This document shows positions 1 through 64,000 of a stretch of DNA of 64,000 nucleotides, one piece after another. The first letter of the stretch is position 1. Each line of letters begins with the position of its first letter. Both the position numbers and the translations under genes were made by a program. The notes beneath the pieces are model-generated. The model was not told the origin of the DNA, searched no databases, and worked only from the letters and a program-made list of their open reading frames with translations. This stretch comes from an uncultured Gammaproteobacteria bacterium (GTDB taxonomy: Bacteria > Patescibacteriota > Microgenomatia > Daviesbacterales > UBA10151), in contig CAYMUB010000059.1 of the NCBI GenBank assembly GCA_964393545.1, positions 4,571 through 68,570 of the forward strand. The letters are read 5' to 3'.

Positions 1-1
1 G

Positions 2-190
2 GATTTTTTCGGTGATATACTTGTAGTTACTGAAAGGGGTTTTGATAGACCGGCTCTCGAATATGTTGCTGGTAAATATGGTAAATCTACTTTTGAAGTA
101 GAACAAGCATTGATTCGGATGGTACATACTACCAGAATTCATAATAGAAAAGTGATAGATTCAGGTATTAGAGAAGCTTTACTTAGATAA
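2..190 (+). CDS. 3' end of an upstream gene (partial, ...EYVAGKYGKSTFEVEQALIRMVHTTRIHNRKVIDSGIREALLR*); function not recognised
   Basis: Open frame from window edge to TAA at 188-190 (manual translation); no family recognised. Confidence 0.3.
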   Translation, partial: DFFGDILVVTERGFDRPALEYVAGKYGKSTFEVEQALIRMVHTTRIHNRKVIDSGIREALLR

Positions 191-227
191 AGATATTTAG
201 TAAATACTCCTTTGTTAAAAAAAGCTC

Positions 228-761
228 ATGAACCAAGAAAAAGGGTTAGTTATTTTATATACTGGTGAAGGGAAGGGGAAGACAACAGCTGCTTTGGGAC
301 TTGTTTTAAGAGCCTCAGGATATAATAAAAAATGTTTAATTGTTCAATTTGGGAAAGCCTGGTTTACTGGGGAATTAGTAGGGATTAAAAAATTGGGTCC
401 TAATATAAAAATTATCCAAGGAGGTAAGGGGTTTTTAGATATTTTAGGCAGTAAAGTATCTTTATCAGAACACAAAAAAGCAGCCAATGAAGCTTATGAC
501 ATATTATATAAAGAAGTAATATCTGGAAACTGGGATATAGTGGTGGCTGATGAAATTGTGGGAGCAGTATCCTCAAAAGTCTTATCTCTTACCAAAGTAT
601 TAAAGCTTGTTAGGGAAAAAGATGCTACAATGGATTTAGTGCTAACAGGTCATAATGTTTCAAACCAGTTGATAGATATAGCAGATCTTGTAACAGAAAT
701 GAAAGAGGTTAAACACCCTTTTCAAAAAGGAATTCTAGCTAAAAAGGGTATTGACTTTTAG
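228..761 (+). CDS. ATP:cob(I)alamin/corrinoid adenosyltransferase, CobA/BtuR/CobO family
   Basis: N-terminal P-loop YTGEGKGKTTAALG typical of CobA/BtuR; ~177 aa size fits. Confidence 0.75.
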   Translation: MNQEKGLVILYTGEGKGKTTAALGLVLRASGYNKKCLIVQFGKAWFTGELVGIKKLGPNIKIIQGGKGFLDILGSKVSLSEHKKAANEAYDILYKEVISGNWDIVVADEIVGAVSSKVLSLTKVLKLVREKDATMDLVLTGHNVSNQLIDIADLVTEMKEVKHPFQKGILAKKGIDF

Positions 762-788
762 CACTCATCATTTTATACTGCTAATGAT

Positions 789-3203
789 ATGGCTGATTTT
801 ATGAAACCCAGCATTACATCCCCAATAGCTTTAAAGCCTACTATGCCGGTTGGTCCTTTGCGGGACACTGTTATTTTTCCTGGTAACTCAGTTCCTATAA
901 TCTCCGGCAGACCAAAATCCAAAGCTGCTCTGGATTTGGCCTGGAACAGCGATAAATTAATTGTTTTTGTGACTCAAAAAAATTCCCGGATTGAAGACCC
1001 CACAGATAAAGATTTATATAAGGTAGGAACTGTTTGTTTAATAAGAAGGGTGGTTAAAAATCCTGAGGGAGAGTATACCTTGCAAGCAGAAGGATTATCC
1101 AGAGTATTTTTAAAAAACTTTACAAAAACAGAACCTTATTTAGAAGCAGAAATTGAAGAAATTCCAGAGCTTTATGAAAGATCAGATCAAACAGAAGCCT
1201 TAATCAGAACAGTTAGAGAACAGGTCAAAAGATTTTTAGAATTAGGTGGAAATCCTTTCTTTGACCAGACAAATTTTGCCAACTGGTCACTTTTTACCTA
1301 CAGTGATGATCCAAATCAATTAGTCAATTCTGTTGTTCAATCCATAGATTTTAAAACTATAGACAAACAACAAATTCTGGAAATGGTATCTGCCCAGGAA
1401 AGACTGCAAAGATTATCTGAACTGTTAGCCAAAGAAATCAGAATCATGGAAATTTCCCAAAAAATTTCCTCTCAAACCCAGGAAAGAGTTTCCAAAATTA
1501 CCAAAGAAGCCATTTTGAAAGAGCAGATGAAGAGTATTGAAGAGGAATTGGGTGGAGGAGATAGTGAGCATCAGGAAATCCATGAATTTGAATTAAAAAT
1601 CAAAAAAGCTGGCATGCCAAAGGAGGTTTTGGAAAAAGCCAAAAAAGAACTTTCCAGACTGGCTAAGATGTCCTCATATAATCCAGAAGCTGGGTATATT
1701 AGAAATTATTTGGAATGGTTAACAGATTTGCCCTGGATGCTTATAAAAAATGGCAAAATAGATTTGAAAAAATCTGAGGAGATTTTAGATGAAGATCATT
1801 ATGGACTAAAAAAAGTTAAAGAAAGAATTATAGAATATTTGGCAGTTCATAAATTATCAGGTAAAATGAGGGGGCCAATTCTTTGTTTTGTGGGTCCTCC
1901 TGGTGTTGGTAAAACCTCAATTGGTAAATCAATAGCCAGAGCACTGGGCAGAAAATTTGTCAAAATTTCTCTAGGAGGAATTAGGGATGAGGCAGAAATT
2001 AGAGGTCACAGAAGGACTTATGTTGGATCAATGCCTGGAAGAATCATCCAGGGTATTAAGCAAGCTGGTACCAAAAATCCAGTTTTTATGTTGGATGAAA
2101 TTGATAAAATTGGAGCAGATTATAGAGGTGATCCATCTGCAGCTTTGCTTGAAGCATTAGATCCTGAACAAAATGAAGGATTTTCTGATCATTACTTAGA
2201 AGTGCCATTTGATTTGTCAAATGTGATGTTTATCACAACTGCTAATATTTTGGACACTATTCCTCCTGCTTTAAAGGATAGGTTAGAGGTGATCCGTTAT
2301 GCTGGTTATACTGAGGATGAAAAGTTTCACATTGCCAAAAACTTTTTACTCCCCAAACAAATTCCAAACCATGGCTTAAATGCAAATCAAATAGAATTTG
2401 AAGATGAAGCAATTAAAAGAGTAATCAGAGGATATACCAGGGAGGCAGGGGTTAGAAATTTAGAAAGGGAGTTATCTACAGTTATTAGAAAAGTAGCCAG
2501 AAAAGTAGCAGAAGGGAATTTAAGTAAATTTATTATCAAGTCAGAAGATATTCATGGATTCTTAGGTCCAATCAAATTCCTGCCAATACTCGCTGAAAAA
2601 CAGGATGAGATTGGGATGTCTACAGGTTTGTCTGTGACTGAGGCTGGTGGAGAAGTATTATTTATTGAGGTAACTTTGATGCCTGGTAAAGGAAGTTTGC
2701 TTTTAACTGGACAATTAGGGGATGTAATGAAAGAATCAGGTCAGGCTGCTATGTCATATGTAAGATCCCATTGGGCACCTTTAGGTTTACAGGAAAGATT
2801 TTTCCAAAAGATGGATGTTCACATTCATGTTCCAGAAGGAGCAACACCTAAAGATGGGCCTTCAGCTGGAATTGCTTTAACTTCTGCAATTATTTCTGCC
2901 TTTACCAAGATTCCAATTCACAAAGATGTAGCCATGACTGGTGAGGTAACCTTAAGAGGCAGAGTACTGGAAATTGGTGGATTAAAAGAAAAAGTTTTAG
3001 CAGCTCACAGAGCAGGGGTTAAAACTGTCATAGCACCTGCAGATAATGAAAAAGATATGGAAGATATTCCAGACTTTGTCCAAAAAGATCTAAAGTTTCA
3101 CTTTGTCAAACATATGGATGAGGTGCTAAATGTAGCCTTAATCAGGCCTCCAAAACCCCAACAACACAAAGTTGTGCCAATCTCCCCAGCCTATGTAGCT
3201 TAA
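789..3203 (+). CDS. lon: ATP-dependent protease Lon
   Basis: 804 aa; Lon N-domain, AAA+ Walker A GPPGVGKTS, C-terminal proteolytic Ser motif PKDGPSAG. Confidence 0.93.
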   Translation: MADFMKPSITSPIALKPTMPVGPLRDTVIFPGNSVPIISGRPKSKAALDLAWNSDKLIVFVTQKNSRIEDPTDKDLYKVGTVCLIRRVVKNPEGEYTLQAEGLSRVFLKNFTKTEPYLEAEIEEIPELYERSDQTEALIRTVREQVKRFLELGGNPFFDQTNFANWSLFTYSDDPNQLVNSVVQSIDFKTIDKQQILEMVSAQERLQRLSELLAKEIRIMEISQKISSQTQERVSKITKEAILKEQMKSIEEELGGGDSEHQEIHEFELKIKKAGMPKEVLEKAKKELSRLAKMSSYNPEAGYIRNYLEWLTDLPWMLIKNGKIDLKKSEEILDEDHYGLKKVKERIIEYLAVHKLSGKMRGPILCFVGPPGVGKTSIGKSIARALGRKFVKISLGGIRDEAEIRGHRRTYVGSMPGRIIQGIKQAGTKNPVFMLDEIDKIGADYRGDPSAALLEALDPEQNEGFSDHYLEVPFDLSNVMFITTANILDTIPPALKDRLEVIRYAGYTEDEKFHIAKNFLLPKQIPNHGLNANQIEFEDEAIKRVIRGYTREAGVRNLERELSTVIRKVARKVAEGNLSKFIIKSEDIHGFLGPIKFLPILAEKQDEIGMSTGLSVTEAGGEVLFIEVTLMPGKGSLLLTGQLGDVMKESGQAAMSYVRSHWAPLGLQERFFQKMDVHIHVPEGATPKDGPSAGIALTSAIISAFTKIPIHKDVAMTGEVTLRGRVLEIGGLKEKVLAAHRAGVKTVIAPADNEKDMEDIPDFVQKDLKFHFVKHMDEVLNVALIRPPKPQQHKVVPISPAYVA

Positions 3204-3265
3204 GTCTACTTGACTTATTTAGCTTCATATTGTAAATTCTAAGATACTGCTTTAGAAATATTTTC

Positions 3266-5272
3266 ATGGATTTTATTTTAAATAACATAAATTTGTTAAT
3301 CTGGTTTTCAGTAATAGCTGCTGTTGCATATGGTGTTTGGTTAATTTTGGATGTTTTAAAGCAACCTTCTGGTGATGAAAAAATGCAGGAAATTGCCCAG
3401 GCTATCCAAGTTGGTGCCGCAGCTTATCTAAAAAGACAGTATAAAGTTGTTGCCATAGTAGCTTTGCTTATGGCTTGTTTAATCTACTATGGTTTGGGGA
3501 TAAATTCAGCTATAGGATTTTTAATAGGAGCAGTTTTTTCAGCTTTGGCTGGGTTTATTGGGATGAGTGTAGCTGTCCGGGCTAATGTGAGGGTAGCTGA
3601 AATTGCTAAAAAAGGTTTATCCGAAGCTTTTGGATTGGCATATAAAGGCGGGGCAGTTACAGGATTTTTGGTAGTAGGTTTAGCTTTGGGAGCAGTTTAT
3701 GGATTTTATCAATTCACTGGTGGAGATTTAAGGGCTTTAATAAGTTTGGGGTTTGGAGGATCTTTAATCTCAGTATTTGCCCGTTTAGGCGGAGGAATCT
3801 TTACTAAAGGAGCAGATGTGGGAGCAGATTTAGTTGGGAAACTTGAGTTAGGAATTCCTGAAGATGATCCCAGAAACCCGGCAGTGATTGCAGATAATGT
3901 TGGAGATAATGTGGGTGATGATGCTGGTATGGCTGCTGATATTTTTGAAACATATGTGGTAACAGCAATTGCTTCTATGATCTTGGGCCAACTGCTTTTC
4001 CCTGGGTTTAATAATGCAGTAATTTTTCCTCTGGTAATTTTAGCAACCGGAATTTTTGCCTCAATTTTAGGATCATTGTTTGTTAAACTTTCCAACAAAA
4101 ATATTATGGGAGCTTTATACAAAGGAATGATTGTGACAGCCATACTTAGTGCAGTATTATTTTATCCGGTAACGAATCTTCTAATGGTGGGCAACGGTGT
4201 TTTTTCTACTTTAAATTTGTATTTAGCTGCAATTATTGGAGTAGTGGTGACAGCTGGAATGGTGTTGATTACTGAATACTACACAGGTACCCAGTACTCC
4301 CCTGTTCAAAATTTAGCATTTGCTTCTAAAACAGGACATGGCACAAATATTATTGCAGGGTTAGCTTTGTCTATGAGATCTACTTTTTGGCCAATTGTTT
4401 TAATCTCAGCTGCTGTTTTAATTAGCTTTATGTTAGCCGGGCTATATGGGACAGCTTTAGCTGGTGTAACAATGTTATCTTTGGCCGGGATTATTGTGGC
4501 AATTGATGCTTTTGGACCAATTACAGATAATGCAGGAGGAATTGCCGAAATGGCTAATTTGCCTGAAAAGGTGAGAAGAGTAACTGATCCTTTGGATGCA
4601 GTTGGAAACACTACTAAAGCTGTGACCAAAGGTTATGCAATAGGTTCAGCTGCCCTGGCAGCCCTAGTATTGTTTGCATCTTATGCTCAAGAATTTGCAG
4701 CCGGAGGAAGGGAATTAACTTTTCAACTTTCTAATCCAAAAGTAATAGTTGGACTTTTTATTGGTGGATCTTTGCCTTATCTTTTTGCCTCATTTGCTAT
4801 GGAAGCAGTAGGAAAGGCAGCTGGATCAGTGGTTGAGGAGGTTAGACGTCAATTTAAAGAAATCAAAGGAATTATGAAAGGTGAAGCCAAACCAGATTAT
4901 GCAAAATGTGTTGAAATTGTCACAGCAGCTGCTCAAAAAGAAATGTTGATTCCGGCTTTAATTCCTGTTTTAGCCCCGGTTCTAGTGGGATTTTTATTGG
5001 GTCCTGTGGCTTTAGGAGGGATGCTGGTTGGCTCAATTATTACTGGGATTTTTGTGGCAGTTTCTATGACTACCGGTGGAGCTGCCTGGGATAATGCTAA
5101 AAAGTATATTGAAGCAGGTAAGTTTGGGGGAAAAGGTTCTGAGACTCACAAAGCAGCAGTGACAGGAGATACAGTGGGGGATCCCTACAAGGACACAGCA
5201 GGTCCTGCAATAAATCCGATGATTAAAGTGATCAATATAGTCGCTCTGCTGTTAGTGCCTTTCCTTAGATAG
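3266..5272 (+). CDS. hppA: Membrane-bound proton/sodium-translocating pyrophosphatase (V-type H+-PPase)
   Basis: 668 aa polytopic; hallmark GDNVGD...DxxGxxAD motifs ([16 protein letters not shown]). Confidence 0.9.
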
Positions 5273-5705
5273 TACTTACAGGAGTGCCTGTGGGAGTTGG
5301 GCCGCCAGTTGGTGGAGGTGTTGGTTGTCCACCAGCTAAAGCATTTTTTACCTCAGTTACCACCTGATCAGGAGTATATGAAGCTTTGATTAAATATGCC
5401 TGAGCACCTAACTCAAATCCTTCCTTAATTACAGCTTCCTGGCCTAAATTGGTAAGTAAGATAGTAATCATAGGAGAATTAGGATTTTGAGTTTTAAAAG
5501 TTCTTAAAAGTTGCAAACCATTTATTCCGGGCAACATAATATCCAGTAAAAGTAAATCAAAGGGTTCTGCAGTTAACATATTTAATCCAGTCTGCCCATC
5601 AACTGCACTCTTAATCTGAAAGCCTGCTTTGGTTAATTGTCTGACATATAGTTCTCTGATAAAGTCTTCATCCTCAATCAGCAGTATTTTTTTAGTTGGA
5701 TTCAT
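5265..5705 (-). CDS. Single-domain response regulator (CheY-like receiver) with Pro-rich C-terminal tail
   Basis: ILLIEDE...[14 protein letters not shown] receiver motifs; no output domain; adjacent to histidine kinase. Confidence 0.8.
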
Positions 5706-5731
5706 TATGACTTATTGTACCTTATAGATAT

Positions 5732-7183
5732 TTATAAATTCAATGCCCCACCTGCGGTCAAATTATCAATAACGTTATTCTTCCTAACCGTACCACCACT
5801 AATCTTTTCTGCTAAGGGTAAAGTAAAAGAAAACTTACTTCCTTTTCCTGCTTCTGACTCAACCCAAATCTTGCCACCTAATTTGTCTATTATAGATTTA
5901 GAGATATATAATCCTAAACCAGTACCTTTACTGGCTTGCTGCATCTGGTTGGAGACTCTGAAAAATTTATTAAAAAGATGTGACATCGCTTCTTTAGGGA
6001 TACCAACACCTGTATCAGAAACGCTAGTTATTATTTCATTGGGAGAAACTTCTACAGATACAGTTACATTTCCTCCAGCATTTGTATAGTTAATAGCATT
6101 TGCAATAAGATTAATAATAACTTCAGGAGTTCTGATTGGGTCTGCTAATATTTGAGGTAATTGCAAAGGAGGCTCAAAATTTAATACTACACTTTTTTGA
6201 ACAGCCTGGGATTTTAAATCCTCCACCACCTTAGTCACAATAGGTAGATAATCCAAAGCCTGAGGGAATACAGACATTTGCTCCCTTTCAATTTTGTTAA
6301 CATTTAATAGATTTCCGACCAATGTTAAGAGCTGCTTGGCTGATGTTAAGCTTCTTTGCAGAAGGTCTATTTCTGTGTTCTCTATTTTCCCTTTATTCTC
6401 ATCAATAAAGACAGACAAATATCCAATAATAGAAGTTAAAGGAGTCCTGAGTTCATGTGAGGCCATAGAGACAAAATCCAGTCTCATTTTTTCCAGTTCT
6501 TCTTCTTTGGCTATATCATGCATTATCAAGAGACAGGAAACATTGGTTTGAACAGTGCCATTAAGTTGTACAGTTGATAAATTAATCTTAGCTTGTTTGC
6601 CTTGCTTTCCGACTAGTTTAGCTAGTTTATTAAAAGAATTACTGCAATAAGTTTTTGGCAGAATTTCTTCTGAGTCAGTAAAAAGATGGACTAATTGGTC
6701 AACAGGATGACCTGTTAATTCACTTTGAGTAAAACCAGTAATTTCCTCAGCAGCTTTATTGGAAAGAATAATATTTTTATTAAAGTCTATAGCAATAATT
6801 CCATCCACAATTGATGATAAAACCTCACTTAATTTACTCCTGTCAGAAATGGCTATATCTTTTTCTGTTTGTAAATTATGAAATGTCTGAGAAATTTTAT
6901 CAGCCATCAAGTTAAAAGAATTACCAATCTTTTCAAATTCATCACCAGACCTAATATCTACTTTTTGACTAAAGTTTCCATTGCCTAAATTCTCAGAAGC
7001 TGTTATTAAATCCTGCAAAGGTTTTAAAAAGAGAAATATTAAAGTAGAAGAGGTAATCATTGTTAAAATTCCTACCCCAATAGAAATTAATAAATCATGA
7101 ATTAAAAATAGAGAAGTAAAAAGTGGGATAAATGTACTGATTAAAAGAACAACAATAGTTTTTACAAGAAGTGGACGCCCCAT
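5732..7183 (-). CDS. Sensor histidine kinase (TM-HAMP/PAS-HisKA-HATPase)
   Basis: N-terminal TM helices, H-box [12 protein letters not shown]-box motifs (GTGLGL) in C-terminal ATPase domain. Confidence 0.85.
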
Positions 7184-7232
7184 ATAGATTAAGAGTAACA
7201 GAGCTTAGGAATGGAATCAATCTCCCTTTCAG

Positions 7233-7306
7233 TAGCGCGTACGGGAGTTGAACCCGTGATCTTCACATTGAGAACGTGACGTCCTAGGCCACTAGACGAA
7301 CGCGCC
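7233..7306 (-). tRNA. tRNA-Glu (anticodon CUC)
   Basis: Reverse complement reads GGCGCGTTCGTCTAGTGGCCTAGGACGTCACGTTCTCAATGTGAAGATCACGGGTTCAACTCCCGTACGCGCTA: cloverleaf with D-loop typical of tRNA-Glu, anticodon loop TTCTCAA, T-arm GGTTCAACTCC; no encoded CCA. Confidence 0.8.
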
Positions 7307-7328
7307 GTGGTTGAAATTATACAGCAGA

Positions 7329-7357
7329 TTGACTTTATGAACAAATTAAAATAGAAT
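7329..7357 (+). promoter_or_regulatory. Putative sigma70-like promoter for greA (TTGACT-17 nt-TAGAAT)
   Basis: -35 TTGACT 7329-7334, 17-nt spacer, -10 TAGAAT 7352-7357, ~20 nt upstream of greA ATG. Confidence 0.4.
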
Positions 7358-7378
7358 TTGGCCAGCTTGCCCAACTGA

Positions 7379-7873
7379 ATGACAAAGACAAATATCGTGT
7401 CTGCAAAATTTGTAAAAAATACTACTTATCTGACTGCTAAAGGGCTTACTGAGGCAAAATCTGAGTTGGATTTTCTTAAGAAAACTAAAAGATTAGAAAT
7501 TGCCGAAAAAATCCACCAGGCCAGAGAGTATGGAGATTTAGCAGAAAATTCTGAATATGATAGTGCCATAGAAGAACAGTCTTTAACAGAAAATAGGATT
7601 TCTGAGCTGGAGAATATTTTAAAAAAAGTTAAAGTTATTGCAGATAATCACACCGAAGATTTTATCGTAATTGGTTCAACTGTCAAAATTGATATGGATG
7701 GGGAAATTGATCAATTTAAGATTGTTGGTAGAGTTGAGGCAGATCCATCTAAAAAAAGAATTTCCAATGAGTCTCCTTTGGGGATCTCACTATTGGGTGC
7801 CAAAAAAGGAGAGGTGGTTGAAGTTACAACCCCAATTGTCAGATACAAATGTAAAGTATTGGAGATATCATGA
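7379..7873 (+). CDS. greA: Transcription elongation factor GreA
   Basis: 164 aa; N-terminal coiled-coil with conserved EYDSAIEEQ... and C-terminal FKBP-like domain; classic GreA. Confidence 0.9.
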   Translation: MTKTNIVSAKFVKNTTYLTAKGLTEAKSELDFLKKTKRLEIAEKIHQAREYGDLAENSEYDSAIEEQSLTENRISELENILKKVKVIADNHTEDFIVIGSTVKIDMDGEIDQFKIVGRVEADPSKKRISNESPLGISLLGAKKGEVVEVTTPIVRYKCKVLEIS

Positions 7874-9153
7874 ACGATCTACCCTTAATTAAATTTAATC
7901 CCAAACTGCCTAAACTGTCAGCAAATGAAAAAGCTGTATTAAAACTGCTAGTTGAAGCAGGGGAATTAATTGTACCTGTATATGTAGCCCAAGGAGAAGA
8001 TGCGAAAAAGGTAAATAAAGGGGATATTGATAAAGCTGGTAAGAAATCTCCCAATCTAATCTCTCCTTACACCATTGTTGAAAAAGTAGAGGGAAAGCTT
8101 ATAGCCACTCCTTATCATATTAAATACAAAGAACTTCTAAACCCTGTTGCAGAAAAATTAGAAGAAGCAAGCAGGATAACTGAAAATAAGGACTTTAGTA
8201 AAGCTCTCAAAGTTCAAGCAAAGGCATTGTTAACTGGTTTTTACGATCAGGCAACTATAGCATGGCTCAAAGCAAAGCCGTGTATTTTAAATATTTCCAT
8301 AGGTCCGCTTCTCCATTATGATGATCGATTATACTTCTCTAAAGCTTCATACCACGCTTGGGTAGGAGTGATTGATAAAGAAGGAACTGACAAATTGAAT
8401 AATTACAAAAGCATTACCCTAAGTTCCAGGAGAACAGTGCTGGTTCCCAAAGAATGGATTAATCCAGCTAAAATTAAAACAAAAGTACTTGATGTTGTTT
8501 TATTTTCTGGTATTATGGCGAAAACAAGATTTGTAGGAGTAAATTTACCAATTGATATCGATATTATTGAAAAAGATGGAACTGAAGTTACAATTTTTAA
8601 TCAGGCTAATGATTTAAGACTGAAGGAACAAATCTTACCAAGTTTCAATAAGATATTTTCCAAAGGATTTAGACAAGGTTTTACTGAAGAAGATTTGAGA
8701 AAAGGTTATCTGTTAACAACGACTCTTCATGAATTAGCCCATAGTTACCTTAACTATAGATATTCATTTGATAGGCTACAAGATCTATTTACTTGTATTC
8801 AGGAACTTGCTGCAACCATATTAGGGCTTCGTATGGCTGGGTCTCTGCTTTTGAAAGACAGAATTACAAATAAACAATTAGAATCAATGCTTACCGCATA
8901 TATTTCAAGAACCTTCTTCCTTAGGCAAGAAAATAGAAACAATGAATTTATGAGTAAATATATTTTAGGGTGTAATATATTTATTAACTTCATGTTGGAA
9001 AATGGTGCCTTAAAACAACGCGGTAATTTAATTTTTACCAATTTTACTAAAGTATTTGTCTCATTACATGATTTATCTAATCTATTAGAAGACTTACTTT
9101 CAAGTGGGGCTAGAAAAGACGCCCAGTCTTTCGTCATACGATATACAAGATAA
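7870..9153 (+). CDS. Hypothetical protein with HExxH motif (HELAHSY), paralog A of tandem pair; putative metallopeptidase-like
   Basis: 427 aa; start overlaps greA stop (ATGA); homologous along full length to 10218..11534; HELAH motif; family not recognised. Confidence 0.7.
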   Translation: MNDLPLIKFNPKLPKLSANEKAVLKLLVEAGELIVPVYVAQGEDAKKVNKGDIDKAGKKSPNLISPYTIVEKVEGKLIATPYHIKYKELLNPVAEKLEEASRITENKDFSKALKVQAKALLTGFYDQATIAWLKAKPCILNISIGPLLHYDDRLYFSKASYHAWVGVIDKEGTDKLNNYKSITLSSRRTVLVPKEWINPAKIKTKVLDVVLFSGIMAKTRFVGVNLPIDIDIIEKDGTEVTIFNQANDLRLKEQILPSFNKIFSKGFRQGFTEEDLRKGYLLTTTLHELAHSYLNYRYSFDRLQDLFTCIQELAATILGLRMAGSLLLKDRITNKQLESMLTAYISRTFFLRQENRNNEFMSKYILGCNIFINFMLENGALKQRGNLIFTNFTKVFVSLHDLSNLLEDLLSSGARKDAQSFVIRYTR

Positions 9154-9209
9154 AGTTGCCACATTAAGTTGCATTAAAGCTCGATTGTGAGTATAATCTT
9201 TTAAATCTT

Positions 9210-10106
9210 ATGGCAACAACTAGAACTGCTGAACGTATGGGTGAATATATTGGACCGACATCCTCAAGAGTAACAGCTTTAACGTACCAAAGAGGTGAAT
9301 ATATCTATGAAGTGCAAAAGGCGACACGCTCTAATTTAGAGGGTTTAAGAACTAGAGCCATTGGATTTGAAGGACTATTAGAGTATGGGCCCTTCCGTAC
9401 TCCTGCTGAAGTCACTAGCAATATTCAGCCAGGTAGCGAAGTCATTTTTGCAAGCTATAGAGGACGATGGAGAAGAATGTTTGGTCTTCCTGCAAAAGAT
9501 GTTGGAGTAATGACTCTTGAAGTTAAAACAGCGACTATAGAAGGTAGACCAATTAAAGTCATATCTACAGGGGTAAGAGCAGTCGCGGAAAATTTTCAAA
9601 AGCACGGTATAGGCACAGACTTTGTTAGAGATGCAATTCTCAGGCATAGACCAGATGCTGTTACAGGTAGATCTAGGAATTGGAAGGTATATCGCTCGCT
9701 CGAAAAGATTGATCTTTTTAAAAATGGAAGTATTTCTCCAATTGATAAACCATTTCCTCCAGAAGCTCCAAGGGCATTAGAGCAAGTGCTTGCTAGAAGT
9801 AAAATCATAGAGATGGATTTACAAACAGGTCTTGTTAGAGACATTTATCCAAAAAAGAAGCCAAAGGATTTTACTCCTCGTAAAGGTCATGTGGCTGGTT
9901 GGAGAATTCACGATGCATTAATAGCAAAAGGTGTACCCCCAGGAGGAACCAATGGATTAAGATATTGGGTAGAGACTGATCAAGATGCGATTGATGCTGC
10001 GCTTCCTGAGTATCAAAGGCTTTTGGAACCAGAACCTCTAACGCCTAGCAAACGGCCACTTCTACAATCAATTGCAGAGAAGGTAGCAGACTTCCTTCAG
10101 GTTTGA
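9210..10106 (+). CDS. Hypothetical protein (partner X of paralog A)
   Basis: 298-aa ORF, Arg-rich, locally higher GC than neighbours; no family recognised. Confidence 0.55.
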   Translation: MATTRTAERMGEYIGPTSSRVTALTYQRGEYIYEVQKATRSNLEGLRTRAIGFEGLLEYGPFRTPAEVTSNIQPGSEVIFASYRGRWRRMFGLPAKDVGVMTLEVKTATIEGRPIKVISTGVRAVAENFQKHGIGTDFVRDAILRHRPDAVTGRSRNWKVYRSLEKIDLFKNGSISPIDKPFPPEAPRALEQVLARSKIIEMDLQTGLVRDIYPKKKPKDFTPRKGHVAGWRIHDALIAKGVPPGGTNGLRYWVETDQDAIDAALPEYQRLLEPEPLTPSKRPLLQSIAEKVADFLQV

Positions 10107-10113
10107 AAAAAGT

Positions 10114-10146
10114 CTTTTAAAAACCTTCAGTTTCAGATATACTTAA
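10114..10146. repeat. Copy 1 of ~33-bp conserved unit-terminal repeat CTTTTAAAAACCTTCAG(T/C)TTCAGATATACTT
   Basis: Near-identical to 12486..12520; lies at the end of each 2.34-kb duplicated unit. Confidence 0.7.
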
Positions 10147-10221
10147 CACAAAGAAGGAGAAGTGGTTGAGGTTACAACTCCAATTGTCAGATATAAATGT
10201 AAAGTATTGGAGATATCATGA
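10147..10221 (+). pseudogene. Relic of greA 3' end (encodes ...KEGEVVEVTTPIVRYKCKVLEIS*) carried by the tandem duplication
   Basis: ~90% nt identity to 7802..7873; frame intact but no start codon, upstream in-frame TAA at 10144; ends in the same ATGA overlap with paralog B start. Confidence 0.6.
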
Positions 10222-11534
10222 ACGATCTACCCTTAATTAAATTTAATCCCAAACTGCCTAAACTGTCAGCAAATGAAAAAGCTGTATTAAAACTGCTAGT
10301 TGAAGCAGGGGAATTAATTGTACCAATCTATCTTGAACAAGAAAATCAGATCAAAAAAATAGGTAACCTTTATCCTAAAGGAGTCAATAAAGAGAAAATT
10401 AGGATAGCTGCTAAGAAAAATCCTGAGGTTTTATCACCATATACAGTAGTTGAGGAAGTTAATGGGGAGCTGAGAGCAGTACCGTACCATATAAAGTACG
10501 CACAACTTTTAAAACCTGTTGCAGAAAAATTAAATCAGGCAAGTATGATAGCTGACAATAAAGAATTTAGTGAATTTTTAAAGTTGCAAGCAAAGGCTTT
10601 ACTGGATGGAACATATGAAGATGTTTTTGCTTCATGGCAGAAGATGAAACCTTATATTCTAGATATTTCTATTGGACCTGTAGAGCACTATGATGACAGA
10701 GTATTTTTCACCAAAGCAGCTTATCAAGCTTGGGTTGGGGTTGTTGATATGGAGGCAACAAGGAAACTCTATTTTGATAAAACTATAGTTTTAAGTGCTA
10801 GAAGAGATGTTTTAATACCGGGTGAACGGTTAGATAATTATGAGAAAGTCAAGGCAAAAGTGGATGATGTACTCTTGCTCTCAGGATTAATAGCCAGGAC
10901 AAAGTTTGTAGGGCTTAATTTACCTATGAACCTTAAGCTTGTTGAAAAGTATGGATCTGAGGTTACAATATTTAAACAAGTTAATGATTCAAGACTACAA
11001 GAGCAGATACTCCCGACTTTTAAAAAGATTTTTTCTTCGGAGTTTAGAAAAGGATATAGTTCAGAAGATTTAAGAAAAGGTAGTTTACGTTATGTTGCCT
11101 TTCATGAGTTAGCGCATAACTACTTATACTACAAAAGTTCTGCTGAGAGACTTCAGGATTTACTCCCTTCTATCTACGAACTTACTGCTACTCTTTTAGG
11201 TATGAGAATTGCTGGGTCCTTGCTCTTAAAAGATGTCCTTACCAATAAGGAGCTTGAATCAATGATTGTGGCATTCGTTTGCAGAAGCTTTGACCTTATA
11301 GAGAAAAATAAAACTAACAAATTTATGATTAATTATGCTTCCGGGGGGGCTATTTTTATTAACTTTATGCTTGAAAGTGGTGCTTTAAAACAAAAAGGAG
11401 GCATGACTATGCCTAATTTTATGAGGATTTTTGTATCATTACAGGAGTTATCATATATATTAGAACGTTTGTTATCCTCAGGTATCAAAAAAAACGTAGA
11501 GGTTTTCATAAAAAAGTACGGACATTTAAAATAA
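10218..11534 (+). CDS. Hypothetical protein with HExxH motif (HELAHNY), paralog B of tandem pair
   Basis: 438 aa; first ~36 aa identical to paralog A (100% nt identity over ~127 bp), remainder ~50% aa identity. Confidence 0.7.
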   Translation: MNDLPLIKFNPKLPKLSANEKAVLKLLVEAGELIVPIYLEQENQIKKIGNLYPKGVNKEKIRIAAKKNPEVLSPYTVVEEVNGELRAVPYHIKYAQLLKPVAEKLNQASMIADNKEFSEFLKLQAKALLDGTYEDVFASWQKMKPYILDISIGPVEHYDDRVFFTKAAYQAWVGVVDMEATRKLYFDKTIVLSARRDVLIPGERLDNYEKVKAKVDDVLLLSGLIARTKFVGLNLPMNLKLVEKYGSEVTIFKQVNDSRLQEQILPTFKKIFSSEFRKGYSSEDLRKGSLRYVAFHELAHNYLYYKSSAERLQDLLPSIYELTATLLGMRIAGSLLLKDVLTNKELESMIVAFVCRSFDLIEKNKTNKFMINYASGGAIFINFMLESGALKQKGGMTMPNFMRIFVSLQELSYILERLLSSGIKKNVEVFIKKYGHLK

Positions 11535-11598
11535 AACTTCATGCGACTTCTTCGGCATTTTGCAATATGTATGAACAAACGATATAATAACGCCCATT

Positions 11599-12468
11599 AT
11601 GACGATAGAACAAAAAGAGAGAAGGATGTTAACAAGAATGGTTAGTGGAGGAGCTGAACAGCGTGGACCTACAGCTATAGATCTTCCGAAAACAGGATAT
11701 ATTGTAGATATGTATCAAAAGGGATCTTATATTGCAGAAAAGGATGAATTAGCTAGAATAACAAAACGTCTAATTGTAAGCTCCGGTCTTTGGACTCAAG
11801 ATGTAGCAAACCAAATGGTTGAATCGGGTTTAGGTAGCAGTGATCCTGATAATACAAGCTGGCTAGGTTTTAGAAAATCAAATGCACCTCGGGGTGAATA
11901 TGATGGAGTTGCTTGGCAAGAAGAATTATATATTCCTACGGTTAGAGGATACGTGCGACTTCTTCATATGAAATTAAGAGCGTTCGTACCAGATGCTCAA
12001 GGACTTCACCTAGGAAGAACTGGTATGCAGCTTGCTCTCGGTGCACATCCTGAGGTTACTCATATTTCTCATCGAACAGGAAGTGCTGCAGCAGCACGCT
12101 CCTGGTTAGAGTCAGGAGTTTTCAGGGAAGGACGACGTTTTCCTTACGATCTTCCATTTGTTCAAGCTCCCCAGTTGCCCCAAATATTACTATGGCTTTA
12201 TGAGTTATATCATGTAAATGGAGAAAGGCCAAACCTTTCTACGGGAGTAAGTGTGGGTGATTATATCGAACAAAATAAGGCTTATATACCAGATCGAACG
12301 CACCAACCTACAATGGAAATTCTTAAATGGATGGAAGAAAAACCAACAGTATTAGTAGACGGAATGGAAGTAAAAAGGAAAGTATTAGTAGACGGAATGG
12401 AAAAAGATCCATTAGGAATGGATTTACAAAGAGGTGATTCGTTAACTGAGATTGGTGAACTCAGATAA
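11599..12468 (+). CDS. Hypothetical protein (partner Y of paralog B)
   Basis: 289-aa ORF, locally GC-rich (~50% over stretches) versus surroundings; no detectable similarity to partner X. Confidence 0.55.
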   Translation: MTIEQKERRMLTRMVSGGAEQRGPTAIDLPKTGYIVDMYQKGSYIAEKDELARITKRLIVSSGLWTQDVANQMVESGLGSSDPDNTSWLGFRKSNAPRGEYDGVAWQEELYIPTVRGYVRLLHMKLRAFVPDAQGLHLGRTGMQLALGAHPEVTHISHRTGSAAAARSWLESGVFREGRRFPYDLPFVQAPQLPQILLWLYELYHVNGERPNLSTGVSVGDYIEQNKAYIPDRTHQPTMEILKWMEEKPTVLVDGMEVKRKVLVDGMEKDPLGMDLQRGDSLTEIGELR

Positions 12469-12485
12469 AATTTGTTTAATTTCTT

Positions 12486-12520
12486 CTTTTAAAAACCTTC
12501 AGCTTCAGATATACTTTACC
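12486..12520. repeat. Copy 2 of ~33-bp unit-terminal repeat, immediately upstream of lysS
   Basis: CTTTTAAAAACCTTCAGCTTCAGATATACTTTACC vs copy at 10114. Confidence 0.7.
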
Positions 12521-12527
12521 CAATAGT

Positions 12528-14093
12528 ATGTATTGGGCAGATAGGGTTGCTAAAGAAATAATTGATTCAGGCAAATTTAAGCCATATTGGGTTGATGATA
12601 TGTTTACCCCTTCAGGTTATGCCCATATTGGTTCTTTAAGAGGGCCTTTGGTTCATGATTTAATCTATAAAGCTTTAGTTCATCAAAATCAGCAAACTAG
12701 GTTTACCTATGTAATGAATGATTTTGATCCTATAGATGGTTTACCAAAAGAACTGGAAAAAGATTTTTCCAAATACTTAGGTTTTCCCTTAAGAGTAGCT
12801 CCCTCACCTGAAAAAGGATTTGATAGTTTTGCCCAATTTTTTGCTGCTGATTTTAAAAATGTTTTAAATAGTTTAGGTATACAAGCAGAATTTTTATCTT
12901 CTTATGATATGTACAAAGAAGGTAAATTTGATGAAGCTATCAAAATTGCCCTGGACAATGTAGAAAAGATTCAGAATATTTATCAAAAAGTCAGTGGAAG
13001 CAAAAAGGCAGAGCAAGGCTGGTTGCCTTTACAAGTAGTTTGTGAAAATTGTGGCAAATTAGGTACCACCAGAGTTCATAACTTTGATGGGAAAGAAGTT
13101 GAATATACTTGTGAACTTATCATGGTTAAATGGGCTCAGGGTTGCGGATATACTGGTAGAATCTCTCCTTTTGGGGGAAAAGGAAAATTGCCCTGGAAAG
13201 TAGACTGGCCTGCTCATTGGTCAGTAATAGGTGTAACAATAGAAGGGGCTGGTAAAGACCACTCATCTGCTGGTGGTTCAAGAGATATTGCCAAAGAGTT
13301 ATGTAAGAATGTCTTTAAGATCAAGGAGCCATATAATTTGCCCTATGAATTTTTCTTAATCGGTGGTAAAAAAATGGCTTCATCTAAAGGTTTAGGTTTA
13401 AAAGCTAGAGATGCAAAACAACTTTTACCTTCAGAACTGGTCAGGTTTCTATTTGTCAGGACAGATTACAGGCAAGCTGTTGAGTTTGATCCTTTGGGTA
13501 CAATGGCTATTCCAGATTTGTTTGATGAATATGATAGATGTTACTTAGCATTTGCTAAGAAAACGGATCAAGACCTGGCAAGAGCTTTTGAAATGGCACA
13601 AGTTGGAGAATTGCCGGAAGGTGATATTAAAATTTTACCTAGGTTTAGGGATGTAGTTAATTTTGTACAAACCCCTAATGTTGATGTCTGGAAAAAGTTT
13701 GAAGAGATAAAAGGTTCAAAGTTAACTGAAGAAGAAAAAAAGATTTTGGGAGAAAGGGTAGAATACGCCAAAGTCTGGATTGAAAAATATGCCCCGGATG
13801 AATTCAGATTACAAATGTTACCTGAGTTGCCCAATTTAGCAGATACCTTAACGCAAGAACAAAAAAGTTACCTTTCAAGAGTAGTTGAAATTTTAGATTC
13901 AGCAGAGACAGCAGAAAAACTACAACTGGATTTATATAACCTTTCCAAAGAACTCAAAATAGATGCCAAAATTGCTTTTTCTGCAATATATATTTCCATG
14001 ATAGGAAAACAATTTGGACCAAAGGCTGCCTGGTTTTTATTATCTTATCCAAAGGAAAAAGTAATTGAAAGACTAAAAGAGGCAGCAAAATGA
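12528..14093 (+). CDS. lysK: Lysyl-tRNA synthetase, class I (archaeal/spirochaete type)
   Basis: N-terminus MYWADRVAKEII...TPSGYAHIGSLRG matches class I LysRS HIGH-region signature; KMSKS-like GGKKMASSKG; 521 aa. Confidence 0.8.
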   Translation: MYWADRVAKEIIDSGKFKPYWVDDMFTPSGYAHIGSLRGPLVHDLIYKALVHQNQQTRFTYVMNDFDPIDGLPKELEKDFSKYLGFPLRVAPSPEKGFDSFAQFFAADFKNVLNSLGIQAEFLSSYDMYKEGKFDEAIKIALDNVEKIQNIYQKVSGSKKAEQGWLPLQVVCENCGKLGTTRVHNFDGKEVEYTCELIMVKWAQGCGYTGRISPFGGKGKLPWKVDWPAHWSVIGVTIEGAGKDHSSAGGSRDIAKELCKNVFKIKEPYNLPYEFFLIGGKKMASSKGLGLKARDAKQLLPSELVRFLFVRTDYRQAVEFDPLGTMAIPDLFDEYDRCYLAFAKKTDQDLARAFEMAQVGELPEGDIKILPRFRDVVNFVQTPNVDVWKKFEEIKGSKLTEEEKKILGERVEYAKVWIEKYAPDEFRLQMLPELPNLADTLTQEQKSYLSRVVEILDSAETAEKLQLDLYNLSKELKIDAKIAFSAIYISMIGKQFGPKAAWFLLSYPKEKVIERLKEAAK

Positions 14094-14683
14094 ATATAAG
14101 TGATCTTAAAAAAATCTTAAAAGTGTTTTTAACTTTGCAATGGGCTAAAGAATTACCAAGACAGGGTTTTATTGCTTTAGGTTTTAAAAGAAATGAAGCA
14201 GATTCAGTAGCAGCCCACTCTTTTACAACGGCTCTTTTAGGGTATTTCTTGGCCAAACAATTACAAAAAGAAGGTACAAAAATTGACTGTGATAAAGTAT
14301 TGAAAATGGGTCTAGTACATGATATTGGGGAAACAATTGTGGGAGATGTGGGAACTTTTGTCAAAGGTATGGCTGGGGGAGTATTTAAAAATATTGAGGA
14401 AGAAGGGGTAAAAGCCTTAGTTGAGGATTTGGATTCCAAAGATGAGATATTAAAGCTTGTTTCGGAATATAACGGGAGAAATACTTTGGAGGCCAGAGTG
14501 GTTAAAACTGCAGATAATTTAGATGCGCTAGCTCAAGCTAAAGGTGTACCTGGAGCCCAAGATGCGTTAAAATATTTTAAGCAGATGACTCATATTACAA
14601 AATTTGACTGGCATAAAACTGCTATAGATTTAATACTAAGTAATAAGGTGGAGCCGGAAAGAGGCTGGCAGGAAAAAGAATAG
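14090..14683 (+). CDS. HD-domain phosphohydrolase (YfbR-like 5'-nucleotidase family)
   Basis: H...HD motif (HSF...VHDIGE), ~197 aa. Confidence 0.65.
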   Translation: MNISDLKKILKVFLTLQWAKELPRQGFIALGFKRNEADSVAAHSFTTALLGYFLAKQLQKEGTKIDCDKVLKMGLVHDIGETIVGDVGTFVKGMAGGVFKNIEEEGVKALVEDLDSKDEILKLVSEYNGRNTLEARVVKTADNLDALAQAKGVPGAQDALKYFKQMTHITKFDWHKTAIDLILSNKVEPERGWQEKE

Positions 14684-14685
14684 TT

Positions 14686-15918
14686 ATGTTAGACATAAAT
14701 TTTATCAAAGAAAACTTAGCAAAAGTTAAAAAAGATATTGTAGACAGGAAGACAGACGTTGATCTGGATAAACTGTTATCTTTAGATGAACAAAGAAAAG
14801 AATTAATTCAACAAGTTGATGCCATCAGGGCCAGAAGAAATGAAGCAGCCAAAGCAAAAGATATTGAATCTGGTAAGAAAATAAAGACCGAGTTGGGTGG
14901 ACTTGAGAAACAATTAGCAGACATAGAAAAAGAGTGGAATATGTTAATGTTTCAAGTGCCAAATATTCTGCTGGATGAAGTTCCCAGGGGTGATGTAACT
15001 CAAAATAAAATTCTCAGAAAAGAAGGGGAAATACCCAAGTTTTCCTTTATTCCTAAAGACCATATAACACTTGGAAAGCTTTTAAATATTATAGATTTTG
15101 ACAGAGGAGTAAAGGTGGGAGGATTTAGAGGTTATTATTTAAAAAATGAAGGTGCCAGATTGCACTGGGCTATCTTGCAATTTGCCTTTGATCATTTAAT
15201 ACAAAAAGGTTTTAATCCTGTTGTCCCACCGGTAATAAATAAAAGATTTGCTTTAGTTGGAGGAGGACAATTTCCTTGGGGTGAGGAAGATACATACAAG
15301 GTTTCAGAAGAAGATTTTTTAGTTGGGACAGCTGAGATTCCTTTGATGGCCATGCATTCTGATGAGACTTTTGAGTTAAAAGATTTACCAAAAAAATATG
15401 TAGGAATATCTTCTTGTTTTAGAACAGAAATTGGTTCTTATGGCAAAGATACTAAAGGTTTATATAGAGTTCATGAATTTTATAAAGTAGAGCAGGTAGT
15501 CTTGTGTGAGGCGGATGAGCAAGAGTCTTTAGGTTTTTTTGAAGAATTGCAAGATAATTCAGAGGATATTTTGCAGGAATTAGGTCTACCCTATCAGGTA
15601 GTTATTCTATCCAGTCAAGATATAGGTAAAAAATCAGCTTTAACATATGATATAGAAACATATATGGCAGCCAGGAATGGCTATGGTGAAACTCACTCCA
15701 ATTCAATAGTCTTAGACTTTCAAACCAGAAGACTTAAAATTAAATACAAGGATCAAGATGGAAAAGTTAAATTTTGTCACGCCTTAAATAATACGGCTAT
15801 TGCCTCACCCAGAATTTTAATTCCTATTTTGGAAAACTTCCAGACTGAGGATGGATCTGTAAAAATTCCAGAAGTTTTGCAAAAGTACACCGGCTTTTCA
15901 GAGATTAACCCTAAATAG
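14686..15918 (+). CDS. serS: Seryl-tRNA synthetase
   Basis: N-terminal coiled-coil tRNA-binding arm, class II motifs; 410 aa. Confidence 0.88.
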   Translation: MLDINFIKENLAKVKKDIVDRKTDVDLDKLLSLDEQRKELIQQVDAIRARRNEAAKAKDIESGKKIKTELGGLEKQLADIEKEWNMLMFQVPNILLDEVPRGDVTQNKILRKEGEIPKFSFIPKDHITLGKLLNIIDFDRGVKVGGFRGYYLKNEGARLHWAILQFAFDHLIQKGFNPVVPPVINKRFALVGGGQFPWGEEDTYKVSEEDFLVGTAEIPLMAMHSDETFELKDLPKKYVGISSCFRTEIGSYGKDTKGLYRVHEFYKVEQVVLCEADEQESLGFFEELQDNSEDILQELGLPYQVVILSSQDIGKKSALTYDIETYMAARNGYGETHSNSIVLDFQTRRLKIKYKDQDGKVKFCHALNNTAIASPRILIPILENFQTEDGSVKIPEVLQKYTGFSEINPK

Positions 15919-15920
15919 CT

Positions 15921-16718
15921 CTATCTTCCCTGTTGTCTTTGTCTGGCTAAGTCAGCAGCCGAAGTAGCTTGAAGAGAAGCTGATGCACTACCACCTTGTA
16001 GTTGACCAAAATTAGCAGATCCACTTGCAACTGGAGCAGTAGTTTGAGGAATAGGAGTAGCAATAGGAGCAGGAGTTTTTACAGTTGTTTTAGAAACCTC
16101 AGCCGGAAGAGAAGTATTAGTTTTAGGTTGACCTATTCCTAAAATAAAATAGGCTGAAGCACCTATCACAATAATAAGCAAGAGTATTCCTGTTCCAATT
16201 AACCATTTTGGTATACCCCTATGATCTTGAGTTGGAAGGGTTGGTACTTGAGGAGAATTATTGATGGGAGTTGATGGGACAACTAATGTTTCAGGTGCAG
16301 TAGAAAGGTTTTGCCCATTATCTAAAGGAGAATTATTGCTTATTAAGTGTGATAAATCTGTAGGAGCTAATTCTGATTGAACCGGAGCTGGTTCTGCTTG
16401 AACTGGTGCTGATTCAGTTAAAGCAGTTTCCGGTAGGGTTACAGGTAAAGGGGCTGTAGGTGGAGCAGGAGGAACCCAAGTTGGTTGAGGTGAAGAAACT
16501 GGTGGTACAGATGTGCTCCAGGGATTATCTAAAGGAGAGGTAGTTGCAGGTGGGATAAAAGTAGAAACCGGTTCTGGCTGGGTAGTAGGAATAGTTGATG
16601 GTTGAGTGGGAAAAGGATTGGCAGGTGGCGATGTCCAAGTAGGCATAGGAGGAGTAGTGTTTCCTGGTGAAGAAGGATTTGTATTATTTGGCGGATTTGG
16701 ATTGTTCTGATTGTCCAT
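15921..16718 (-). CDS. Pro/Thr/Ser-rich single-pass membrane protein (low complexity), hypothetical
   Basis: 265 aa; P/T-rich N-terminal 170 aa, one TM helix (WLIGTGILLLIIVIGASAYFIL), P/T-rich C-terminus. Confidence 0.5.
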   Translation of the reverse strand: MDNQNNPNPPNNTNPSSPGNTTPPMPTWTSPPANPFPTQPSTIPTTQPEPVSTFIPPATTSPLDNPWSTSVPPVSSPQPTWVPPAPPTAPLPVTLPETALTESAPVQAEPAPVQSELAPTDLSHLISNNSPLDNGQNLSTAPETLVVPSTPINNSPQVPTLPTQDHRGIPKWLIGTGILLLIIVIGASAYFILGIGQPKTNTSLPAEVSKTTVKTPAPIATPIPQTTAPVASGSANFGQLQGGSASASLQATSAADLARQRQQGR

Positions 16719-16760
16719 TGGGCAGACCTTTAACTGTTAGTTTAGTAAAGCAATGATCAG

Positions 16761-16790
16761 TTGTCAATGATTAATAGAGAAAGGTATAAT
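16761..16790 (+). promoter_or_regulatory. Putative sigma70-like promoter for secA (TTGTCA-18 nt-TATAAT), very short leader
   Basis: -35 TTGTCA 16761-16766, -10 TATAAT 16785-16790, secA ATG at 16802. Confidence 0.4.
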
Positions 16791-16801
16791 AAACGAAACT
16801 T

Positions 16802-19489
16802 ATGTTAGGAATCTTGGGAAAGTGGTTGGATTCAAATGAGAGAGAGATAGGGAAACTTAAACCTTTAGTTGAGAGTATTAATAGTTTTGAGAAAAAAACC
16901 TCTAGGTTGACTGATAAACAATTAAAAGGAAAATTTGCAGAGTTTAAGTTGCAACACGAACGTGGTAAAAATTTGGAAGAGCTTTTACCAGAAGTTTTTG
17001 CTGTTGTTCGTGAATCAGCAAAAAGAAACCTTAACCAGCGTCACTTTGATGTGCAACTCATGGCTTCTATTACTTTACATCAAGGTAAAATCGCTGAGCA
17101 AAAAACTGGTGAAGGAAAGACTTTGTCAGCAACTCCGGCGTTATTTTTAAACGCCATTGCTGGGAAAGGTGTACACCTGGTAACAGTTAATGATTATTTG
17201 GCCATGCGGGATTGTGGGTGGATGGGGCCAGTATATTATGCTTTGGGAGCAACTTGTGCAACTATTGTTCACGATGCTGCTTATATTTATGATCCAAAAT
17301 ATAAATCAACTGTTCATGAGGATAAAAGATTACAACATTTAAAACCAATCACAAGAAAAGAAGCATATGCTGCAGATATTACCTATGGTACCAATAATGA
17401 ATTTGGTTTTGATTATTTGCGGGATAATATGGCTTTTAAATTAGCTGATCAATCCCAAACCCGCCTGCCGGACGGACAGGGAGGTCATTTTTTTGCAGTA
17501 GTTGATGAGGTTGATTCTATTTTAATTGATGAGGCAAGAACACCTTTAATCATCTCTCAGCCAGCCCAAGAAGCAACGGATAAGTACTACCAGTTTTCCA
17601 AAATTATAGACTCTCTTTCCCCCTCTGATTATGTAATTGATGAAAAAGCCAGGACTGCTCATCTTACTGAAGAAGGAACATTAAAGATAGAAAAGATGCT
17701 AGGGGTTAATAATCTATATGAAAAAGATTTTTCAACCCTGCATCATTTAGAAGAATCTTTAAAAGCCAAAACTTTGTTTCAAAAAGATAGAGATTATGTA
17801 GTTAAAGATGGGGAAGTAATTATTGTAGATGAATTTACCGGAAGATTAATGTTAGGCCGCCGCTATTCTGAAGGCTTGCATCAGGCAATTGAGGCAAAGG
17901 AAGGTGTAACTATCCAGAAAGAATCTCAAACTCTGGCCACTATTTCTTTCCAAAATTATTTCAGAATGTATAAAAAGTTAGCTGGTATGACAGGTACTGC
18001 TGCAACAGAAGCTGAAGAGTTTAGCAAAATATATAAATTAGAAGTGATTATTATTCCCACTAATAATCCAATGATAAGAAAAGATCATCCAGATACTATT
18101 TATAAAACTCAAGTTGGAAAATATACAGCGGTGGCTGATTTAGTAGCTGAACTTCATGAAAAAGGCCAACCAGTTCTGGTTGGTACGACTTCAATTGAAA
18201 AGAATGAATTTTTATCAGATCTTCTAAAAAGAAAAGGGGTTTCGCATGCTTTACTTAACGCAAAAAATCATGAAAAGGAAGCAGAAATCATTGCCAAAGC
18301 CGGACAAAAAGGAGCGGTGACTGTGGCAACAAATATGGCAGGAAGGGGAGTTGATATTGTGTTAGGAAAAGGAGTAACAAATATAGATGGATTGTATGTT
18401 ATTGGAACAGAGAGGCATGAATCAAGAAGAATTGATAACCAGCTTAGAGGTCGTTCCGGTAGACAAGGAGATCCTGGAGAGACCAGATTTTTTGTGTCTT
18501 TGGAAGATGATTTAATGAGAATTTTTGGAGGAGAACAAGTCTCCAAAGTGATGGATTTTCTAAAAATGCCAGAGAATGTGCCAATTGAACATGGATTAGT
18601 TTCGAAAGCCATAGAAGGAGCACAGAAAAAAGTTGAAGGACACAACTTTGATATCAGAAAACACACTGTTGAGTATGACGATGTAATGAATCAACAGAGG
18701 CAAATTATCTATGAAGTAAGAAAGAAAGTTTTGGAAACAGCAGAGAATAAAGACACTTCTTTAAAGATGGAAATATTGGAAAAAATAACAAGAGAAATCT
18801 CAAGTGTTGTGACTATTCATTCTGAAGAGGGAATTAATCCTCAAAAGATTTTAGAGGAATTTTCATCAATTGTTCCTTTGGATGAAAAAAGCCAAACGGA
18901 TTTGCAAAAACAAATCTCTAATTTTTCCAGTACAGATCAGATAAATAAGTTTTTAGTAGATCTTTCAAGTCATTTCTATAATGAAAGAGAAAAAAATGTG
19001 GGGGATGAGGTAGTAAGGCAAATGGAGGTATTTGTATATTTAAATACCATTGATACTTTATGGATTGAGCATTTGGATACTATGGATGATTTAAGGTCAG
19101 GAATAGGACTTAGAGGCTATGCTCAAAGAGATCCTTTAATTGAATATAAAAGAGAAGGTTTCGAATTATTTGAAAAATTAATGGTGGAGATTGATTACGA
19201 AATTGTTCATAGGATTTATAAAGTTGCCCTTCAAGGGCAAGCTCCATCAATTGCAGAGTCTGAACCAATCAAGATAGAGCAGGCAGTTGAAGTAAGGCCT
19301 AAGATAGATATTTCTTTTGAACAAGAGTCAAGCATTACTAAAGTTAAGATAGAAAAAGACGGAATTGTAACTGAGCAAGTTTATGGTTCACAAGGACAAT
19401 TAAATAATACTCATGGAAAATTAGGCAGAAATGATCCTTGTCATTGTGGAAGCGGAAAGAAATATAAAAAATGTCACTATCCTAATTAA
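16802..19489 (+). CDS. secA: Preprotein translocase ATPase SecA
   Basis: 895 aa; DEAD-like motor motifs, C-terminal zinc-binding CHCGSGKKYKKCH. Confidence 0.95.
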   Translation: MLGILGKWLDSNEREIGKLKPLVESINSFEKKTSRLTDKQLKGKFAEFKLQHERGKNLEELLPEVFAVVRESAKRNLNQRHFDVQLMASITLHQGKIAEQKTGEGKTLSATPALFLNAIAGKGVHLVTVNDYLAMRDCGWMGPVYYALGATCATIVHDAAYIYDPKYKSTVHEDKRLQHLKPITRKEAYAADITYGTNNEFGFDYLRDNMAFKLADQSQTRLPDGQGGHFFAVVDEVDSILIDEARTPLIISQPAQEATDKYYQFSKIIDSLSPSDYVIDEKARTAHLTEEGTLKIEKMLGVNNLYEKDFSTLHHLEESLKAKTLFQKDRDYVVKDGEVIIVDEFTGRLMLGRRYSEGLHQAIEAKEGVTIQKESQTLATISFQNYFRMYKKLAGMTGTAATEAEEFSKIYKLEVIIIPTNNPMIRKDHPDTIYKTQVGKYTAVADLVAELHEKGQPVLVGTTSIEKNEFLSDLLKRKGVSHALLNAKNHEKEAEIIAKAGQKGAVTVATNMAGRGVDIVLGKGVTNIDGLYVIGTERHESRRIDNQLRGRSGRQGDPGETRFFVSLEDDLMRIFGGEQVSKVMDFLKMPENVPIEHGLVSKAIEGAQKKVEGHNFDIRKHTVEYDDVMNQQRQIIYEVRKKVLETAENKDTSLKMEILEKITREISSVVTIHSEEGINPQKILEEFSSIVPLDEKSQTDLQKQISNFSSTDQINKFLVDLSSHFYNEREKNVGDEVVRQMEVFVYLNTIDTLWIEHLDTMDDLRSGIGLRGYAQRDPLIEYKREGFELFEKLMVEIDYEIVHRIYKVALQGQAPSIAESEPIKIEQAVEVRPKIDISFEQESSITKVKIEKDGIVTEQVYGSQGQLNNTHGKLGRNDPCHCGSGKKYKKCHYPN

Positions 19490-19555
19490 GAATGATATAT
19501 TGACAATAAGACTAAATATAGCTATTTTTAGTATTATTATTTACTAAATTAACCT

Positions 19556-20995
19556 ATGACAGATAGTTCAGCCCCGATAAAAAATTTCTTAGAAATCTCC
19601 TACGAACAGCTTGAAGAAATGAATCTCAAGGCCAAAGAAAAACAACAAATTGCAGATCCTAAACAATTAGAAGCAGAATATAGATTATATTTACAAAAAG
19701 AAAAAAAGATTAAAGCTGTAACCTTATGTTTTACTGATATTGAAGGCAGATTCCATATGTTGGATTATGACAAGAAATATTTACTGGAGTCTGCATCTAA
19801 TTTAACATTTGACGGTTCTTCAATCAGAGGTTTCACAGCTCTTCATGAATCAGATCTAAGGCTAGAGGTTGATTGGGGAAGTATTATATGGCTTCCTTCA
19901 GATGTATTTGGAAGCGGTAAGGTGATTATGTTTGCTGACGTATTACAAAGGAATAGATTACCTTATGAGTCAGACTTTAGAAGTCAACTGAAACTATACG
20001 GTAAACAGCTAAAAGACAAAGAAGGCATTACATCTTATACAGCAACAGAAACAGAAGGATTTTTAGTAGAAGGAGTAGGAGCTGAACAGAATTTTGATGA
20101 AGATATTGGATTTAAATTGATTTCTACAGGAGGGTATTATCATTCACTGCCTTTAGATAAATTAAGAAGATTTATTGATGCATCAGCCGAGGCTCAAAGA
20201 GCCATGGGATTTAAAAATGAGAAAGATCATCCAGAAGTTGCCCCTTCGCAATTTGAAGTAAATTATGGTTATACTGAAGTAGTTAGATCTTGTGATCAAA
20301 TTCAACTCTATAAATTAGTTTGTAGACAAGTTGCTAATAATATGGGGATGACAGCAACTTTTCTACCAAAGCCGATTGCCAATATTAATGGTTCTGGGAT
20401 GCATACGAATTTTTCTTTAGGCAAAAATGGCAAAAATATCTTTTATCAAAAAAATGGACTAGATGGTTTATCAAGTTTAGCATGGGATTTCATCCAGAAA
20501 GTATTAAACCATGCTCCAGAAATTTCTTTGGTTTTAAATTCTTCAGTTAATGCTTATAGAAGATTGGATCCACATTTTGAAGCTCCTAACCAGATTAAGG
20601 TTTCCCCAATTGATCGTGGCTCAATGATTAGAATTCCAGCAGGTAATGAAAAAACTGCTAGAATAGAAATTAGATCTGTGGCTCCTGATTCAAACCCTTA
20701 CCTTGTTTTATATACAATTTTGAGAACAGGTTTAGAAGGTAAAAAATTAATCCAACCTAAAAATAGAAGAGAAAGAGCAAGATACTTACCAGGAACTATT
20801 CATGAAGCTCTCAGAATTTTTAAGAGTAGTGATTTTATTGGAAAAATATTAGGAGAAAGTAATAAAGAAAAATATGCAGCTTTCAAAGAAATAGTGGCTG
20901 ATAGGAGTCCAAGGGAGTTAGGAAAAATGGTTAAAACTTCAGAAGTTGTTTACCATCATGAAGTAACAAATCAAGTCTTATGGGGTAAATTTTAA
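19556..20995 (+). CDS. glnA: Glutamine synthetase (type I-like)
   Basis: 479 aa; beta-grasp N-domain FDGSSIRGF, catalytic EVAPSQFEVNYGY region, MHTNFSL. Confidence 0.8.
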   Translation: MTDSSAPIKNFLEISYEQLEEMNLKAKEKQQIADPKQLEAEYRLYLQKEKKIKAVTLCFTDIEGRFHMLDYDKKYLLESASNLTFDGSSIRGFTALHESDLRLEVDWGSIIWLPSDVFGSGKVIMFADVLQRNRLPYESDFRSQLKLYGKQLKDKEGITSYTATETEGFLVEGVGAEQNFDEDIGFKLISTGGYYHSLPLDKLRRFIDASAEAQRAMGFKNEKDHPEVAPSQFEVNYGYTEVVRSCDQIQLYKLVCRQVANNMGMTATFLPKPIANINGSGMHTNFSLGKNGKNIFYQKNGLDGLSSLAWDFIQKVLNHAPEISLVLNSSVNAYRRLDPHFEAPNQIKVSPIDRGSMIRIPAGNEKTARIEIRSVAPDSNPYLVLYTILRTGLEGKKLIQPKNRRERARYLPGTIHEALRIFKSSDFIGKILGESNKEKYAAFKEIVADRSPRELGKMVKTSEVVYHHEVTNQVLWGKF

Positions 20996-22803
20996 TCTAC
21001 ATATCCAAACATTGATTCTGTCAGATTGATATTAGGAGATGACTGACATTTCTTTTCTAAGACATCTTTTGATAATTGTTCCTTAGGGATAATAATTCCA
21101 ATATTTCCAAATTTTTGATCAATTTTATCTAGAGCAAGTTCATAGGGTAATACTATATTGTAGGTTGGAATATTCTCTCCACTTTTTACTGTCTTTAAAT
21201 TATTTAGCCACATAAAATAACGGAATCCAACATTATCACCAATGCTGGTAATATAGTTGATTGCAATGCAAGGAAAATTATTCTGCTTAATATCAGATGC
21301 TATAAACTGAATAACATTCCTTTTTTCCAGATACCCCTTTTTATATTTATTTTGAGTAATAAAATAATAGGAATTTTTTATAACAAGTATGCTTAGTAAA
21401 ACAAATATAAAGTATTTACCAAAACTTTTATTATGATAAATCTTAGAAAAAATTAAACTAACAGATATTATTATAAGAGTATCTAAGGATGCTAAGTAGT
21501 ATTCAGAAACAATAATTGAAGAAAATGTAAAAAACAGAAATACTCCCAAAATCCAGCTATAAAAAATTAGACTTTGCTCTTTCCTCATTACCTTCATTCT
21601 CCAAGCAAAAAAGGGACACAGTAAAATTAATAAAGTTGCAGTATATTTCAAAACTAAAGGTAATCTAAAAGGAGAAAGAAAGATATCATAAATATTTCTA
21701 TTTTCTTTATCTAAGACATTTAGAAACTTATTAACAAAAGTTTTCCAAAAAGGATCCACTGGAATTCTAGCGGAAGCAGTAAGTTTATGAGTGCCTGCTA
21801 AACAACCATTAGTTGACCAGTTAAATTCACCTGAGATACTGCCTATTTCAAATTTCTGGGGTTTACCACAATCTATACTAATAACCATAGTTGAATATTT
21901 AGGGTTTTTTGTAGTTAACTTCAAAACTACATTGTTATTAACTTGAGGGGGGTTTGGTATAATTTCTAAAGCAAATTTTGTTGCAGGGATGAGATTTGAA
22001 GCAGCATAATCTGTTTGTTTATCAAAAGGTATTTCCTTCTCTTCGTAAATGCTATTGCCAGACCCGAAATTAGCGGTGAAATTTCTAATTAAACTTTTGC
22101 TCTGTGAAAAATTATGTCTTGTCTCAAAAACAATAAATGGGGAAGAGGAGATCAACAGTAATATGAGAAAGATTATTATCCCTTTTATTTTAGGAGTTTT
22201 TTTACTTAGAAAAATTGCCAGGGGTAGAGCGATAAGAGTTGGGGTTAAAGCAATATGAATATGCCAGATTAACCCTATCAAAATAGCCAATAGAGGCAAA
22301 ACAGAATAATTGCCTTTGGAAATCATAAAAAGAGAGTACAGGTACCAAATTGCCCATAATTTTGTAGGCAAAGTTGGTACAATCCAACGGTCAAAATTAA
22401 TAGTTGAACTTAAGATTGCATGTAAGAAAGCTGCTATCAAACCAGCAGTCTTGTTGAATATTTTAGTCAGAACAAAATAGTAGCTGAATATTGTAAAAAC
22501 CCCGATTAAAATTCCCAGGATACTTATTCCAATTGGATCCATTCGGGTTAATAGGAAAAAGGGGATTAGCAAATAATAGAAAAATGGCCCAATGAAAACT
22601 CCTGGAGCAGATGTAAGTTGGCCAATCAATCTTGGATGGTGATTTATCAAAATATCTTTAACAATCCAGGAATAAAGATCTGCATCATGGGAAAAATCAA
22701 ACCTCTCAATAATTTGATAAGATCTAAAAAAAATTCCGGTTAGCACTATTACTCCCAGTATTAAATGGGGTTGTTTTTTAAAAAAAGAAACTATAGAGGA
22801 CAT
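20992..22803 (-). CDS. Polytopic membrane glycosyltransferase-like protein (GT-C, ArnT/PMT COG1807-like) with C-terminal extracytoplasmic domain
   Basis: 603 aa; N-terminal multi-TM with LIGQLTSAPGVFIGPFFYYL motif shared with 24575, 26126, 27697, 47456 paralogs. Confidence 0.6.
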   Translation of the reverse strand: MSSIVSFFKKQPHLILGVIVLTGIFFRSYQIIERFDFSHDADLYSWIVKDILINHHPRLIGQLTSAPGVFIGPFFYYLLIPFFLLTRMDPIGISILGILIGVFTIFSYYFVLTKIFNKTAGLIAAFLHAILSSTINFDRWIVPTLPTKLWAIWYLYSLFMISKGNYSVLPLLAILIGLIWHIHIALTPTLIALPLAIFLSKKTPKIKGIIIFLILLLISSSPFIVFETRHNFSQSKSLIRNFTANFGSGNSIYEEKEIPFDKQTDYAASNLIPATKFALEIIPNPPQVNNNVVLKLTTKNPKYSTMVISIDCGKPQKFEIGSISGEFNWSTNGCLAGTHKLTASARIPVDPFWKTFVNKFLNVLDKENRNIYDIFLSPFRLPLVLKYTATLLILLCPFFAWRMKVMRKEQSLIFYSWILGVFLFFTFSSIIVSEYYLASLDTLIIISVSLIFSKIYHNKSFGKYFIFVLLSILVIKNSYYFITQNKYKKGYLEKRNVIQFIASDIKQNNFPCIAINYITSIGDNVGFRYFMWLNNLKTVKSGENIPTYNIVLPYELALDKIDQKFGNIGIIIPKEQLSKDVLEKKCQSSPNINLTESMFGYVD

Positions 22804-22858
22804 CTATTATAGATAGTAACAGCGCCAGATTGAATGTGCAATTGGATGCTGTTAAACT

Positions 22859-23623
22859 ATGTCCTTGATGATTATCAAAGCAATTAAAACAAGAAAATTT
22901 CTACCTCCTAAAGATAATTTAGATGACCTATTGTCGATGATCAAATTTCTAAAAGAGTATTCGATTGTTGCAGTTACTTCTAAAGTAGTAGCTATTTCTG
23001 AAGGAAGATGTATTCCAGTAGATTCAACTACAAAAGATCAGATTGCCATTTCTGAAGCAGAATGGTATATACCTAGAGAGATTTCTCCTAATGGTCAAAT
23101 TCTAAACACTATAAAAAATAATTTACTGGTTGCTTCCTCTGGTGTAGATGAAAGTAATGGTAATGACTATTATATTCTATGGCCAAAAAAACCAAAAGAT
23201 TCTGCTAAAAAAATTTGGAATTATTTAAAGAATAAATTCAAAATTGAGAATTTGGGAGTTATTATTACTGACTCAAGATTGATTCCCCTACGTAGGGGTG
23301 TAGTGGGTCTTGCTATTTCCTATTTTGGTTTTAAACCGATAAAAGATTATAGAGGGAAAAAAGACATATTTGGTAGAAAATTTGTAATGGAAACTTCTAA
23401 TTTTCCTGATAGTCTAGCTTCAGCTGCAGTTTTAGAAATGGGAGAAGGAGCAGAACAGCAACCCATTGCAGTCATTAATCAAATTCCTAATGTTGAATTT
23501 ATTAATAGAGAATACAAGCCTAAATTGGATGACAATTTTGAGATACCTTTAGAAGAGGATATGTTTTCCCCTTTTCTTACTTCAGTTAAATGGAAGAAGG
23601 GTGGGAGCGGAAAAAATCAATAG
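22859..23623 (+). CDS. CofE/FbiB-like (F420-0:gamma-glutamyl ligase family) protein
   Basis: 254 aa; VAVTSKVVAISEGR... resembles CofE core; function in this context uncertain. Confidence 0.45.
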   Translation: MSLMIIKAIKTRKFLPPKDNLDDLLSMIKFLKEYSIVAVTSKVVAISEGRCIPVDSTTKDQIAISEAEWYIPREISPNGQILNTIKNNLLVASSGVDESNGNDYYILWPKKPKDSAKKIWNYLKNKFKIENLGVIITDSRLIPLRRGVVGLAISYFGFKPIKDYRGKKDIFGRKFVMETSNFPDSLASAAVLEMGEGAEQQPIAVINQIPNVEFINREYKPKLDDNFEIPLEEDMFSPFLTSVKWKKGGSGKNQ

Positions 23624-24512
23624 TTTTCTTCAGACCTGAATCCAAGTCTGTTTTGGCGCTCCAGTTTAGTTCATCTCTAATCTTTTGAGACGAGGCTACA
23701 AGAGAAGACACATCTCCTTTTCTTTCGTCTTTATCTTCAATAGGTACTTCATACCCTACAATTTGGAAAATCTTTTTAACAATATCAATTACTTTTGAGC
23801 CGGTTTCAGTTCCTATGTTATATATATTAAATCCGGTTTGATTTAAGGGTGCTATATGAGCATAGGCTAGATCATCTATATAAATAAAATCCCTAATCTG
23901 GTTTCCCTGCCAATAGAGAGGAATTGGTTTTTTATTTAGTACAGCCTTGATAAAATTTGGAATTGCATGAGTTTCCGGAACATGTAGTTCATTAGGACCA
24001 TAAGGGTTAAAATAACGAAGCAGGGTAACATCAAAATTATATAACTTGTGATAAAGTCTACAAAATTGCTCCATGGAAACTTTAGTTAAACCATAAGGGT
24101 TTTCTTGTTCTCCTAGAGGATCATTCTCGGTAATGGGTAATTTTGTTGGTTCTCCATAAACACAGGCACTTGAAGAAAAGATTATTTTCTTAACTCCACT
24201 TTTTCTCATTGCCTCTAAAAGTCTGACAGTTCCTAATATATTATTCTCGGCAAATTCTCCAGCTTTTTTTACTGACTCTCCAACTTCTATCAAAGAAGCC
24301 ATGTGTATAACAACATCATGAGTAGGTAGGATTTGTTCTAGTCTTGTTTGGTCTAGTATGTCGGCCTGGATAAAATTTACTTCAGGATCTATCAATTTCT
24401 GATGTCCTTTGGATAAGTTATCGACAACTGTTACCTGATGGCCGCTTTCTATAAGAAGTTTATTAACATGGGAACCAATAAATCCAGCCCCGCCGGTTAC
24501 TAGTATTTTCAT
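23586..24512 (-). CDS. NAD-dependent epimerase, UDP-glucose 4-epimerase (GalE)-like
   Basis: MKILVTGGAGFIGSH Rossmann N-terminus, YxxxK SDR-e architecture, 308 aa. Confidence 0.8.
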   Translation of the reverse strand: MKILVTGGAGFIGSHVNKLLIESGHQVTVVDNLSKGHQKLIDPEVNFIQADILDQTRLEQILPTHDVVIHMASLIEVGESVKKAGEFAENNILGTVRLLEAMRKSGVKKIIFSSSACVYGEPTKLPITENDPLGEQENPYGLTKVSMEQFCRLYHKLYNFDVTLLRYFNPYGPNELHVPETHAIPNFIKAVLNKKPIPLYWQGNQIRDFIYIDDLAYAHIAPLNQTGFNIYNIGTETGSKVIDIVKKIFQIVGYEVPIEDKDERKGDVSSLVASSQKIRDELNWSAKTDLDSGLKKTIDFFRSHPSSI

Positions 24513-24574
24513 ACGATGAAAATCATTTTAACACAATAGACATAGTCTTTTTAAATCTATATAATTTCCCAACA

Positions 24575-26122
24575 GTGCCTTTTTATATAATAACATCTAA
24601 AAAATTTTTTCTGCTGATTTCAATTTTTGTTTTAGCACTGATTCTAAGATTTTTATATTTTCCGGGTAATATTTACTTTGGTATTGATCAAGCCTCAGGC
24701 TCATTTGCTGTAAAAGAGATATTAGGAGGACAGCCTAAACTGATTGGACCTTCAACTAGTTTTCCAGGTCTACGTCATGGTGTTTTATACTACTATCTTT
24801 ATACACCATTTTATTTAATTGCTAATGGAGATCCGGCCTTAGCAGCAGCTTTTCTAAGGGTTGTAAATGCTTTAGGAATTTTTCTAATCTTTTTTTTAGG
24901 AAAGATTCTGTTCAATGGTTATGTTGGAATCATTGCAAGTTTTCTATTTGCTATTTCGTTTGAACAAACCCAATTTGCTCTTTATTTTAACCATCCCTCA
25001 TTGGCTGTAATTAGTATTCTAATTATGTTTTTAGGACTGAGCATTTTGATATTTCAAAAAAAGCAAATTGGTTTAATACTCGCCTTACTGGGATTGGGAT
25101 TATCAATTCAGTTTGAATTTCTGCTGACTTATTTAAGTGTGCCTTTTGTTTTGATTCTATTAACTTTCAAAAAATCAATACCGGCTTTAAAATTAAGGAC
25201 ACTTTCTTTGGGTCTGATCTTTTTTTTGCTAACAACAGTTACCTTCTTATTTGCTGAAATAAAATTTAATTTTAGATCAGTAAGTTTGCTACCTCAGTTA
25301 CTATTTACCAGTTCACATAAGTCATTATATAAAATAATCTCAACCTATCTTTTTGAGCTTGGACAAGTAATTAAATTTAACCTAGTTGGTTTATCGTCAT
25401 TTGTTTTAGTTATTGGAATAGTTCTCCTTGTTCTATTTATTTTATCCTTCAAAACTAAGGTAAGAAAACAAATGTTTTTTTTGGGTATTTGGTTTTTCTC
25501 CGTCATAACAACCTATATGGTAACCGGGGGTGAAGATATAAGGACAGGCATTTTGCAATATCACCAAAATGTTGGTATCTCCTCAAGTCTAATACTTTTT
25601 GTATCCTACGTATTATATTACCTAGGCAGAAAATTAAGGTATATTACTTATCTAATAATCTTACTGATTGTTTCAGCAAATCTTTACCAGATTACACAAA
25701 TTAATCCTTATGGAAGCATGCCTGAAATTAATGCTCAATCCTTTATGCTTCTTTCAGATGAAAAAAAGGTTTTAGATTTTATATACAATGATGCTGAAGG
25801 TAAACCATTTGCTGTTAAAGGCATTACACTGCCCTTTTATATCAATTCTACTTGGAGCTATCTTTTTGAATGGTATGGTCAGCAAAGATATGGATATTTA
25901 CCAGTCTGGGGAGGAAAAAATGCCATAGGTTATCCAGGTAGCCTTAAAGTGGAAACAGCCCAAAGTAAACTTCCTGATAAAAGATATCTGATAATAGAAC
26001 CAGCTAGAGGCATACCAGTTCATTTAATTAGTGAATATTTAAAAGAAGAAGACTATTTTACGAGTTTACAAAAAGAAGAAAAAATTGGAAATTTTATAGT
26101 GCAAGTAAGAAAAGCAAAGTAA
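24575..26122 (+). CDS. GT-C/ArnT-PMT-like membrane glycosyltransferase paralog
   Basis: 515 aa multi-TM; LIGPSTSFPGLRHGVLYYYLY motif; C-terminal YGYLPVWGG shared with 26126 paralog. Confidence 0.6.
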   Translation: MPFYIITSKKFFLLISIFVLALILRFLYFPGNIYFGIDQASGSFAVKEILGGQPKLIGPSTSFPGLRHGVLYYYLYTPFYLIANGDPALAAAFLRVVNALGIFLIFFLGKILFNGYVGIIASFLFAISFEQTQFALYFNHPSLAVISILIMFLGLSILIFQKKQIGLILALLGLGLSIQFEFLLTYLSVPFVLILLTFKKSIPALKLRTLSLGLIFFLLTTVTFLFAEIKFNFRSVSLLPQLLFTSSHKSLYKIISTYLFELGQVIKFNLVGLSSFVLVIGIVLLVLFILSFKTKVRKQMFFLGIWFFSVITTYMVTGGEDIRTGILQYHQNVGISSSLILFVSYVLYYLGRKLRYITYLIILLIVSANLYQITQINPYGSMPEINAQSFMLLSDEKKVLDFIYNDAEGKPFAVKGITLPFYINSTWSYLFEWYGQQRYGYLPVWGGKNAIGYPGSLKVETAQSKLPDKRYLIIEPARGIPVHLISEYLKEEDYFTSLQKEEKIGNFIVQVRKAK

Positions 26123-26125
26123 GTA

Positions 26126-27670
26126 TTAATATGGTTCCCGAAGTTGGACAGAAATAGTTCCAAACTTCTTTTCTTCGACAATCTTGGTAAAGTATCCCTC
26201 TACTCTTAAGAAATTATCTATATCAAATTTTCTAATTCCTATAGTTGGTTCAATAATTAAAAACTGTTTTTTTGGAAGATTAGATCTAGAGTTAATAGTT
26301 GTAAGATTGCCAGGATATCCTTCAGCTTTAGGACCGATCCAAACAGGAAGATATCCATATTCTTCCTTTCCATACCAATTAAACAAATAATCCCAGGTTG
26401 TATTAATACTAAGTGGTACTGTAAGAGCACCTACTGCAAAAGGCTGACCTTGTAATTGATAATAAATATAATCCAAAACCCTTCTTTGATTTGAGGTAGT
26501 CATACCTGGTTGAATAACCATATCTGAATTTAATCCATTAGGATTGATAGTTGAAATGGAAAATAAGTTATTAGTAATAACAATAACTAGGATAAGAATA
26601 CTTAGAATAACTTTGCCAGAGGAAAAGAGTTTGTTTATTAAATAGGATACAAAAATAAGTAGGCTAACTGAGGTAGCAGGACTATAATAATAACTGTAAA
26701 CACCAGAGAAAATGTAAAGCGACAAACCAAAAACAAACCAAATTATCAAAAAAAGAATCTTTTCTCTTGTTTGTTTTTGGCGGTATAAATAAATTGTTAT
26801 TATCAAAAGCAAAATTCCTAAAAATGGAGTAATTTGATAATTTACTAAAAATGAATCATGTAAGAAACGATTTATAATAAACAAGGTTTCTCTAAAATGT
26901 ACTCCAGAGAAAAAGTGTGATCCTGAGCTATTGGGATATTGGAGAATTAAATTTATCATAAATCTATACTTTAATTCGGTTAAAATAAAGGAGGATGTAG
27001 TTGCGATAAAAATTAGGATGGATAAAACTATCCATTTTATCTTAACTGTTATAATTTTCTTTCTGAAAAAAATAAAAAAGGCAATAAAAGCAGGAACAAG
27101 ATAAGCAAAGCCATAATGAAATTGTATTGATAAACCCAGCCCCAAAACAGATAATAATATTCCCCAAGGTTTCTTCAAAAAAAGATAAAGGCAAAGTCCA
27201 AGATAAAAAAGAAGAACTGTAATAACTGCTAAAGGCTGATGTGAAAGAAATATTGAATATTGTGATTGTTCATACGAAATGGCAAATAAAATAGCAGTAA
27301 TAATGCCGACTCTTTTGTTAAATAAAATTGAAGCAATTGGAAAAACTAGAAATACCCCTAAGGCATTCCAAACTCTAAAGAATGCAGATGCAGCTTCTGG
27401 GCTTTTGTGAAAAAGCAGATAAATGGGTGCATAAAGATAAAATATTAAAGGACCAGGAAAAAGTTTATTGCTTAAAAAAGAAGGAGGACCAATAAGCTTA
27501 AGATCTCCTTTTAGGAGCTCTAAAGAAGTAAATGAATCCCGTGCCTGGTCAAAAGAAAAATGAACATTGTTCGGAAAATACAAGAAGCGTACAATAAGGG
27601 CAATTAGAAAAATAACAAATAAGCAAATAGCAAGCTTATGCTTCAGAAAAAAAATACCCATATGAAACAC
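26126..27670 (-). CDS. GT-C/ArnT-PMT-like membrane glycosyltransferase paralog
   Basis: 514 aa multi-TM; LIGPPSFLSNKLFPGPLIFYLYAP; C-terminal YGYLPVWIGPKAEGYPG. Confidence 0.6.
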   Translation of the reverse strand: MFHMGIFFLKHKLAICLFVIFLIALIVRFLYFPNNVHFSFDQARDSFTSLELLKGDLKLIGPPSFLSNKLFPGPLIFYLYAPIYLLFHKSPEAASAFFRVWNALGVFLVFPIASILFNKRVGIITAILFAISYEQSQYSIFLSHQPLAVITVLLFYLGLCLYLFLKKPWGILLSVLGLGLSIQFHYGFAYLVPAFIAFFIFFRKKIITVKIKWIVLSILIFIATTSSFILTELKYRFMINLILQYPNSSGSHFFSGVHFRETLFIINRFLHDSFLVNYQITPFLGILLLIITIYLYRQKQTREKILFLIIWFVFGLSLYIFSGVYSYYYSPATSVSLLIFVSYLINKLFSSGKVILSILILVIVITNNLFSISTINPNGLNSDMVIQPGMTTSNQRRVLDYIYYQLQGQPFAVGALTVPLSINTTWDYLFNWYGKEEYGYLPVWIGPKAEGYPGNLTTINSRSNLPKKQFLIIEPTIGIRKFDIDNFLRVEGYFTKIVEEKKFGTISVQLREPY

Positions 27671-27696
27671 ACAATCTAGTTTTATTTTATCTTTTT

Positions 27697-29226
27697 ATGA
27701 ATAAAGTTACAAAGGTTATTTTAATTATTCTAATGGCTGGTTTTTTATACCGCTTGTTATTAACTTCAAATGGAAACTTTCTTTTTAATATGGATAATGC
27801 CCGGGATTTTATTGATGTTAGGGAAATGGTATCTTTGCATAAATTAAGATTAACCGGACCAACCTCGGCAATAGCAGGTTTGTATAATGGTCCTCTTTGG
27901 TATTATCTTTTGGCAGTTCCTTATATTATTAGCGGCGGTGATCCATACGGTGCCATTCTCATGGAGATAATTCTTTGGTTTACTGGAGGATTTTTCTTGT
28001 TGAAGCTGATCAGAGGTTTTAGCGGATGGTTAATAATACCTATAGGTATGGTGTGGATTGCTTCAAACTATATAGTTTTAGCAACTTTGTATTCTTTTAA
28101 TCCTAATCCGGTAACATTACTAACTCCTGTTTTCATTTATGGATTAGTGGAATATTTAAAAGGAAAAAGATTATGGATGATCCTGGTTTGGTTTTTAGCA
28201 GGGGCTTTTTTCAATTTCGAAATGAACTTTGGGCTTTTTACTCCACTAATTATTATTCTTAGTTTAATTTTAGCAAACAAGAAATTACTACTGGATAAAT
28301 TTTTCTGGATTGGCATCTTGATATTTATTCTTACTCTTATGCCTCAACTACTATTTGATTTAAAGCATCAATTTATTATGAGTAAAGCTGTAGTTAGTTT
28401 TTTAGCAGAAAATAAAAGCAGCGGATTTAATCCTTTAAGCAGAGTAACAATAATTGGAAAAAGTTATTATGATGTTTTTCAGGGCACAATGATGAATCAA
28501 AAGATTCTTTCCTGGACCATATTACTTTTGGCAATACCAACAGCCATTTTTTTGTTATCAAAAAAAAGTAAGAATATTATTGTTTTAGTTACCTCACTTT
28601 TTATATTAATTCCATTCATAGGGTATCTAATACTTCCTGTAAGTGTTAATTCTTGGCATTTGGGAGGGTTTGCCTCTGCCTCCTTGATATTAATTGCTTT
28701 TATTATTTATAGGTTTTGGACAATTAATTTTTTAGGCAAAATTATCTCACTAATTTTGTTTATGTCCCTAATTTTTTATCCCATAAGGGAGATGACAAAT
28801 ATTTTTGCCCATGATTTTTTTAAATCTTTGGATCCCTCCTTATTTAAAAATGAAATAGCAGCTATTGATTATGTATACAAATATGCAGATGGTAAAAACT
28901 TTAAAGTCTATACTTATTTGCCTTCAGTCATAGATTATCCTTATCAGTATTTAATCTGGTGGCATGGATTAAAAAAATATGGTTATCTTCCAGAAGATTA
29001 TGCTTATGCCCCAAATAAACCAAAATATATCTCAAGTAAGGAAAGCTTTTCAGCTAGTATAGACTCCCTTAAAAAAAGAGAAAATTACAATTTAGTTTTT
29101 CTAATTTCAGAACCAAATCATAACTATACCCGTTATGGTTGGGAAGGTGATTTTATTAAATTAAAAAACGTGGAAGTACAAATGATTGGACCGCTCAGGA
29201 TCGATATTAGGAAAGAGGTTATCTAA
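27697..29226 (+). CDS. GT-C/ArnT-PMT-like membrane glycosyltransferase paralog
   Basis: 509 aa multi-TM; LTGPTSAIAGLYNGPLWYYLL; C-terminal YGYLPEDYAYAP. Confidence 0.6.
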   Translation: MNKVTKVILIILMAGFLYRLLLTSNGNFLFNMDNARDFIDVREMVSLHKLRLTGPTSAIAGLYNGPLWYYLLAVPYIISGGDPYGAILMEIILWFTGGFFLLKLIRGFSGWLIIPIGMVWIASNYIVLATLYSFNPNPVTLLTPVFIYGLVEYLKGKRLWMILVWFLAGAFFNFEMNFGLFTPLIIILSLILANKKLLLDKFFWIGILIFILTLMPQLLFDLKHQFIMSKAVVSFLAENKSSGFNPLSRVTIIGKSYYDVFQGTMMNQKILSWTILLLAIPTAIFLLSKKSKNIIVLVTSLFILIPFIGYLILPVSVNSWHLGGFASASLILIAFIIYRFWTINFLGKIISLILFMSLIFYPIREMTNIFAHDFFKSLDPSLFKNEIAAIDYVYKYADGKNFKVYTYLPSVIDYPYQYLIWWHGLKKYGYLPEDYAYAPNKPKYISSKESFSASIDSLKKRENYNLVFLISEPNHNYTRYGWEGDFIKLKNVEVQMIGPLRIDIRKEVI

Positions 29227-29638
29227 CAGTAATTAAACGCGTATTACCTTCTTCTTTTTTAATTTTTATCCTGGTGGTATTTTTGGGTAGATATTCTTTT
29301 ATTTTTTCCGCCCATTCAATTAATACAATACTATTAGAATTAGACCAAATCTCTTCCAGTCCTAACTGCTTAATATCAGGTATCTTTTCTAATCTATACA
29401 AATCAATATGAAAAAGTGTCCTATTGCTTTTGGATAATTTATGCTGTCTGATTAAAACAAAAGTAGGAGAAATAATTTTTTCTTTAATTCCCAGCTCTTT
29501 AGCAAAGCCTTGTACGAAAGCTGTTTTACCAGCTCCTAAATCTCCACTTAGAGCGATTACCCCTTTAGTTATTTCTTTTGCTAAATTTGCTGCTATTTTC
29601 TTTGTACTTTTAATTGATTTAGATATATATTGTTTCAT
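29219..29638 (-). CDS. tsaE: tRNA threonylcarbamoyladenosine biosynthesis ATPase TsaE (YjeE)
   Basis: 139 aa; Walker A GDLGAGKT and conserved TsaE core. Confidence 0.85.
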   Translation of the reverse strand: MKQYISKSIKSTKKIAANLAKEITKGVIALSGDLGAGKTAFVQGFAKELGIKEKIISPTFVLIRQHKLSKSNRTLFHIDLYRLEKIPDIKQLGLEEIWSNSNSIVLIEWAEKIKEYLPKNTTRIKIKKEEGNTRLITVR

Positions 29639-30918
29639 AATGATTTTCTTCTCAGGTAAATATATCCTAAAAAAGAAACACCAGCAAATACCAGAGTTGC
29701 CCCAATTAATAATGAATAGTTAAATTGCTTTTTATCTTTAACTTCAATTTTGGCTGAAGGTGTGGCTGAGGAAGTGGCTCCAGCAATAGAAGCAACTTGA
29801 TAATTAAATTTAGGAATAGAGGTTGAGTTGGCAAAAGAAGTTTTTGGAAAAGGGGTAGATGAGGTAGCAGAAGGTTTTGCAGTAGAAGATAATGAAGTAT
29901 TGGTGGATGTTCGCTGGTCAGTTCCACCCTGACTATTGCTTACATTTTGAATATTGATATTAGATTCATTGCTCCAAGTCGGACCTGAACCAGAATTTGT
30001 GTATCTGCCTGTTTTAAAAATATAATCTCCTGAACCTGTAAATCCTGAATCTTCACTATCTGGTTGCACTTCTAAACTGCCTGACCAGTTTCCTGCAGAG
30101 TCAGTAGTTATTGGGTATTGCTCAGAATATTTGTTGCCATTTTTAACCCAGTTTCCAGCTACCCTGGTATAGCCAAAATAATTTGAGCCATCAGATTTTT
30201 TAAAAGCACCTTTTAGATAAAATAAGGTATTTGGATTATTTGGTAAGGACAGGTTGATTGAAACATTAAATGATTGATCAGAATTTATTTGAGAAGGGAT
30301 GTTTGAGATGATGAATGAATTGGAATTTGGTGGAGTGGCAGGAGATGGAGTTGTGATAGGGGTAGGAGTTGGGGTTGAGGTTGGAGTTTCTAAGGGTCCA
30401 CCATTACTACTGCCTTTAGAACTAGAAGCAAGCATAGTCCAACTGCCTCCATCCGGACTGCGACCAATGGATTTATTAACTCCAGGATCCGAGCTATATG
30501 AATAATTATCTATGGTGGTGCCACTATCATCTTTAAGATAAATACTGTCTCCAGAATTATTCAAACGATTAGTTACATCAAATGTTGCAAATCCATTAGC
30601 AGTAATATTGCCCGATAGAGTTTTCATTGTTGAAGTGCTGTCAACAAGGATCCAGCTAGTCAAATCAATGGTGTTTGTGGTTGGATTATAAATCTCAATC
30701 CAGTCACTGCCCGGAGAGGGATGAGGCATGAATTCATTCAATACCACAGAATTGGCAAAAATAGATCCAGCTCCAAAAAAGAGGAAAAGGAAGGCAAGAA
30801 TTAGTAGCTTTATTCTCACTACACTAATAGTAGCACTAGAGGATATGCCAGTACAAAGTAACAATGCCATTTTCATGATCAATGACAATCCCTTTACCAA
30901 CAGATGATCCCCCGGCAA
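29635..30918 (-). CDS. Cell-surface protein with lamin-tail domain (LTD), Ser/Thr/Pro-rich stalk and C-terminal TM anchor
   Basis: VLNEFMPHPSPGSDWIEIYNPTTNTIDLTSWIL is a classic LTD signature; true start probably an internal Met (~30876) to avoid overlap with upstream gene. Confidence 0.7.
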   Translation of the reverse strand: MPGDHLLVKGLSLIMKMALLLCTGISSSATISVVRIKLLILAFLFLFFGAGSIFANSVVLNEFMPHPSPGSDWIEIYNPTTNTIDLTSWILVDSTSTMKTLSGNITANGFATFDVTNRLNNSGDSIYLKDDSGTTIDNYSYSSDPGVNKSIGRSPDGGSWTMLASSSKGSSNGGPLETPTSTPTPTPITTPSPATPPNSNSFIISNIPSQINSDQSFNVSINLSLPNNPNTLFYLKGAFKKSDGSNYFGYTRVAGNWVKNGNKYSEQYPITTDSAGNWSGSLEVQPDSEDSGFTGSGDYIFKTGRYTNSGSGPTWSNESNINIQNVSNSQGGTDQRTSTNTSLSSTAKPSATSSTPFPKTSFANSTSIPKFNYQVASIAGATSSATPSAKIEVKDKKQFNYSLLIGATLVFAGVSFLGYIYLRRKSL

Positions 30919-31999
30919 TATTGTAATTGCAGGGTGCTGAAACAGAGTAAGAAATACCTTTCTCAGATGCTAAAATAGCACGGCCTACTCCTTCATATGA
31001 TTTGGGAGCAATATCTAAACCAGTATGGGCAGAAGGAAATCCAAAGATTTTATATACCTCTCCATATTCTGTTGTAATTGTAGTTTCTCCGGAGTATCCT
31101 CTTAAAGGTGGTCCTATTTTGCCATTATCCAAGAAATTATGGGGATTAATTCTTGTTCCTACAACCCTTCCTCCTTCTACTCTTGCATTTTCAAAAACTT
31201 CAAAATGCAGATGAGGCCCTGTTGAGCAACCTGTTGATCCCATGGTAGCAATTACATCCCCTTTATTAACAGGCCCAATCTTTGCGCCCACATTTGAAAT
31301 AGCCTGAGCAATAGAGTTTATCTCAGCTTGTAATTGAGAAATTAAGGATTGATAGCGAACTTCGTCATTTTTGGTAATTCGAAGTAGCTCATCTTTAGAT
31401 TTTTTCTGATCTGCCAGCTGAGACTTATAGGTTTCTAAATCTTTATTTAATTTTTCAGCTTCTGCTTGTCTTGTTTGTTTATCTTGTTTTTGATCGTTAT
31501 AAGAAAGTTTAGTTGCTTGAAGTTCATATAATTTTTTCTTGTCATAGGATTGAGCAACCTGAATATATTTTAGTCTTTCTATTAAATCAGCAAAACCGTG
31601 TGATGAAAATAATAAATCAATTGTAGAAACTGTATTGTTATATTTATATGTTTGGACAATCCTCCGGAGGAGTAGTTCAGATAAAGTATCTAAGGTAACA
31701 CCGATCCTATCAATCCTGGAAGATAGATCAGAAATCTCTCTTTTTAATTTTTCAGTTTTTAAGGCAGTCTCTTCAATTTTTAAAGTTGTAACCTTTGTTT
31801 GTCCATCAATAAGGTTAAGTTGTGAGTTTAAAGTTTTTTCCTGATTTTTGGTGTTTGCAAGCTGTTCTTCCAATTTTTGAATTTCAGCCTGTTTTGCTTG
31901 TAGCTGCTTATTTAACTCATCAGGAGATTGGGCATAGCCAGGGGTTGCTGTAAGACTAAATACTACTAGGATTAATAATAATAACAACTTTTTCATCAA
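30836..31999 (-). CDS. M23 family peptidase with N-terminal coiled coil (EnvC-like murein hydrolase activator)
   Basis: Signal peptide, long coiled coil, C-terminal M23/LytM domain (HLHFEV..., GLDIAP...); adjacent to ftsEX. Confidence 0.8.
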   Translation of the reverse strand: MMKKLLLLLILVVFSLTATPGYAQSPDELNKQLQAKQAEIQKLEEQLANTKNQEKTLNSQLNLIDGQTKVTTLKIEETALKTEKLKREISDLSSRIDRIGVTLDTLSELLLRRIVQTYKYNNTVSTIDLLFSSHGFADLIERLKYIQVAQSYDKKKLYELQATKLSYNDQKQDKQTRQAEAEKLNKDLETYKSQLADQKKSKDELLRITKNDEVRYQSLISQLQAEINSIAQAISNVGAKIGPVNKGDVIATMGSTGCSTGPHLHFEVFENARVEGGRVVGTRINPHNFLDNGKIGPPLRGYSGETTITTEYGEVYKIFGFPSAHTGLDIAPKSYEGVGRAILASEKGISYSVSAPCNYNIAGGSSVGKGIVIDHENGIVTLYWHIL

Positions 32000-32005
32000 G
32001 ATCCA

Positions 32006-32878
32006 TTAAATTTTTAAATAACGCTTGACAGCACTTATTGATCCAAGTCCGCCAATTATTAAAGCAATAGAGATTACAAATCCCAAAAGAGTTAACATAA
32101 AAATAGGATCAAGCGGTAAGAGTTTAACCTCACCTAAATATCCTTGTAAAAATGGGGTAAAATACCAAATCAGACTAAAACATAGTATCCAGGCTAGTAC
32201 TGCTCCTGAAACACCATAAAATATTCCTTCCAGAATAAAAGGGTTCCTGATAAATGAAGGAGAGGCTCCCAGTAGCCGCATGATTTCGATCTCGTTTCTG
32301 CGCAGTCTAATTTTAAACCCGATAATCATAATAATTACTAAGAGAGCAAAGATCATCAAAAATCCAACAGTGGCTGAACCAACTATACGGATTATTTTGG
32401 TAAATGAGGTTAAGGTTTGGACCACATCTTCAGGTACTATTACCTCTGAAATTACCGGTTCTTTTTTTAAAATATCTGCAATAGGGGTTAAATCCTCAGG
32501 ACTTTGAGTAGATATTTCCAATGAAGCAGGTAGAATATTAGCTGTGACGAGTTCCAAAAGAGCAGGATCTTTTTTATTTTTCTCCCTATAGATTTGAAGA
32601 GCATCATCTTTGGAAATATATTTTGTTTTTGCGACCCTACTTTCTTGATGCAAGGCATTTTCTATGGTGGAAATATCTTGAATAGTTGTACCCTCTTTAA
32701 AAAAAGCTATTACCTGAGGTTTACTTTCAAAATATTTCAAGGCAATTTGAGAACCGGCTGCCAGCAAAATAAAAGTTTGGAGTGACAAAAAGGTTAGGAA
32801 CATAATCATAACTGCAGCAATTGCCTGAAAAGGGGTTCGGCGGATATTCCGTTTAGCATAAGATAAGGTTCTACTCAT
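32006..32878 (-). CDS. ftsX: Cell division permease FtsX
   Basis: 290 aa, 4-TM FtsX topology with periplasmic loop; overlaps ftsE. Confidence 0.85.
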   Translation of the reverse strand: MSRTLSYAKRNIRRTPFQAIAAVMIMFLTFLSLQTFILLAAGSQIALKYFESKPQVIAFFKEGTTIQDISTIENALHQESRVAKTKYISKDDALQIYREKNKKDPALLELVTANILPASLEISTQSPEDLTPIADILKKEPVISEVIVPEDVVQTLTSFTKIIRIVGSATVGFLMIFALLVIIMIIGFKIRLRRNEIEIMRLLGASPSFIRNPFILEGIFYGVSGAVLAWILCFSLIWYFTPFLQGYLGEVKLLPLDPIFMLTLLGFVISIALIIGGLGSISAVKRYLKI

Positions 32879-33545
32879 ATTTACCCTCCTTGGTATCTTT
32901 AGAAATTTTGCCGTTTTTCAAAATAACTACTCTTCTTTTTAAAGTATTTACTATTTCTTGATTATGAGTAGCCATCAAAATTGTAGTTCCCCAGGAATTA
33001 ATTTCATTTAAGAGTTGAATTACTCCCCAGGCAGTTTTTGGATCCAAATCTCCGGTTGGTTCATCTGCCAGTAGTACATCAGGTTTTCCCACAACTGCTC
33101 TGGCTATGGCAGTTCTTTGAGCTTCACCTCCAGAGAGTTGTCTGGGGAAAAGATTTCTTTTATCCCAAATTTCTACCAGTTTTAAGATGTGTTCAACTAA
33201 TTTCTCAGTCTCCTCATCTTTTTTACCTTGTACCTCTAAACTCAAAGCTACATTTTCAAAAACTGTTCTATCATCCAACAGCTTAAAATCCTGGAAAACA
33301 ACTCCTACTTTTCTTCGTAAAGATGGAACATCCTTATCTTTTATTTTTGTGATGTCAATGTTTCCAACAGTTACTTTACCTGTGGAAGGTTTTACCTCTT
33401 TTGTCAGGATTCTTAAAAGTGTAGATTTACCAGCCCCAGACGGACCAACAATAAATACAAATTCACCGCTGTTTATTTCCAGGGAAATATTATCTAAAGC
33501 AAAGTTTGCACCAAATTTTTTATTAACTGAGTCGAAAACAATCAT
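32871..33545 (-). CDS. ftsE: Cell division ATP-binding protein FtsE
   Basis: 224 aa ABC ATPase: Walker A GPSGAGKST, signature LSGGEAQR, Walker B LLADEPTG. Confidence 0.9.
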   Translation of the reverse strand: MIVFDSVNKKFGANFALDNISLEINSGEFVFIVGPSGAGKSTLLRILTKEVKPSTGKVTVGNIDITKIKDKDVPSLRRKVGVVFQDFKLLDDRTVFENVALSLEVQGKKDEETEKLVEHILKLVEIWDKRNLFPRQLSGGEAQRTAIARAVVGKPDVLLADEPTGDLDPKTAWGVIQLLNEINSWGTTILMATHNQEIVNTLKRRVVILKNGKISKDTKEGKYE

Positions 33546-33549
33546 TCAT

Positions 33550-33999
33550 TTACTTAATTTCTTCTACTTTACCAACATCCATTAGCCAACCTTCTTTCAA
33601 AGCTTTTTGAGTTTCACCATATATCTTAACTTTTTTACCCTCATATTTTGAAAGATCAACAACAGAGGATGTAAGAGCTACAGGTACTCCAGTTTCACGC
33701 ACTAAAGTGTGAGTACCTTCTACATATTCTCCGGGATCTTTCGGTTGAGGTTTTACTGCAATTTTTCCTTCAGCAAAATCCTTAAAAGTACGTGTGTCTG
33801 TTTGAGCGTTTTTGGCAACCGGTACTCCTAAACCTGCGCTTTTTAAGTCCCCACCACCTTTGTTTGAGAGAATATAACCTGTAATCACTCCTAAAACAAC
33901 TGAGACAACAACCACAGTTAAAAGAAGTTTAGATGGATTATTTGTAGAGATGAAATCTTTGGTTATTTTATTAGCCTTCGAAATAGCAGTATCTTCCAT
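33550..33999 (-). CDS. Hypothetical membrane-anchored protein
   Basis: 149-aa ORF with one TM helix; no family recognised. Confidence 0.45.
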   Translation of the reverse strand: MEDTAISKANKITKDFISTNNPSKLLLTVVVVSVVLGVITGYILSNKGGGDLKSAGLGVPVAKNAQTDTRTFKDFAEGKIAVKPQPKDPGEYVEGTHTLVRETGVPVALTSSVVDLSKYEGKKVKIYGETQKALKEGWLMDVGKVEEIK

Positions 34000-34037
34000 A
34001 TATTAATACTAATATAACAACAAATTGAGTAATTTGT

Positions 34038-35117
34038 CTACCCCGAAGTTTGTAAAGACTTAAGTTCAGATTCAATAAATTGGTTTAAGTCCCCATCTAA
34101 AACAGCATCTGTATCCGATGTTTCAACATTTGTTCTTAAATCTTTAACCATATGGTAAGGATGTAGTACGTAGGATCTTATCTGAGTTCCCCAGGAGGCT
34201 TGGGTTGCTCCACCTTTCAACTGTTTGGTTAGTTGTTGTTTTTCTTGTTCTTGTTTTTCCCAAAGCTTACTCAAAAGCAGTTTCATGGCATTTTCCCTAT
34301 TTTGAAGCTGAGATCTTTCTGTTTGAGCTGTGACAGTAAGTCCGGTTGGAATATGTTTAACTCTAACTGCTGTTGATACTTTATTGACATTTTGTCCTCC
34401 TGCACCTCCTGATCTAAAAGCTTCAAACTCTATATCTGATTCATTTATTTCAACTTCTGAAGGGTTAATCACAGGTAAAACTTCCACCAAAGCAAAAGAG
34501 GTTTGTCTTAGTTTATCAGCATTGAAAGGAGATTGTCTAACCAACCTATGTGTGCCTTTTTCTCTTTTCAAATATCCAAAGGCAAAAGGTTCATGGATAA
34601 TCATTGAGACTGTTTTTATGCCTGCTTCTTCACCTGCATCTTCATCAGTCACCTCGTACTTCCAGTCTTGCCTATCAAAATATCTTTGAAACATCCTAAC
34701 AAGCATTGCTGCCCAATCCATGGCCTCAACTCCTCCTGCTCCTGAGTGAACAGATAAGATTGCCTCACTATCATCATGAGGATTAGATAAAAATAACTTT
34801 AATTCTAATTTATCCAAGATTTGTTCTAATTCTTTAACTTCCTTGTTTAAATCTCCCTGCATAGAGGGTTCTCCTGATATTTCCAAAGCATTATTGATTC
34901 TGGTTTCCAAATCAGTCATTGTGGTCAATGTCTTTTGTTTATTTGACAGCTGACGGCTGATAGCTGAGGACTCTTGAGGATTATTCCAAAACCCCTCTTT
35001 CATAGTCTGAGCTTCAAATTCCCTGATTTCAGTTTGCAACTTATCCTGATCAATCGCCTGAGTAACTTTCCCAAACCTGTCATTTAAATCCTTTAATTCA
35101 TTTTGTATTTCTTCCAT
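34038..35117 (-). CDS. prfB: Peptide chain release factor 2 (no programmed frameshift)
   Basis: 359 aa; SPF tripeptide (RQSPFNA) and GGQ motif ([13 protein letters not shown]); single uninterrupted ORF. Confidence 0.88.
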
Positions 35118-35226
35118 TAGGAGATTATATTACGAATGAAGTGAGTAATACAGTTTTTTGCAACGCAAAAGTATATAACTTATTTTTGATCTGAAATATC
35201 TTTAGCATTCATTGATCTTTGCTAAG

Positions 35227-36471
35227 TTAATAAAATGGCGGTGGGATAGTAAGTAATTGTTTTGTATTATTCTGTTTATCGTTTATAAATTTTTTTATAC
35301 GGGCAGTTATTTTATAAGGAAATTTACTGCTAAGAAAAAGTGGAACATAATTAGGAATAATTATTTTTCTTACCACAATAGCCGAGTTTACAGAGAAATC
35401 TTTCACAAACACTGCTTGCTTTTGGCTTATTATCTCCTGAGTAAGAGAAGAATAAATTGTTCCAGGACTAGTTTTTTTAAAAAAATCTTTTTTGTAATTC
35501 CTACTATCTACTATCTCCCCTTTCAATAAGAAGGCAATGTCTTTGAGAGGTTTTTCCTGAAGCCAATAATTTTTAGTTTCATGAAAAAAGTAATTAAGAG
35601 AAAAGGATTCTGATGTTTCTTCTGAAGGAATCCCTATCTTATAATTTCTACTTTTAACATATAATTTAAAAGCTTCCAGAATAGCTTGAGTTATTGCTAT
35701 TGTAAGATTAGTATGAGTCTTCAATCCAATTGTAACAACCGAATTTTCATCGAAAAGCAGAATACCAATAGTATAAACAGGCAGATCGTATGAAAAATCA
35801 AGTACAACTAGGTATATTTTATAGTTTTGTTTTAAAGATTGGATGAGTTCTTTTAATTCCCTTGATTGTTCGAAATCTATAATTTTTGGCGAAGTTTTTG
35901 TCAAATAGTAAAGCATAAAATTATCCCGTTCTATTACTTCTAATAGACCCGCAAGGAGTGCAGAACTTTCATCAAAATTTGCTGCAGCACCAGTACTTAT
36001 TGGAATTCGGAGTTTAGGTTCATTCGGTGCAAACAAATAGTGTGAATACACAAATTGAGTAGGAATAAGTACCCGTTTTTTCTCACTTTGGGAATAGCTT
36101 TCTGTCCATCTGAATTTTGAGAAAGCGGTGTCTGTTTCTCTTTCGAAAATACTAAATATAGATGGTGAGATACCGGTTCTTGGTTGTTGTAGTAATATTG
36201 TTGCTTCTTTTTGTGTGTAGGTAATTGATAGCCACTCAATCGCTTCCATTACTGCTTTAATGAATGCTCCTTTAAGAGAAGTGTCGTTTGCAGAGCTAAA
36301 GCTATTAGTATCTCCTCTTCTATACTCAATACTTACGATAAAAATATTTTTTTTCTCAGAGAGTGGAAAAATTTCTACAAAAGCCTCTTGTATTATTCCC
36401 TTTCGTTTTAATGAGTGGTAGAGTTTTCTTACTTTTTCGTACATATCAATATTAGATAAAATAGTCAGCAT
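35227..36471 (-). CDS. YcaO-domain protein (ATP-dependent amide-backbone activating enzyme: cyclodehydratase/thioamidation family)
   Basis: 414 aa; canonical YcaO ATP-binding motif ISTGAAANFDESSALLAGLLEVIERD and C-terminal Pro-rich tail ...IPPPFY*. Confidence 0.85.
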   Translation of the reverse strand: MLTILSNIDMYEKVRKLYHSLKRKGIIQEAFVEIFPLSEKKNIFIVSIEYRRGDTNSFSSANDTSLKGAFIKAVMEAIEWLSITYTQKEATILLQQPRTGISPSIFSIFERETDTAFSKFRWTESYSQSEKKRVLIPTQFVYSHYLFAPNEPKLRIPISTGAAANFDESSALLAGLLEVIERDNFMLYYLTKTSPKIIDFEQSRELKELIQSLKQNYKIYLVVLDFSYDLPVYTIGILLFDENSVVTIGLKTHTNLTIAITQAILEAFKLYVKSRNYKIGIPSEETSESFSLNYFFHETKNYWLQEKPLKDIAFLLKGEIVDSRNYKKDFFKKTSPGTIYSSLTQEIISQKQAVFVKDFSVNSAIVVRKIIIPNYVPLFLSSKFPYKITARIKKFINDKQNNTKQLLTIPPPFY

Positions 36472-36991
36472 TCCTAAAGAGAATTTTTTTATTTTTATTT
36501 GGTGATTGTAAAGACCTTTCTATGCTGCTATTAATTCGTTGGGGATTACTAATAAATTCTGCTATCGGGATCGAAGAAAGCGATGAAGTATGAGGAAATT
36601 TTATTTCCTTATCGTCAATATGAAAACAAATGTAAGAGTAGTCACTTTTAATAATTTTTTTAGGTATAAAAATATCGTTGTAAACTTGAAGATCCTCGAT
36701 ATTACAGTTAGGTTTTTGTTTATACCTATTTAAAATACCTTGTTCTAATCCAGTGGGTTCTAATTTTTTGCCCCACCGAAGATTTATTGCCACTCCCTTT
36801 CCATAGTTGAACTCGGGTTTTAGCTTTTCTATAAATAGTTTTGACTTGGGTGCATTACAAATAGGAGAGAAGTCAGTTTGGAGCATCAGAAAAAGAAGTT
36901 TGATTAAATGAAGAGCATTCTTATTAGTTTTTGATTTTTTTGTATATGTCTGTGTTACAAAGGCTTTTAAAAACTCTCGAAGTGCTGTCAT
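36452..36991 (-). CDS. Hypothetical protein, candidate YcaO partner (translationally coupled; RRE/E1-like or TfuA-like role unproven)
   Basis: 179-aa ORF overlapping YcaO start by 20 nt and 21 nt downstream of the 155-aa ORF; no family recognised. Confidence 0.5.
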   Translation of the reverse strand: MTALREFLKAFVTQTYTKKSKTNKNALHLIKLLFLMLQTDFSPICNAPKSKLFIEKLKPEFNYGKGVAINLRWGKKLEPTGLEQGILNRYKQKPNCNIEDLQVYNDIFIPKKIIKSDYSYICFHIDDKEIKFPHTSSLSSIPIAEFISNPQRINSSIERSLQSPNKNKKILFRNADYFI

Positions 36992-37012
36992 GATTTTATA
37001 GGCAAGGAGGTT

Positions 37013-37480
37013 TTATGTACAACAGCAGATTCCACGTTTTTCACGGCTAACATATGATTCGCTTTCTTCAATAGGGCCATTGCCAACACTGCTGTTACTG
37101 CTGTTACTGCTGTTACTTATTGTCCAGTCTATAAGAGGAGTATTGGCATATATTTTTTCTACTAATGCAGGTTTTCCAAGTCTGGTAACTGCAAACCACT
37201 CAAGCGGTACCATAAATGTAAAGGCTGCTTGTACTGCCCGCTCTATAAATGGCTTAAGTCTTCGTGGAATAGTAGTTCCCTGTCCTTCCATAAATGCAAC
37301 CTGATTTTGTGCGCGTTGATGGGTGATTCCCAGGAGGACCACTCCAGCTTGACCAAAACCTCTCTCGTTAAGTGTCCGCAATATTTCGGTAGAGCTATTA
37401 GGAGTTCGATCATGTTTTATGAGTTGAGCCTGATACTGTTCAATAGCAGCTCGGGTGAGCGAACGAAATGGTTCAGTCAT
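37013..37480 (-). CDS. Hypothetical 155-aa protein with Ser/Asn repeat and Cys-rich C-terminus (...SNSSNSSNSSVGNGPIEESESYVSREKRGICCCT*); candidate YcaO substrate/precursor
   Basis: First gene of the three-gene operon; locally GC-richer than neighbours; C-terminal low-complexity plus CCC tail. Confidence 0.5.
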   Translation of the reverse strand: MTEPFRSLTRAAIEQYQAQLIKHDRTPNSSTEILRTLNERGFGQAGVVLLGITHQRAQNQVAFMEGQGTTIPRRLKPFIERAVQAAFTFMVPLEWFAVTRLGKPALVEKIYANTPLIDWTISNSSNSSNSSVGNGPIEESESYVSREKRGICCCT

Positions 37481-37504
37481 ACCTATTAATTATAACACTG
37501 TTTA

Positions 37505-37532
37505 ATTCTAAGAGTTTTATATCGACTGGCAA
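37505..37532 (-). promoter_or_regulatory. Putative promoter of the YcaO operon (minus-strand TTGCCA-16 nt-TAGAAT)
   Basis: Reverse complement of 37505-37532 gives TTGCCA...TAGAAT ~25 nt upstream of the 37480 start. Confidence 0.3.
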
Positions 37533-37682
37533 TTGTCCTTGGGTTTAGAACATCAGCCTAGGGGAGTACTTATTTTGTCATTCTCATAATGCAGCATTCA
37601 CTATATGAAAAACAAGTTTAAAGAACTAAAAAAATTGCAGTACGGAAAATTAGTTTAAACCTCGTAAAGAAAATGGTAGAAT

Positions 37683-39161
37683 TTGAGAATGATTTTGTGT
37701 ATTGATACTAAAGATAAAAAGTTAATTAGTGTTTCATTAAAAAAAATCAGTAAATTTTACAAAGAACGCTATATTTTTTATCTGGTAATTGTATTCTACT
37801 TAATTACATCATCATTATATGCTTTGATGTCGGTTGTAAATCACAGTCATTTTCTAACATTTTCTGACTTAGGAATTTTTAACCAGGCAATTTGGCAGTA
37901 TAGTCAGTTTAAATATCCTTTCAGCACATTTCATCTTAATCGTTTTTTTCTTGGTGATCATTTTCATCCAATTTTGATTTTACTTGCGCCGTTATACTGG
38001 ATTTATCCAGATGAGAAAATTTTACTAGTGGTTCAACCTTTTATAATGCTTTTTGCTATTTTCCCTTTATTTTTAATATCTCTGAAGCTGACAAAATCAA
38101 TATTTTTCAGTTTAAGTATAATTTTTGCTTTTTCGTTTTATATTCCACTACAATATACGATCTTTTACGATTTTCATGAAATTGTTTTTTTACCTCCTTT
38201 ATTTGCATGGGCATATTATTTTTTTCTTTATAATAATAAAAAGCTGCTAACTCTGTTTTTAATTTTATCCTGTATGGTAAAAGAGGAAATAGGATTTTTT
38301 ATTTCAATGTTTGGTTTGTGTTTGTTTCTTTTCCAAACCAAGTGGAGAAAATATGGATTAGCTTTGTTTATATTAGGGATTTTATACACATATTTTATGA
38401 TTTACGTAGGAATACCTTTTTTTGGCGGTAAGTATTTGTATTTAAATTATTTAGGAAGTAAAACAATACTTGATTTGATTAAAAACCCCATGGGTTTAAT
38501 AAATTTGTTTTTTGATGCTCCTCTAAAAATAGAGACCCTTTATCTTACGTTTTGGCCATATGGCTTCCTTCCTATTTTTTCACCAATTGGATTTCTCCTA
38601 TCTTTTGAGCAATTCTTTACTAGGTTTTTAGATCAAAGGACTATAAGCCATTGGACAATTGGCTATCATTACTCTGCTCAGATGACTATTATTGTTTCAA
38701 TAGGCTCAATTTGGTCTGTATATTTTTACACTAAATTTATTCCTAAGTATAGGAAGGCGATCATTATTTGCATAGGTGTGTTACTAATATTTCTCACAAG
38801 AATTGAGCAAATAAATAGGTCAGCAATCTTACTGGTAAAAAGACCTCAGTTTTGGGTGCGTGATATTTGGATGGATAATATTGATCAGGCGATCAGATTG
38901 ATTCCTAAAAATGCATCAGTTGCAGCTCAAAATAATATCATTTCACATTTATCTACCAGAGAAAAGGTTTATCTTCTAAAAGATTTTGATAAAGCAGATT
39001 ATATAATTGTAGATTTGCATACAGGCCAGTCGGATTATAATTTTGCTTTTGGAGATAACCCATCCAAGCTCAAAGAAAAAATTAATTTAGGAATAAGCTC
39101 AGGTAAGTTTAGTCTTTTATTTCATCAGAATGAAGTTTATTTACTAAAAAGCAAAAGGTGA
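37683..39161 (+). CDS. Polytopic membrane protein (GT-C-like/DUF-type), N-terminus resembles a TsaB start
   Basis: 492 aa with >10 TM; first ~20 aa (ILCIDTKDKKLISVSLKK) mimic the TsaB-like ORF at 39175 (VLYINTKEQKSISVSLKK); true start may be an internal Met. Confidence 0.55.
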   Translation: MRMILCIDTKDKKLISVSLKKISKFYKERYIFYLVIVFYLITSSLYALMSVVNHSHFLTFSDLGIFNQAIWQYSQFKYPFSTFHLNRFFLGDHFHPILILLAPLYWIYPDEKILLVVQPFIMLFAIFPLFLISLKLTKSIFFSLSIIFAFSFYIPLQYTIFYDFHEIVFLPPLFAWAYYFFLYNNKKLLTLFLILSCMVKEEIGFFISMFGLCLFLFQTKWRKYGLALFILGILYTYFMIYVGIPFFGGKYLYLNYLGSKTILDLIKNPMGLINLFFDAPLKIETLYLTFWPYGFLPIFSPIGFLLSFEQFFTRFLDQRTISHWTIGYHYSAQMTIIVSIGSIWSVYFYTKFIPKYRKAIIICIGVLLIFLTRIEQINRSAILLVKRPQFWVRDIWMDNIDQAIRLIPKNASVAAQNNIISHLSTREKVYLLKDFDKADYIIVDLHTGQSDYNFAFGDNPSKLKEKINLGISSGKFSLLFHQNEVYLLKSKR

Positions 39162-39174
39162 GTAAAATAGCTAT

Positions 39175-39489
39175 ATGGTTTTATATATTAATACGAAAGA
39201 GCAAAAATCCATATCAGTTTCTTTAAAAAAAGACCTGCCTGAGGGTAAGCAGGTGGTGGCAGAATTATCTGAAATAAATGAATATGGTTCACAAGTTTTA
39301 TTACCTTTGATATTTAAACTGCTAAGAACTACTAACTCCAAACTACAAACTCTTCAAGGAATTGAGGTGGAAACCGGATCAGGATCTTTTACCGGACTTA
39401 GGGTTGGAGTCTCTGTTGCTAATGCTTTAGGGTTTTCTTTAAACACTCCAGTTAATGGGAAAAAAATAGAAACAGAGCTGGTATACTAG
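39175..39489 (+). CDS. tsaB: TsaB/YeaZ-like mini-protein (N-terminal domain only)
   Basis: 104 aa; IEVETGSGSFTGLRVGVSVANALGFSL is the classic TsaB/YeaZ motif. Confidence 0.65.
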   Translation: MVLYINTKEQKSISVSLKKDLPEGKQVVAELSEINEYGSQVLLPLIFKLLRTTNSKLQTLQGIEVETGSGSFTGLRVGVSVANALGFSLNTPVNGKKIETELVY

Positions 39490-39495
39490 TAGAAT

Positions 39496-40368
39496 ATGGC
39501 TCTTAGCAATTGGTTTTTACCTCATAAAGATACACACAAAAAAGCTCATTTAATTTCATGGGAGGCAATGTTAATTTATGTCCTTCTATTTATGTTTCTT
39601 CAGGTAGGATTTTCCATTGTTTCTTACACCAAGCCTGGAATTTTAGGCATTACTGCAAGTATTGATCAAAAAAAACTGATTGAGTTAACAAATATTGAAC
39701 GTGAGAAAAAAGGTTTGGGGAAGGTTTTGGAAAATGAAGCATTGGATAAAGCTGCCAGGCTTAAAGCAGAGAACATGTTTTCAGAAAACTACTGGGCGCA
39801 CTTTGCCCCCTCAGGTAAAACTCCTTGGGACTTTATTTTGGGTTCAGGCTATCATTTTACTTTTGCTGGAGAAAATTTGGCTAAAAACTTTTATACCTCT
39901 GATGAAGTAGTAGTAGCCTGGATGGCATCTCCGACTCACAGGGACAATTTACTAAACTCAAACTATAAAGATATTGGTATGGCTGTTGTAGAAGGAGTGC
40001 TAAACGGACAAAAAACCACTTTAATTGTTCAAGAATTTGGTACCACTGAAATTTTAGTAAATAAACCTAGTGTTAAGGTTCAAGGTAAGGATATCATAGT
40101 GCCTCCAAGTGATTTAGCAAATAGTCCACAAATGGTGGAGGGAGCAACAAAGATAGTTACTACCAAAACCTTTTTTGACCCATATAAAATATCTAAATCA
40201 GCAGGATTTTCAGTCATCCTCCTGATTATTATTCTGCTGGTTATAGACATTTGGATACTTAGGAAGAGAGGTATATTCAGAATATCCTCACACCATATAG
40301 CGCATATGGCAATGCTTTCTTTAGCTGCAGGCAGTCTATTTATGGCACAACCAGGAGTTATTCTATAA
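39496..40368 (+). CDS. CAP/SCP/PR1-domain protein (YkwD-like) with N- and C-terminal TM segments
   Basis: CAP signature GENLAKNFYTSDEVVVAWMASPTHRDNLLNSNYKDIGMAVV. Confidence 0.7.
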   Translation: MALSNWFLPHKDTHKKAHLISWEAMLIYVLLFMFLQVGFSIVSYTKPGILGITASIDQKKLIELTNIEREKKGLGKVLENEALDKAARLKAENMFSENYWAHFAPSGKTPWDFILGSGYHFTFAGENLAKNFYTSDEVVVAWMASPTHRDNLLNSNYKDIGMAVVEGVLNGQKTTLIVQEFGTTEILVNKPSVKVQGKDIIVPPSDLANSPQMVEGATKIVTTKTFFDPYKISKSAGFSVILLIIILLVIDIWILRKRGIFRISSHHIAHMAMLSLAAGSLFMAQPGVIL

Positions 40369-40370
40369 AT

Positions 40371-40520
40371 ATGAAAATGCTTGCAATTGGAATACTGATT
40401 TATTTAATCTGGGCACTAATCCACCATAAACGTAATAAGAGTTTGACTTTTACTATTTTTATAGAGTATCTTTTAACTGCACTTTTATCAATTATTTTAT
40501 TGACAGGAGTAGCATTTTAG
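40371..40520 (+). CDS. Small two-TM membrane protein, 49 aa (not in supplied ORF track)
   Basis: Manual translation MKMLAIGILIYLIWALIHHKRNKSLTFTIFIEYLLTALLSIILLTGVAF*; fills the only gap between CAP gene and rmlA-like gene. Confidence 0.35.
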   Translation: MKMLAIGILIYLIWALIHHKRNKSLTFTIFIEYLLTALLSIILLTGVAF

Positions 40521-41603
40521 ATGAAGGCTATCATACCAACAGGTGGGCGTGGCACTAGGATGCGCCCATTAACATTTTCTACCAATAAACACTTTATTCC
40601 AGTTGCCAACAAACCATTAATTTTTTATCCAATTGAAACAATTGCTGATGCCGGGATTAAAGAAGTGGGAATTACCTACAATCCTGGTGGACTGGAAGAG
40701 GCAAAATCATACCTGGGAGATGGATCCTCATGGGGACTTTCTATAACTTATATTTTACAGGAAAAACCTGCAGGTTTGGCTAACATTGTGGAGGTTTGTG
40801 AAGAATTTCTTGATGGTGACTCGTTTGTTTTTCATCTTGGTGACAACATCTTTGTTGACGGAATAAAAAAGCAGGTGGAATATTTTGAGAAAGAAAAACC
40901 AAACGGTTTGGTAACCATGATTCATCATCAGGAAAACAGAAGAATGGGAGTACCATACTTTAATGATCAGGGAAGACTTATTAAATATGTAGAAAAGCCG
41001 GAAAATCCACCGCATGATTTTGCGGTACCGGGTGTTTATTTTGCCGATAATTCGTTTTTCAAATGTTTCAAAGGAAAAAATCAGATAAAACCATCCCAAA
41101 GAGGAGAATATGAAATCCCAACAGCTTTTCAGTGGTTAATTGATAATGGTTTTAGGGTAGATGTTATGGAATATAAAGGTAAATGGCTGGATCCGGGAAA
41201 ATTTGACGACTGGATTGAGGCTAATCAGTATATTTTGGAAAATAAACTAAAAGAGAGTATAGAATCTAAAGTTGACTCTTCATCCAAGATAGACTTAAAG
41301 GTTTCATTAGGAAAAGACTGTACAGTTATTAACTCAAAAATTAAAGGTCCGTCAATAATAGGCGATAATGTAGTTATTACTAATTCAGAGGTTGGGCCCT
41401 TAACATCTGTTGCAGATAACTGTGAGATTGTAGGGAGTAAGGTGTCGAATAGTGTTTTAATGAGTGGGGTAAAAGTGTTAAATGTGAGAGAGCACCCAGT
41501 TGAAAATAGTTTAATTGGTACAGATTCTGAGGTTATAGGTGCAGATGGCAGAGGGACTGTTACTTCCTTGTTTGTAGGAGAGAAGTGTAAAATTCAATTA
41601 TGA
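40521..41603 (+). CDS. rmlA: Glucose-1-phosphate thymidylyltransferase-like sugar nucleotidyltransferase with C-terminal left-handed beta-helix
   Basis: MKAIIPTGGRGTRMRPLT nucleotidyltransferase signature; hexapeptide-repeat C-terminus; followed by rmlBCD. Confidence 0.75.
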   Translation: MKAIIPTGGRGTRMRPLTFSTNKHFIPVANKPLIFYPIETIADAGIKEVGITYNPGGLEEAKSYLGDGSSWGLSITYILQEKPAGLANIVEVCEEFLDGDSFVFHLGDNIFVDGIKKQVEYFEKEKPNGLVTMIHHQENRRMGVPYFNDQGRLIKYVEKPENPPHDFAVPGVYFADNSFFKCFKGKNQIKPSQRGEYEIPTAFQWLIDNGFRVDVMEYKGKWLDPGKFDDWIEANQYILENKLKESIESKVDSSSKIDLKVSLGKDCTVINSKIKGPSIIGDNVVITNSEVGPLTSVADNCEIVGSKVSNSVLMSGVKVLNVREHPVENSLIGTDSEVIGADGRGTVTSLFVGEKCKIQL

Positions 41604-42604
41604 AGATTTTAGTTACCGGTGGTGCGGGTTTTATTGGCTCAAATTTTATTCACTACTGGTTAGAAAACCATCCTGATGATCAAGTGGTAAACCTGGATGC
41701 TTTAACCTACGCCGGGCATTTGGAGTCTTTAAAAGATATTGAGGGGAATCCAAACTATCAATTTATAAAGGGGGATATTACAAATCTTCAGGATGTAGAA
41801 AAAGCCATGCAAGGGATTGATACTGTGGTCCATTTTGCAGCTGAGTCACATGTTGATAGGTCAGTTATAGATCCTTTTGTATTTGTTAAAACAAATGTTT
41901 TAGGGACGGCAATTTTGCTTGAAGAAGCTCTAAATGCCGGAGTTAAAAGGTTTCATCATATTTCAACAGATGAAGTATTCGGTCATTTGGGAAAAGATGA
42001 CCCACCATTTAACGAAGAAACAAAGTACGCTCCTAGAACTCCTTACTCTGCTTCTAAAGCAGGATCAGATTACCTAGTCAAAGCGTATTATGAAACCTAT
42101 AAGTTGCCAATAACGATTACAAATTGTGCTAATAATTTTGGCCCTTTCCAAGATCCGGAAAAGTTGATCGCCCGTTTTATTACAAATCTTTTGGAAGGTA
42201 AAAAGGTTCCCTTAATGGGTCAAGGTGAAAATATCAGATCTTGGATTCAAGTTGAAGATCATAATAGAGGAGTAGAAAAAGTTTTACAGGATGGGAGGGT
42301 AGGGGAAACGTATTGTATTGGTGGAGAGGAAAAAACCAACTTAGAAGTCACCAAAAAAATACTGGAAATTTTAGGTCAGGATGAAACTTTGATTGAATAT
42401 GTTGAGCACCGGTTAGGTCATGACTTTAGGTATGCAATTGATGATGGGAAATTAAAGACATTAGGTTGGAAACCACAATATGATTTTGGGAAGGGTTTAG
42501 AAGAAACTGTTAACTGGTATAAAAATAATGAATGGTGGTGGAAACCTTTAAAGCTGGATAGACCAAATGTGGATAGGATAGCCCAGAAAGGATATCAAAA
42601 GTAA
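41600..42604 (+). CDS. rmlB: dTDP-glucose 4,6-dehydratase
   Basis: MKILVTGGAGFIGSNF, extended SDR, 334 aa, operon context. Confidence 0.85.
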   Translation: MKILVTGGAGFIGSNFIHYWLENHPDDQVVNLDALTYAGHLESLKDIEGNPNYQFIKGDITNLQDVEKAMQGIDTVVHFAAESHVDRSVIDPFVFVKTNVLGTAILLEEALNAGVKRFHHISTDEVFGHLGKDDPPFNEETKYAPRTPYSASKAGSDYLVKAYYETYKLPITITNCANNFGPFQDPEKLIARFITNLLEGKKVPLMGQGENIRSWIQVEDHNRGVEKVLQDGRVGETYCIGGEEKTNLEVTKKILEILGQDETLIEYVEHRLGHDFRYAIDDGKLKTLGWKPQYDFGKGLEETVNWYKNNEWWWKPLKLDRPNVDRIAQKGYQK

Positions 42605-43152
42605 TGGATGAATCTGTTCAAAAAACTGCCATTGAAGGGTTACTTATTTTAAAAAGACTAACTCATAAAGATGACAGAGGTTTTTTTAAAGAAATATTTC
42701 ATATTGATGAAATAGAAGAAACTTTAGGAATTCAGTTTAAAGGTTTGCAAATGAACCATGCTTTTTCAATGCCCAAGGTTTTAAGAGGAATTCATGCGGA
42801 AAACTGGAATAAAATAATCTATCCTGTTAATGGTAAAGTATATGTGGCAATTGTTGATATCAGACCAGATTCCCCTACCTTTGGAAAATTTGAAACTTTT
42901 ACTATGAGTGATGAAAATAGAATTGGGTTGTTTATTTCCAAAGGTTTAGCAAACTCTTACTGTATAACTGGTGAAGAGGCTGTTGACTATATCTATTTAG
43001 TAGATAGCTATTACGATGGCTCAGATCAAAAAGCAGTTGCTTATGATGATCCTGATTTAAATATTGAGTGGCCAATCAAAGATCCAATTATTTCTGATAG
43101 AGATAAAAATAATCCTAAGCTTCGTGATCTGTTTCCCGAAAAATTCCCATGA
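42604..43152 (+). CDS. rmlC: dTDP-4-dehydrorhamnose 3,5-epimerase
   Basis: 182-aa cupin with RmlC-like motifs (RGIHAENWNKII..., NSYCITGEEAVDYIYL). Confidence 0.8.
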   Translation: MDESVQKTAIEGLLILKRLTHKDDRGFFKEIFHIDEIEETLGIQFKGLQMNHAFSMPKVLRGIHAENWNKIIYPVNGKVYVAIVDIRPDSPTFGKFETFTMSDENRIGLFISKGLANSYCITGEEAVDYIYLVDSYYDGSDQKAVAYDDPDLNIEWPIKDPIISDRDKNNPKLRDLFPEKFP

Positions 43153-44033
43153 AAAAAATATTAGTTTTTGGAGGTAGCGGCTTGGTTGGATCTAAGTTTA
43201 TTGATATTCACAAAACTGAATTTGAAATTAATGCTCCTGATGCAGCTGCTGTGGACATTTTAAACAAAGATCAGATATCAAAAATAGTTGAAGAATTTAA
43301 CCCGGATTCAATTGTTAATTTTGCAGCCTATACTCAAGTAGAAGAGGCAGAGAATCAAAAAGATGATCAAAATGGAATTTGCTTTCAGGTAAATGCAATT
43401 GGAGTAAAAAATATTGCAGCAGTTTCAAAAGATTTTGCCAAACACTTCATCCACATCTCTACAGAATATGTATTTGATGGCACAAAAGAAAATAGTCCAT
43501 ATGTAGAAGAAGACAAGCCAAATCCCATCAATTGGTATGGACAGACTAAATTTAAAGGTGAACAATTTGTTCTGGAAAGTGGCAGTAAGGCAGTAATTGT
43601 TAGATTATCAATGCCCTTTTCATCCCATTATAATTTAAAAAAAGATGTAGCCAGATTCTTTTTAGAGCAATTAAAATCAGGAAAACAGATTAAGGCAGTA
43701 GAAGATCAAAGAATTACACCTACTTTAGTTAATGATGTAGCAGATGGTTTAAGAGTATTACTGGAAAATCAAAGTACTGGAATGTATCATATTAGTAGCA
43801 GGGATTCTGTTAGTCCTTTAGAGTTTGTCAAAACTATTGCTGAAACTTTTCTTCTTAACTATTCCTTAATTTCATCTCTAAAATTGGATGAATTTAATAA
43901 AAACAAAAAGGCAAAATTATTAAAGTATTCCTGGTTAAACCCAACAAAATTTGAGAGAATGTTTGGAGATCAGATTCTACATACGGTCGAAGAAGGCTTG
44001 GCAATTTTCAAACAGGAGATTGACCAAATTTAG
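43149..44033 (+). CDS. rmlD: dTDP-4-dehydrorhamnose reductase
   Basis: 294-aa SDR, MKKILVFGGSGLVGS, position after rmlC. Confidence 0.75.
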   Translation: MKKILVFGGSGLVGSKFIDIHKTEFEINAPDAAAVDILNKDQISKIVEEFNPDSIVNFAAYTQVEEAENQKDDQNGICFQVNAIGVKNIAAVSKDFAKHFIHISTEYVFDGTKENSPYVEEDKPNPINWYGQTKFKGEQFVLESGSKAVIVRLSMPFSSHYNLKKDVARFFLEQLKSGKQIKAVEDQRITPTLVNDVADGLRVLLENQSTGMYHISSRDSVSPLEFVKTIAETFLLNYSLISSLKLDEFNKNKKAKLLKYSWLNPTKFERMFGDQILHTVEEGLAIFKQEIDQI

Positions 44034-44057
44034 TAAATTAGATATAGTAGTTCAAAC

Positions 44058-45071
44058 ATGGTAAACAAAAAAGCGTTTATTACTGGGATTTCGGGTCAAG
44101 ACGGCTCATATTTAACAGAAGTTTTACTGGATAAAGGATATGAAGTAGCGGGATTAGTTAGAAGGAATGCTGGTTTGGATATGGGAAACATTAATGCTCT
44201 AAGGGAGGAAGTAAAAATATACTATGGTGATCTTCAATCAGCAGAATCTATAGCCTTAGCATTATTGGATTTTAAACCGGATGAAATTTATAATTTAGCC
44301 TCATTGTCATCACCTTTAGCATCATTTTCAGATAAGTTTGCCACCATTATGGTAACAGGTGTTGGAGCTTTGCATGTTTTTGAAAGAGCTAAACAAATTG
44401 TACCTGAGGCACGGATATATCAGGCTTCTACATCAGAAATGTTTGGAGCTCCGACTCAATTTCCACAAAATGAAGATACTCCTTTGAAACCAACTAATCC
44501 TTATGCAGCAGCTAAGGAATTTGCTCACCGCATGGCGGTAATTGCCAGAAGTGATAAAAAGCAACCACAATTTATCTCCTGCGGAATTTTATTTAATCAC
44601 GAAAGTCCTAGGCGTGGTCTAAACTTTGTAACAAGAAAAATTACTGCAGCTGTTGCCTGTATTAAAAATAATAAAAAGGAAGGAATTCCTTTAAATGAAA
44701 TAGGTGAGCCGATTGTCAGGGACGGAAAGGTAAAATTAGGAGATCTTGGTGCAAAAAGAGATTGGGGATATGCAAAGGATTATGTAGAAGCTATGTGGCT
44801 AATGTTGCAGCAGGAAAAAGCAGATGATTTTGTAGCTGCAACAGGAGAAGTTCACACTGTTGAGGAATTTGCTAAAGAAGCTTTTGAGGTCGCCGGACTG
44901 AATTTTAAAGACTTTGTAATTACCGATCCACATTTTGTTCCCCCAGTTCAAACAGGACCACTTTGCGGTGATGCAACTAAGGCAAAAAAGGTTCTAGGAT
45001 GGGAATCGAAAACAAAATTTAAAGATTTAGTGAAAATTATGGTTCACGCGGATCTTGCGAAGTTCTCCTAG
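44058..45071 (+). CDS. gmd: GDP-mannose 4,6-dehydratase
   Basis: KKAFITGISGQDGSYLTEVLLDKGYEV N-terminus and GILFNHESPRRG motif are diagnostic of Gmd. Confidence 0.88.
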   Translation: MVNKKAFITGISGQDGSYLTEVLLDKGYEVAGLVRRNAGLDMGNINALREEVKIYYGDLQSAESIALALLDFKPDEIYNLASLSSPLASFSDKFATIMVTGVGALHVFERAKQIVPEARIYQASTSEMFGAPTQFPQNEDTPLKPTNPYAAAKEFAHRMAVIARSDKKQPQFISCGILFNHESPRRGLNFVTRKITAAVACIKNNKKEGIPLNEIGEPIVRDGKVKLGDLGAKRDWGYAKDYVEAMWLMLQQEKADDFVAATGEVHTVEEFAKEAFEVAGLNFKDFVITDPHFVPPVQTGPLCGDATKAKKVLGWESKTKFKDLVKIMVHADLAKFS

Positions 45072-46272
45072 TTTCTACTACAATCGAACAATGAAGAGAG
45101 TTTCAGTTGTTCTTCCCACATTTAATGAAAAGGCCAACATTGAAAGTACTGTAGAAAAAGTTTTGCAGCAAGAAAAAGAGCTGTCTGGTTGGGAAATACA
45201 TATCGTGATCGCTGATGATGTCAGATCTACTGACGGACTAGAACAAGTTGTAAAAAAGATGTCACCTGAAAAGAATATTCATTATATAAAAGTTGAACCA
45301 GGGTTAGGGTTAGGGTTGATAGAAGGACATAAATATGCTCTTGATCATTTACATCCAGATATCTTGGCGCAGTTAGATGCAGATGGGCAGGTAGTGCCTG
45401 ATGTCTTAGTAAGACTAGTTAAAGCGATTGAAGATGGATATAGTTTGGTAATAGGATCAAGATTTGTTGAAGGTGGGAAAAACCAACTGTCTTTTGCAAG
45501 AAGACTTTTCACGATGGGTGCATCAGTATTTTGTAGGCTTATGATAGGTCCATGGGACATTAAAGAGGTTACAAATTCTGCCCGTGCTTTTACACCAGCT
45601 CTTTTTAAGAAAATTAATTTAGAAAGACTCCCTTGGAGAGAAAATTCTTTTATTATTCAACCGGCGTTTTTACATGAGGCAATTTTAGCCGGGGCAAAGT
45701 ATAAAGAAGTACCTTTGATTTTCAAAAACAGACAAGAAGGGTATTCAAAGAATAAAGTTTTCAATTACACATATGATGTAATTACTTATTGTCTTGATGT
45801 AAAGCTTAACAGCTTAGGGATAAATATTCCATTTTTTAGAATTACCAGAAGAGCAAAAACTTTAGTTAAATTTAGTTTAGTAGGGGTAATGGGGACACTG
45901 GTTGATTTTTTCTTTTATAAATTCTTTATCAATTTTCTTGCTTTGGCACCAGCTACTTCAAAAGGATTCTCTGCGGAAATTGCCATCATGAATAATTTTT
46001 TTCTAAATAATTTTTGGATATTTAAATACAGAAAAACAAAAACTAATTTTTGGCAGAAACTGGGAATTTTCAATTTAGTTTCATTGGGGGGATTAATTAT
46101 TGCAGTATTGATAGTCAAATTGTTACATCACACTTATGGTGATGGGTTTATTTTGGTAGGATCAAAAAGCATTGCTTATAATAACTTTTACTTTTTTGCT
46201 ACCATTCCGCCTGTAATGATTTGGAATTTTACTGTAAATCACCTTATTACTTGGCGGCATAAGGAAGATTAA
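45055..46272 (+). CDS. GT2 polyprenol-phosphate glycosyltransferase (DPM1-like) fused to GtrA-like C-terminal TM domain
   Basis: VVLPTFNE...IADDVRSTDG...DADGQ GT2 motifs; C-terminal 4-TM GtrA-like segment. Confidence 0.75.
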   Translation: MRSSPSFYYNRTMKRVSVVLPTFNEKANIESTVEKVLQQEKELSGWEIHIVIADDVRSTDGLEQVVKKMSPEKNIHYIKVEPGLGLGLIEGHKYALDHLHPDILAQLDADGQVVPDVLVRLVKAIEDGYSLVIGSRFVEGGKNQLSFARRLFTMGASVFCRLMIGPWDIKEVTNSARAFTPALFKKINLERLPWRENSFIIQPAFLHEAILAGAKYKEVPLIFKNRQEGYSKNKVFNYTYDVITYCLDVKLNSLGINIPFFRITRRAKTLVKFSLVGVMGTLVDFFFYKFFINFLALAPATSKGFSAEIAIMNNFFLNNFWIFKYRKTKTNFWQKLGIFNLVSLGGLIIAVLIVKLLHHTYGDGFILVGSKSIAYNNFYFFATIPPVMIWNFTVNHLITWRHKED

Positions 46273-47438
46273 TTAAAAGGTGATAAGTTAGGAATTGGGG
46301 CGGTATTTGATAGCAGAAAATTCTGGGTATATAAATAAATTGCCAAAGCAATAATTGGCAAAATAATTTTAAATTCCCTGGATGTTAAAATCTTCTCAAA
46401 GGCAATTAGTAAAAAAGGAAATATTGGTAAAGTGTATCTGCTAATATCCCGGTGAGCAACAAATGCGGAGGCTATCAGATAAGTAAGTACAAAAAATGCC
46501 AGTGGATATATTCTCTTTTGCCACAGGGTAACGGCCCCCAAAAATCCAAGCATAAAAACATAAACAATATCCTCAAGCCAGATATCACCTACCCAGAATT
46601 GATGTTTATTAAATACCTGGAAAGGTGGAAAGGTTAAATGAATATTATCACCTGAATGAAAGTATGCCCAAAAATCCCCAAAAGTATGAGAGTACAGATA
46701 AAATATTCCCAAAAGTCCTAAAGGGATAGAAAGAAACGGAAAATACCTTAAATGATTTAAAAATGCCTTTTTAATACCTAATGTTTTTGACTCCAAATAA
46801 TATTTGTAATGGACAAATATTGCCAAAGAGATAAAAAGCAGAATTCCCGGGGGTCTGGTTAGTTGAGCAAGTAGTCCCAAAAAAGCAGATAAATATAAAT
46901 CCATCTGTTTGTAATTTTTTTCAAACTTTAAGAAAAAATAAAGAGCAGAAATTACAAAAAATATAAACAAAGGCTCGGCAGATCCAACAGAATGTACAAT
47001 TACCCACCTGGCAGGCAAAATTAAAAACAATGCAGACAAAAATAAAGGATAGTGAGTTAATTTAAAATCCCTGACTAAAAAGTAAAAAGCCCAAACTGCC
47101 AAAAGGGTGGATAATAAAGTAACAAATAACATTGATTTTAAATATCCCAAAACAGGTGCAAACGTGCTTATTACTAAAGAATATCCAGGGAAGTGGGAGG
47201 CAAAATACACTGGGTCTTGAGATTGAGGTAAAGAGGTGATTAGACCGGGATTATAATAACTTTTGGCTATAACAATATACTCTAATCCATCAAAATTCCG
47301 GTAAATTGTGGAAAATCCTTCTTTAAAAGATAATCCCCAAAAGCTAGGTAAAGACAACAAGTGTGGTAACCAAACAAGAAAAGTAATAATTATTGTTAGT
47401 GCAGCTAGCAAACTTAAATTTTTAATGGTTTTACCCAT
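46269..47438 (-). CDS. Polytopic membrane protein, GT-C-like (mannosyltransferase/DUF2029-like)
   Basis: 389 aa, ~10 TM helices, family not firmly assigned. Confidence 0.45.
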   Translation of the reverse strand: MGKTIKNLSLLAALTIIITFLVWLPHLLSLPSFWGLSFKEGFSTIYRNFDGLEYIVIAKSYYNPGLITSLPQSQDPVYFASHFPGYSLVISTFAPVLGYLKSMLFVTLLSTLLAVWAFYFLVRDFKLTHYPLFLSALFLILPARWVIVHSVGSAEPLFIFFVISALYFFLKFEKNYKQMDLYLSAFLGLLAQLTRPPGILLFISLAIFVHYKYYLESKTLGIKKAFLNHLRYFPFLSIPLGLLGIFYLYSHTFGDFWAYFHSGDNIHLTFPPFQVFNKHQFWVGDIWLEDIVYVFMLGFLGAVTLWQKRIYPLAFFVLTYLIASAFVAHRDISRYTLPIFPFLLIAFEKILTSREFKIILPIIALAIYLYTQNFLLSNTAPIPNLSPFN

Positions 47439-47455
47439 ACTTTAATCATTCTAGC

Positions 47456-49642
47456 ATGACAAGGTTTGGCTATGCTACACTTTATAACATGAAACTTGAA
47501 CAGCTTTCAGTTTTTTTCCCATCTTTTAATGAAGAAGGTAATATTGAACTTACAGTCAGCAAAGCAATCAAGATTTTAGAGCAATCAGGCCTGCAATATG
47601 AAATTATTATAGTTAATGATGGTTCAACAGACAAAACCGCATTTGTTGCAGAAAATTTATCTAAAAGAAACTCAAAAGTTAGAGTTATCAATCATCCTCA
47701 AAACCTGGGTTATGGAGAGGCCTTAAAGTCAGGTTTCTATAATGCCAAATATGACACTATTGTCTATACAGATGGGGATGGTCAATTTGACTTTGCTGAA
47801 GTTACTAAATTCTTAGAAAAAATACAAAATTTTGATTTGGTAATAGGCTACCGTATCAAAAGACAAGATCCTTTTCTTAGGAGATTATTTGGTAAAGGTT
47901 GGAGATTATCTTTATTAATTTTCTTTGGACTAACTTTAAAAGATGTGGATTGTGGTTTTAAAATGATTAAAAGATCAGTACTTAAGAAAATTCCTCACCT
48001 GGAATCTCAAAGAGGAGCTATGATTAATGCTGAAGTTGCAATTAAAGCTAAGAAATTTGGTTTTAAAGTAGATCAAGTTGGAGTAAACCATTATCCCCGT
48101 ATTTCAGGTAAACCTACTGGAGCAGGTGTTAGGGTGATTATTAAATCTTATCTTGACTTGCTAAGGTTGTGGTGGAAACTTAAAGATCAGAAAATGCTAT
48201 TTATAGCTTTAATCTTAATCTTAGGTTTAGCAGCTTTCTTAAGACTCTACCAAATTCCTGGATATATGACTTTTTTAGGGGATGAGGGTAGGGATGCTTT
48301 AATTATGAAGAAAATATTATCCGGTGATTTGCCTATGATTGGTCCACCCACTTCTGTTGGGAATATCTATTTAGGGCCGCTTTATTACTACATGATGTTT
48401 TTATCCATGGCTCCAACAAATTTAAACCCTATTTCTGCTGCAATTATGAATGCGCTGATTGGGATTTTAATTGTGGCCTTAGTTTATTATTTAGGAAAAA
48501 TCTGGTTTGGTAGGATTGGGGGGATGGTTGCTTCCTTTCTTTATGCTATATCACCAGTGAATATTATCTACTCCCGTTCTTCCTGGAATCCCAACCCGGC
48601 CCCCTTTTTTGCATTACTTGGAATGTTTAGTCTTTATAGGGTACACAAAACAGGTAATTTCTTGTGGCTGGTGCTAACAGGTTTTGCTTTTGCTGCAGCA
48701 GCACAAATGCACTATTTATCCTTAATACTAATTCCAATAGGAGTAATTTTGTTGATATATGAGGTCTGGGCTAGAAAAAATAGTCACATGAATTCTAAAA
48801 ATCTACCCAAGGGGATCATGTTAGGGATGATAACTTTTGCATTAGTAATGTCACCTTTAGTTATTTTTGATTTTAAACATAATTTCTTAAACTATAGAGC
48901 AATTACTGAACTCTTGTCTGGAAATGGTGCTGTTAAAGCAGCTGTTTTCTCAAATTTAGCAAGAATCCCATCTCTTTTTTCCTATAACTTAATTGGTAGA
49001 TATATGACAGGAGAGAACTATATTTTACAAATATTACTTTCCCTGCTTTTGCTCTTACCCTTTTTGTTATTGAGAACCTGGTCAATACTGGCTTTAGGAG
49101 TATGGCTTTTAGTAGGATTGTTTGGAGTCTCTTTTTACCAGCAAGATATATATGATCACTATTTAGGTTTTATGAATCCAGTCCCTTTTTTACTTTTGGG
49201 GTCTATTACTACAATTAAAATAATACCCCGTAAATTTGTAGCCGCTTTAATGATAACTTTAGTTCTCTCTTTAACTTATGTTAATTTTCAAAAAAGCCCT
49301 TTAAGGTTTCCCCCGAATAATCAATTGAAAAGAACAATTGATGTAGCAAAATTTATTATTAACGCATCACAAAATAAGGACTTTAATTTCGCATTAATTG
49401 CAAAAAGCAACTACGATTCTGCCTATCAATTTTATTTAGATAAACTTGGTCATACACCAAAACAAGTCCCATTTGATAAAACCGGTCAATTGTTTGTAGT
49501 TTGTGAAGATGAAAGTTGTGACCCAACTCATAATTCAAAATATGAAATAGTAGCTTATGGTTGGTCAAAGATAGATTGGATGAAAGAATTTGCGGGTGTT
49601 AAAATTTACAGACTTGTTCCTAATCCAACTGGTAAACCATGA
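47456..49642 (+). CDS. Bifunctional fusion: N-terminal GT2 (DPM1-like polyprenol-P-sugar synthase) + C-terminal GT-C/ArnT-like membrane transferase domain
   Basis: 728 aa; N-terminal VNDGSTD...TDGDGQ GT2 motifs; C-terminal multi-TM with MIGPPTSVGNIYLGPLYYYMMFL motif shared with the ArnT-like paralogs. Confidence 0.7.
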   Translation: MTRFGYATLYNMKLEQLSVFFPSFNEEGNIELTVSKAIKILEQSGLQYEIIIVNDGSTDKTAFVAENLSKRNSKVRVINHPQNLGYGEALKSGFYNAKYDTIVYTDGDGQFDFAEVTKFLEKIQNFDLVIGYRIKRQDPFLRRLFGKGWRLSLLIFFGLTLKDVDCGFKMIKRSVLKKIPHLESQRGAMINAEVAIKAKKFGFKVDQVGVNHYPRISGKPTGAGVRVIIKSYLDLLRLWWKLKDQKMLFIALILILGLAAFLRLYQIPGYMTFLGDEGRDALIMKKILSGDLPMIGPPTSVGNIYLGPLYYYMMFLSMAPTNLNPISAAIMNALIGILIVALVYYLGKIWFGRIGGMVASFLYAISPVNIIYSRSSWNPNPAPFFALLGMFSLYRVHKTGNFLWLVLTGFAFAAAAQMHYLSLILIPIGVILLIYEVWARKNSHMNSKNLPKGIMLGMITFALVMSPLVIFDFKHNFLNYRAITELLSGNGAVKAAVFSNLARIPSLFSYNLIGRYMTGENYILQILLSLLLLLPFLLLRTWSILALGVWLLVGLFGVSFYQQDIYDHYLGFMNPVPFLLLGSITTIKIIPRKFVAALMITLVLSLTYVNFQKSPLRFPPNNQLKRTIDVAKFIINASQNKDFNFALIAKSNYDSAYQFYLDKLGHTPKQVPFDKTGQLFVVCEDESCDPTHNSKYEIVAYGWSKIDWMKEFAGVKIYRLVPNPTGKP

Positions 49643-50376
49643 AAAAACTTTCTGTAGTTATTCCTTCATATAATGAGGCAGCTAATCTAAAAAAAGGAGT
49701 ATTAAATCAAGTAGGCGACTATTTTTTCAAAAGTAAGATAGATTATGAAGTTTTGGTGGTAGATGACGGGTCTTTGGATGAGTCAGTAAAACTGATAAAA
49801 AAGTATACTTTAAAAAATAAAAACTTTAAGTTAATCCAAAATAGCCATGGAGGAAAAGCAATAGCAGTATTAACTGGCATGGAGAAATCCAGTGGAGAAG
49901 TAGTTTTGTTTACTGACATGGATCAGGCAACTCCTATTAATCAATTAGCCAAATTCATTCCAAAGTTTGAAGAAGGATATGACATAGTTATTGGATCAAG
50001 GGATGGTAGAAAAGGAGCACCCATTATTAGGAAGTTATCTGCGTGGGGATTTTCAATCCTCCGGAGGATCATTTTAGGCTTGCCTTTTAAAGACACCCAA
50101 TGTGGTTTTAAGGCTTTTTCTAAAGCTTCAATTAACAAGATTCTTCCTGAAATTAAAAGCGAATGGGGAGTAGTTCATTTTCAAGGAGGAGCAGTGAATG
50201 CTGGATTTGATGTAGAGCTTTTATATCTGGCCAAAAAATATGGTTTTAAGATTGCAGAGATAGAGGTAGAGTGGAGTTATGTTGATACTGAAAGAGTACA
50301 AGTGGTTAAAGATGCCCTGGCAGCCATTTATGATATGTTAAGAATTAGAATAAATGATTTCTCAAATAAGTATTAG
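49639..50376 (+). CDS. GT2 family polyprenol-phosphate glycosyltransferase (soluble DPM1-like)
   Basis: 245 aa; VIPSYNE, VVDDGSLDES, DMDQATP motifs. Confidence 0.75.
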   Translation: MKKLSVVIPSYNEAANLKKGVLNQVGDYFFKSKIDYEVLVVDDGSLDESVKLIKKYTLKNKNFKLIQNSHGGKAIAVLTGMEKSSGEVVLFTDMDQATPINQLAKFIPKFEEGYDIVIGSRDGRKGAPIIRKLSAWGFSILRRIILGLPFKDTQCGFKAFSKASINKILPEIKSEWGVVHFQGGAVNAGFDVELLYLAKKYGFKIAEIEVEWSYVDTERVQVVKDALAAIYDMLRIRINDFSNKY

Positions 50377-50381
50377 GATAA

Positions 50382-51899
50382 TTGTATATAATTAAGATAG
50401 TGAAATTTGTTATCAGATATAAAACTGAATTAATTATATTCTCAGTCTTAATAGTTACTTACTTCATATTGAGGTTGCCCAATTTAACTTTGCAGCCAAT
50501 ATTTGCAGATGAGGCAATTTATATTCGTTGGGCTCAGGTAATGAGATCTGAACCTACCTTGCGGTTTTTATCTCTTTCTGATGGGAAAACACCTCTTTTT
50601 ATGTGGATAATGATTCCTTTTTTTAAGATCTTTAGTGATCCTTTATATGCAGGTAGGTTTTTATCAGTAATTTCAGGTTTCTTTACCTTACTTGGAGTAT
50701 TCTTCTTATCAAAAAAGGTATTTAATATTAGAACTGCTCTTTGGGCATCTCTTCTGTATGTAATTACGCCATACACTGTTTTCTTTGACCGCATGGCTTT
50801 GGTTGACCCAATGTTATCGGCGTTTACTATCTGGTCAATTTATTTTGCTATTTGGTTAATAAGAAGTCTCAGGTTAGATATTGCCATGATTTTGGGATAT
50901 TTATTAGGAGGAGCACTTCTGACTAAAACTCCAGCTATGATGAATATACTGGTTCTACCGATTTCACTTTTAGGTCTTAGAAAGAATAAGCAGGATAAAT
51001 ATCCTCTTTTGAGAGCTTTAACACTTTTGGCAGTAGCTGCTTTAATTGCCTTAGTAATATATAACTTGTTAAGGTTAGGTCCAGGATTTCAACAACTTTC
51101 TGCCCGGAATGCTGATTATGTTTTTTCACCCTCAGAATTAAAAGGAAGAATCCTGGATCCTTTTATTCCCCATTTTCATGATATTTCTGATTGGTTTCCT
51201 AAACTTTTTACTACTCCGGTCTTAATTTTTGTATTTGTGGGGATTTTTTACTCCTTGTTAACATTTAATAAAACAGGATTAATTATGTTAATTTGGGTGA
51301 TAGTTCCTTTTATGCTGGAAATGGCTTTTTTGAGAACATTTACAGCCCGTTATCTTTTAACCTCTATTGCTCCATTTTTAATCTTTGCGGCATTTGGTTT
51401 AACTAAAGTTTTAGAAAGAATAAGAATAAAAAATTCTCTAAAATTTACCATAGCATTGATAGTAATTTTACCGTTAGCTTTAAAGTTTGATTACCAGCTA
51501 ATTAGCAGTCCTCCGCCAACTGATTTACCAAAAGAAGAGAGAAGAGGTTATTTTGAAGAGTGGACTGCAGGTTATGGATTAAAACAAATAGGCTTATTTT
51601 TGGATGAAGAGACAAAAAAGAAAAAAGTAGTAGTAGGAACAGCTGGATTTTTTGGAACTTTACCTGATGGATTGTATATTTATCTTGATAAATCAGATAT
51701 TTCAGTTGTCGGAAGCTCAGCGACAGTTTCTGCCCAGATCAGAAAAGCTGCCCAGGAACATCCCACATATTTTGTAGGTAACAAAAAAGATTTAGAAAAT
51801 AGTATTAAGAATGTAAAATTGATCTTTGAATATCCTAAAGCCAAATCATTAGATGATTTAAAACAGGATTCAACTGTCCTTTACCAAGTTTTACCCTAG
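50382..51899 (+). CDS. GT-C glycosyltransferase, ArnT/PMT family (COG1807)
   Basis: 505 aa polytopic; first periplasmic loop carries the DE motif (IFADEAIYIRWAQ) characteristic of GT39/GT83. Confidence 0.7.
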   Translation: MYIIKIVKFVIRYKTELIIFSVLIVTYFILRLPNLTLQPIFADEAIYIRWAQVMRSEPTLRFLSLSDGKTPLFMWIMIPFFKIFSDPLYAGRFLSVISGFFTLLGVFFLSKKVFNIRTALWASLLYVITPYTVFFDRMALVDPMLSAFTIWSIYFAIWLIRSLRLDIAMILGYLLGGALLTKTPAMMNILVLPISLLGLRKNKQDKYPLLRALTLLAVAALIALVIYNLLRLGPGFQQLSARNADYVFSPSELKGRILDPFIPHFHDISDWFPKLFTTPVLIFVFVGIFYSLLTFNKTGLIMLIWVIVPFMLEMAFLRTFTARYLLTSIAPFLIFAAFGLTKVLERIRIKNSLKFTIALIVILPLALKFDYQLISSPPPTDLPKEERRGYFEEWTAGYGLKQIGLFLDEETKKKKVVVGTAGFFGTLPDGLYIYLDKSDISVVGSSATVSAQIRKAAQEHPTYFVGNKKDLENSIKNVKLIFEYPKAKSLDDLKQDSTVLYQVLP

Positions 51900-51900
51900 C

Positions 51901-53598
51901 ATGCCAAAAATTTTTAGCAGAAATTTCATATTTCCTCTATGTTTAGTTATTTTAACAATTCCTCTTTTCTACTTACTAATCCGCCCTGGATTTTTTCCCA
52001 TGCAGGATGATCTGCAAGCTTTTAGAGTTCAACAGATGGTTAAGTGTTTGAAGGATTTTCAAATTCCCTGCAGGTGGATTCCTGATATGGGTTATCAATA
52101 TGGATATCCTCAATTTAACTTTTATCCGCCCAGTGTTTTTTATATTGGTGGACTATTAAATTTAATAGGTATTCAGGTAATTGATGCAGTAAAGATATTA
52201 TTTATTTTAGGATTTATATTATCGGCTTTAACAATGTTTCTTTTTTTAAAAGATTTGCTAGGGAAGTGGCCTGCTTTTGTAGGTGCGATGCTCTATAGCA
52301 TTGTTCCATATAAGGCTACTGAAGTGTATGTTAGAGGGTCCTTGTCAGAGTTTTGGGCTTTTGTATTTTTTCCGCTTATTTTTTGGTCTAGCTTACAACT
52401 AGTTAAAACCGGAAAAATAAAGTATATTGCCTGGCTTGCCTTTTCAGTTGGATTACTGTTGTTGACTCATAATCTGATGTCATTTATATTTTTACCAATC
52501 TTTGGAGTATGGGTAATTACTTTAGCGTTAGTTTGGAGAAAATGGCAAGAGCTGCCAAAAATAATTATCGCTAGTTTACTGGGCTTAGGGGTAGCTGCCT
52601 TTTTTACTATCCCTGTTATTTTTGAGAATAAATATGCTCATATAGAAACTTTAACTAGTGGATATTTTGACTATCGTCAACACTTTGTAGATTTAAAGCA
52701 ATTATTTTTATCTAATCATTTTGGGTATGGGTCTTCCTACTTAGGACCCAATGATGATCTTTCCTTGTCAACAGGAATAGTGCAATGGATACTTGGTTTT
52801 TTAGCAGTAATACTTGTCTTGTTTAATTTTAAAAAAGATAAAAAAATAACTCTCATTACTTTAATACTTGCGATAAGCGTCTTAGGAGTTTTGTTTTTAA
52901 TGCATCAAAAATCATCATTTATCTGGGAGAAACTACCTGGCTTAAATTTATTGCAATTTCCCTGGAGGTTTTTATCAGATAGCACTTTTCTTTTATCTAT
53001 CTTGGATGCTATTGCTATCTATAAAATAAACAGTTTCAGTAAGAATTTAGCTATCGGAGTGGGGGTAATTTCCATAGTTACTCTATTCATCCTGCACGGA
53101 TTTTTCTTTCAGCCAAAATCATGGCTTAATATTTCTGATCAAGATAAATTTTCTGGAGAGTCTTGGGAAAAGCAATTAACTATCAGCATTTTTGATTATT
53201 TACCAATTTATGCCAAATTTCCGCCAAACAAAAAAGCTCCTGAACAACCAGAAACTTTGGAAGGAAAGGTTGAATTTATAAACTACCAAAAGTACAGTGA
53301 TTCTCAAACAGGAGAAATAAAGGTAGAGAAAAATTCTACCTTAAGATTGCCTTTATTTGATTTTCCAGGCATGGAAGTTACAGTAGATGGTGAAAAAGTA
53401 GCCCATTGGCATGATGATTGCAGAGAACAAGAATATTGTCTGGGACTGATTACCTTCATGGTAAATGAGGGCAGTCACAAAATTAAAGCCGCGCTAAAAG
53501 ATACGCCAGTACGATTACTTAGTAATATAATCAGTATTATAAGTATTTCTATTGTGGGAATACTTTTTTTTAAAAAACATGAGAAATATACTAGTTAA
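51901..53598 (+). CDS. Tandem paralog 1 of a polytopic membrane protein family (putative GT-C-like)
   Basis: 565 aa; conserved FQIPCRWIPDMGY...QFPWRFLSD motifs shared with the next three genes. Confidence 0.6.
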   Translation: MPKIFSRNFIFPLCLVILTIPLFYLLIRPGFFPMQDDLQAFRVQQMVKCLKDFQIPCRWIPDMGYQYGYPQFNFYPPSVFYIGGLLNLIGIQVIDAVKILFILGFILSALTMFLFLKDLLGKWPAFVGAMLYSIVPYKATEVYVRGSLSEFWAFVFFPLIFWSSLQLVKTGKIKYIAWLAFSVGLLLLTHNLMSFIFLPIFGVWVITLALVWRKWQELPKIIIASLLGLGVAAFFTIPVIFENKYAHIETLTSGYFDYRQHFVDLKQLFLSNHFGYGSSYLGPNDDLSLSTGIVQWILGFLAVILVLFNFKKDKKITLITLILAISVLGVLFLMHQKSSFIWEKLPGLNLLQFPWRFLSDSTFLLSILDAIAIYKINSFSKNLAIGVGVISIVTLFILHGFFFQPKSWLNISDQDKFSGESWEKQLTISIFDYLPIYAKFPPNKKAPEQPETLEGKVEFINYQKYSDSQTGEIKVEKNSTLRLPLFDFPGMEVTVDGEKVAHWHDDCREQEYCLGLITFMVNEGSHKIKAALKDTPVRLLSNIISIISISIVGILFFKKHEKYTS

Positions 53599-55207
53599 AA
53601 ACTTTCCTATTTTAATTATTCTGGGATTATCGATATTAATCGTCTGGCCTTTATTTTTACACGGCTATTTTTCTCATCATGATGATTTACAGGTCATGAG
53701 AATTTTTGAGATGAGGAAGTGTTTTTTTGATTTGCAGATTCCCTGCCGATGGGTGCCGGATATGGGTTTTGGCAATGGTTTTCCTTTATTTAATTACTAT
53801 GGAGTATTCCCTTATTATATTGGGGCGGTCATAAGTTACTTACTGGGATTTATTGGGGCAGCCAAGGCTCTATTTTTTATCCCTTTGGTTTTCGGAGGTA
53901 TTTCAATGTATTTTCTAGCAAGAGAATTAGCAGGAAAATGGGTTGGTTTAACAGCAGGAGCCTTATATTTATTTGCTCCTTACAGATCTTTAGATACTTA
54001 TGTCAGAGGGGCAGTTTCTGAAAGTTTTTCTTTGGCTATAATTCCTTTAGTTTTTTATTTTGGTTTAAAACTGGCTAGAGAAAAAACAACATATAATTTT
54101 ACTTTATTTTCTTTAACATTAGGAGCTTTTTTAATCACCCACAACATTATGGATATGTTATTTGCTCCTTTATTGGTTCTTTTTTTGATTTATATAAAGA
54201 TCATAGAAAAATCAAAAAATATGAAAAACTTAATCTTTGGTACAATCTTAGGATTTGGTTTATCGGCCTTTTTTTTAATCCCTGCTTTCCTGGAAAAAAA
54301 CTTAATTCAAACAGAAGCTTTAACCAGATTTGATTTAGATTTTAGGGTGCATTTTGTAACAGTTAAACAATTATTCTTAGATAGATTTTGGGGTTATGGA
54401 GCATCAATTTTAGGACCGTTTGATACCATCTCATTTCAGATAGGTTGGCCTCACTGGTGGTTGGTTGTTGTTGGATTCTTGCTAGTTCTAAAAAATAAAA
54501 AACTATTGCCCTTAATATTTGTCTTTTTAGTTTCAATTTTTATGGCTCACAATAAATCTGCTTTTGTTTGGGAAAAAATTGGCATACTAAGATATACCCA
54601 ATTTCCCTGGAGATTTTTATCTATAGCGATATTTTCTTCAAGTCTGATTGGAGGACTTGTGATAACCAGTGTTAAAAAAGAATGGCAAAAGTACCCGGCC
54701 ATCTTAATTGTTATTTTAACTGTGTTGTTAAATTATAGTTACTTTAAACCGGATAAATTTTATTTTGATTTAACAGATGAAAAAAAATTATCAGGAATTT
54801 TATGGGATGATCAAAGAAGAGCAGCTATTTTAGATTATTTGCCAAAGGAAGCTTATGAACCAAAAGAATCTGCACCTGATAAGCCACTGGTGATTGAGGG
54901 GCAGTCTGATATTAGAAACTTTGTGGTCAGATCAAACTCTTGGAGATTCGATGTTGATGTAAAAAAAGCTGCTAAGATTGAGATACCAGTTTTTGATTTT
55001 CCTAATTGGGAGGTTTTTGTAAATGGGAAAAAAGTATCCCACAATAAGGATAATTTACTAAAGAGAATTCAGTTTAACTTGGAGCAAGGGAACTATCAAG
55101 TAACTGGTAAGTTTAAAGATACCTTTATAAGACAAATATCTAATTTATTAACACTATTTTCTTTGGTGGGATTACTGTTATATGTTAAAAAACTTAAAAA
55201 AATCTAA
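53552..55207 (+). CDS. Tandem paralog 2 of the same membrane protein family
   Basis: 551 aa; LQIPCRWVPDMGFGNGFPLFNYY, QFPWRFLS; start may be internal Met ~53579. Confidence 0.6.
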   Translation: MWEYFFLKNMRNILVKNFPILIILGLSILIVWPLFLHGYFSHHDDLQVMRIFEMRKCFFDLQIPCRWVPDMGFGNGFPLFNYYGVFPYYIGAVISYLLGFIGAAKALFFIPLVFGGISMYFLARELAGKWVGLTAGALYLFAPYRSLDTYVRGAVSESFSLAIIPLVFYFGLKLAREKTTYNFTLFSLTLGAFLITHNIMDMLFAPLLVLFLIYIKIIEKSKNMKNLIFGTILGFGLSAFFLIPAFLEKNLIQTEALTRFDLDFRVHFVTVKQLFLDRFWGYGASILGPFDTISFQIGWPHWWLVVVGFLLVLKNKKLLPLIFVFLVSIFMAHNKSAFVWEKIGILRYTQFPWRFLSIAIFSSSLIGGLVITSVKKEWQKYPAILIVILTVLLNYSYFKPDKFYFDLTDEKKLSGILWDDQRRAAILDYLPKEAYEPKESAPDKPLVIEGQSDIRNFVVRSNSWRFDVDVKKAAKIEIPVFDFPNWEVFVNGKKVSHNKDNLLKRIQFNLEQGNYQVTGKFKDTFIRQISNLLTLFSLVGLLLYVKKLKKI

Positions 55208-56858
55208 AAAACTTCTGGGATTTTTGATAGCCGGAATTTTAATAATCCCAGCAGTCTGGGCCTTATTTGTGCCGGGATTTTATGGAGCTTCAGATGATAT
55301 TCATATTGGCTGGTTGTTTGAATTTCACAAAACTTTAATGATGGGACAGATTCCTCCCAGATTTGTACCTGATTTAAGTTTTGGTTTTGGTTATCCTTTA
55401 TTTAATTTTGTTTTTCCATTACCCTTTTATATTGCTGAAATTATTCATCTTTTTTTAGGATTTAATTTAGTTGACAGTATCAAAGCTTTATTTTTTCTGA
55501 CCATCCCTTTATCAGGTTTATTTATGTATTTTTTGCTTCGTGAGTACTCGGGTAGATCATTTAGTCTGGCAGGGGCAGTTTTATATATTTATACCCCATA
55601 TAGATCAGTAGACTTATATATCAGAGGGGCAATAGGGGAGATAGTAAGTTTTGTTTTTCTCCCCCTGATATTATTATCAGTTATTAAGCTATCTAAAACT
55701 AGAGGTTTAAAATGGGTAGGGATAGGTGCTATCTCGCTTGCTTCCCTAGTCTTGTCGCACAATATAACAGGATACATGTTTTTTCCTTTTGTAGCTTTAT
55801 TATTTTTATTCCAAACTTTTTTTATCTCTGCGAAAAAACAGTTTATAACTAACTTTTTCCTAATGATTTTTTTAGGACTTTTAATAAGTATTTATTTTTG
55901 GCTACCGGCAATAGTGGATAGCAACTTAATGAAATATGATACTGTTTTCAATTTTGTAGATCACTTTCCTACCATTTCCCAATTGATAACTCCTTATTGG
56001 GGTTATGGAGCATCTGTACCAGGACCCTATGATGGAATGTCTTTTTTCCTGGGAATAACTAATTTACTGGTCTTGGGAATTGGAATAATTTCTATTTTCT
56101 TGTTTTGGAAAAAAATAGAAAAAGAAAAAAGGATTATTTTTATCTGGTCTTTAATATGTATAAGCTGGTCTATGCTCTTAATGAATTATCGGTCTATCTT
56201 TATATGGTCAATTGTCCCAATGTTGCCATATTTTCAGTTTCCCTGGAGATTTTTGATATTAACTACCTTTGCTATACCAATCCTGATAATAATTCTAGAA
56301 AAACTGCCTTTTAATAAATTTATCCCGGCTGTTTTGATTGTTTTAACACTTGTCACATCTGGAAGTTATTTTAGACCACAAGATTTTTTAGGTAGAAAGG
56401 ATGACTATTTTCTTAACCGGTATATCCCAAGTCCTGTGGCTAGTGATGAATATAAAAAAACGCAGGAAGAATATTTAAGATTACCCATAGGAACTCAGGT
56501 TAGGCCAGATAAAATTTACCCCAGAGTCACAAACAATACTAATATTAAAGAGGTTGTAAGTACTGATGATCTTAATGCTCAGATAAAGGTGGAATCAGAT
56601 AAAGGAGCAGTCATAAGTTATAATAAATATTCTTTCCCAGGCTGGGAAGTAAGAATTGATAATCAGGTTGTAGAACACAAAACAGGATCACCATTCGGCC
56701 AGTTAACTTTCTTTGTTCCTTCAGGCCAACATATGATTGAAGTATCCTTTAAAGAAGGCACATTTAAGAAAATACTTGACGCTATATCTTTGGTTGCCTT
56801 TTTAGTATCATTAAGAATGGCATGGACTCGATTAAAAAAATATGGCCCTTCCTCGTAG
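55182..56858 (+). CDS. Tandem paralog 3 of the same membrane protein family
   Basis: 558 aa; QIPPRFVPDLSFGFGYPLFNF, FQFPWRFLIL. Confidence 0.6.
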   Translation: MLKNLKKSKKLLGFLIAGILIIPAVWALFVPGFYGASDDIHIGWLFEFHKTLMMGQIPPRFVPDLSFGFGYPLFNFVFPLPFYIAEIIHLFLGFNLVDSIKALFFLTIPLSGLFMYFLLREYSGRSFSLAGAVLYIYTPYRSVDLYIRGAIGEIVSFVFLPLILLSVIKLSKTRGLKWVGIGAISLASLVLSHNITGYMFFPFVALLFLFQTFFISAKKQFITNFFLMIFLGLLISIYFWLPAIVDSNLMKYDTVFNFVDHFPTISQLITPYWGYGASVPGPYDGMSFFLGITNLLVLGIGIISIFLFWKKIEKEKRIIFIWSLICISWSMLLMNYRSIFIWSIVPMLPYFQFPWRFLILTTFAIPILIIILEKLPFNKFIPAVLIVLTLVTSGSYFRPQDFLGRKDDYFLNRYIPSPVASDEYKKTQEEYLRLPIGTQVRPDKIYPRVTNNTNIKEVVSTDDLNAQIKVESDKGAVISYNKYSFPGWEVRIDNQVVEHKTGSPFGQLTFFVPSGQHMIEVSFKEGTFKKILDAISLVAFLVSLRMAWTRLKKYGPSS

Positions 56859-58525
56859 GTTTAGCTTTGTCTATTAGTTTGCTCTGGCCTATTTTTGTTG
56901 CCCCAACCTTCACCCGCCACGACGATGTGGAAGTGATCAGATTATATGAAATGGACCGCTGTTTTAAAGATCATCAGATCCCCTGTCGCTGGGTTCCAGA
57001 CTTGGGTGGAATGTATGGGTATCCGCTTTTTAACTACTATGCCCCTTTACCCTATTACTTCGGAGAACTTATCTATTTTATAACTCATAGTTTAATAATT
57101 TCTTCAAAAGTCATGTTTATTGTCTCTTTTTTGGGTGCTTATATTTTTATGTATCTTTTAGCAAGAAAATTCTGGGGTAGTTTGGGTGGCAGTTTATCTG
57201 CCATTTTTTATAGCTTTGCTCCCTATCATGCTTTGGATTTTTATGTCAGAGGAGCAATGGGTGAGATGTGGGGATTAATGTTTTTCCCGGCAGTTTTTTG
57301 GGCAGCGGCTAAGCTTAATGAAGAACTGAAAATTTCTAATTTACTACTACTAGCAATTTTCCTGGCAGCTCTTTTTACCTCACATAATATTTCTGCTATG
57401 GTTTTTTTACCCTTTTATCTAATATGGAATTTAGTATTTTTCTGCAAAAGCAGAAGCAAAAAATTTCTTGTCTATGGGGTTGGGGCACTTATTTTAGGAA
57501 CTTTACTTTCAGCGTTCTATCTTTTTCCGGCCAACTTTGAAAAAGAGTTAGTTCATGTTGAAACAACAGTCATAGGATACTTTTCCTACACAGAACATTT
57601 TAAAGGACTTAGAAGACTTCTTTTGGATAGGGCTTGGGCTTATGGGCCTTCTGTTAGAGAAGTGCCTGGAGGGGAGCGGGATTTATTGTCTTATCAAATT
57701 GGATGGGTTCATCTGTTAGGTTTAGTTTTGGCATTAGTTTCAGTTAAGACCCTTTGGAATAAAAATAGACCACTGAGTTGGGTGATAATCTTTTGCTCCG
57801 CCTCAGTTGTATTCCTTGTTTTTATGATCCATCCCAGATCGGTATTTGTTTGGGGATTAATTGAACCTTTAAAATATTTACAGTTCCCCTGGAGGTTATT
57901 ACAACCTTTAATATTTTTTATCTCACTGGCAGCAGGAAGTATATTTGTTTGGGTAAGAAAGAAGAAGCAAATATGGTTGGTACTGGTTTTCTTGGTTGTG
58001 GTATTTAATTTCTCTTATTTTAAGCCTGAAAAGTTCATTCAAACTAGTGATGAAAAACTTTTAACAGGTAGTGAGTGGGAAAGACAAATAATGCGCTCCA
58101 TCTTTGATTTTTTGCCTAAATCTGCTAAAGAACCTCCTGCCCAGCTTGCTAAAGAAAGGTATGAGGTGTTAACAGGGAATAGTAAAGTCTATGATTTCAA
58201 AGAGGGAACAAACTGGTTAAATTTTAAAACAGAAACACAAACACATACTATCATCCGCTTATCCCAGTATTATTTTCCTGATTGGAAGATTCTTGTTGAC
58301 GGAAAGGAAGTAAAATTCGATTATAAAAACAATAGCTTGGGACTTATGACAATTCTTTTGGGAACTGGTAACCATTTTGTAGAAGCTAGATTATATGATA
58401 CTCCGATTAGGTCTATCTCTAATACGATAACCACTATGGCAATTTCTTTGACTTTAATTATATTTATACTGCATTTTGCAAAAGTAAGAAAATGGGTGGG
58501 ATATTATAGAAAGAGAATAAACTAA
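56822..58525 (+). CDS. Tandem paralog 4 of the same membrane protein family
   Basis: 567 aa; QIPCRWVPDLGGMYGYPLFNYY, LQFPWRLLQ. Confidence 0.6.
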   Translation: MDSIKKIWPFLVGLALSISLLWPIFVAPTFTRHDDVEVIRLYEMDRCFKDHQIPCRWVPDLGGMYGYPLFNYYAPLPYYFGELIYFITHSLIISSKVMFIVSFLGAYIFMYLLARKFWGSLGGSLSAIFYSFAPYHALDFYVRGAMGEMWGLMFFPAVFWAAAKLNEELKISNLLLLAIFLAALFTSHNISAMVFLPFYLIWNLVFFCKSRSKKFLVYGVGALILGTLLSAFYLFPANFEKELVHVETTVIGYFSYTEHFKGLRRLLLDRAWAYGPSVREVPGGERDLLSYQIGWVHLLGLVLALVSVKTLWNKNRPLSWVIIFCSASVVFLVFMIHPRSVFVWGLIEPLKYLQFPWRLLQPLIFFISLAAGSIFVWVRKKKQIWLVLVFLVVVFNFSYFKPEKFIQTSDEKLLTGSEWERQIMRSIFDFLPKSAKEPPAQLAKERYEVLTGNSKVYDFKEGTNWLNFKTETQTHTIIRLSQYYFPDWKILVDGKEVKFDYKNNSLGLMTILLGTGNHFVEARLYDTPIRSISNTITTMAISLTLIIFILHFAKVRKWVGYYRKRIN

Positions 58526-58529
58526 AATT

Positions 58530-59993
58530 ATGGTGGAAAGTGTTGAGCAAATAGACCCAACAGAAGGATTAACAGCGGAGGTTGTAAAGAAAAGGGTTGT
58601 TAAAGGTGCAGCCATACTTACGGCTAGAACCTTTTTGATGCAGGCTATCACTTTTGGGTCTACCGCACTTCTAACCCTGTTCTTAAGTCCTTCTCAGTAT
58701 GGAGTCTTCTTTTTAGTTTCAGCGGTTATTAATTTTTTGGCCTACTTTTCTGATATAGGTTTTGCAGCAGCTTTAATACAAAAAAAAGAACAATTAACAC
58801 AAATAGAATTAAAAACTGTATTTACTACTCAACAGATTTTAATACTATTGCTGATTATTTTAGTTTATATGACGACTCCAATAATCAAAAATATTTACCA
58901 TTTAAATGATGAAGCAATTTACCTACTTTGGGCCCTGACATTCTCACTATTGTTATCTTCATTAAAGGTTATTCCTTCTGTTTTAATGGAAAGAAAATTA
59001 GAATTTAATAAGTTAATTGTTCCTCAACTAGTAGAGACTCTTGTTTTTAATGTTGTGGCAGTATTTCTTGCCTGGAAGGATTTTGGGATAACTAGCTTTA
59101 CTATTGCTGTTTTAGTTAGAGGTTTTGTTGGTTTGCTATCAACCTATCTTATTCAACCATGGATGCCTGCATTAGCTTTTTCAAAAGATTCATTAAAATC
59201 TATTCTTAAGTTTGGAGTTCCTTATCAAATGAATACCTTGCTGGCAATGGTTAAGGATGACGGGATGACAATATTTTTAGGAAGCACATTAGGTCCAAAC
59301 GGGATAGGGCTTTTGGCTTGGGCTCAAAAATGGGCTTTTGCTCCCTTAAGATTTTTCATGGATCAGATTATAAAAGTAACTTTTCCGGCTTTTGCAAGAT
59401 TGCAAGATAATAAAAAAGAATTATCTCAAGCTGTAACTAAGTCTATTCTTTATATTTGTTTATTTGTTTTTCCATCCCTGGTAATGTTAGTACTACTTGT
59501 TCCCTCATTAATAGAAATAATTCCTAAATATAACAAATGGAATCCTGCTCTTTCAGCCCTAATAATTTTAACTGCCAGTTCAGCTTTAGCTGCCATTACA
59601 ACGCCAATTACCAATACTTTAAATGCCATAGGTAAGATTTATGTCACTTTTAAACTAATGATTATGTGGACTGTTCTAACTTGGGCTTTTGTACCAATAC
59701 TAGCGATAAATTATGGAGTGACTGGGGCTGCTTTAGGTTTTTCTCTAGTTGGTTTAAGTTCTATTATTGCTTTGATTATTGCTTTAAAATATATAGAAAT
59801 TGATTATTTAAAGATTTTAGGCAAACCTTTAATTACAGCTGTGATAGTAGGGTTAGTAGTGTTTGTAATTAAGTTATTAATACCCATTTCTTTGCTGCAG
59901 GTAATCGTCATGATAGTTGGGGGGTTAATAACTTTTTTTACATTGGTAGTTTTATTGGAACCTCAGATTTTAAATTATCTGAAAAAAAGATGA
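58530..59993 (+). CDS. Polysaccharide/oligosaccharide flippase, Wzx-like (MOP superfamily)
   Basis: 487 aa, ~12-14 TM, N-terminal region typical of polysaccharide biosynthesis protein family (ILTARTFLMQAITFGSTALLTLFLSPSQYG). Confidence 0.65.
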   Translation: MVESVEQIDPTEGLTAEVVKKRVVKGAAILTARTFLMQAITFGSTALLTLFLSPSQYGVFFLVSAVINFLAYFSDIGFAAALIQKKEQLTQIELKTVFTTQQILILLLIILVYMTTPIIKNIYHLNDEAIYLLWALTFSLLLSSLKVIPSVLMERKLEFNKLIVPQLVETLVFNVVAVFLAWKDFGITSFTIAVLVRGFVGLLSTYLIQPWMPALAFSKDSLKSILKFGVPYQMNTLLAMVKDDGMTIFLGSTLGPNGIGLLAWAQKWAFAPLRFFMDQIIKVTFPAFARLQDNKKELSQAVTKSILYICLFVFPSLVMLVLLVPSLIEIIPKYNKWNPALSALIILTASSALAAITTPITNTLNAIGKIYVTFKLMIMWTVLTWAFVPILAINYGVTGAALGFSLVGLSSIIALIIALKYIEIDYLKILGKPLITAVIVGLVVFVIKLLIPISLLQVIVMIVGGLITFFTLVVLLEPQILNYLKKR

Positions 59994-62900
59994 TTAAAAT
60001 CTTTTATTGTCTAATTTTTTTAGTGTTATCCTTTTTCCTTGACTCAGCAGTCCTTGCTCAAAGTAATAGTTTTGTTTCAGTTGTTAATCCAATCCGTGGA
60101 TCTGATTTTTGGTCTTTAAAAGACCAGGATCCTCAAACTGCCTTTTTTGGGCAAAGGGATATTCTAAAAAAACAAAACATAGAAGCTACCTGGTTAATCA
60201 GATTTGATGCTTTAGCAGATAACAAAATAATTGATTCCTTAAAGACTACGAGTGACGAGAAAGGACTGTTTTTAGAAGTAACCCCTATTTGGACTAAGGA
60301 AGCAGGAGTTGAATACCAAATTTCTGAAAGTTGGCATTCAGCCAAGAGTGCGTTTTTAACTGGATATGAGCCATATCAAAGAGAAAAATTGATTGATGCA
60401 GCATTTGAAAAATTCAAAAACATTTTTGGGAGTTACCCTAAGTCTGTTGGAGCATGGTGGATTGATAGCTATTCGCTTTCCTATATGCACAAGAAATATG
60501 AAATTATTGATGCACTAATTGTGGCTGACCAATATACAACAGATAATTATCAGATCTGGGGTCAGTATTTCTCTACTCCTTATTATCCATCTAGAGTGAA
60601 TGCTTTACATCCAGCACAAACTTTAGAAAATAAACTTCCTGTTGTTATCACTCAATGGGCTGCCAGAGATCCGGTTAATGGTTACGGAAATGGAGTCTTG
60701 GAAAGCACCTACTCGGTTCAAGCCAACGACTACCTGGACTATCACGATCTTGATACAAATTATTTTGAGAAATTAATAGATATTTATACCAAACAAAAAT
60801 TTAACAAGTTTGGCCATATTGTAGTGGGACTGGAGAATTCATATGAGTGGGGAAAGTATGCGAAAGAATATGAAAATCAAATTAAAAAGCTGGCCCAAAA
60901 ACGGAAAAATAACGAGATTTTTATAAGTTCACTGGCAAACTTTGCCAATTGGTATAAGCAAAACTTTCCTGATCTTTCTCCTGCTCAAATAATTATGGCT
61001 GATGATCCATTAGGGTCGGAGAAGAAGGTGGTCTGGTTTATGAACCGATTTTACCGGGCAGGCTGGTTTTATAATGAAGCAGGTTCTGTTTTTAGAGATA
61101 TCAGGCAATATATTGACGGAAAAGAAGAACTATGTTTGCAAAAAAGATGTGATGAGGTTAATTTTGCGACATCAGCTACCAGGGTTTTGGATGAAGTTTC
61201 ATTTGGACACAAATGGCTAATTGATGAGGGGAAGATATCAGATTTTAGATTATCTAAAGAGGGAGAAAAATACCTAATTACCTACGAAAATGAAGCAGAG
61301 AACAGCCGGAAGATAGAGTTTATGCCAAGAGATATTGGTGTTGACGGGAAGATCTTATCAATTGACACAACAATCCTGGACGCTATTAAAAGCGACACTC
61401 AAAATTTTAAAAAGAAAAATAACTTTGAAAAGAGTGGCTTTAATTGGAATATAGGAAGCGTTGTTTCAAAAATAACTAGATTTCTGCTATTTATTTTGAT
61501 TGTATGTTTAGTACCTGGCTTTGTTTTAACAAACAAATTATTCATGGAAGAGAAAATTCTTAAACGGGTTTTTATAGCAACTATTACAGGGTTTGTATTA
61601 ATAACTATTACTTTCTATGTAGCAAGTTTATTGAATTTTAGATTCTTGTTGTTTTTATATGTCTTAGTAAACTTATTTCTATTTTTTAAACTTAAACTCA
61701 CATCTACTTTTAAGATTACTATTCCCGATTTAAAAATAGTAGATCTAGTTATAGGATTGGTAATTATTATTGGTACTATCTTTCAAAATATCCCCAGCTT
61801 CAAAAATGGTTTAGTATTTTCCTTTGGCATGGGTTTTTGGGGGCCCAATACACATGATGGGGTCTGGCATATTAGTTTGATTAATCAGTTAGTTAAGGCG
61901 TTACCCGTACAAAATCCTATTTTTGCAGACAGTATTTTAAAAAATTACCACTTTTTCTATGATTTAATGATTGCGCAAGCGGTTTTTTTCACCCAAATAC
62001 CAGTTATAGATCTTGTTTTCAGGTTCTACCCAATCGTTTTTTCTTTGCTTTTAGGTATAGGCACTTATTACTTAACAAAATCCAAGTTAGCAGCTATTTT
62101 TAGCTTGTACTTTGTATATTTTGCCGGTAGCTTTGGCTGGATTGTTGACTTTATTAAACAAAAGACTTTTGCTGGAGAATCAGCTTTTTGGGCAAATCAA
62201 TCAATCTCCTTTAATCTAAATCCTCCTTTTGCAATTTCTCTTTTAATTATCATCGCCCTTCTTCTAATGCTAAATTCTAAAAAAATAAAATCTTTTAGAG
62301 GAATTATTATTATGGTGATTTTGGCGGGCAGCTTAATTGGGTTTAAATCTTATGCGGCAGTATTATTTTTCATTCCTCTTGCTATACTGGCTTTAATTAA
62401 TGTACTTAAAAAAGATTTTACGCTTCTGAGCGTTTTGGTACTTTCATTTATATTATCTCTTGTATTTTTCATTTCTAATTTTCAAACAAATCAACAGTTA
62501 GTAATCTTTTCTCCGTTCTGGCTAATACATTCCATGGTTGATTCCATGGATAGAGTGGGATGGGTGCGTTTGTCTCAAGCCCGGGTAGCTGGAATTGAGA
62601 CTAATAATTGGTTTAAATTTATTATTGCAGAAACAGTAGGGCTATTAATATTTATAGCAGGCAATCTGGGTATAAGGATTTTGGCTTTCTCTTCACTGTG
62701 GAAAATTAAGGGTATCTTAAAAGATAACAAGCAGTTGTTTTTATTTATTTTTTCTGTTGTTTCATTCCTAATTCCCATTCTTTTTATTCAGTCAGGAAAT
62801 CCCTGGAATACGATTCAGTTTTCTTATTATGGTTTGTATATAGCAGCAATAGTTGGAGGGGGGGTAGCTGCCTCATTTATTATTAAATTACCTAAAATTG

Positions 62901-63391
62901 TGGCAATTGTGGCGACTGTTTTGATTATAGTAATTACTCCAATTAACTCAATTACTACTTCAAGTTACTACCAAGGTTATTTGCCTCATGCCAGAATTGA
63001 CCCTCAAGAATTAAAAGCCCTGGAGTTTTTATCAAAGCAGCCGGAGGGGATAGTTTTGACTTATCCATACAATGATAAGCTTAAACAGTTAATCTTAGAG
63101 CCCTGGCCGCTTTTTGTATATGATAGTACTGCATATGTTTCTGCTTTATCTGATAAACCGGTGTATTTAGCAGATGAAGGGCAAAACCAGATCCTTTTAA
63201 CTGACTATAAGAAAAGATTAGTTGCCTCAAGGGATTTTTTTGGTAACTCAACCCGGGGCTATAAATTCTTAAAAAATAGTAATATAAAGTATATATACCT
63301 ACCAAAAGTTCATAAAGTCTCTTTAGGTAAAATAGATAATGTAAAGATAATTTTTGAAAATGAAGAGGTAATAATTTATAAAACAAAATAA
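59990..63391 (+). CDS. Large fusion protein: signal peptide + ~470-aa extracytoplasmic domain + C-terminal polytopic membrane domain
   Basis: 1133 aa; N-terminal cleavable signal; C-terminal >12 TM helices related to the partial paralog starting at 63391. Confidence 0.6.
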   Translation: MIKIFYCLIFLVLSFFLDSAVLAQSNSFVSVVNPIRGSDFWSLKDQDPQTAFFGQRDILKKQNIEATWLIRFDALADNKIIDSLKTTSDEKGLFLEVTPIWTKEAGVEYQISESWHSAKSAFLTGYEPYQREKLIDAAFEKFKNIFGSYPKSVGAWWIDSYSLSYMHKKYEIIDALIVADQYTTDNYQIWGQYFSTPYYPSRVNALHPAQTLENKLPVVITQWAARDPVNGYGNGVLESTYSVQANDYLDYHDLDTNYFEKLIDIYTKQKFNKFGHIVVGLENSYEWGKYAKEYENQIKKLAQKRKNNEIFISSLANFANWYKQNFPDLSPAQIIMADDPLGSEKKVVWFMNRFYRAGWFYNEAGSVFRDIRQYIDGKEELCLQKRCDEVNFATSATRVLDEVSFGHKWLIDEGKISDFRLSKEGEKYLITYENEAENSRKIEFMPRDIGVDGKILSIDTTILDAIKSDTQNFKKKNNFEKSGFNWNIGSVVSKITRFLLFILIVCLVPGFVLTNKLFMEEKILKRVFIATITGFVLITITFYVASLLNFRFLLFLYVLVNLFLFFKLKLTSTFKITIPDLKIVDLVIGLVIIIGTIFQNIPSFKNGLVFSFGMGFWGPNTHDGVWHISLINQLVKALPVQNPIFADSILKNYHFFYDLMIAQAVFFTQIPVIDLVFRFYPIVFSLLLGIGTYYLTKSKLAAIFSLYFVYFAGSFGWIVDFIKQKTFAGESAFWANQSISFNLNPPFAISLLIIIALLLMLNSKKIKSFRGIIIMVILAGSLIGFKSYAAVLFFIPLAILALINVLKKDFTLLSVLVLSFILSLVFFISNFQTNQQLVIFSPFWLIHSMVDSMDRVGWVRLSQARVAGIETNNWFKFIIAETVGLLIFIAGNLGIRILAFSSLWKIKGILKDNKQLFLFIFSVVSFLIPILFIQSGNPWNTIQFSYYGLYIAAIVGGGVAASFIIKLPKIVAIVATVLIIVITPINSITTSSYYQGYLPHARIDPQELKALEFLSKQPEGIVLTYPYNDKLKQLILEPWPLFVYDSTAYVSALSDKPVYLADEGQNQILLTDYKKRLVASRDFFGNSTRGYKFLKNSNIKYIYLPKVHKVSLGKIDNVKIIFENEEVIIYKTK

Positions 63392-64000
63392 TGCTAACCA
63401 TAATAATAAATATTCTCCTTTTTTTAGTTCTTATTTTTACATTCATTTATCTTCCAGGTTTTTTATTAATTTCAAAGGTTAAGGATGATTTAGATAAGGA
63501 AGAAGTTATTTCTCTTTCACTATGTCTTGGAGCTATTTTTTTAGTTTCAATAGCAGTCATATTTGGGATTCTTCATTTAAGGCTTCTTGTTTTACCTACT
63601 TTAATAGGGGCAAGTTTAATCTCGTTAGTTAAACTTAGGAAGTACATATTTATATATTGGATAAGCATCTTGAGAAATAGATTATTGCTGTCAGTGATCC
63701 TATTAGGCATTTTGATGCAGGGATTTATTAATTTCCCAAGCGGATTTCAATATAAAGAGGGACTACTTTTTTGGAGCTCCCAGGGTTTTGACGGTTTTTG
63801 GCAAATTTCGGTTATTGAAGAGATAAAAAAAGAATTCCCCCCTAAAATGCCCATTTTTTCTGGGGAAAATTTGTTTAACTATCATTATCTAGTTGATGTT
63901 TTAATGGGAGAATTTTCAAGAATTTTTCCGTTTTTTTCTTCATTGGACTTACATTTCAGACTATTCCCTATATTTTTCTCATTTCTTATGGGTGTTAGTA
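63391..64000 (+). CDS. 5' part of another polytopic membrane protein paralog (runs off window end; not in ORF track)
   Basis: Manual translation from ATG at 63391 is open to the window edge; motif WQISVIEEIKKEFPPKMPIFSGENLFNYHYLVD parallels WHISLINQLVKALPVQNPIFADSILKNYHFFYD in 59990..63391. Confidence 0.55.
   Translation, partial: MLTIIINILLFLVLIFTFIYLPGFLLISKVKDDLDKEEVISLSLCLGAIFLVSIAVIFGILHLRLLVLPTLIGASLISLVKLRKYIFIYWISILRNRLLLSVILLGILMQGFINFPSGFQYKEGLLFWSSQGFDGFWQISVIEEIKKEFPPKMPIFSGENLFNYHYLVDVLMGEFSRIFPFFSSLDLHFRLFPIFFSFLMGVS

Follow-up and report, generated by a model that had tools for sequence, protein, structure and literature searches.

A predicted YcaO substrate with a conserved Cys/Ser/Thr terminus and a candidate new YcaO partner

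The first gene of a three-gene YcaO operon at this locus, ORF155, encodes a protein whose last four residues are three cysteines and a threonine. Is this ending modified by the YcaO enzyme of the same operon and, if so, by which chemistry? In the reading that we favor, to which we give a probability of roughly 0.65, the YcaO protein forms azolines on the C-terminal tetrad of ORF155 in an ATP-dependent reaction. The analysis covered a 64-kb window, that is, the whole stretch of 64,000 nucleotides containing the operon, together with related loci found in public sequence collections. The coordinates of the features are given in Table 1.

The ORF155 gene and its surroundings

The open reading frame and its exact ending, TISNSSNSSNSSVGNGPIEESESYVSREKRGICCCT directly before the stop codon, were both found again in the sequence as the original prediction had described them. 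The protein consists of a helical N-terminal domain (N-domain), a Ser/Asn-rich linker and the C-terminal CCCT. A perfect 9-bp repeat encoding (SNS)3 had been described, and Tandem Repeats Finder recovered it in the linker, in frame and with a consensus, ACTGCTGTT, that is a rotation of GCTGTTACT (period 9, 3.3 copies, 100% matches, score 60). The repeat is far above chance expectation.

ORF155 had also been described as GC-richer than its neighbors, which proved correct (0.432 compared with 0.29 to 0.31 in the flanking genes). By codon position, the GC content is 0.53 at position 1, 0.47 at position 2 and 0.30 at position 3 (GC3), and the GC3 of the neighboring genes ranges from 0.22 to 0.29. 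Because the excess lies at the first two codon positions and GC3 is near that of the neighbors, the high GC content reflects amino acid composition, not foreign DNA, and a foreign origin was rejected as its explanation. The same offset from neighboring genes was found in all four substrate genes, namely ORF155 and the three related genes described below. A phage or plasmid origin of the cassette was considered separately and was rejected as well, since tblastn gave no matches in phage collections, plasmid collections or viral contigs.

The three genes of the cassette lie on the minus strand in the order ORF155, ORF179 and YcaO, with a 21-nt gap between the first two and a 20-nt overlap between the last two, which bears out the placement of ORF155 as the first gene of the operon. 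No terminator-like sites were predicted in 33400..38000, and the RF2 gene begins 109 nt past YcaO. A promoter-like site matching the consensus at 10 of 12 positions is present within the 202-bp divergent intergenic region upstream of ORF155; it is suggestive at most, because the number of such sites in the region was not above shuffle expectation. An independent public assembly (L003) is 99.84% identical to positions 35092..37015 of the window. ORF155 is the sole frame near YcaO with a Cys-rich ending, and no second small Cys-rich precursor ORF was found near the enzyme gene. Judging by the four relatives of its N-domain that were found in a protein scan, ORF155 is a real gene.

A Pfam scan of all window ORFs of at least 130 aa, minus a few that overlap larger genes, returned housekeeping and envelope genes. 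These include Lon, an H+-pyrophosphatase, a two-component system, GreA, LysRS, SerRS, SecA, GlnA, TsaE, FtsEX, a PcsB-like M23 peptidase and RF2, as well as rhamnose synthesis genes and many GT-C glycosyltransferases. RF2 and FtsEX are among the housekeeping neighbors of the cassette itself. The SecA of the window is 44 to 46% identical to SecA of Saccharibacteria and Dojkabacteria. No SagB/McbC-type dehydrogenase was found in the window with tblastn and Pfam, and Pfam detected no C39 peptidase, dedicated exporter (ABC) or dedicated protease in it. An immunity gene was likewise absent from the window, and neither ORF179 nor any neighbor matched TfuA in Pfam. The original prediction had also suggested looking for a protease or transporter; no dedicated one is encoded in any of the four cassettes that we compared.

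Table 1. Features of the ORF155 cassette and its upstream region (positions in the window)
Feature	Position	Strand	Details
ORF155	37013..37480	minus	155 aa, ATG start, TAA stop; predicted substrate protein
N-terminal domain of ORF155	37121..37480	minus	residues 1-120; helical bundle
Disordered tail of ORF155	37016..37120	minus	residues 121-155; predicted from AF2
Tandem repeat	37088..37117	minus	perfect 9-bp unit, x3.3; encodes (SNS)3S in the disordered linker
Terminal tetrad codons	37016..37027	minus	Cys-Cys-Cys-Thr; predicted cyclodehydration site
ORF179	36452..36991	minus	candidate new YcaO partner family; motifs LRWGxK, DYxYICFH, FPH, DYW
YcaO-domain protein	35227..36471	minus	414 aa; predicted ATP-dependent cyclodehydratase
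Promoter-like site	37505..37532	minus	TTGCCA-16-TAGAAT; 25 nt upstream of the ORF155 start

Domain structure of ORF155

Relatives of ORF155 were sought using the N-terminal 120 residues in a HMMER scan of 1.84 billion representative sequences. Four were found (P0005, P0006, P0007 and P0008, with E from 3e-17 to 6e-4), covering residues 7-138. P0005 is the closest, with 40% identity to ORF155 and E 3e-17, and the other three are 27 to 30% identical. The database annotation of one of these relatives names a Patescibacteria bacterium as its source, which together with the SecA identities given above makes a member of the Candidate Phyla Radiation the most likely host. When ORF155 was the query of a word-indexed search among 5.8 billion proteins, it was the only sequence returned; taken together, the word-indexed searches returned the queries, two YcaO proteins and one substrate. 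The N-domain closes with a conserved motif, YANTPL(I/V)DW, which takes the form YANTP(L/V)(V/I)DW across all members of the family and is followed by a low-complexity stretch rich in Ser, Asn and Gly.

An AF2 model of ORF155 built from five sequences, the single-sequence model being poor (pLDDT 46), reached a pLDDT of about 85 over residues 3-110, with predicted helices at 3-22, 29-40, 42-66, 76-101 and 104-110. Foldseek found no match for this domain in BFVD at E up to 0.001, and a profile search of the PDB with ORF155 gave noise only. ORF155 had no match in Pfam, NCBIfam or PHROG (Pfam and NCBIfam were scanned at E up to 1), and P0005 had none in NCBIfam at E up to 0.01. The NHLP/Nif11-type leader that had been proposed for the region thus found no support in the profile scans at E up to 1, and we rejected it. 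The companion proposal of an independent domain held, since the domain forms a family of its own that also occurs without YcaO. The N-domain may serve for recognition in the manner of a leader, or it may have a function of its own. Membrane anchoring was another candidate role that we discarded, as the highest 19-residue Kyte-Doolittle window of ORF155 scored 1.08 and no transmembrane segment was predicted.

The tail had been marked for a disorder check, and here the expectation was borne out: the AF2 pLDDT is below 50 for residues 123-155, giving a 33-residue tail that is predicted to be disordered. In this model, the CCCT ending is accessible as part of a disordered segment. The tail contains no Gly-Gly cleavage motif. 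A dibasic KR lies two residues ahead of the tetrad and is absent as a conserved feature from the tails of the other three substrates.

The terminal tetrad, the YcaO enzyme and ORF179

The YcaO subfamily is very rare as far as the protein searches indicate, with four independent loci found in billions of proteins. The window locus encodes ORF155, ORF179 and YcaO, and its substrate ends in EKRGICCCT. At the second locus (L004), the gene for P0005, ending in RENQDCTCS, is followed by an ORF179 homolog and then by the end of the contig. The third (L001) encodes P0003, a 530-aa protein in which an ORF179-like domain is fused to YcaO, followed by the 225-aa ORF225, ending in SSDDCCCT. The fourth (L002) has an ORF179 homolog, a YcaO (P0004), a SagB-family dehydrogenase and a convergent ORF194 that ends in TEGPGCCCS and is at least 194 aa long. 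The substrates range from 154 to 225 aa overall. Three of the four loci are on contigs of 1.2 to 4.6 kb, and the L004 contig ends ahead of any YcaO.

Additional scans added no further locus. L012 belongs to the same organism as L002, and what a scan of metagenomes returned was one contig of that organism. In GTDB, a profile of the partner family gave no match and a YcaO profile gave distant ordinary TOMM YcaOs only. Two side observations were made in the course of these comparisons. A cupredoxin-like gene adjoins the L002 cassette (Pfam E 7e-6), and two loci from other Patescibacteria (L013 and L014) carry TOMM clusters of the ordinary kind that include a C39-like peptidase and an ABC protein.

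In all four loci one long protein has nothing but Cys, Ser or Thr as its last four residues, two or more of them being Cys (CCCT, CTCS, CCCT and CCCS), a pattern that can be written C[C/T]C[S/T] before the stop codon. Such an ending was found in 5 of the 809 frames that reach 100 aa or more in the window and the 33 fetched loci, comprising the four substrates and one Bacillus TOMM precursor. Within the tetrad, position 2 varies between Cys and Thr and position 4 between Thr and Ser, the second Cys being Thr in P0005. These changes keep every residue heterocyclisable, and are conservative for cyclodehydration in a way that they are not for metal binding or lipidation.

The presence of the tail also follows that of the YcaO or its partner. 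The Cys tail is found in every relative linked to either protein, including P0005, whose gene is followed directly by the ORF179 homolog. It is absent from P0006, with no YcaO within 6 kb, and from P0007, with none within 20 kb; P0008 lacks it too, on contigs of less than 1 kb that are too short to show any YcaO. This distribution supports the original suggestion that ORF155 is a YcaO substrate. The same suggestion was to have been abandoned if homologs showed an enzyme fold and YcaO-linked orthologs lacked the tail, and the outcome was the opposite, the tail being kept in every case. Because the tetrad ending is found on different proteins beside every known relative of the enzyme, it is very probably turned into sulfur- or oxygen-containing rings.

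The substrates of L001 and L002 do not have the N-domain of ORF155. Their N-domain is instead a paralog of the ORF179 partner, as judged by a profile built exclusively from the four partner sequences, with E-values scaled to a million sequences. Because this partner-only profile detects both L002 ORF194 (64.9 bits, E 4e-16) and L001 ORF225 (43.5 bits, E 1.5e-9), we consider both to be partner paralogs. Each consists of the paralogous domain and an extension of about 19 residues ending in CCC[S/T], and both have lost the invariant C-x-H...F-P-H motif of the partner. When the ORF155 and ORF179 families were aligned with hhalign, the terminal CCC stretch alone could be aligned. L001 ORF230 was examined as a third partner-like paralog on account of a similarity seen by eye and was set aside, as the partners-only profile did not detect it.

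The two substrate types thus have only the tail in common. In RiPPs the leader is usually conserved and the core variable; here this pattern is inverted. This runs against the original prediction, which had looked for that pattern as the hallmark of a RiPP: the tetrad is conserved and the N-domain is exchanged between two unrelated families. The result also bears on a variant of our preferred explanation that differs from it in the fate of the tail alone. In this variant, a short core such as GICCCT would be cut off and exported as a polyazoline product, perhaps a metallophore or an antibiotic, by a protease and a transporter encoded elsewhere. The dibasic KR ahead of the ORF155 tetrad would offer a cleavage site, NHLP precursors are comparably long (PMC4603692, PMC12455567), and the ordinary TOMM clusters of L013 and L014 do include a C39-like peptidase along with an ABC protein. 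However, a dedicated protease or exporter is found in 0 of 4 cassettes and nowhere in the window, the other three tails do not conserve the KR, and the core is conserved instead of hypervariable. Two of the substrates are, moreover, partner paralogs, which suggests a function in protein-protein contacts. We regard release and export of the core as rather doubtful.

A second alternative is that the YcaO does not act on CCCT at all. The ending would then be a metal-binding, redox, persulfide-carrying or lipid-attachment site. Its protein would be linked to the YcaO in another capacity, for example as regulator, chaperone, sulfur donor or immunity protein, with the actual substrate encoded elsewhere. 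Clusters of Cys are frequent ligands of Cu, Zn or Fe, a cupredoxin-like gene stands next to the L002 cassette, the N-domain also forms a stand-alone family and neither a leader peptidase nor an exporter is present. Against this, the replacement of the second Cys by Thr in P0005 and a last residue that is always Ser or Thr would be unexpected for a metal or lipid site. The ending is also shared by two unrelated domains, only where the subfamily YcaO or its partner is present, and the cassette contains no alternative precursor. Finally, the SagB dehydrogenase of L002 needs an azoline substrate, for which the CCCS protein is the sole candidate there. We judge it unlikely that the tail is not a target of the YcaO.

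The YcaO protein of the window matches Pfam PF02624 with E 9e-35 over profile positions 9-323 of 325. Its only relatives in the word-indexed search were P0003 and P0004, both with 37% identity by BLASTP. The best NCBIfam model for the window protein was TOMM_cyclo_SagD (118 bits), and methan_mark_1 scored 68.5 bits with a cutoff of 365. Against the SagD-family model TIGR03604 the three YcaOs scored 118, 140.5 and 145.9 bits, which is below its cutoff of 219.25, yet this was their best model; the thioamide (McrA-thioamidation) model gave 67 to 69 bits. The solved structures nearest to the window YcaO are those of TruD, MusD and LynD, which are azoline-forming, followed by an archaeal thioamide YcaO. 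The motifs EAIEW and E(V/I/L)IERDNF are invariant in the three proteins (EVIERDN in the window YcaO).

The C-termini of the three YcaOs read PPPFY, APPFF and PPPFF, the window protein ending in IPPPFY. Among the TOMM-type YcaOs that were fetched, 18 of 21 end in PHPFP. The subfamily keeps the P-x-P-F part of this ending and has an aromatic residue for the last Pro, and its C-terminus thus resembles PHPFP but differs from the canonical PxPxP motif, which goes with azoline-forming YcaOs (PMC12338566). In L002, a gene for a SagB-family peptide dehydrogenase (TIGR03605, 126.6 bits, cutoff 78.4) lies directly after that for YcaO. SagB-type enzymes oxidize azolines, and the YcaO clade is therefore tied to azoline chemistry. 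A SagB/McbC dehydrogenase is an optional component, and azoline-only systems exist. From these sequence comparisons, the YcaO subfamily looks azoline-forming.

ORF179 had no match in Pfam, NCBIfam or the PDB sequences. Aligned by hhalign with the E1-like halves of 11 fused cyclodehydratases, it gave probabilities of less than 1%, and no relation to E1-like, Ocin-ThiF or RRE-containing proteins was detectable in alignments that are shallow. The E1-like, RRE and TfuA identities were accordingly set aside, with the shallow alignments making this an absence of evidence only. In L002 a homolog of ORF179 is encoded directly upstream of YcaO, in L004 one follows the substrate, and in P0003 the ORF179-like domain is fused to the N-terminus of YcaO. 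Because this fusion mirrors the C-D fusions of TOMM cyclodehydratases (PMC4603692), we argue that ORF179 is an enzyme subunit. That it takes the place of the E1-like partner is our guess as to its precise role.

The features of the YcaO and of ORF179 were also weighed for a different amide-activation chemistry on the same tail, such as thioamidation, amidine formation or macrocyclisation. YcaOs are chemically versatile, this subfamily falls below the curated SagD cutoff, ORF179 is neither E1-like nor of another known type, and the window has no dehydrogenase. Full-length proteins are known to be thioamidated by YcaOs, as for McrA (PMC5589413) and uL16 (PMC13063428). On the other side, TfuA is absent and ORF179 has no Pfam match, the SagB azoline dehydrogenase is linked in L002, and no residue other than Cys, Ser and Thr occurs in the tetrad, as fits side-chain nucleophiles. 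The SagD model also outscores methan_mark_1, and TruD and LynD are the nearest structures. Our assessment is that a chemistry other than azoline formation is very unlikely.

Proposed mechanism and relation to known YcaO systems

That the tetrad is modified is our inference, as are the rings that form, the function of ORF179 and the retention or release of the tail. In the scheme based on azoline formation, ORF155 would be the substrate of a minimal three-gene modification cassette (substrate, ORF179 and YcaO). The YcaO would act together with ORF179, a separate protein here and an N-terminal fusion in one relative. ATP would be used to activate backbone amides of the ORF155 tail, the side chains of Cys-Cys-Cys-Thr would cyclise onto the preceding carbonyls, and the product would contain a run of as many as three adjacent thiazolines, perhaps with a methyloxazoline at the very end. 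The disordered tail of about 33 residues, which is charged and rich in Ser and Asn, may act as a flexible arm and bring the terminus to the active site. The 120-residue helical domain could serve either as a docking (leader-like) module or as the functional body of the protein. Azolines and not azoles are expected for ORF155, because the window encodes no dehydrogenase.

Daptides apart, no characterized YcaO modifies the C-terminal residue directly (PMC12338566). The free carboxylate may therefore be unfavorable, and it may be that the last residue, Thr or Ser, is left without modification. Recognition is a further consideration. Folded protein-like leaders for azoline-forming YcaOs have precedent in NHLP and in MprE/MprC (PMC12455567). 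Classical leader recognition does not easily account for two unrelated N-domains that share one partner family. A possibility that we advance tentatively, and that falls short of being probable, is that the YcaO and its partner recognize not a leader but a short C-terminal tag on a disordered arm, C-[C/T]-C-[S/T]-COOH, and install a contiguous polyazoline straight onto the free C-terminus of folded proteins. The cassette would then modify proteins as such and would not be a pathway to a peptide natural product. The targets would be unrelated architectures that include paralogs of the partner, and the modified terminus might act as a built-in prosthetic group, for example one that is metal-chelating or redox-active.

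Azoline formation on the tetrad can be compared with several known systems. As in the NHLP/Nif11 precursors, exemplified by MprE1-10 with the YcaO MprC, a long folded leader from a stand-alone family would precede a C-terminal Cys-containing core modified by an azoline-forming YcaO, with protein-protein contacts involved in recognition (PMC12455567, PMC4603692). However, ORF155 shows no sequence relation to these precursors, no fold match and no Gly-Gly motif. Its core consists of four conserved residues at the extreme C-terminus, the leader domain is exchanged, and the ORF179 partner is neither E1-like nor detectably RRE-containing.

Canonical TOMM systems such as SagBCD and McbBCD share with the cassette a YcaO that has an obligate and sometimes fused partner, P0003 being a parallel to the CD fusions (PMC4603692). 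Contiguous heterocyclisable targets and, in L002, a SagB-type dehydrogenase are further points in common. In canonical systems, the partner is an E1-like C protein or an Ocin-ThiF-like F protein (PMC4603692), whereas ORF179 resembles neither. The substrates here are 154 to 225 aa long compared with about 50 aa, and the window, in which the cassette stands amid housekeeping genes, is without a dehydrogenase, protease, exporter or immunity gene. In cores of the plantazolicin and cytolysin type, adjacent runs of Cys, Ser and Thr are likewise all converted to rings (PMC4603692). Those cores span 5 to 10 or more residues in short peptides, usually with unmodified residues after them, whereas the ORF155 type has exactly four residues and nothing after.

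The YcaOs that act on whole proteins, forming thioglycine in McrA (YcaO-TfuA) and modifying uL16 in Pseudomonadota, offer a parallel in their protein-sized substrates, in the lack of leader cleavage and export and in their housekeeping context (PMC5589413, PMC13063428). Their chemistry differs in that an internal residue is converted to a thioamide, which requires TfuA or a sulfur supply, and the McrA and uL16 substrates have no terminal tetrad of Cys, Ser and Thr. In daptides the modifying YcaO is DapY, which itself has a PxPxP-type ending and targets the extreme C-terminus of the substrate (PMC12338566). Unlike the scheme proposed here, it does so only after the terminus has been decarboxylated and aminated, and forms an imidazoline; the present cassette encodes no such accessory enzymes. 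On balance, the cassette is a TOMM-like cyclodehydratase system that departs from the known class in partner type, SagD cutoff, leader homology, cleavage motif and exporter. Our search of the literature found no paper describing the ORF179 partner family or the tetrad substrates.

On current understanding, azoline formation by a YcaO requires a partner of the E1-like or Ocin-ThiF-like type to bind the leader peptide. If confirmed, the system described here would widen the rules of substrate recognition for YcaO enzymes, with a new partner and full-size substrates of two unrelated folds. Should the terminal tetrad itself prove to be the recognized tag, azoline modification of whole proteins would be seen for the first time, and so would direct cyclisation by a YcaO at a C-terminus that has not been processed; ORF179 would then define a third class of partner for these enzymes. 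A very short C-terminal tag could also become a tool for the enzymatic installation of thiazolines on proteins. With four loci among billions of proteins, the ecological weight of the system is small and its value mainly mechanistic. Patescibacteria keep very few accessory genes. The cassette, lying amid housekeeping genes and with no export machinery, points to a modified-protein function in these bacteria.

Partner family and its candidate site

In ORF179, the partner protein of the window cassette (36452..36991), Cys122, His124 and His134 form a C-x-H followed by an F-P-H, which is invariant in the partner proteins (4/4) and absent from both substrate paralogues, the CCCT-ended 225-aa protein of L001 and the CCCS-ended ORF194 of L002. 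These residues could bind a metal or take part in catalysis. A 230-aa ORF of L001 is at most a possible third ORF179-type paralogue; its resemblance was by eye, and it was missed by the profile built from the four partner sequences.

Coordinates of the features discussed
Feature	Position	Strand	Details
TOMM cluster, compact, ordinary in appearance	L013:8450-12948 and L014:9667-14184		MAGs of Saccharibacteria and Dojkabacteria
230-aa ORF convergent on CCCT substrate	L001:2454-3146	(-)	'IRWG' stretch; 'DYL' close to end
Cupredoxin-like protein, membrane-anchored	L002:733-1134 / L012:2996-3397	(-)	Pfam Cupredoxin_1, E 7e-6
GT-C-type membrane glycosyltransferase paralogues	window 50382..58525	(+)	PMT_2, YfhO, PTPS_related
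Further such paralogues	window 20992..22803, 26126..29226, 46269..49642
427-aa lamin-tail protein	window 29635..30918	(-)	lamin-tail domain E 1e-14
RF2 (prfB)	window 34038..35117	(-)	single uninterrupted 359-aa frame
P0006 with Phage_CRI-type replication initiator	L005:1600-2181 with L005:3493-4530		6.4-kb contig

TOMM clusters and the cupredoxin-like neighbour

The clusters of L013 and L014 encode a precursor of 47-48 aa containing NCNQTSCSHTGTNSSACYG, a YcaO of 419-423 aa with LQPFL at its C-terminus, a SagB dehydrogenase that scores 140 bits against TIGR03605, a peptidase of C39-like type and an ABC-F ATPase, and are adjoined by secA and an M23 peptidase gene. The YcaO has neither a separate nor a fused E1-like partner. 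The cupredoxin-like gene of L002/L012 adjoins the partner/YcaO/SagB cassette in divergent orientation, which may hint that the putative polyazole tail is linked to copper, or may be a coincidence.

Other genes of the window and the stand-alone N-domain

The density of GT-C-type paralogues in the window is unusual; they include five tandem genes (505-567 aa), with rhamnose-synthesis and GT2 genes adjoining. The lamin-tail protein, which carries a long Ser/Thr/Pro-rich region and a hydrophobic C-terminal anchor, is probably a surface protein. A programmed +1 frameshift site is usual in prfB; the window gene shows no sign of one.

P0006, a Cys-less homologue of the N-domain of ORF155 (the predicted substrate of the window cassette), lies ~1.3 kb from a Phage_CRI-type initiator on its 6.4-kb contig. 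The stand-alone N-domain family may therefore be carried by small replicons or filamentous-phage-like elements.

Follow-up and report, generated by a model that had tools for sequence, protein, structure and literature searches.

Four consecutive genes located on the + strand between positions 51901 and 58525 of the window (the whole 64-kb stretch of DNA analyzed here) encode membrane proteins that share the GT-C fold and a conserved acidic motif. Our data support their assignment to one subfamily of GT-C-fold membrane glycosyltransferases, of a short YfhO/PF10131-type form, as anciently diverged paralogs. The host genome of the array is Daviesbacteria, in the candidate phyla radiation (CPR). 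The best overall explanation, which we consider likely, is that these diverged GT-C paralogs act on the outer side of the membrane and are nonredundant. Their probable role is in the building or decoration of a cell-surface glycan. The family is an uncharacterized branch of a known enzyme class and not a new kind of system.

Organization and divergence of the four paralogs

Paralog 1 (51901..53598, + strand) is a 565-aa ORF starting with ATG and coding for a short YfhO/PF10131-like GT-C-fold membrane glycosyltransferase. Paralog 2 (53552..55207, +) has the same architecture and motifs and comprises 551 aa from the TTG codon at 53552, or 542 aa from the ATG at 53579. Paralog 3 (55182..56858, +; 558 aa), the most divergent copy, and paralog 4 (56822..58525, +; 567 aa) both start with ATG. 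With the longest-ORF starts, the genes overlap by 47, 26, and 37 nt at junctions 1/2, 2/3, and 3/4, respectively. An earlier note on this DNA had described four consecutive same-strand genes of 551–567 aa overlapping by 26–47 nt, and our ORF list gives exactly these coordinates. The overlap at junction 1/2 depends on the start codon and is 20 nt with the ATG at 53579, the start chosen by an independent gene call (locus L003). The junctions of a second genome (locus L001) overlap too, by 17, 29, and 34 nt.

The four proteins are 29–39% identical in pairwise comparisons. Even the most divergent pair gives a BLASTP E value of 1e-72 across ~560 residues, indicating homology far beyond chance. At the DNA level, repeats are confined to the motif-coding stretches (62–79% identity, spacing of 1609–1675 nt). 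The duplication is therefore old, and neither a recent event nor an assembly artefact. In a six-frame translation of the whole 64 kb, the motifs QIP[CP]R[WF][VI]PD, QFPWR, G[YF]P[LQ]FN[FY], Y[VI]RG[AS], and DD[LIV][QHE] each occur four times, once per paralog gene. The shared GYPLFN(F/Y)Y-type motif of the earlier note was thus recovered once per gene and nowhere else, and the hydropathy profiles of the four copies resemble each other, as it had also reported. Two other signatures, presented there as common to the four copies, hold for three of them. IPCRW(V/I)PD(L/M)G is found in paralogs 1 (QIPCRWIPD), 2 (QIPCRWVPD), and 4 (QIPCRWVPDLG) but is replaced by IPPRFVPDLS in paralog 3, which is also devoid of both EL1 cysteines. 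QFPWRFL, present for instance in paralogs 1 and 2, reads QFPWRLL in paralog 4. The most telling conserved feature, an invariant Asp-Asp pair nine residues after TM1 (D36-D37 in paralog 1), was absent from that note.

Family, fold, and predicted topology

Copy 1 matches the Pfam YfhO model (PF09586) with 42.3 bits for a cut-off of 28.5, over profile positions 70–390 of 835; copies 2–4 give no match to this model at E ≤ 1. For PF10131 (cut-off 26.4 bits), the scores are 64.9 for copy 2, 26.3 for copy 1, 21.8 for copy 4, and 19.6 for copy 3, with an alignment limited to model positions 1–311 of 621, over the TM core. Copies 3 and 4 are under every Pfam cut-off. These results agree with the earlier guess of a YfhO-like protein or a DUF, copy 1 passing the YfhO model and copy 2 PF10131. 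Public annotations of the orthologs carry the PF10131 name (PTPS_related, "6-pyruvoyl-tetrahydropterin synthase related"). PF10131 belongs to the GT-C clan CL0111 and is listed as a family of unknown function, so that membership carries no functional information (PMC7801869). The HMM search, which the earlier note had proposed, assigns families of the GT-C clan and no transporter family. Among the transporter HMMs, none matches the four copies significantly, the sole transporter-type line being MmpA for copy 3 (E 0.16). No PDB entry was detectable by sequence for the subfamily.

An AlphaFold (AF2) model of copy 1 (pLDDT 93.2, pTM 0.93) contains 12 TM helices and a β-sandwich. Its best 30 Foldseek matches are all GT-C enzymes, with probabilities of 0.98–1.0, and include STT3, AglB, PglB, Emb, ArnT, AftD, ALG12, Pmt4, and DPY19. 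Transporters come up only at probabilities of 0.18 or less, with 0.05–0.18 and TM-scores of ~0.11–0.14 for MFS structures. Together with the YfhO and PF10131 matches, these fold similarities bear out the initial reading of the genes as GT-C-type glycosyltransferases. Two known GT-C families were tried and rejected. The likeness to STT3, PglB, and AglB (GT66) is at the fold level only, with no WWD in any paralog and no PF02516 match. For GT39, neither the PMT nor the PMT_2 HMM reaches its cut-off, and MIR is matched by no copy.

The proteins most likely consist of a short cytoplasmic N-terminus, TM1, an outward loop of ~65 residues, ten TM helices, an outward β-sandwich of ~130 residues, and a final TM anchor, the outward side being deduced from indirect lines of evidence. 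In paralog 1, the β-sandwich spans residues 451–532 and precedes the C-terminal TM anchor. The first predicted outward loop holds the invariant Asp-Asp and the QIPxRxxPD motif. D36 is present in 130/130 sequences and D37 in at least 90%, and the pair is found in all four paralogs. The DD is a candidate catalytic site: GT-C enzymes are typified by an acidic pair in their first outer loop, and the equivalent pair proved essential in GtlB (PMC5836110).

The topology is based on the secondary structure of the model and on three indirect arguments. First, the density of K+R is 0.345 in the predicted inner loops versus 0.092 in the outer loops. Second, C49 and C57 are both present in 100% of the copy-1, -2, and -4 orthologs and both missing in 100% of the copy-3 orthologs, and C507 and C513 co-occur in copy-1 orthologs only; such paired gain and loss is the pattern of disulfide bonds. 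Third, in five family representatives, a GT2 domain of the cytoplasmic type immediately precedes TM1. The conserved motifs, which map to predicted outward-facing and not to cytoplasmic loops, thus most likely face the outside of the cell, in agreement with the periplasmic location that had been put forward for checking. Sixty of the 67 invariant residues are in the outer loops or the outer halves of the TM helices.

Conservation of the array and its neighborhood

The subfamily is very large and has no characterized close member. A profile search retrieved 17,876 clusters at 50% identity (E ≤ 0.001), including 5,614 with E ≤ 1e-30. Of the 83 loci fetched, 58 have the order 1-2-3(-4), every locus being taken from a separate GTDB species representative among Daviesbacteria, Woesebacteria, and other Microgenomates, although these array statistics are biased since 80 loci were picked as best matches to copy 1. 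Arrays with one, two, three, or four copies were all seen, copy 2 or copy 4 being often absent; the fourth copy occurs in 16/83 loci, apparently the Daviesbacteria-like ones. Orthologs are 50–70% identical (55–85% for copy 3), well above the identity between paralogs. The earlier note had suggested a phylogeny of the paralogs; in an NJ tree, clades agree with array position in 49/49, 52/54 (copy 2 clade, position 2), and 48/58 cases. The array is old. Paralog-specific conserved sites are concentrated in the outer loops (5/65 and 4/61 positions) compared with the TM helices (2/254). Since the catalytic motif is present in all copies and each copy has persisted as its own ortholog group at an unchanged place in the order, the four are most likely nonredundant, each presumably responsible for a different linkage, acceptor, or step. 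Such retention is consistent with the idea of the earlier note that the copies differ in the sugar or linkage added or in the acceptor served.

In the window, GT2 is represented by three genes, alongside a GtrA domain, a Wzx flippase, and further GT-C proteins; about ten GT-C-like proteins are found in ~38 kb. The genes described below are all on the + strand. About 8 kb upstream of the array, RmlA, RmlB, RmlC, and RmlD (40521..44033; PF00483, PF16363, PF00908, and PF04321) direct dTDP-L-rhamnose synthesis. As they are near the array in just 5–7 of 52 loci with full flanks, this linkage is loose. They are followed by a GT2 domain fused to a GtrA/DPMS-type TM domain (45055..46272; PF00535, 72.5 bits; PF04138, 66 bits), a GtrA-like candidate flippase module, and by a 728-aa fusion of GT2 (PF00535, 98.9 bits, residues 18–179) and PMT_2-type GT-C membrane domains (47456..49642; PF13231, 42.5 bits, residues 308–469), present in 23/52 loci. 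The next gene encodes a 245-aa GT2 without TM helices (49639..50376; PF00535, 96.7 bits), which is upstream of the array in 31/52 loci and within 10 kb in 34/52. A 505-aa PMT_2-type GT-C protein (50382..51899; PF13231, 49.4 bits; PF02366, 32.8 bits) abuts the array upstream; its gene occupies the upstream side in 38/52 loci and is within 10 kb in 40/52. The array is immediately followed by a Wzx/MOP-family flippase gene (58530..59993; PF13440, 174.8 bits; NF007773, 151 bits for a cut-off of 273), the most consistently linked neighbor (within 10 kb in 44/52 loci). Further downstream, a 1133-aa protein (59990..63391) couples a GT-C-fold membrane domain to a secreted domain of deacetylase/glycoside-hydrolase fold and to a globular domain at the C-terminus, which resembles that of AglB.

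The 245-aa GT2 resembles polyprenyl-phosphate sugar synthases and is a candidate for making a lipid-linked donor. In NCBIfam it comes closest to PgfS, ArnC, EpsD, and dolichyl-phosphate hexose transferase, in each case far under the equivalog cut-off. It is 39% identical over 244 aa to the GT2 domain of P0152, which is joined there to a copy-1-like GT-C module and has PgfS, ArnC, and AglJ as its best NCBIfam matches. The GT2 fused in P0126, the closest copy-1-like protein, is nearer to a rhamnosyltransferase than to a polyprenyl-phosphate sugar synthase, so that the donor could be something other than a polyprenyl-phosphate sugar. By analogy with the CsbB/GtcA/YfhO, GtrABC, and GacIJKL transmembrane glycosylation systems, we infer a three-step scheme. 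A cytoplasmic GT2 of the locus would load a sugar onto polyprenyl phosphate. A flippase, for which the adjacent Wzx and the GtrA-domain protein are the candidates, would carry the lipid-linked sugar to the outer face. Outside the cytoplasm, each GT-C paralog would then use its DD site to attach the sugar to an acceptor, which could be a surface protein or a glycopolymer of the wall or membrane. Against this explanation weigh the lack of an initiating phosphoglycosyl transferase, Wzy, and polysaccharide ABC exporter in the window, the low NCBIfam scores of the GT2 neighbors, and the Pfam scores of copies 3 and 4.

Instead of being independent enzymes, the paralogs might function as subunits of a single hetero-oligomeric GT-C machine, as in EmbA-EmbB or Pmt1-Pmt2, that builds up a glycan step by step at the outer face. 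The only departure of this hypothesis from the best explanation, with which it overlaps, is an obligate physical association. Besides the gene order fixed across many species and the overlapping frames, which are compatible with translational coupling, it accommodates the existence of two-unit proteins: P0121 (1093 aa), a natural fusion of copy-2-like and copy-3-like units in array order found in three independent assemblies, and P0122. The even number of TM helices per unit, with N- and C-termini both inside, makes head-to-tail fusion topologically possible. However, the occurrence of arrays of one to four copies, often missing copy 2 or 4, means that no fixed stoichiometry is required and, with the DD kept in all four, none looks like a noncatalytic scaffold. 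We consider obligate association possible, though rather unlikely. A bolder proposal, which we rate as clearly unlikely, is that copies 1→2→3 (→4 where present) are physically coupled in a hetero-oligomeric GT-C "assembly line" and that their gene order reflects the sequence in which they act or assemble. A surface polymer would then be built largely or entirely at the outer side of the membrane from polyprenyl-phosphate sugars, a strategy like that of mycobacterial arabinan in ultra-small CPR bacteria. The copy 2–copy 3 fusion, the overlapping frames, and the ten or so GT-C-like proteins are compatible with this proposal, as is the fact that no cytoplasmic backbone glycosyltransferase, initiating phosphoglycosyl transferase, Wzy, or polysaccharide ABC exporter was found in the 64-kb window.

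The paralogs could instead be PMT-like protein O-glycosyltransferases modifying secreted or surface proteins (S-layer, pili, or Ser/Thr-rich regions), with every copy dedicated to its own protein or sequence context. The array is flanked by PMT_2-type genes, polysaccharide backbone machinery is missing from the window, and PgfS, to which the 245-aa GT2 comes closest in NCBIfam, is the GT2 of a streptococcal protein-glycosylation system (PMC12041528). Against this, copy 1 reaches 22.6 bits with the PMT_2 HMM (cut-off 26.1), the other copies do not match it, and no copy has a MIR domain. The paralogs, which are bacterial, are 9–11% identical to Pmt1, Pmt2, and Pmt4 (GT39), and their acidic motif is DD, whereas PMTs carry a DE motif. 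The fold match to Pmt4 is barely above those to STT3, AftD, PglB, and AftA; such near-equal scores do not discriminate the type of acceptor. A dedicated role in protein glycosylation is in our view unlikely.

We find it quite improbable that one or more copies, instead of transferring single sugars, act as an oligosaccharyltransferase, ligase, or polymerase on polyprenyl-diphosphate-linked oligosaccharides flipped by the adjacent Wzx. The consistent linkage of Wzx would fit, as would the presence of STT3B, PglB, and AglB among the best fold matches, the lack of a Wzy or WaaL homologue in the window, and the location of a GT2-fused relative (P0143) in a cluster of the classical type with Wzx, GT2, and GT4 genes. 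Yet the WWDxG motif is in no paralog, PF02516 matches none, and such a role would better suit the 1133-aa neighbor, whose C-terminal domain is AglB-like. Moreover, Wzx-type proteins, e.g., GacK, are also proposed to flip polyprenyl-phosphate monosaccharides (PMC8035078). Finally, it is very improbable that the copies are redundant or interchangeable units for surface variation (serotype switching or phase variation), as tandem surface-glycan paralogs can be in antigenic variation, or transporters or flippases, as once suggested for YfhO and C55-P-sugar intermediates (PMC5836110): the DNA has no long near-identical stretches on which recombination or gene conversion could act, the junctions show no slippage-prone repeat signature, separate ortholog groups in fixed order across species are the opposite of a fast-switching locus, and transporter folds are matched only at probabilities ≤ 0.18.

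Relationship to known systems and significance

YfhO of Bacillus subtilis, Staphylococcus aureus, and Listeria monocytogenes is the GT-C enzyme of the CsbB/GtcA/YfhO system of teichoic-acid GlcNAc-ylation. Like YfhO, the paralogs have a polytopic core and, ahead of a terminal TM, a predicted extracellular domain that separates the final two TM helices (PMC5836110); in a relative, the C-terminal β-sandwich matches the last part of the YfhO profile (positions 756–822 of 835). As in three-component systems, GT2 and flippase genes are nearby (PMC8035078). However, the paralogs are ~560 aa long, compared with 811 aa for the full-length YfhO in locus L084, and their outer domain counts ~133 aa versus 389 aa in B. 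subtilis YfhO (PMC5836110). The DD of loop 1 is invariant here, whereas no conserved acidic motif is identifiable for YfhO (PMC5836110). There are four ordered paralogs here and one gene in the YfhO system. The window showed no teichoic-acid genes.

In mycobacteria, embC-embA-embB lie in tandem, and the EmbA-EmbB heterodimer (PDB 7bvf) is among the Foldseek matches. As is proposed here for the four copies, the Emb and Aft enzymes comprise several paralogous GT-C proteins forming different linkages from a polyprenyl-phosphate sugar; their product is arabinan, assembled extracellularly with decaprenyl-phosphate arabinose as the donor, and they bear extracellular carbohydrate-binding-type domains (PMC11127046). 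In contrast to the paralogs, Emb proteins are about 1050–1090 aa long with large C-terminal domains. They have no detectable sequence relationship to the paralogs and come from a different phylum with different sugars, and DPA pathway genes are not found at the paralog locus. The association of a GT2, a flippase (GtrA-type, or Wzx-type as GacK is proposed to be), and a GT-C transferase is shared with GtrABC, GacIJKL, and CsdAB-type systems (PMC8035078), and nearby dTDP-rhamnose genes with streptococcal rhamnose-polysaccharide loci. These systems have one GT-C per GT2, whereas four ordered paralogs and at least five further GT-C-like proteins are found here in ~38 kb; rhamnan backbone glycosyltransferases and an ABC exporter were not found in the window.

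The mechanism class is well known, and our result mostly confirms the expected annotation. Contigs carrying orthologs reach 1.15 Mb, and CPR genomes are ~1 Mb. CPR bacteria are generally considered to live in attachment to other cells, and surface glycans are the likeliest mediators of attachment and of recognition by phages. The 6.6 kb spent on four GT-C paralogs predicted to face outward, among the ten or so GT-C-like proteins, point to a large and so far uncharacterized investment in surface glycans. The invariant DD and the outer-loop motifs are concrete targets for mutagenesis and could inform on YfhO-type enzymes, in which the catalytic motif is not identifiable (PMC5836110).

The four genes and their boundaries

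The ORF listing returned the four same-strand genes of 551–567 aa, overlapping by 26–47 nt, that the earlier note had described. They are paralogs 1 (51901–53598, +, 565 aa), 2 (53552–55207, +, 551 aa, TTG start), 3 (55182–56858, +, 558 aa), and 4 (56822–58525, +, 567 aa), with successive overlaps of 47, 26, and 37 nt. An independent gene call on the same DNA (locus L003) starts copy 2 at the ATG at 53579, which brings its overlap with copy 1 down to 20 nt. In a second genome (locus L001), the overlaps are 17, 29, and 34 nt. Promoter-like sites were no commoner than in shuffled sequence (71 vs 73.8), and the terminator-like sites detected are weak and located within genes. These scans being uninformative, it is the spacing and overlap of the genes that suggest their co-transcription.

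In public annotation, paralog 1 (P0001; L003 1804–3402) is called as a protein of 532 aa that starts at Met34 and lacks TM1; an acidic DD motif would then fall at residues 3–4. Full-length orthologs (99–100 % coverage) and a pLDDT of 97 at residues 11–30 favor the 565-aa form starting at 51901. The public annotation is therefore probably truncated N-terminally, within the start of paralog 1 (51901–52002).

The four copies can be aligned end to end, with pairwise identities of 29–39 % (BLASTP E = 1e-72 for the least similar pair). When the whole window was translated in all six frames, QIP[CP]R[WF][VI]PD, QFPWR, G[YF]P[LQ]FN[FY], Y[VI]RG[AS], and DD[LIV][QHE] were each found exactly four times, once per paralog. 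The motifs first reported as shared are thus present in all four copies in these relaxed forms; the stricter forms are each found in three copies only, copy 3 carrying the variant IPPRFVPDLS and copy 4 QFPWRLL. DNA repeats across the array are confined to the motif-coding stretches (62–79 % identity, 1609–1675 nt spacing). This rules out recent duplication, gene conversion, and assembly artefact: the duplication that gave rise to the four copies is old.

Family, fold, and membrane topology

In the HMM search that had been proposed, copy 1 passed the cut-off of YfhO (PF09586; 42.3 bits vs 28.5) and copy 2 that of PF10131 (64.9 bits vs 26.4), a member of the GT-C clan whose function is listed as unknown (PMC7801869). 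With PF10131, copies 1, 3, and 4 scored 26.3, 19.6, and 21.8 bits against the same cut-off of 26.4. NCBIfam assigned a family to none of the four. The Pfam matches are confined to the TM core (positions 70–390 of 835 in YfhO and 1–311 of 621 in PF10131), half of each profile being unmatched by the four copies. These are also shorter proteins than YfhO of B. subtilis, with an outer domain of 133 aa as against 389 aa. They fall between the two models and are typical of neither. Orthologs bear the public names "YfhO family protein," "GT39 family protein," and "6-pyruvoyl-tetrahydropterin synthase-related protein."

Profile searches of PDB sequences with two family alignments, A1 and A2 (the latter comprising 130 sequences: copy-1 orthologs, copy-3 orthologs, and the four paralogs), gave no relevant match, and the tie to solved GT-C structures comes from fold comparison only. 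The AlphaFold model of copy 1 (pLDDT 93.2, pTM 0.93) has 12 TM helices, with loops of 65 residues following TM1 and 61 residues following TM7; a beta-sandwich (residues 451–532) precedes the final TM helix (536–557). Together with the YfhO and PF10131 matches, this fold backs the reading of the four copies as GT-C-type glycosyltransferases; all the defining features of the superfamily that could be tested are present. A transporter, the opposite outcome envisaged in the earlier note, is unsupported by sequence and fold. Membership of the PMT or STT3 families was rejected, the corresponding HMMs, signature domains, and motifs all being absent.

Nine residues past TM1 lies the pair D36-D37 (copy 1 numbering), of which D36 is invariant in A2 (130/130 sequences) and D37 present in at least 90 %. 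An acidic pair of this type and position defines GT-C enzymes, and its equivalent is essential in GtlB (PMC5836110; PMC11127046). Matching this motif in both respects, D36-D37 is the candidate catalytic motif.

We assigned the loops by applying an N-in topology to the helices of the copy 1 model. The density of K+R is then 0.345 in inner loops vs 0.092 in outer loops, and 60 of the 67 residues invariant among the four paralogs lie in outer loops or outer helix halves, which places the conserved motifs on the outward side, as had been predicted. C49 and C57 are found in 100 % of copy-1, -2, and -4 orthologs and in 0 % of copy-3 orthologs; the pair C507 and C513 is fixed (100 %) in the copy-1 group only. 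Gain or loss of cysteines in pairs is a sequence signature of disulfide bonds, whose formation is extracytoplasmic. Finally, five family representatives of 821–832 aa (P0126, P0139, P0143, P0152, and P0211) carry a GT2 domain immediately N-terminal of TM1; domains of this kind are cytoplasmic, with nucleotide sugars as their substrates. From these three independent, indirect lines (charge bias, paired cysteines, and GT2 fusions), we infer that loop 1, with its DD motif, is extracytoplasmic.

Distribution, order, and fusions of the array

The close homologs carry the names Candidatus Daviesbacteria, Microgenomates group, or Patescibacteria; P0001, P0271, and P0391 are public entries for the window's own proteins, on a contig of 122 kb. 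The four-paralog profile matched 17,876 clusters (50 % identity) at E ≤ 0.001 and 5,614 at E ≤ 1e-30. With one genome scanned per species, 561 relatives were found, of which the best 80 loci belong to Daviesbacteria, Woesebacteria, Shapirobacteria, Amesbacteria, Blackburnbacteria, and other Microgenomates. Many third-party annotated MAGs titled "uncultured Gammaproteobacteria" or "Pseudomonadales" (L007, L009, L011, L014–L020, and many others) have this Microgenomates-type locus, with the same synteny and 40–70 % identity; the titles of these records are probably wrong.

Arrays were counted by hmmsearch on the ORFs of 83 loci, the best 80 and three others, a sample selected as best matches to copy 1 and biased accordingly. 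Four tandem copies are present in 16 of these loci, three in 42, two in 12, and one in 13. The order copy1-like, copy2-like, copy3-like, and copy4-like is nearly always kept, and identity to the window counterpart is 50–70 % vs about 30–35 % between paralogs. At L001, the entire locus is syntenic with the window (orthologs 56–68 % identical). In the phylogeny suggested in the earlier note, the clades of a midpoint-rooted NJ tree track array position: position 1 for 49/49 proteins of the copy-1 clade, position 2 for 52/54 of the copy-2 clade, and position 3 for 48 of the 58 in the copy-3 clade. Nine other copy-3-clade proteins stand at position 2, apparently in arrays without copy 2. The largest copy-4-only clade is a mixture of distant single-copy relatives. 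Group-specific conserved sites occupy 5/65 and 4/61 positions of the outer loops vs 2/254 of the TM helices, small numbers that fit a divergence in substrate-facing regions.

Several relatives join units in one polypeptide. In P0121 (1093 aa), a copy2-like unit (44 % identity) comes first and a copy3-like unit (47 %) second, as in the array; three independent assemblies contain this protein, among them that with the 144,918-bp contig of L043 (ORF 11565–14912). P0122 (1116 aa) also has two units. The representatives P0131 and P0153 (1670 and 3329 aa) show 4 and 6 profile-matched stretches and may be merged gene calls. Every GT2 fusion partner is a copy1-like module (35–55 % identity). In P0152, the GT2 domain shares 39 % identity with the window's 245-aa GT2 across 244 aa and has PgfS, ArnC, and AglJ as best NCBIfam matches, and that of P0126 looks rhamnosyltransferase-like instead; the fused GT2 domains are thus of more than one type. 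P0143 is encoded in a classical cluster (L084) that also contains Wzx, several GT2 genes, a GT4, and an 811-aa full-length YfhO. Analogous to the five fusions is the 728-aa product of 47456–49642 (+), which combines a polyprenyl-phosphate sugar synthase-like GT2 and a PMT_2-type GT-C and would unite donor maker and donor user in one protein.

Genomic setting and proposed role

Upstream of the array, the window encodes a PMT_2-type GT-C (26126–27670, −), a DUF2079 membrane protein (37683–39161), RmlA, RmlB, RmlC, and RmlD (40521–44033, +), a sugar dehydratase/epimerase (44058–45071), a GT2 fused to a GtrA domain (45055–46272, +), a weak PMT_2 match (46269–47438, −), the GT2–PMT_2 fusion, the 245-aa GT2 (49639–50376, +), and a PMT_2 GT-C (50382–51899, +). 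After the four paralogs (51901–58525, +) come Wzx (58530–59993, +) and a 1133-aa protein (59990–63391, +). About ten GT-C-like proteins are thus encoded in about 38 kb (those starting at 26126, 37683, 46269, 47456, 50382, and 59990, and the four paralogs). Neither an initiating phosphoglycosyl transferase nor a GT4, Wzy, or polysaccharide ABC exporter turned up among window ORFs of at least 120 aa. When all window ORFs were searched with hmmsearch, the only match besides the four paralogs was a remote one, to the GT-C portion of the fusion starting at 47456. ORFs 20992–22803 (−), 24575–26122 (+), and 27697–29226 (+) were rejected as distant family members (hhalign probabilities 0.4, 0.2, and 28 %); these proteins of 603, 515, and 509 aa, with no Pfam match, adjoin a PMT_2 gene and an epimerase.

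Of 52 loci with full flanks, 44 have Wzx within 10 kb of the array, 40 have the PMT_2 gene (38 of them on the upstream side), 34 have the 245-aa GT2 (31 upstream), 20 have the 1133-aa protein, and only 5–7 have the Rml genes.

Elsewhere in the window, a YcaO-domain protein (PF02624, 121 bits) precedes two small Pfam-less ORFs (36452–36991 and 37013–37480); this region (35227–37480, −) may represent an azoline/RiPP-type system, or a YcaO system of another kind, in a CPR genome. An F420-0:gamma-glutamyl ligase family protein (22859–23623, +; PF01996, 111.6 bits) may be surprising for a reduced CPR genome, in a family that includes non-F420 homologs too. At 29635–33545 (−), a Lamin-tail-domain protein (PF00932) adjoins an M23 peptidase with a PcsB-type coiled coil, FtsE, and FtsX, an arrangement suggestive of a cell-division hydrolase module. 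The window also encodes a class I lysyl-tRNA synthetase (PF01921; 12528–14093, +) and a membrane H+-pyrophosphatase (PF03030, 877 bits; 3266–5272, +).

In the proposed scheme, a GT2 would make a polyprenyl-phosphate sugar, a flippase would carry it outward, and outward-facing GT-C enzymes would transfer it. It is rather unlikely that the four paralogs form a physical complex, and a little less likely again that the acceptor is a protein rather than a polymer. Use of diphosphate-linked oligosaccharides by some copy is improbable. Searches of the literature on CPR/Microgenomates with YfhO or GT-C, and on PF10131, turned up no paper describing such arrays, and an archaeal membrane-protein survey does not cover the family (PMC5898192). 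Paralogous GT-C arrays are already an established theme. The four paralogs would most likely act as non-redundant transferases differing in linkage, acceptor, or step, the closest analogy being the mycobacterial set of several GT-C arabinosyltransferases (PMC11127046).
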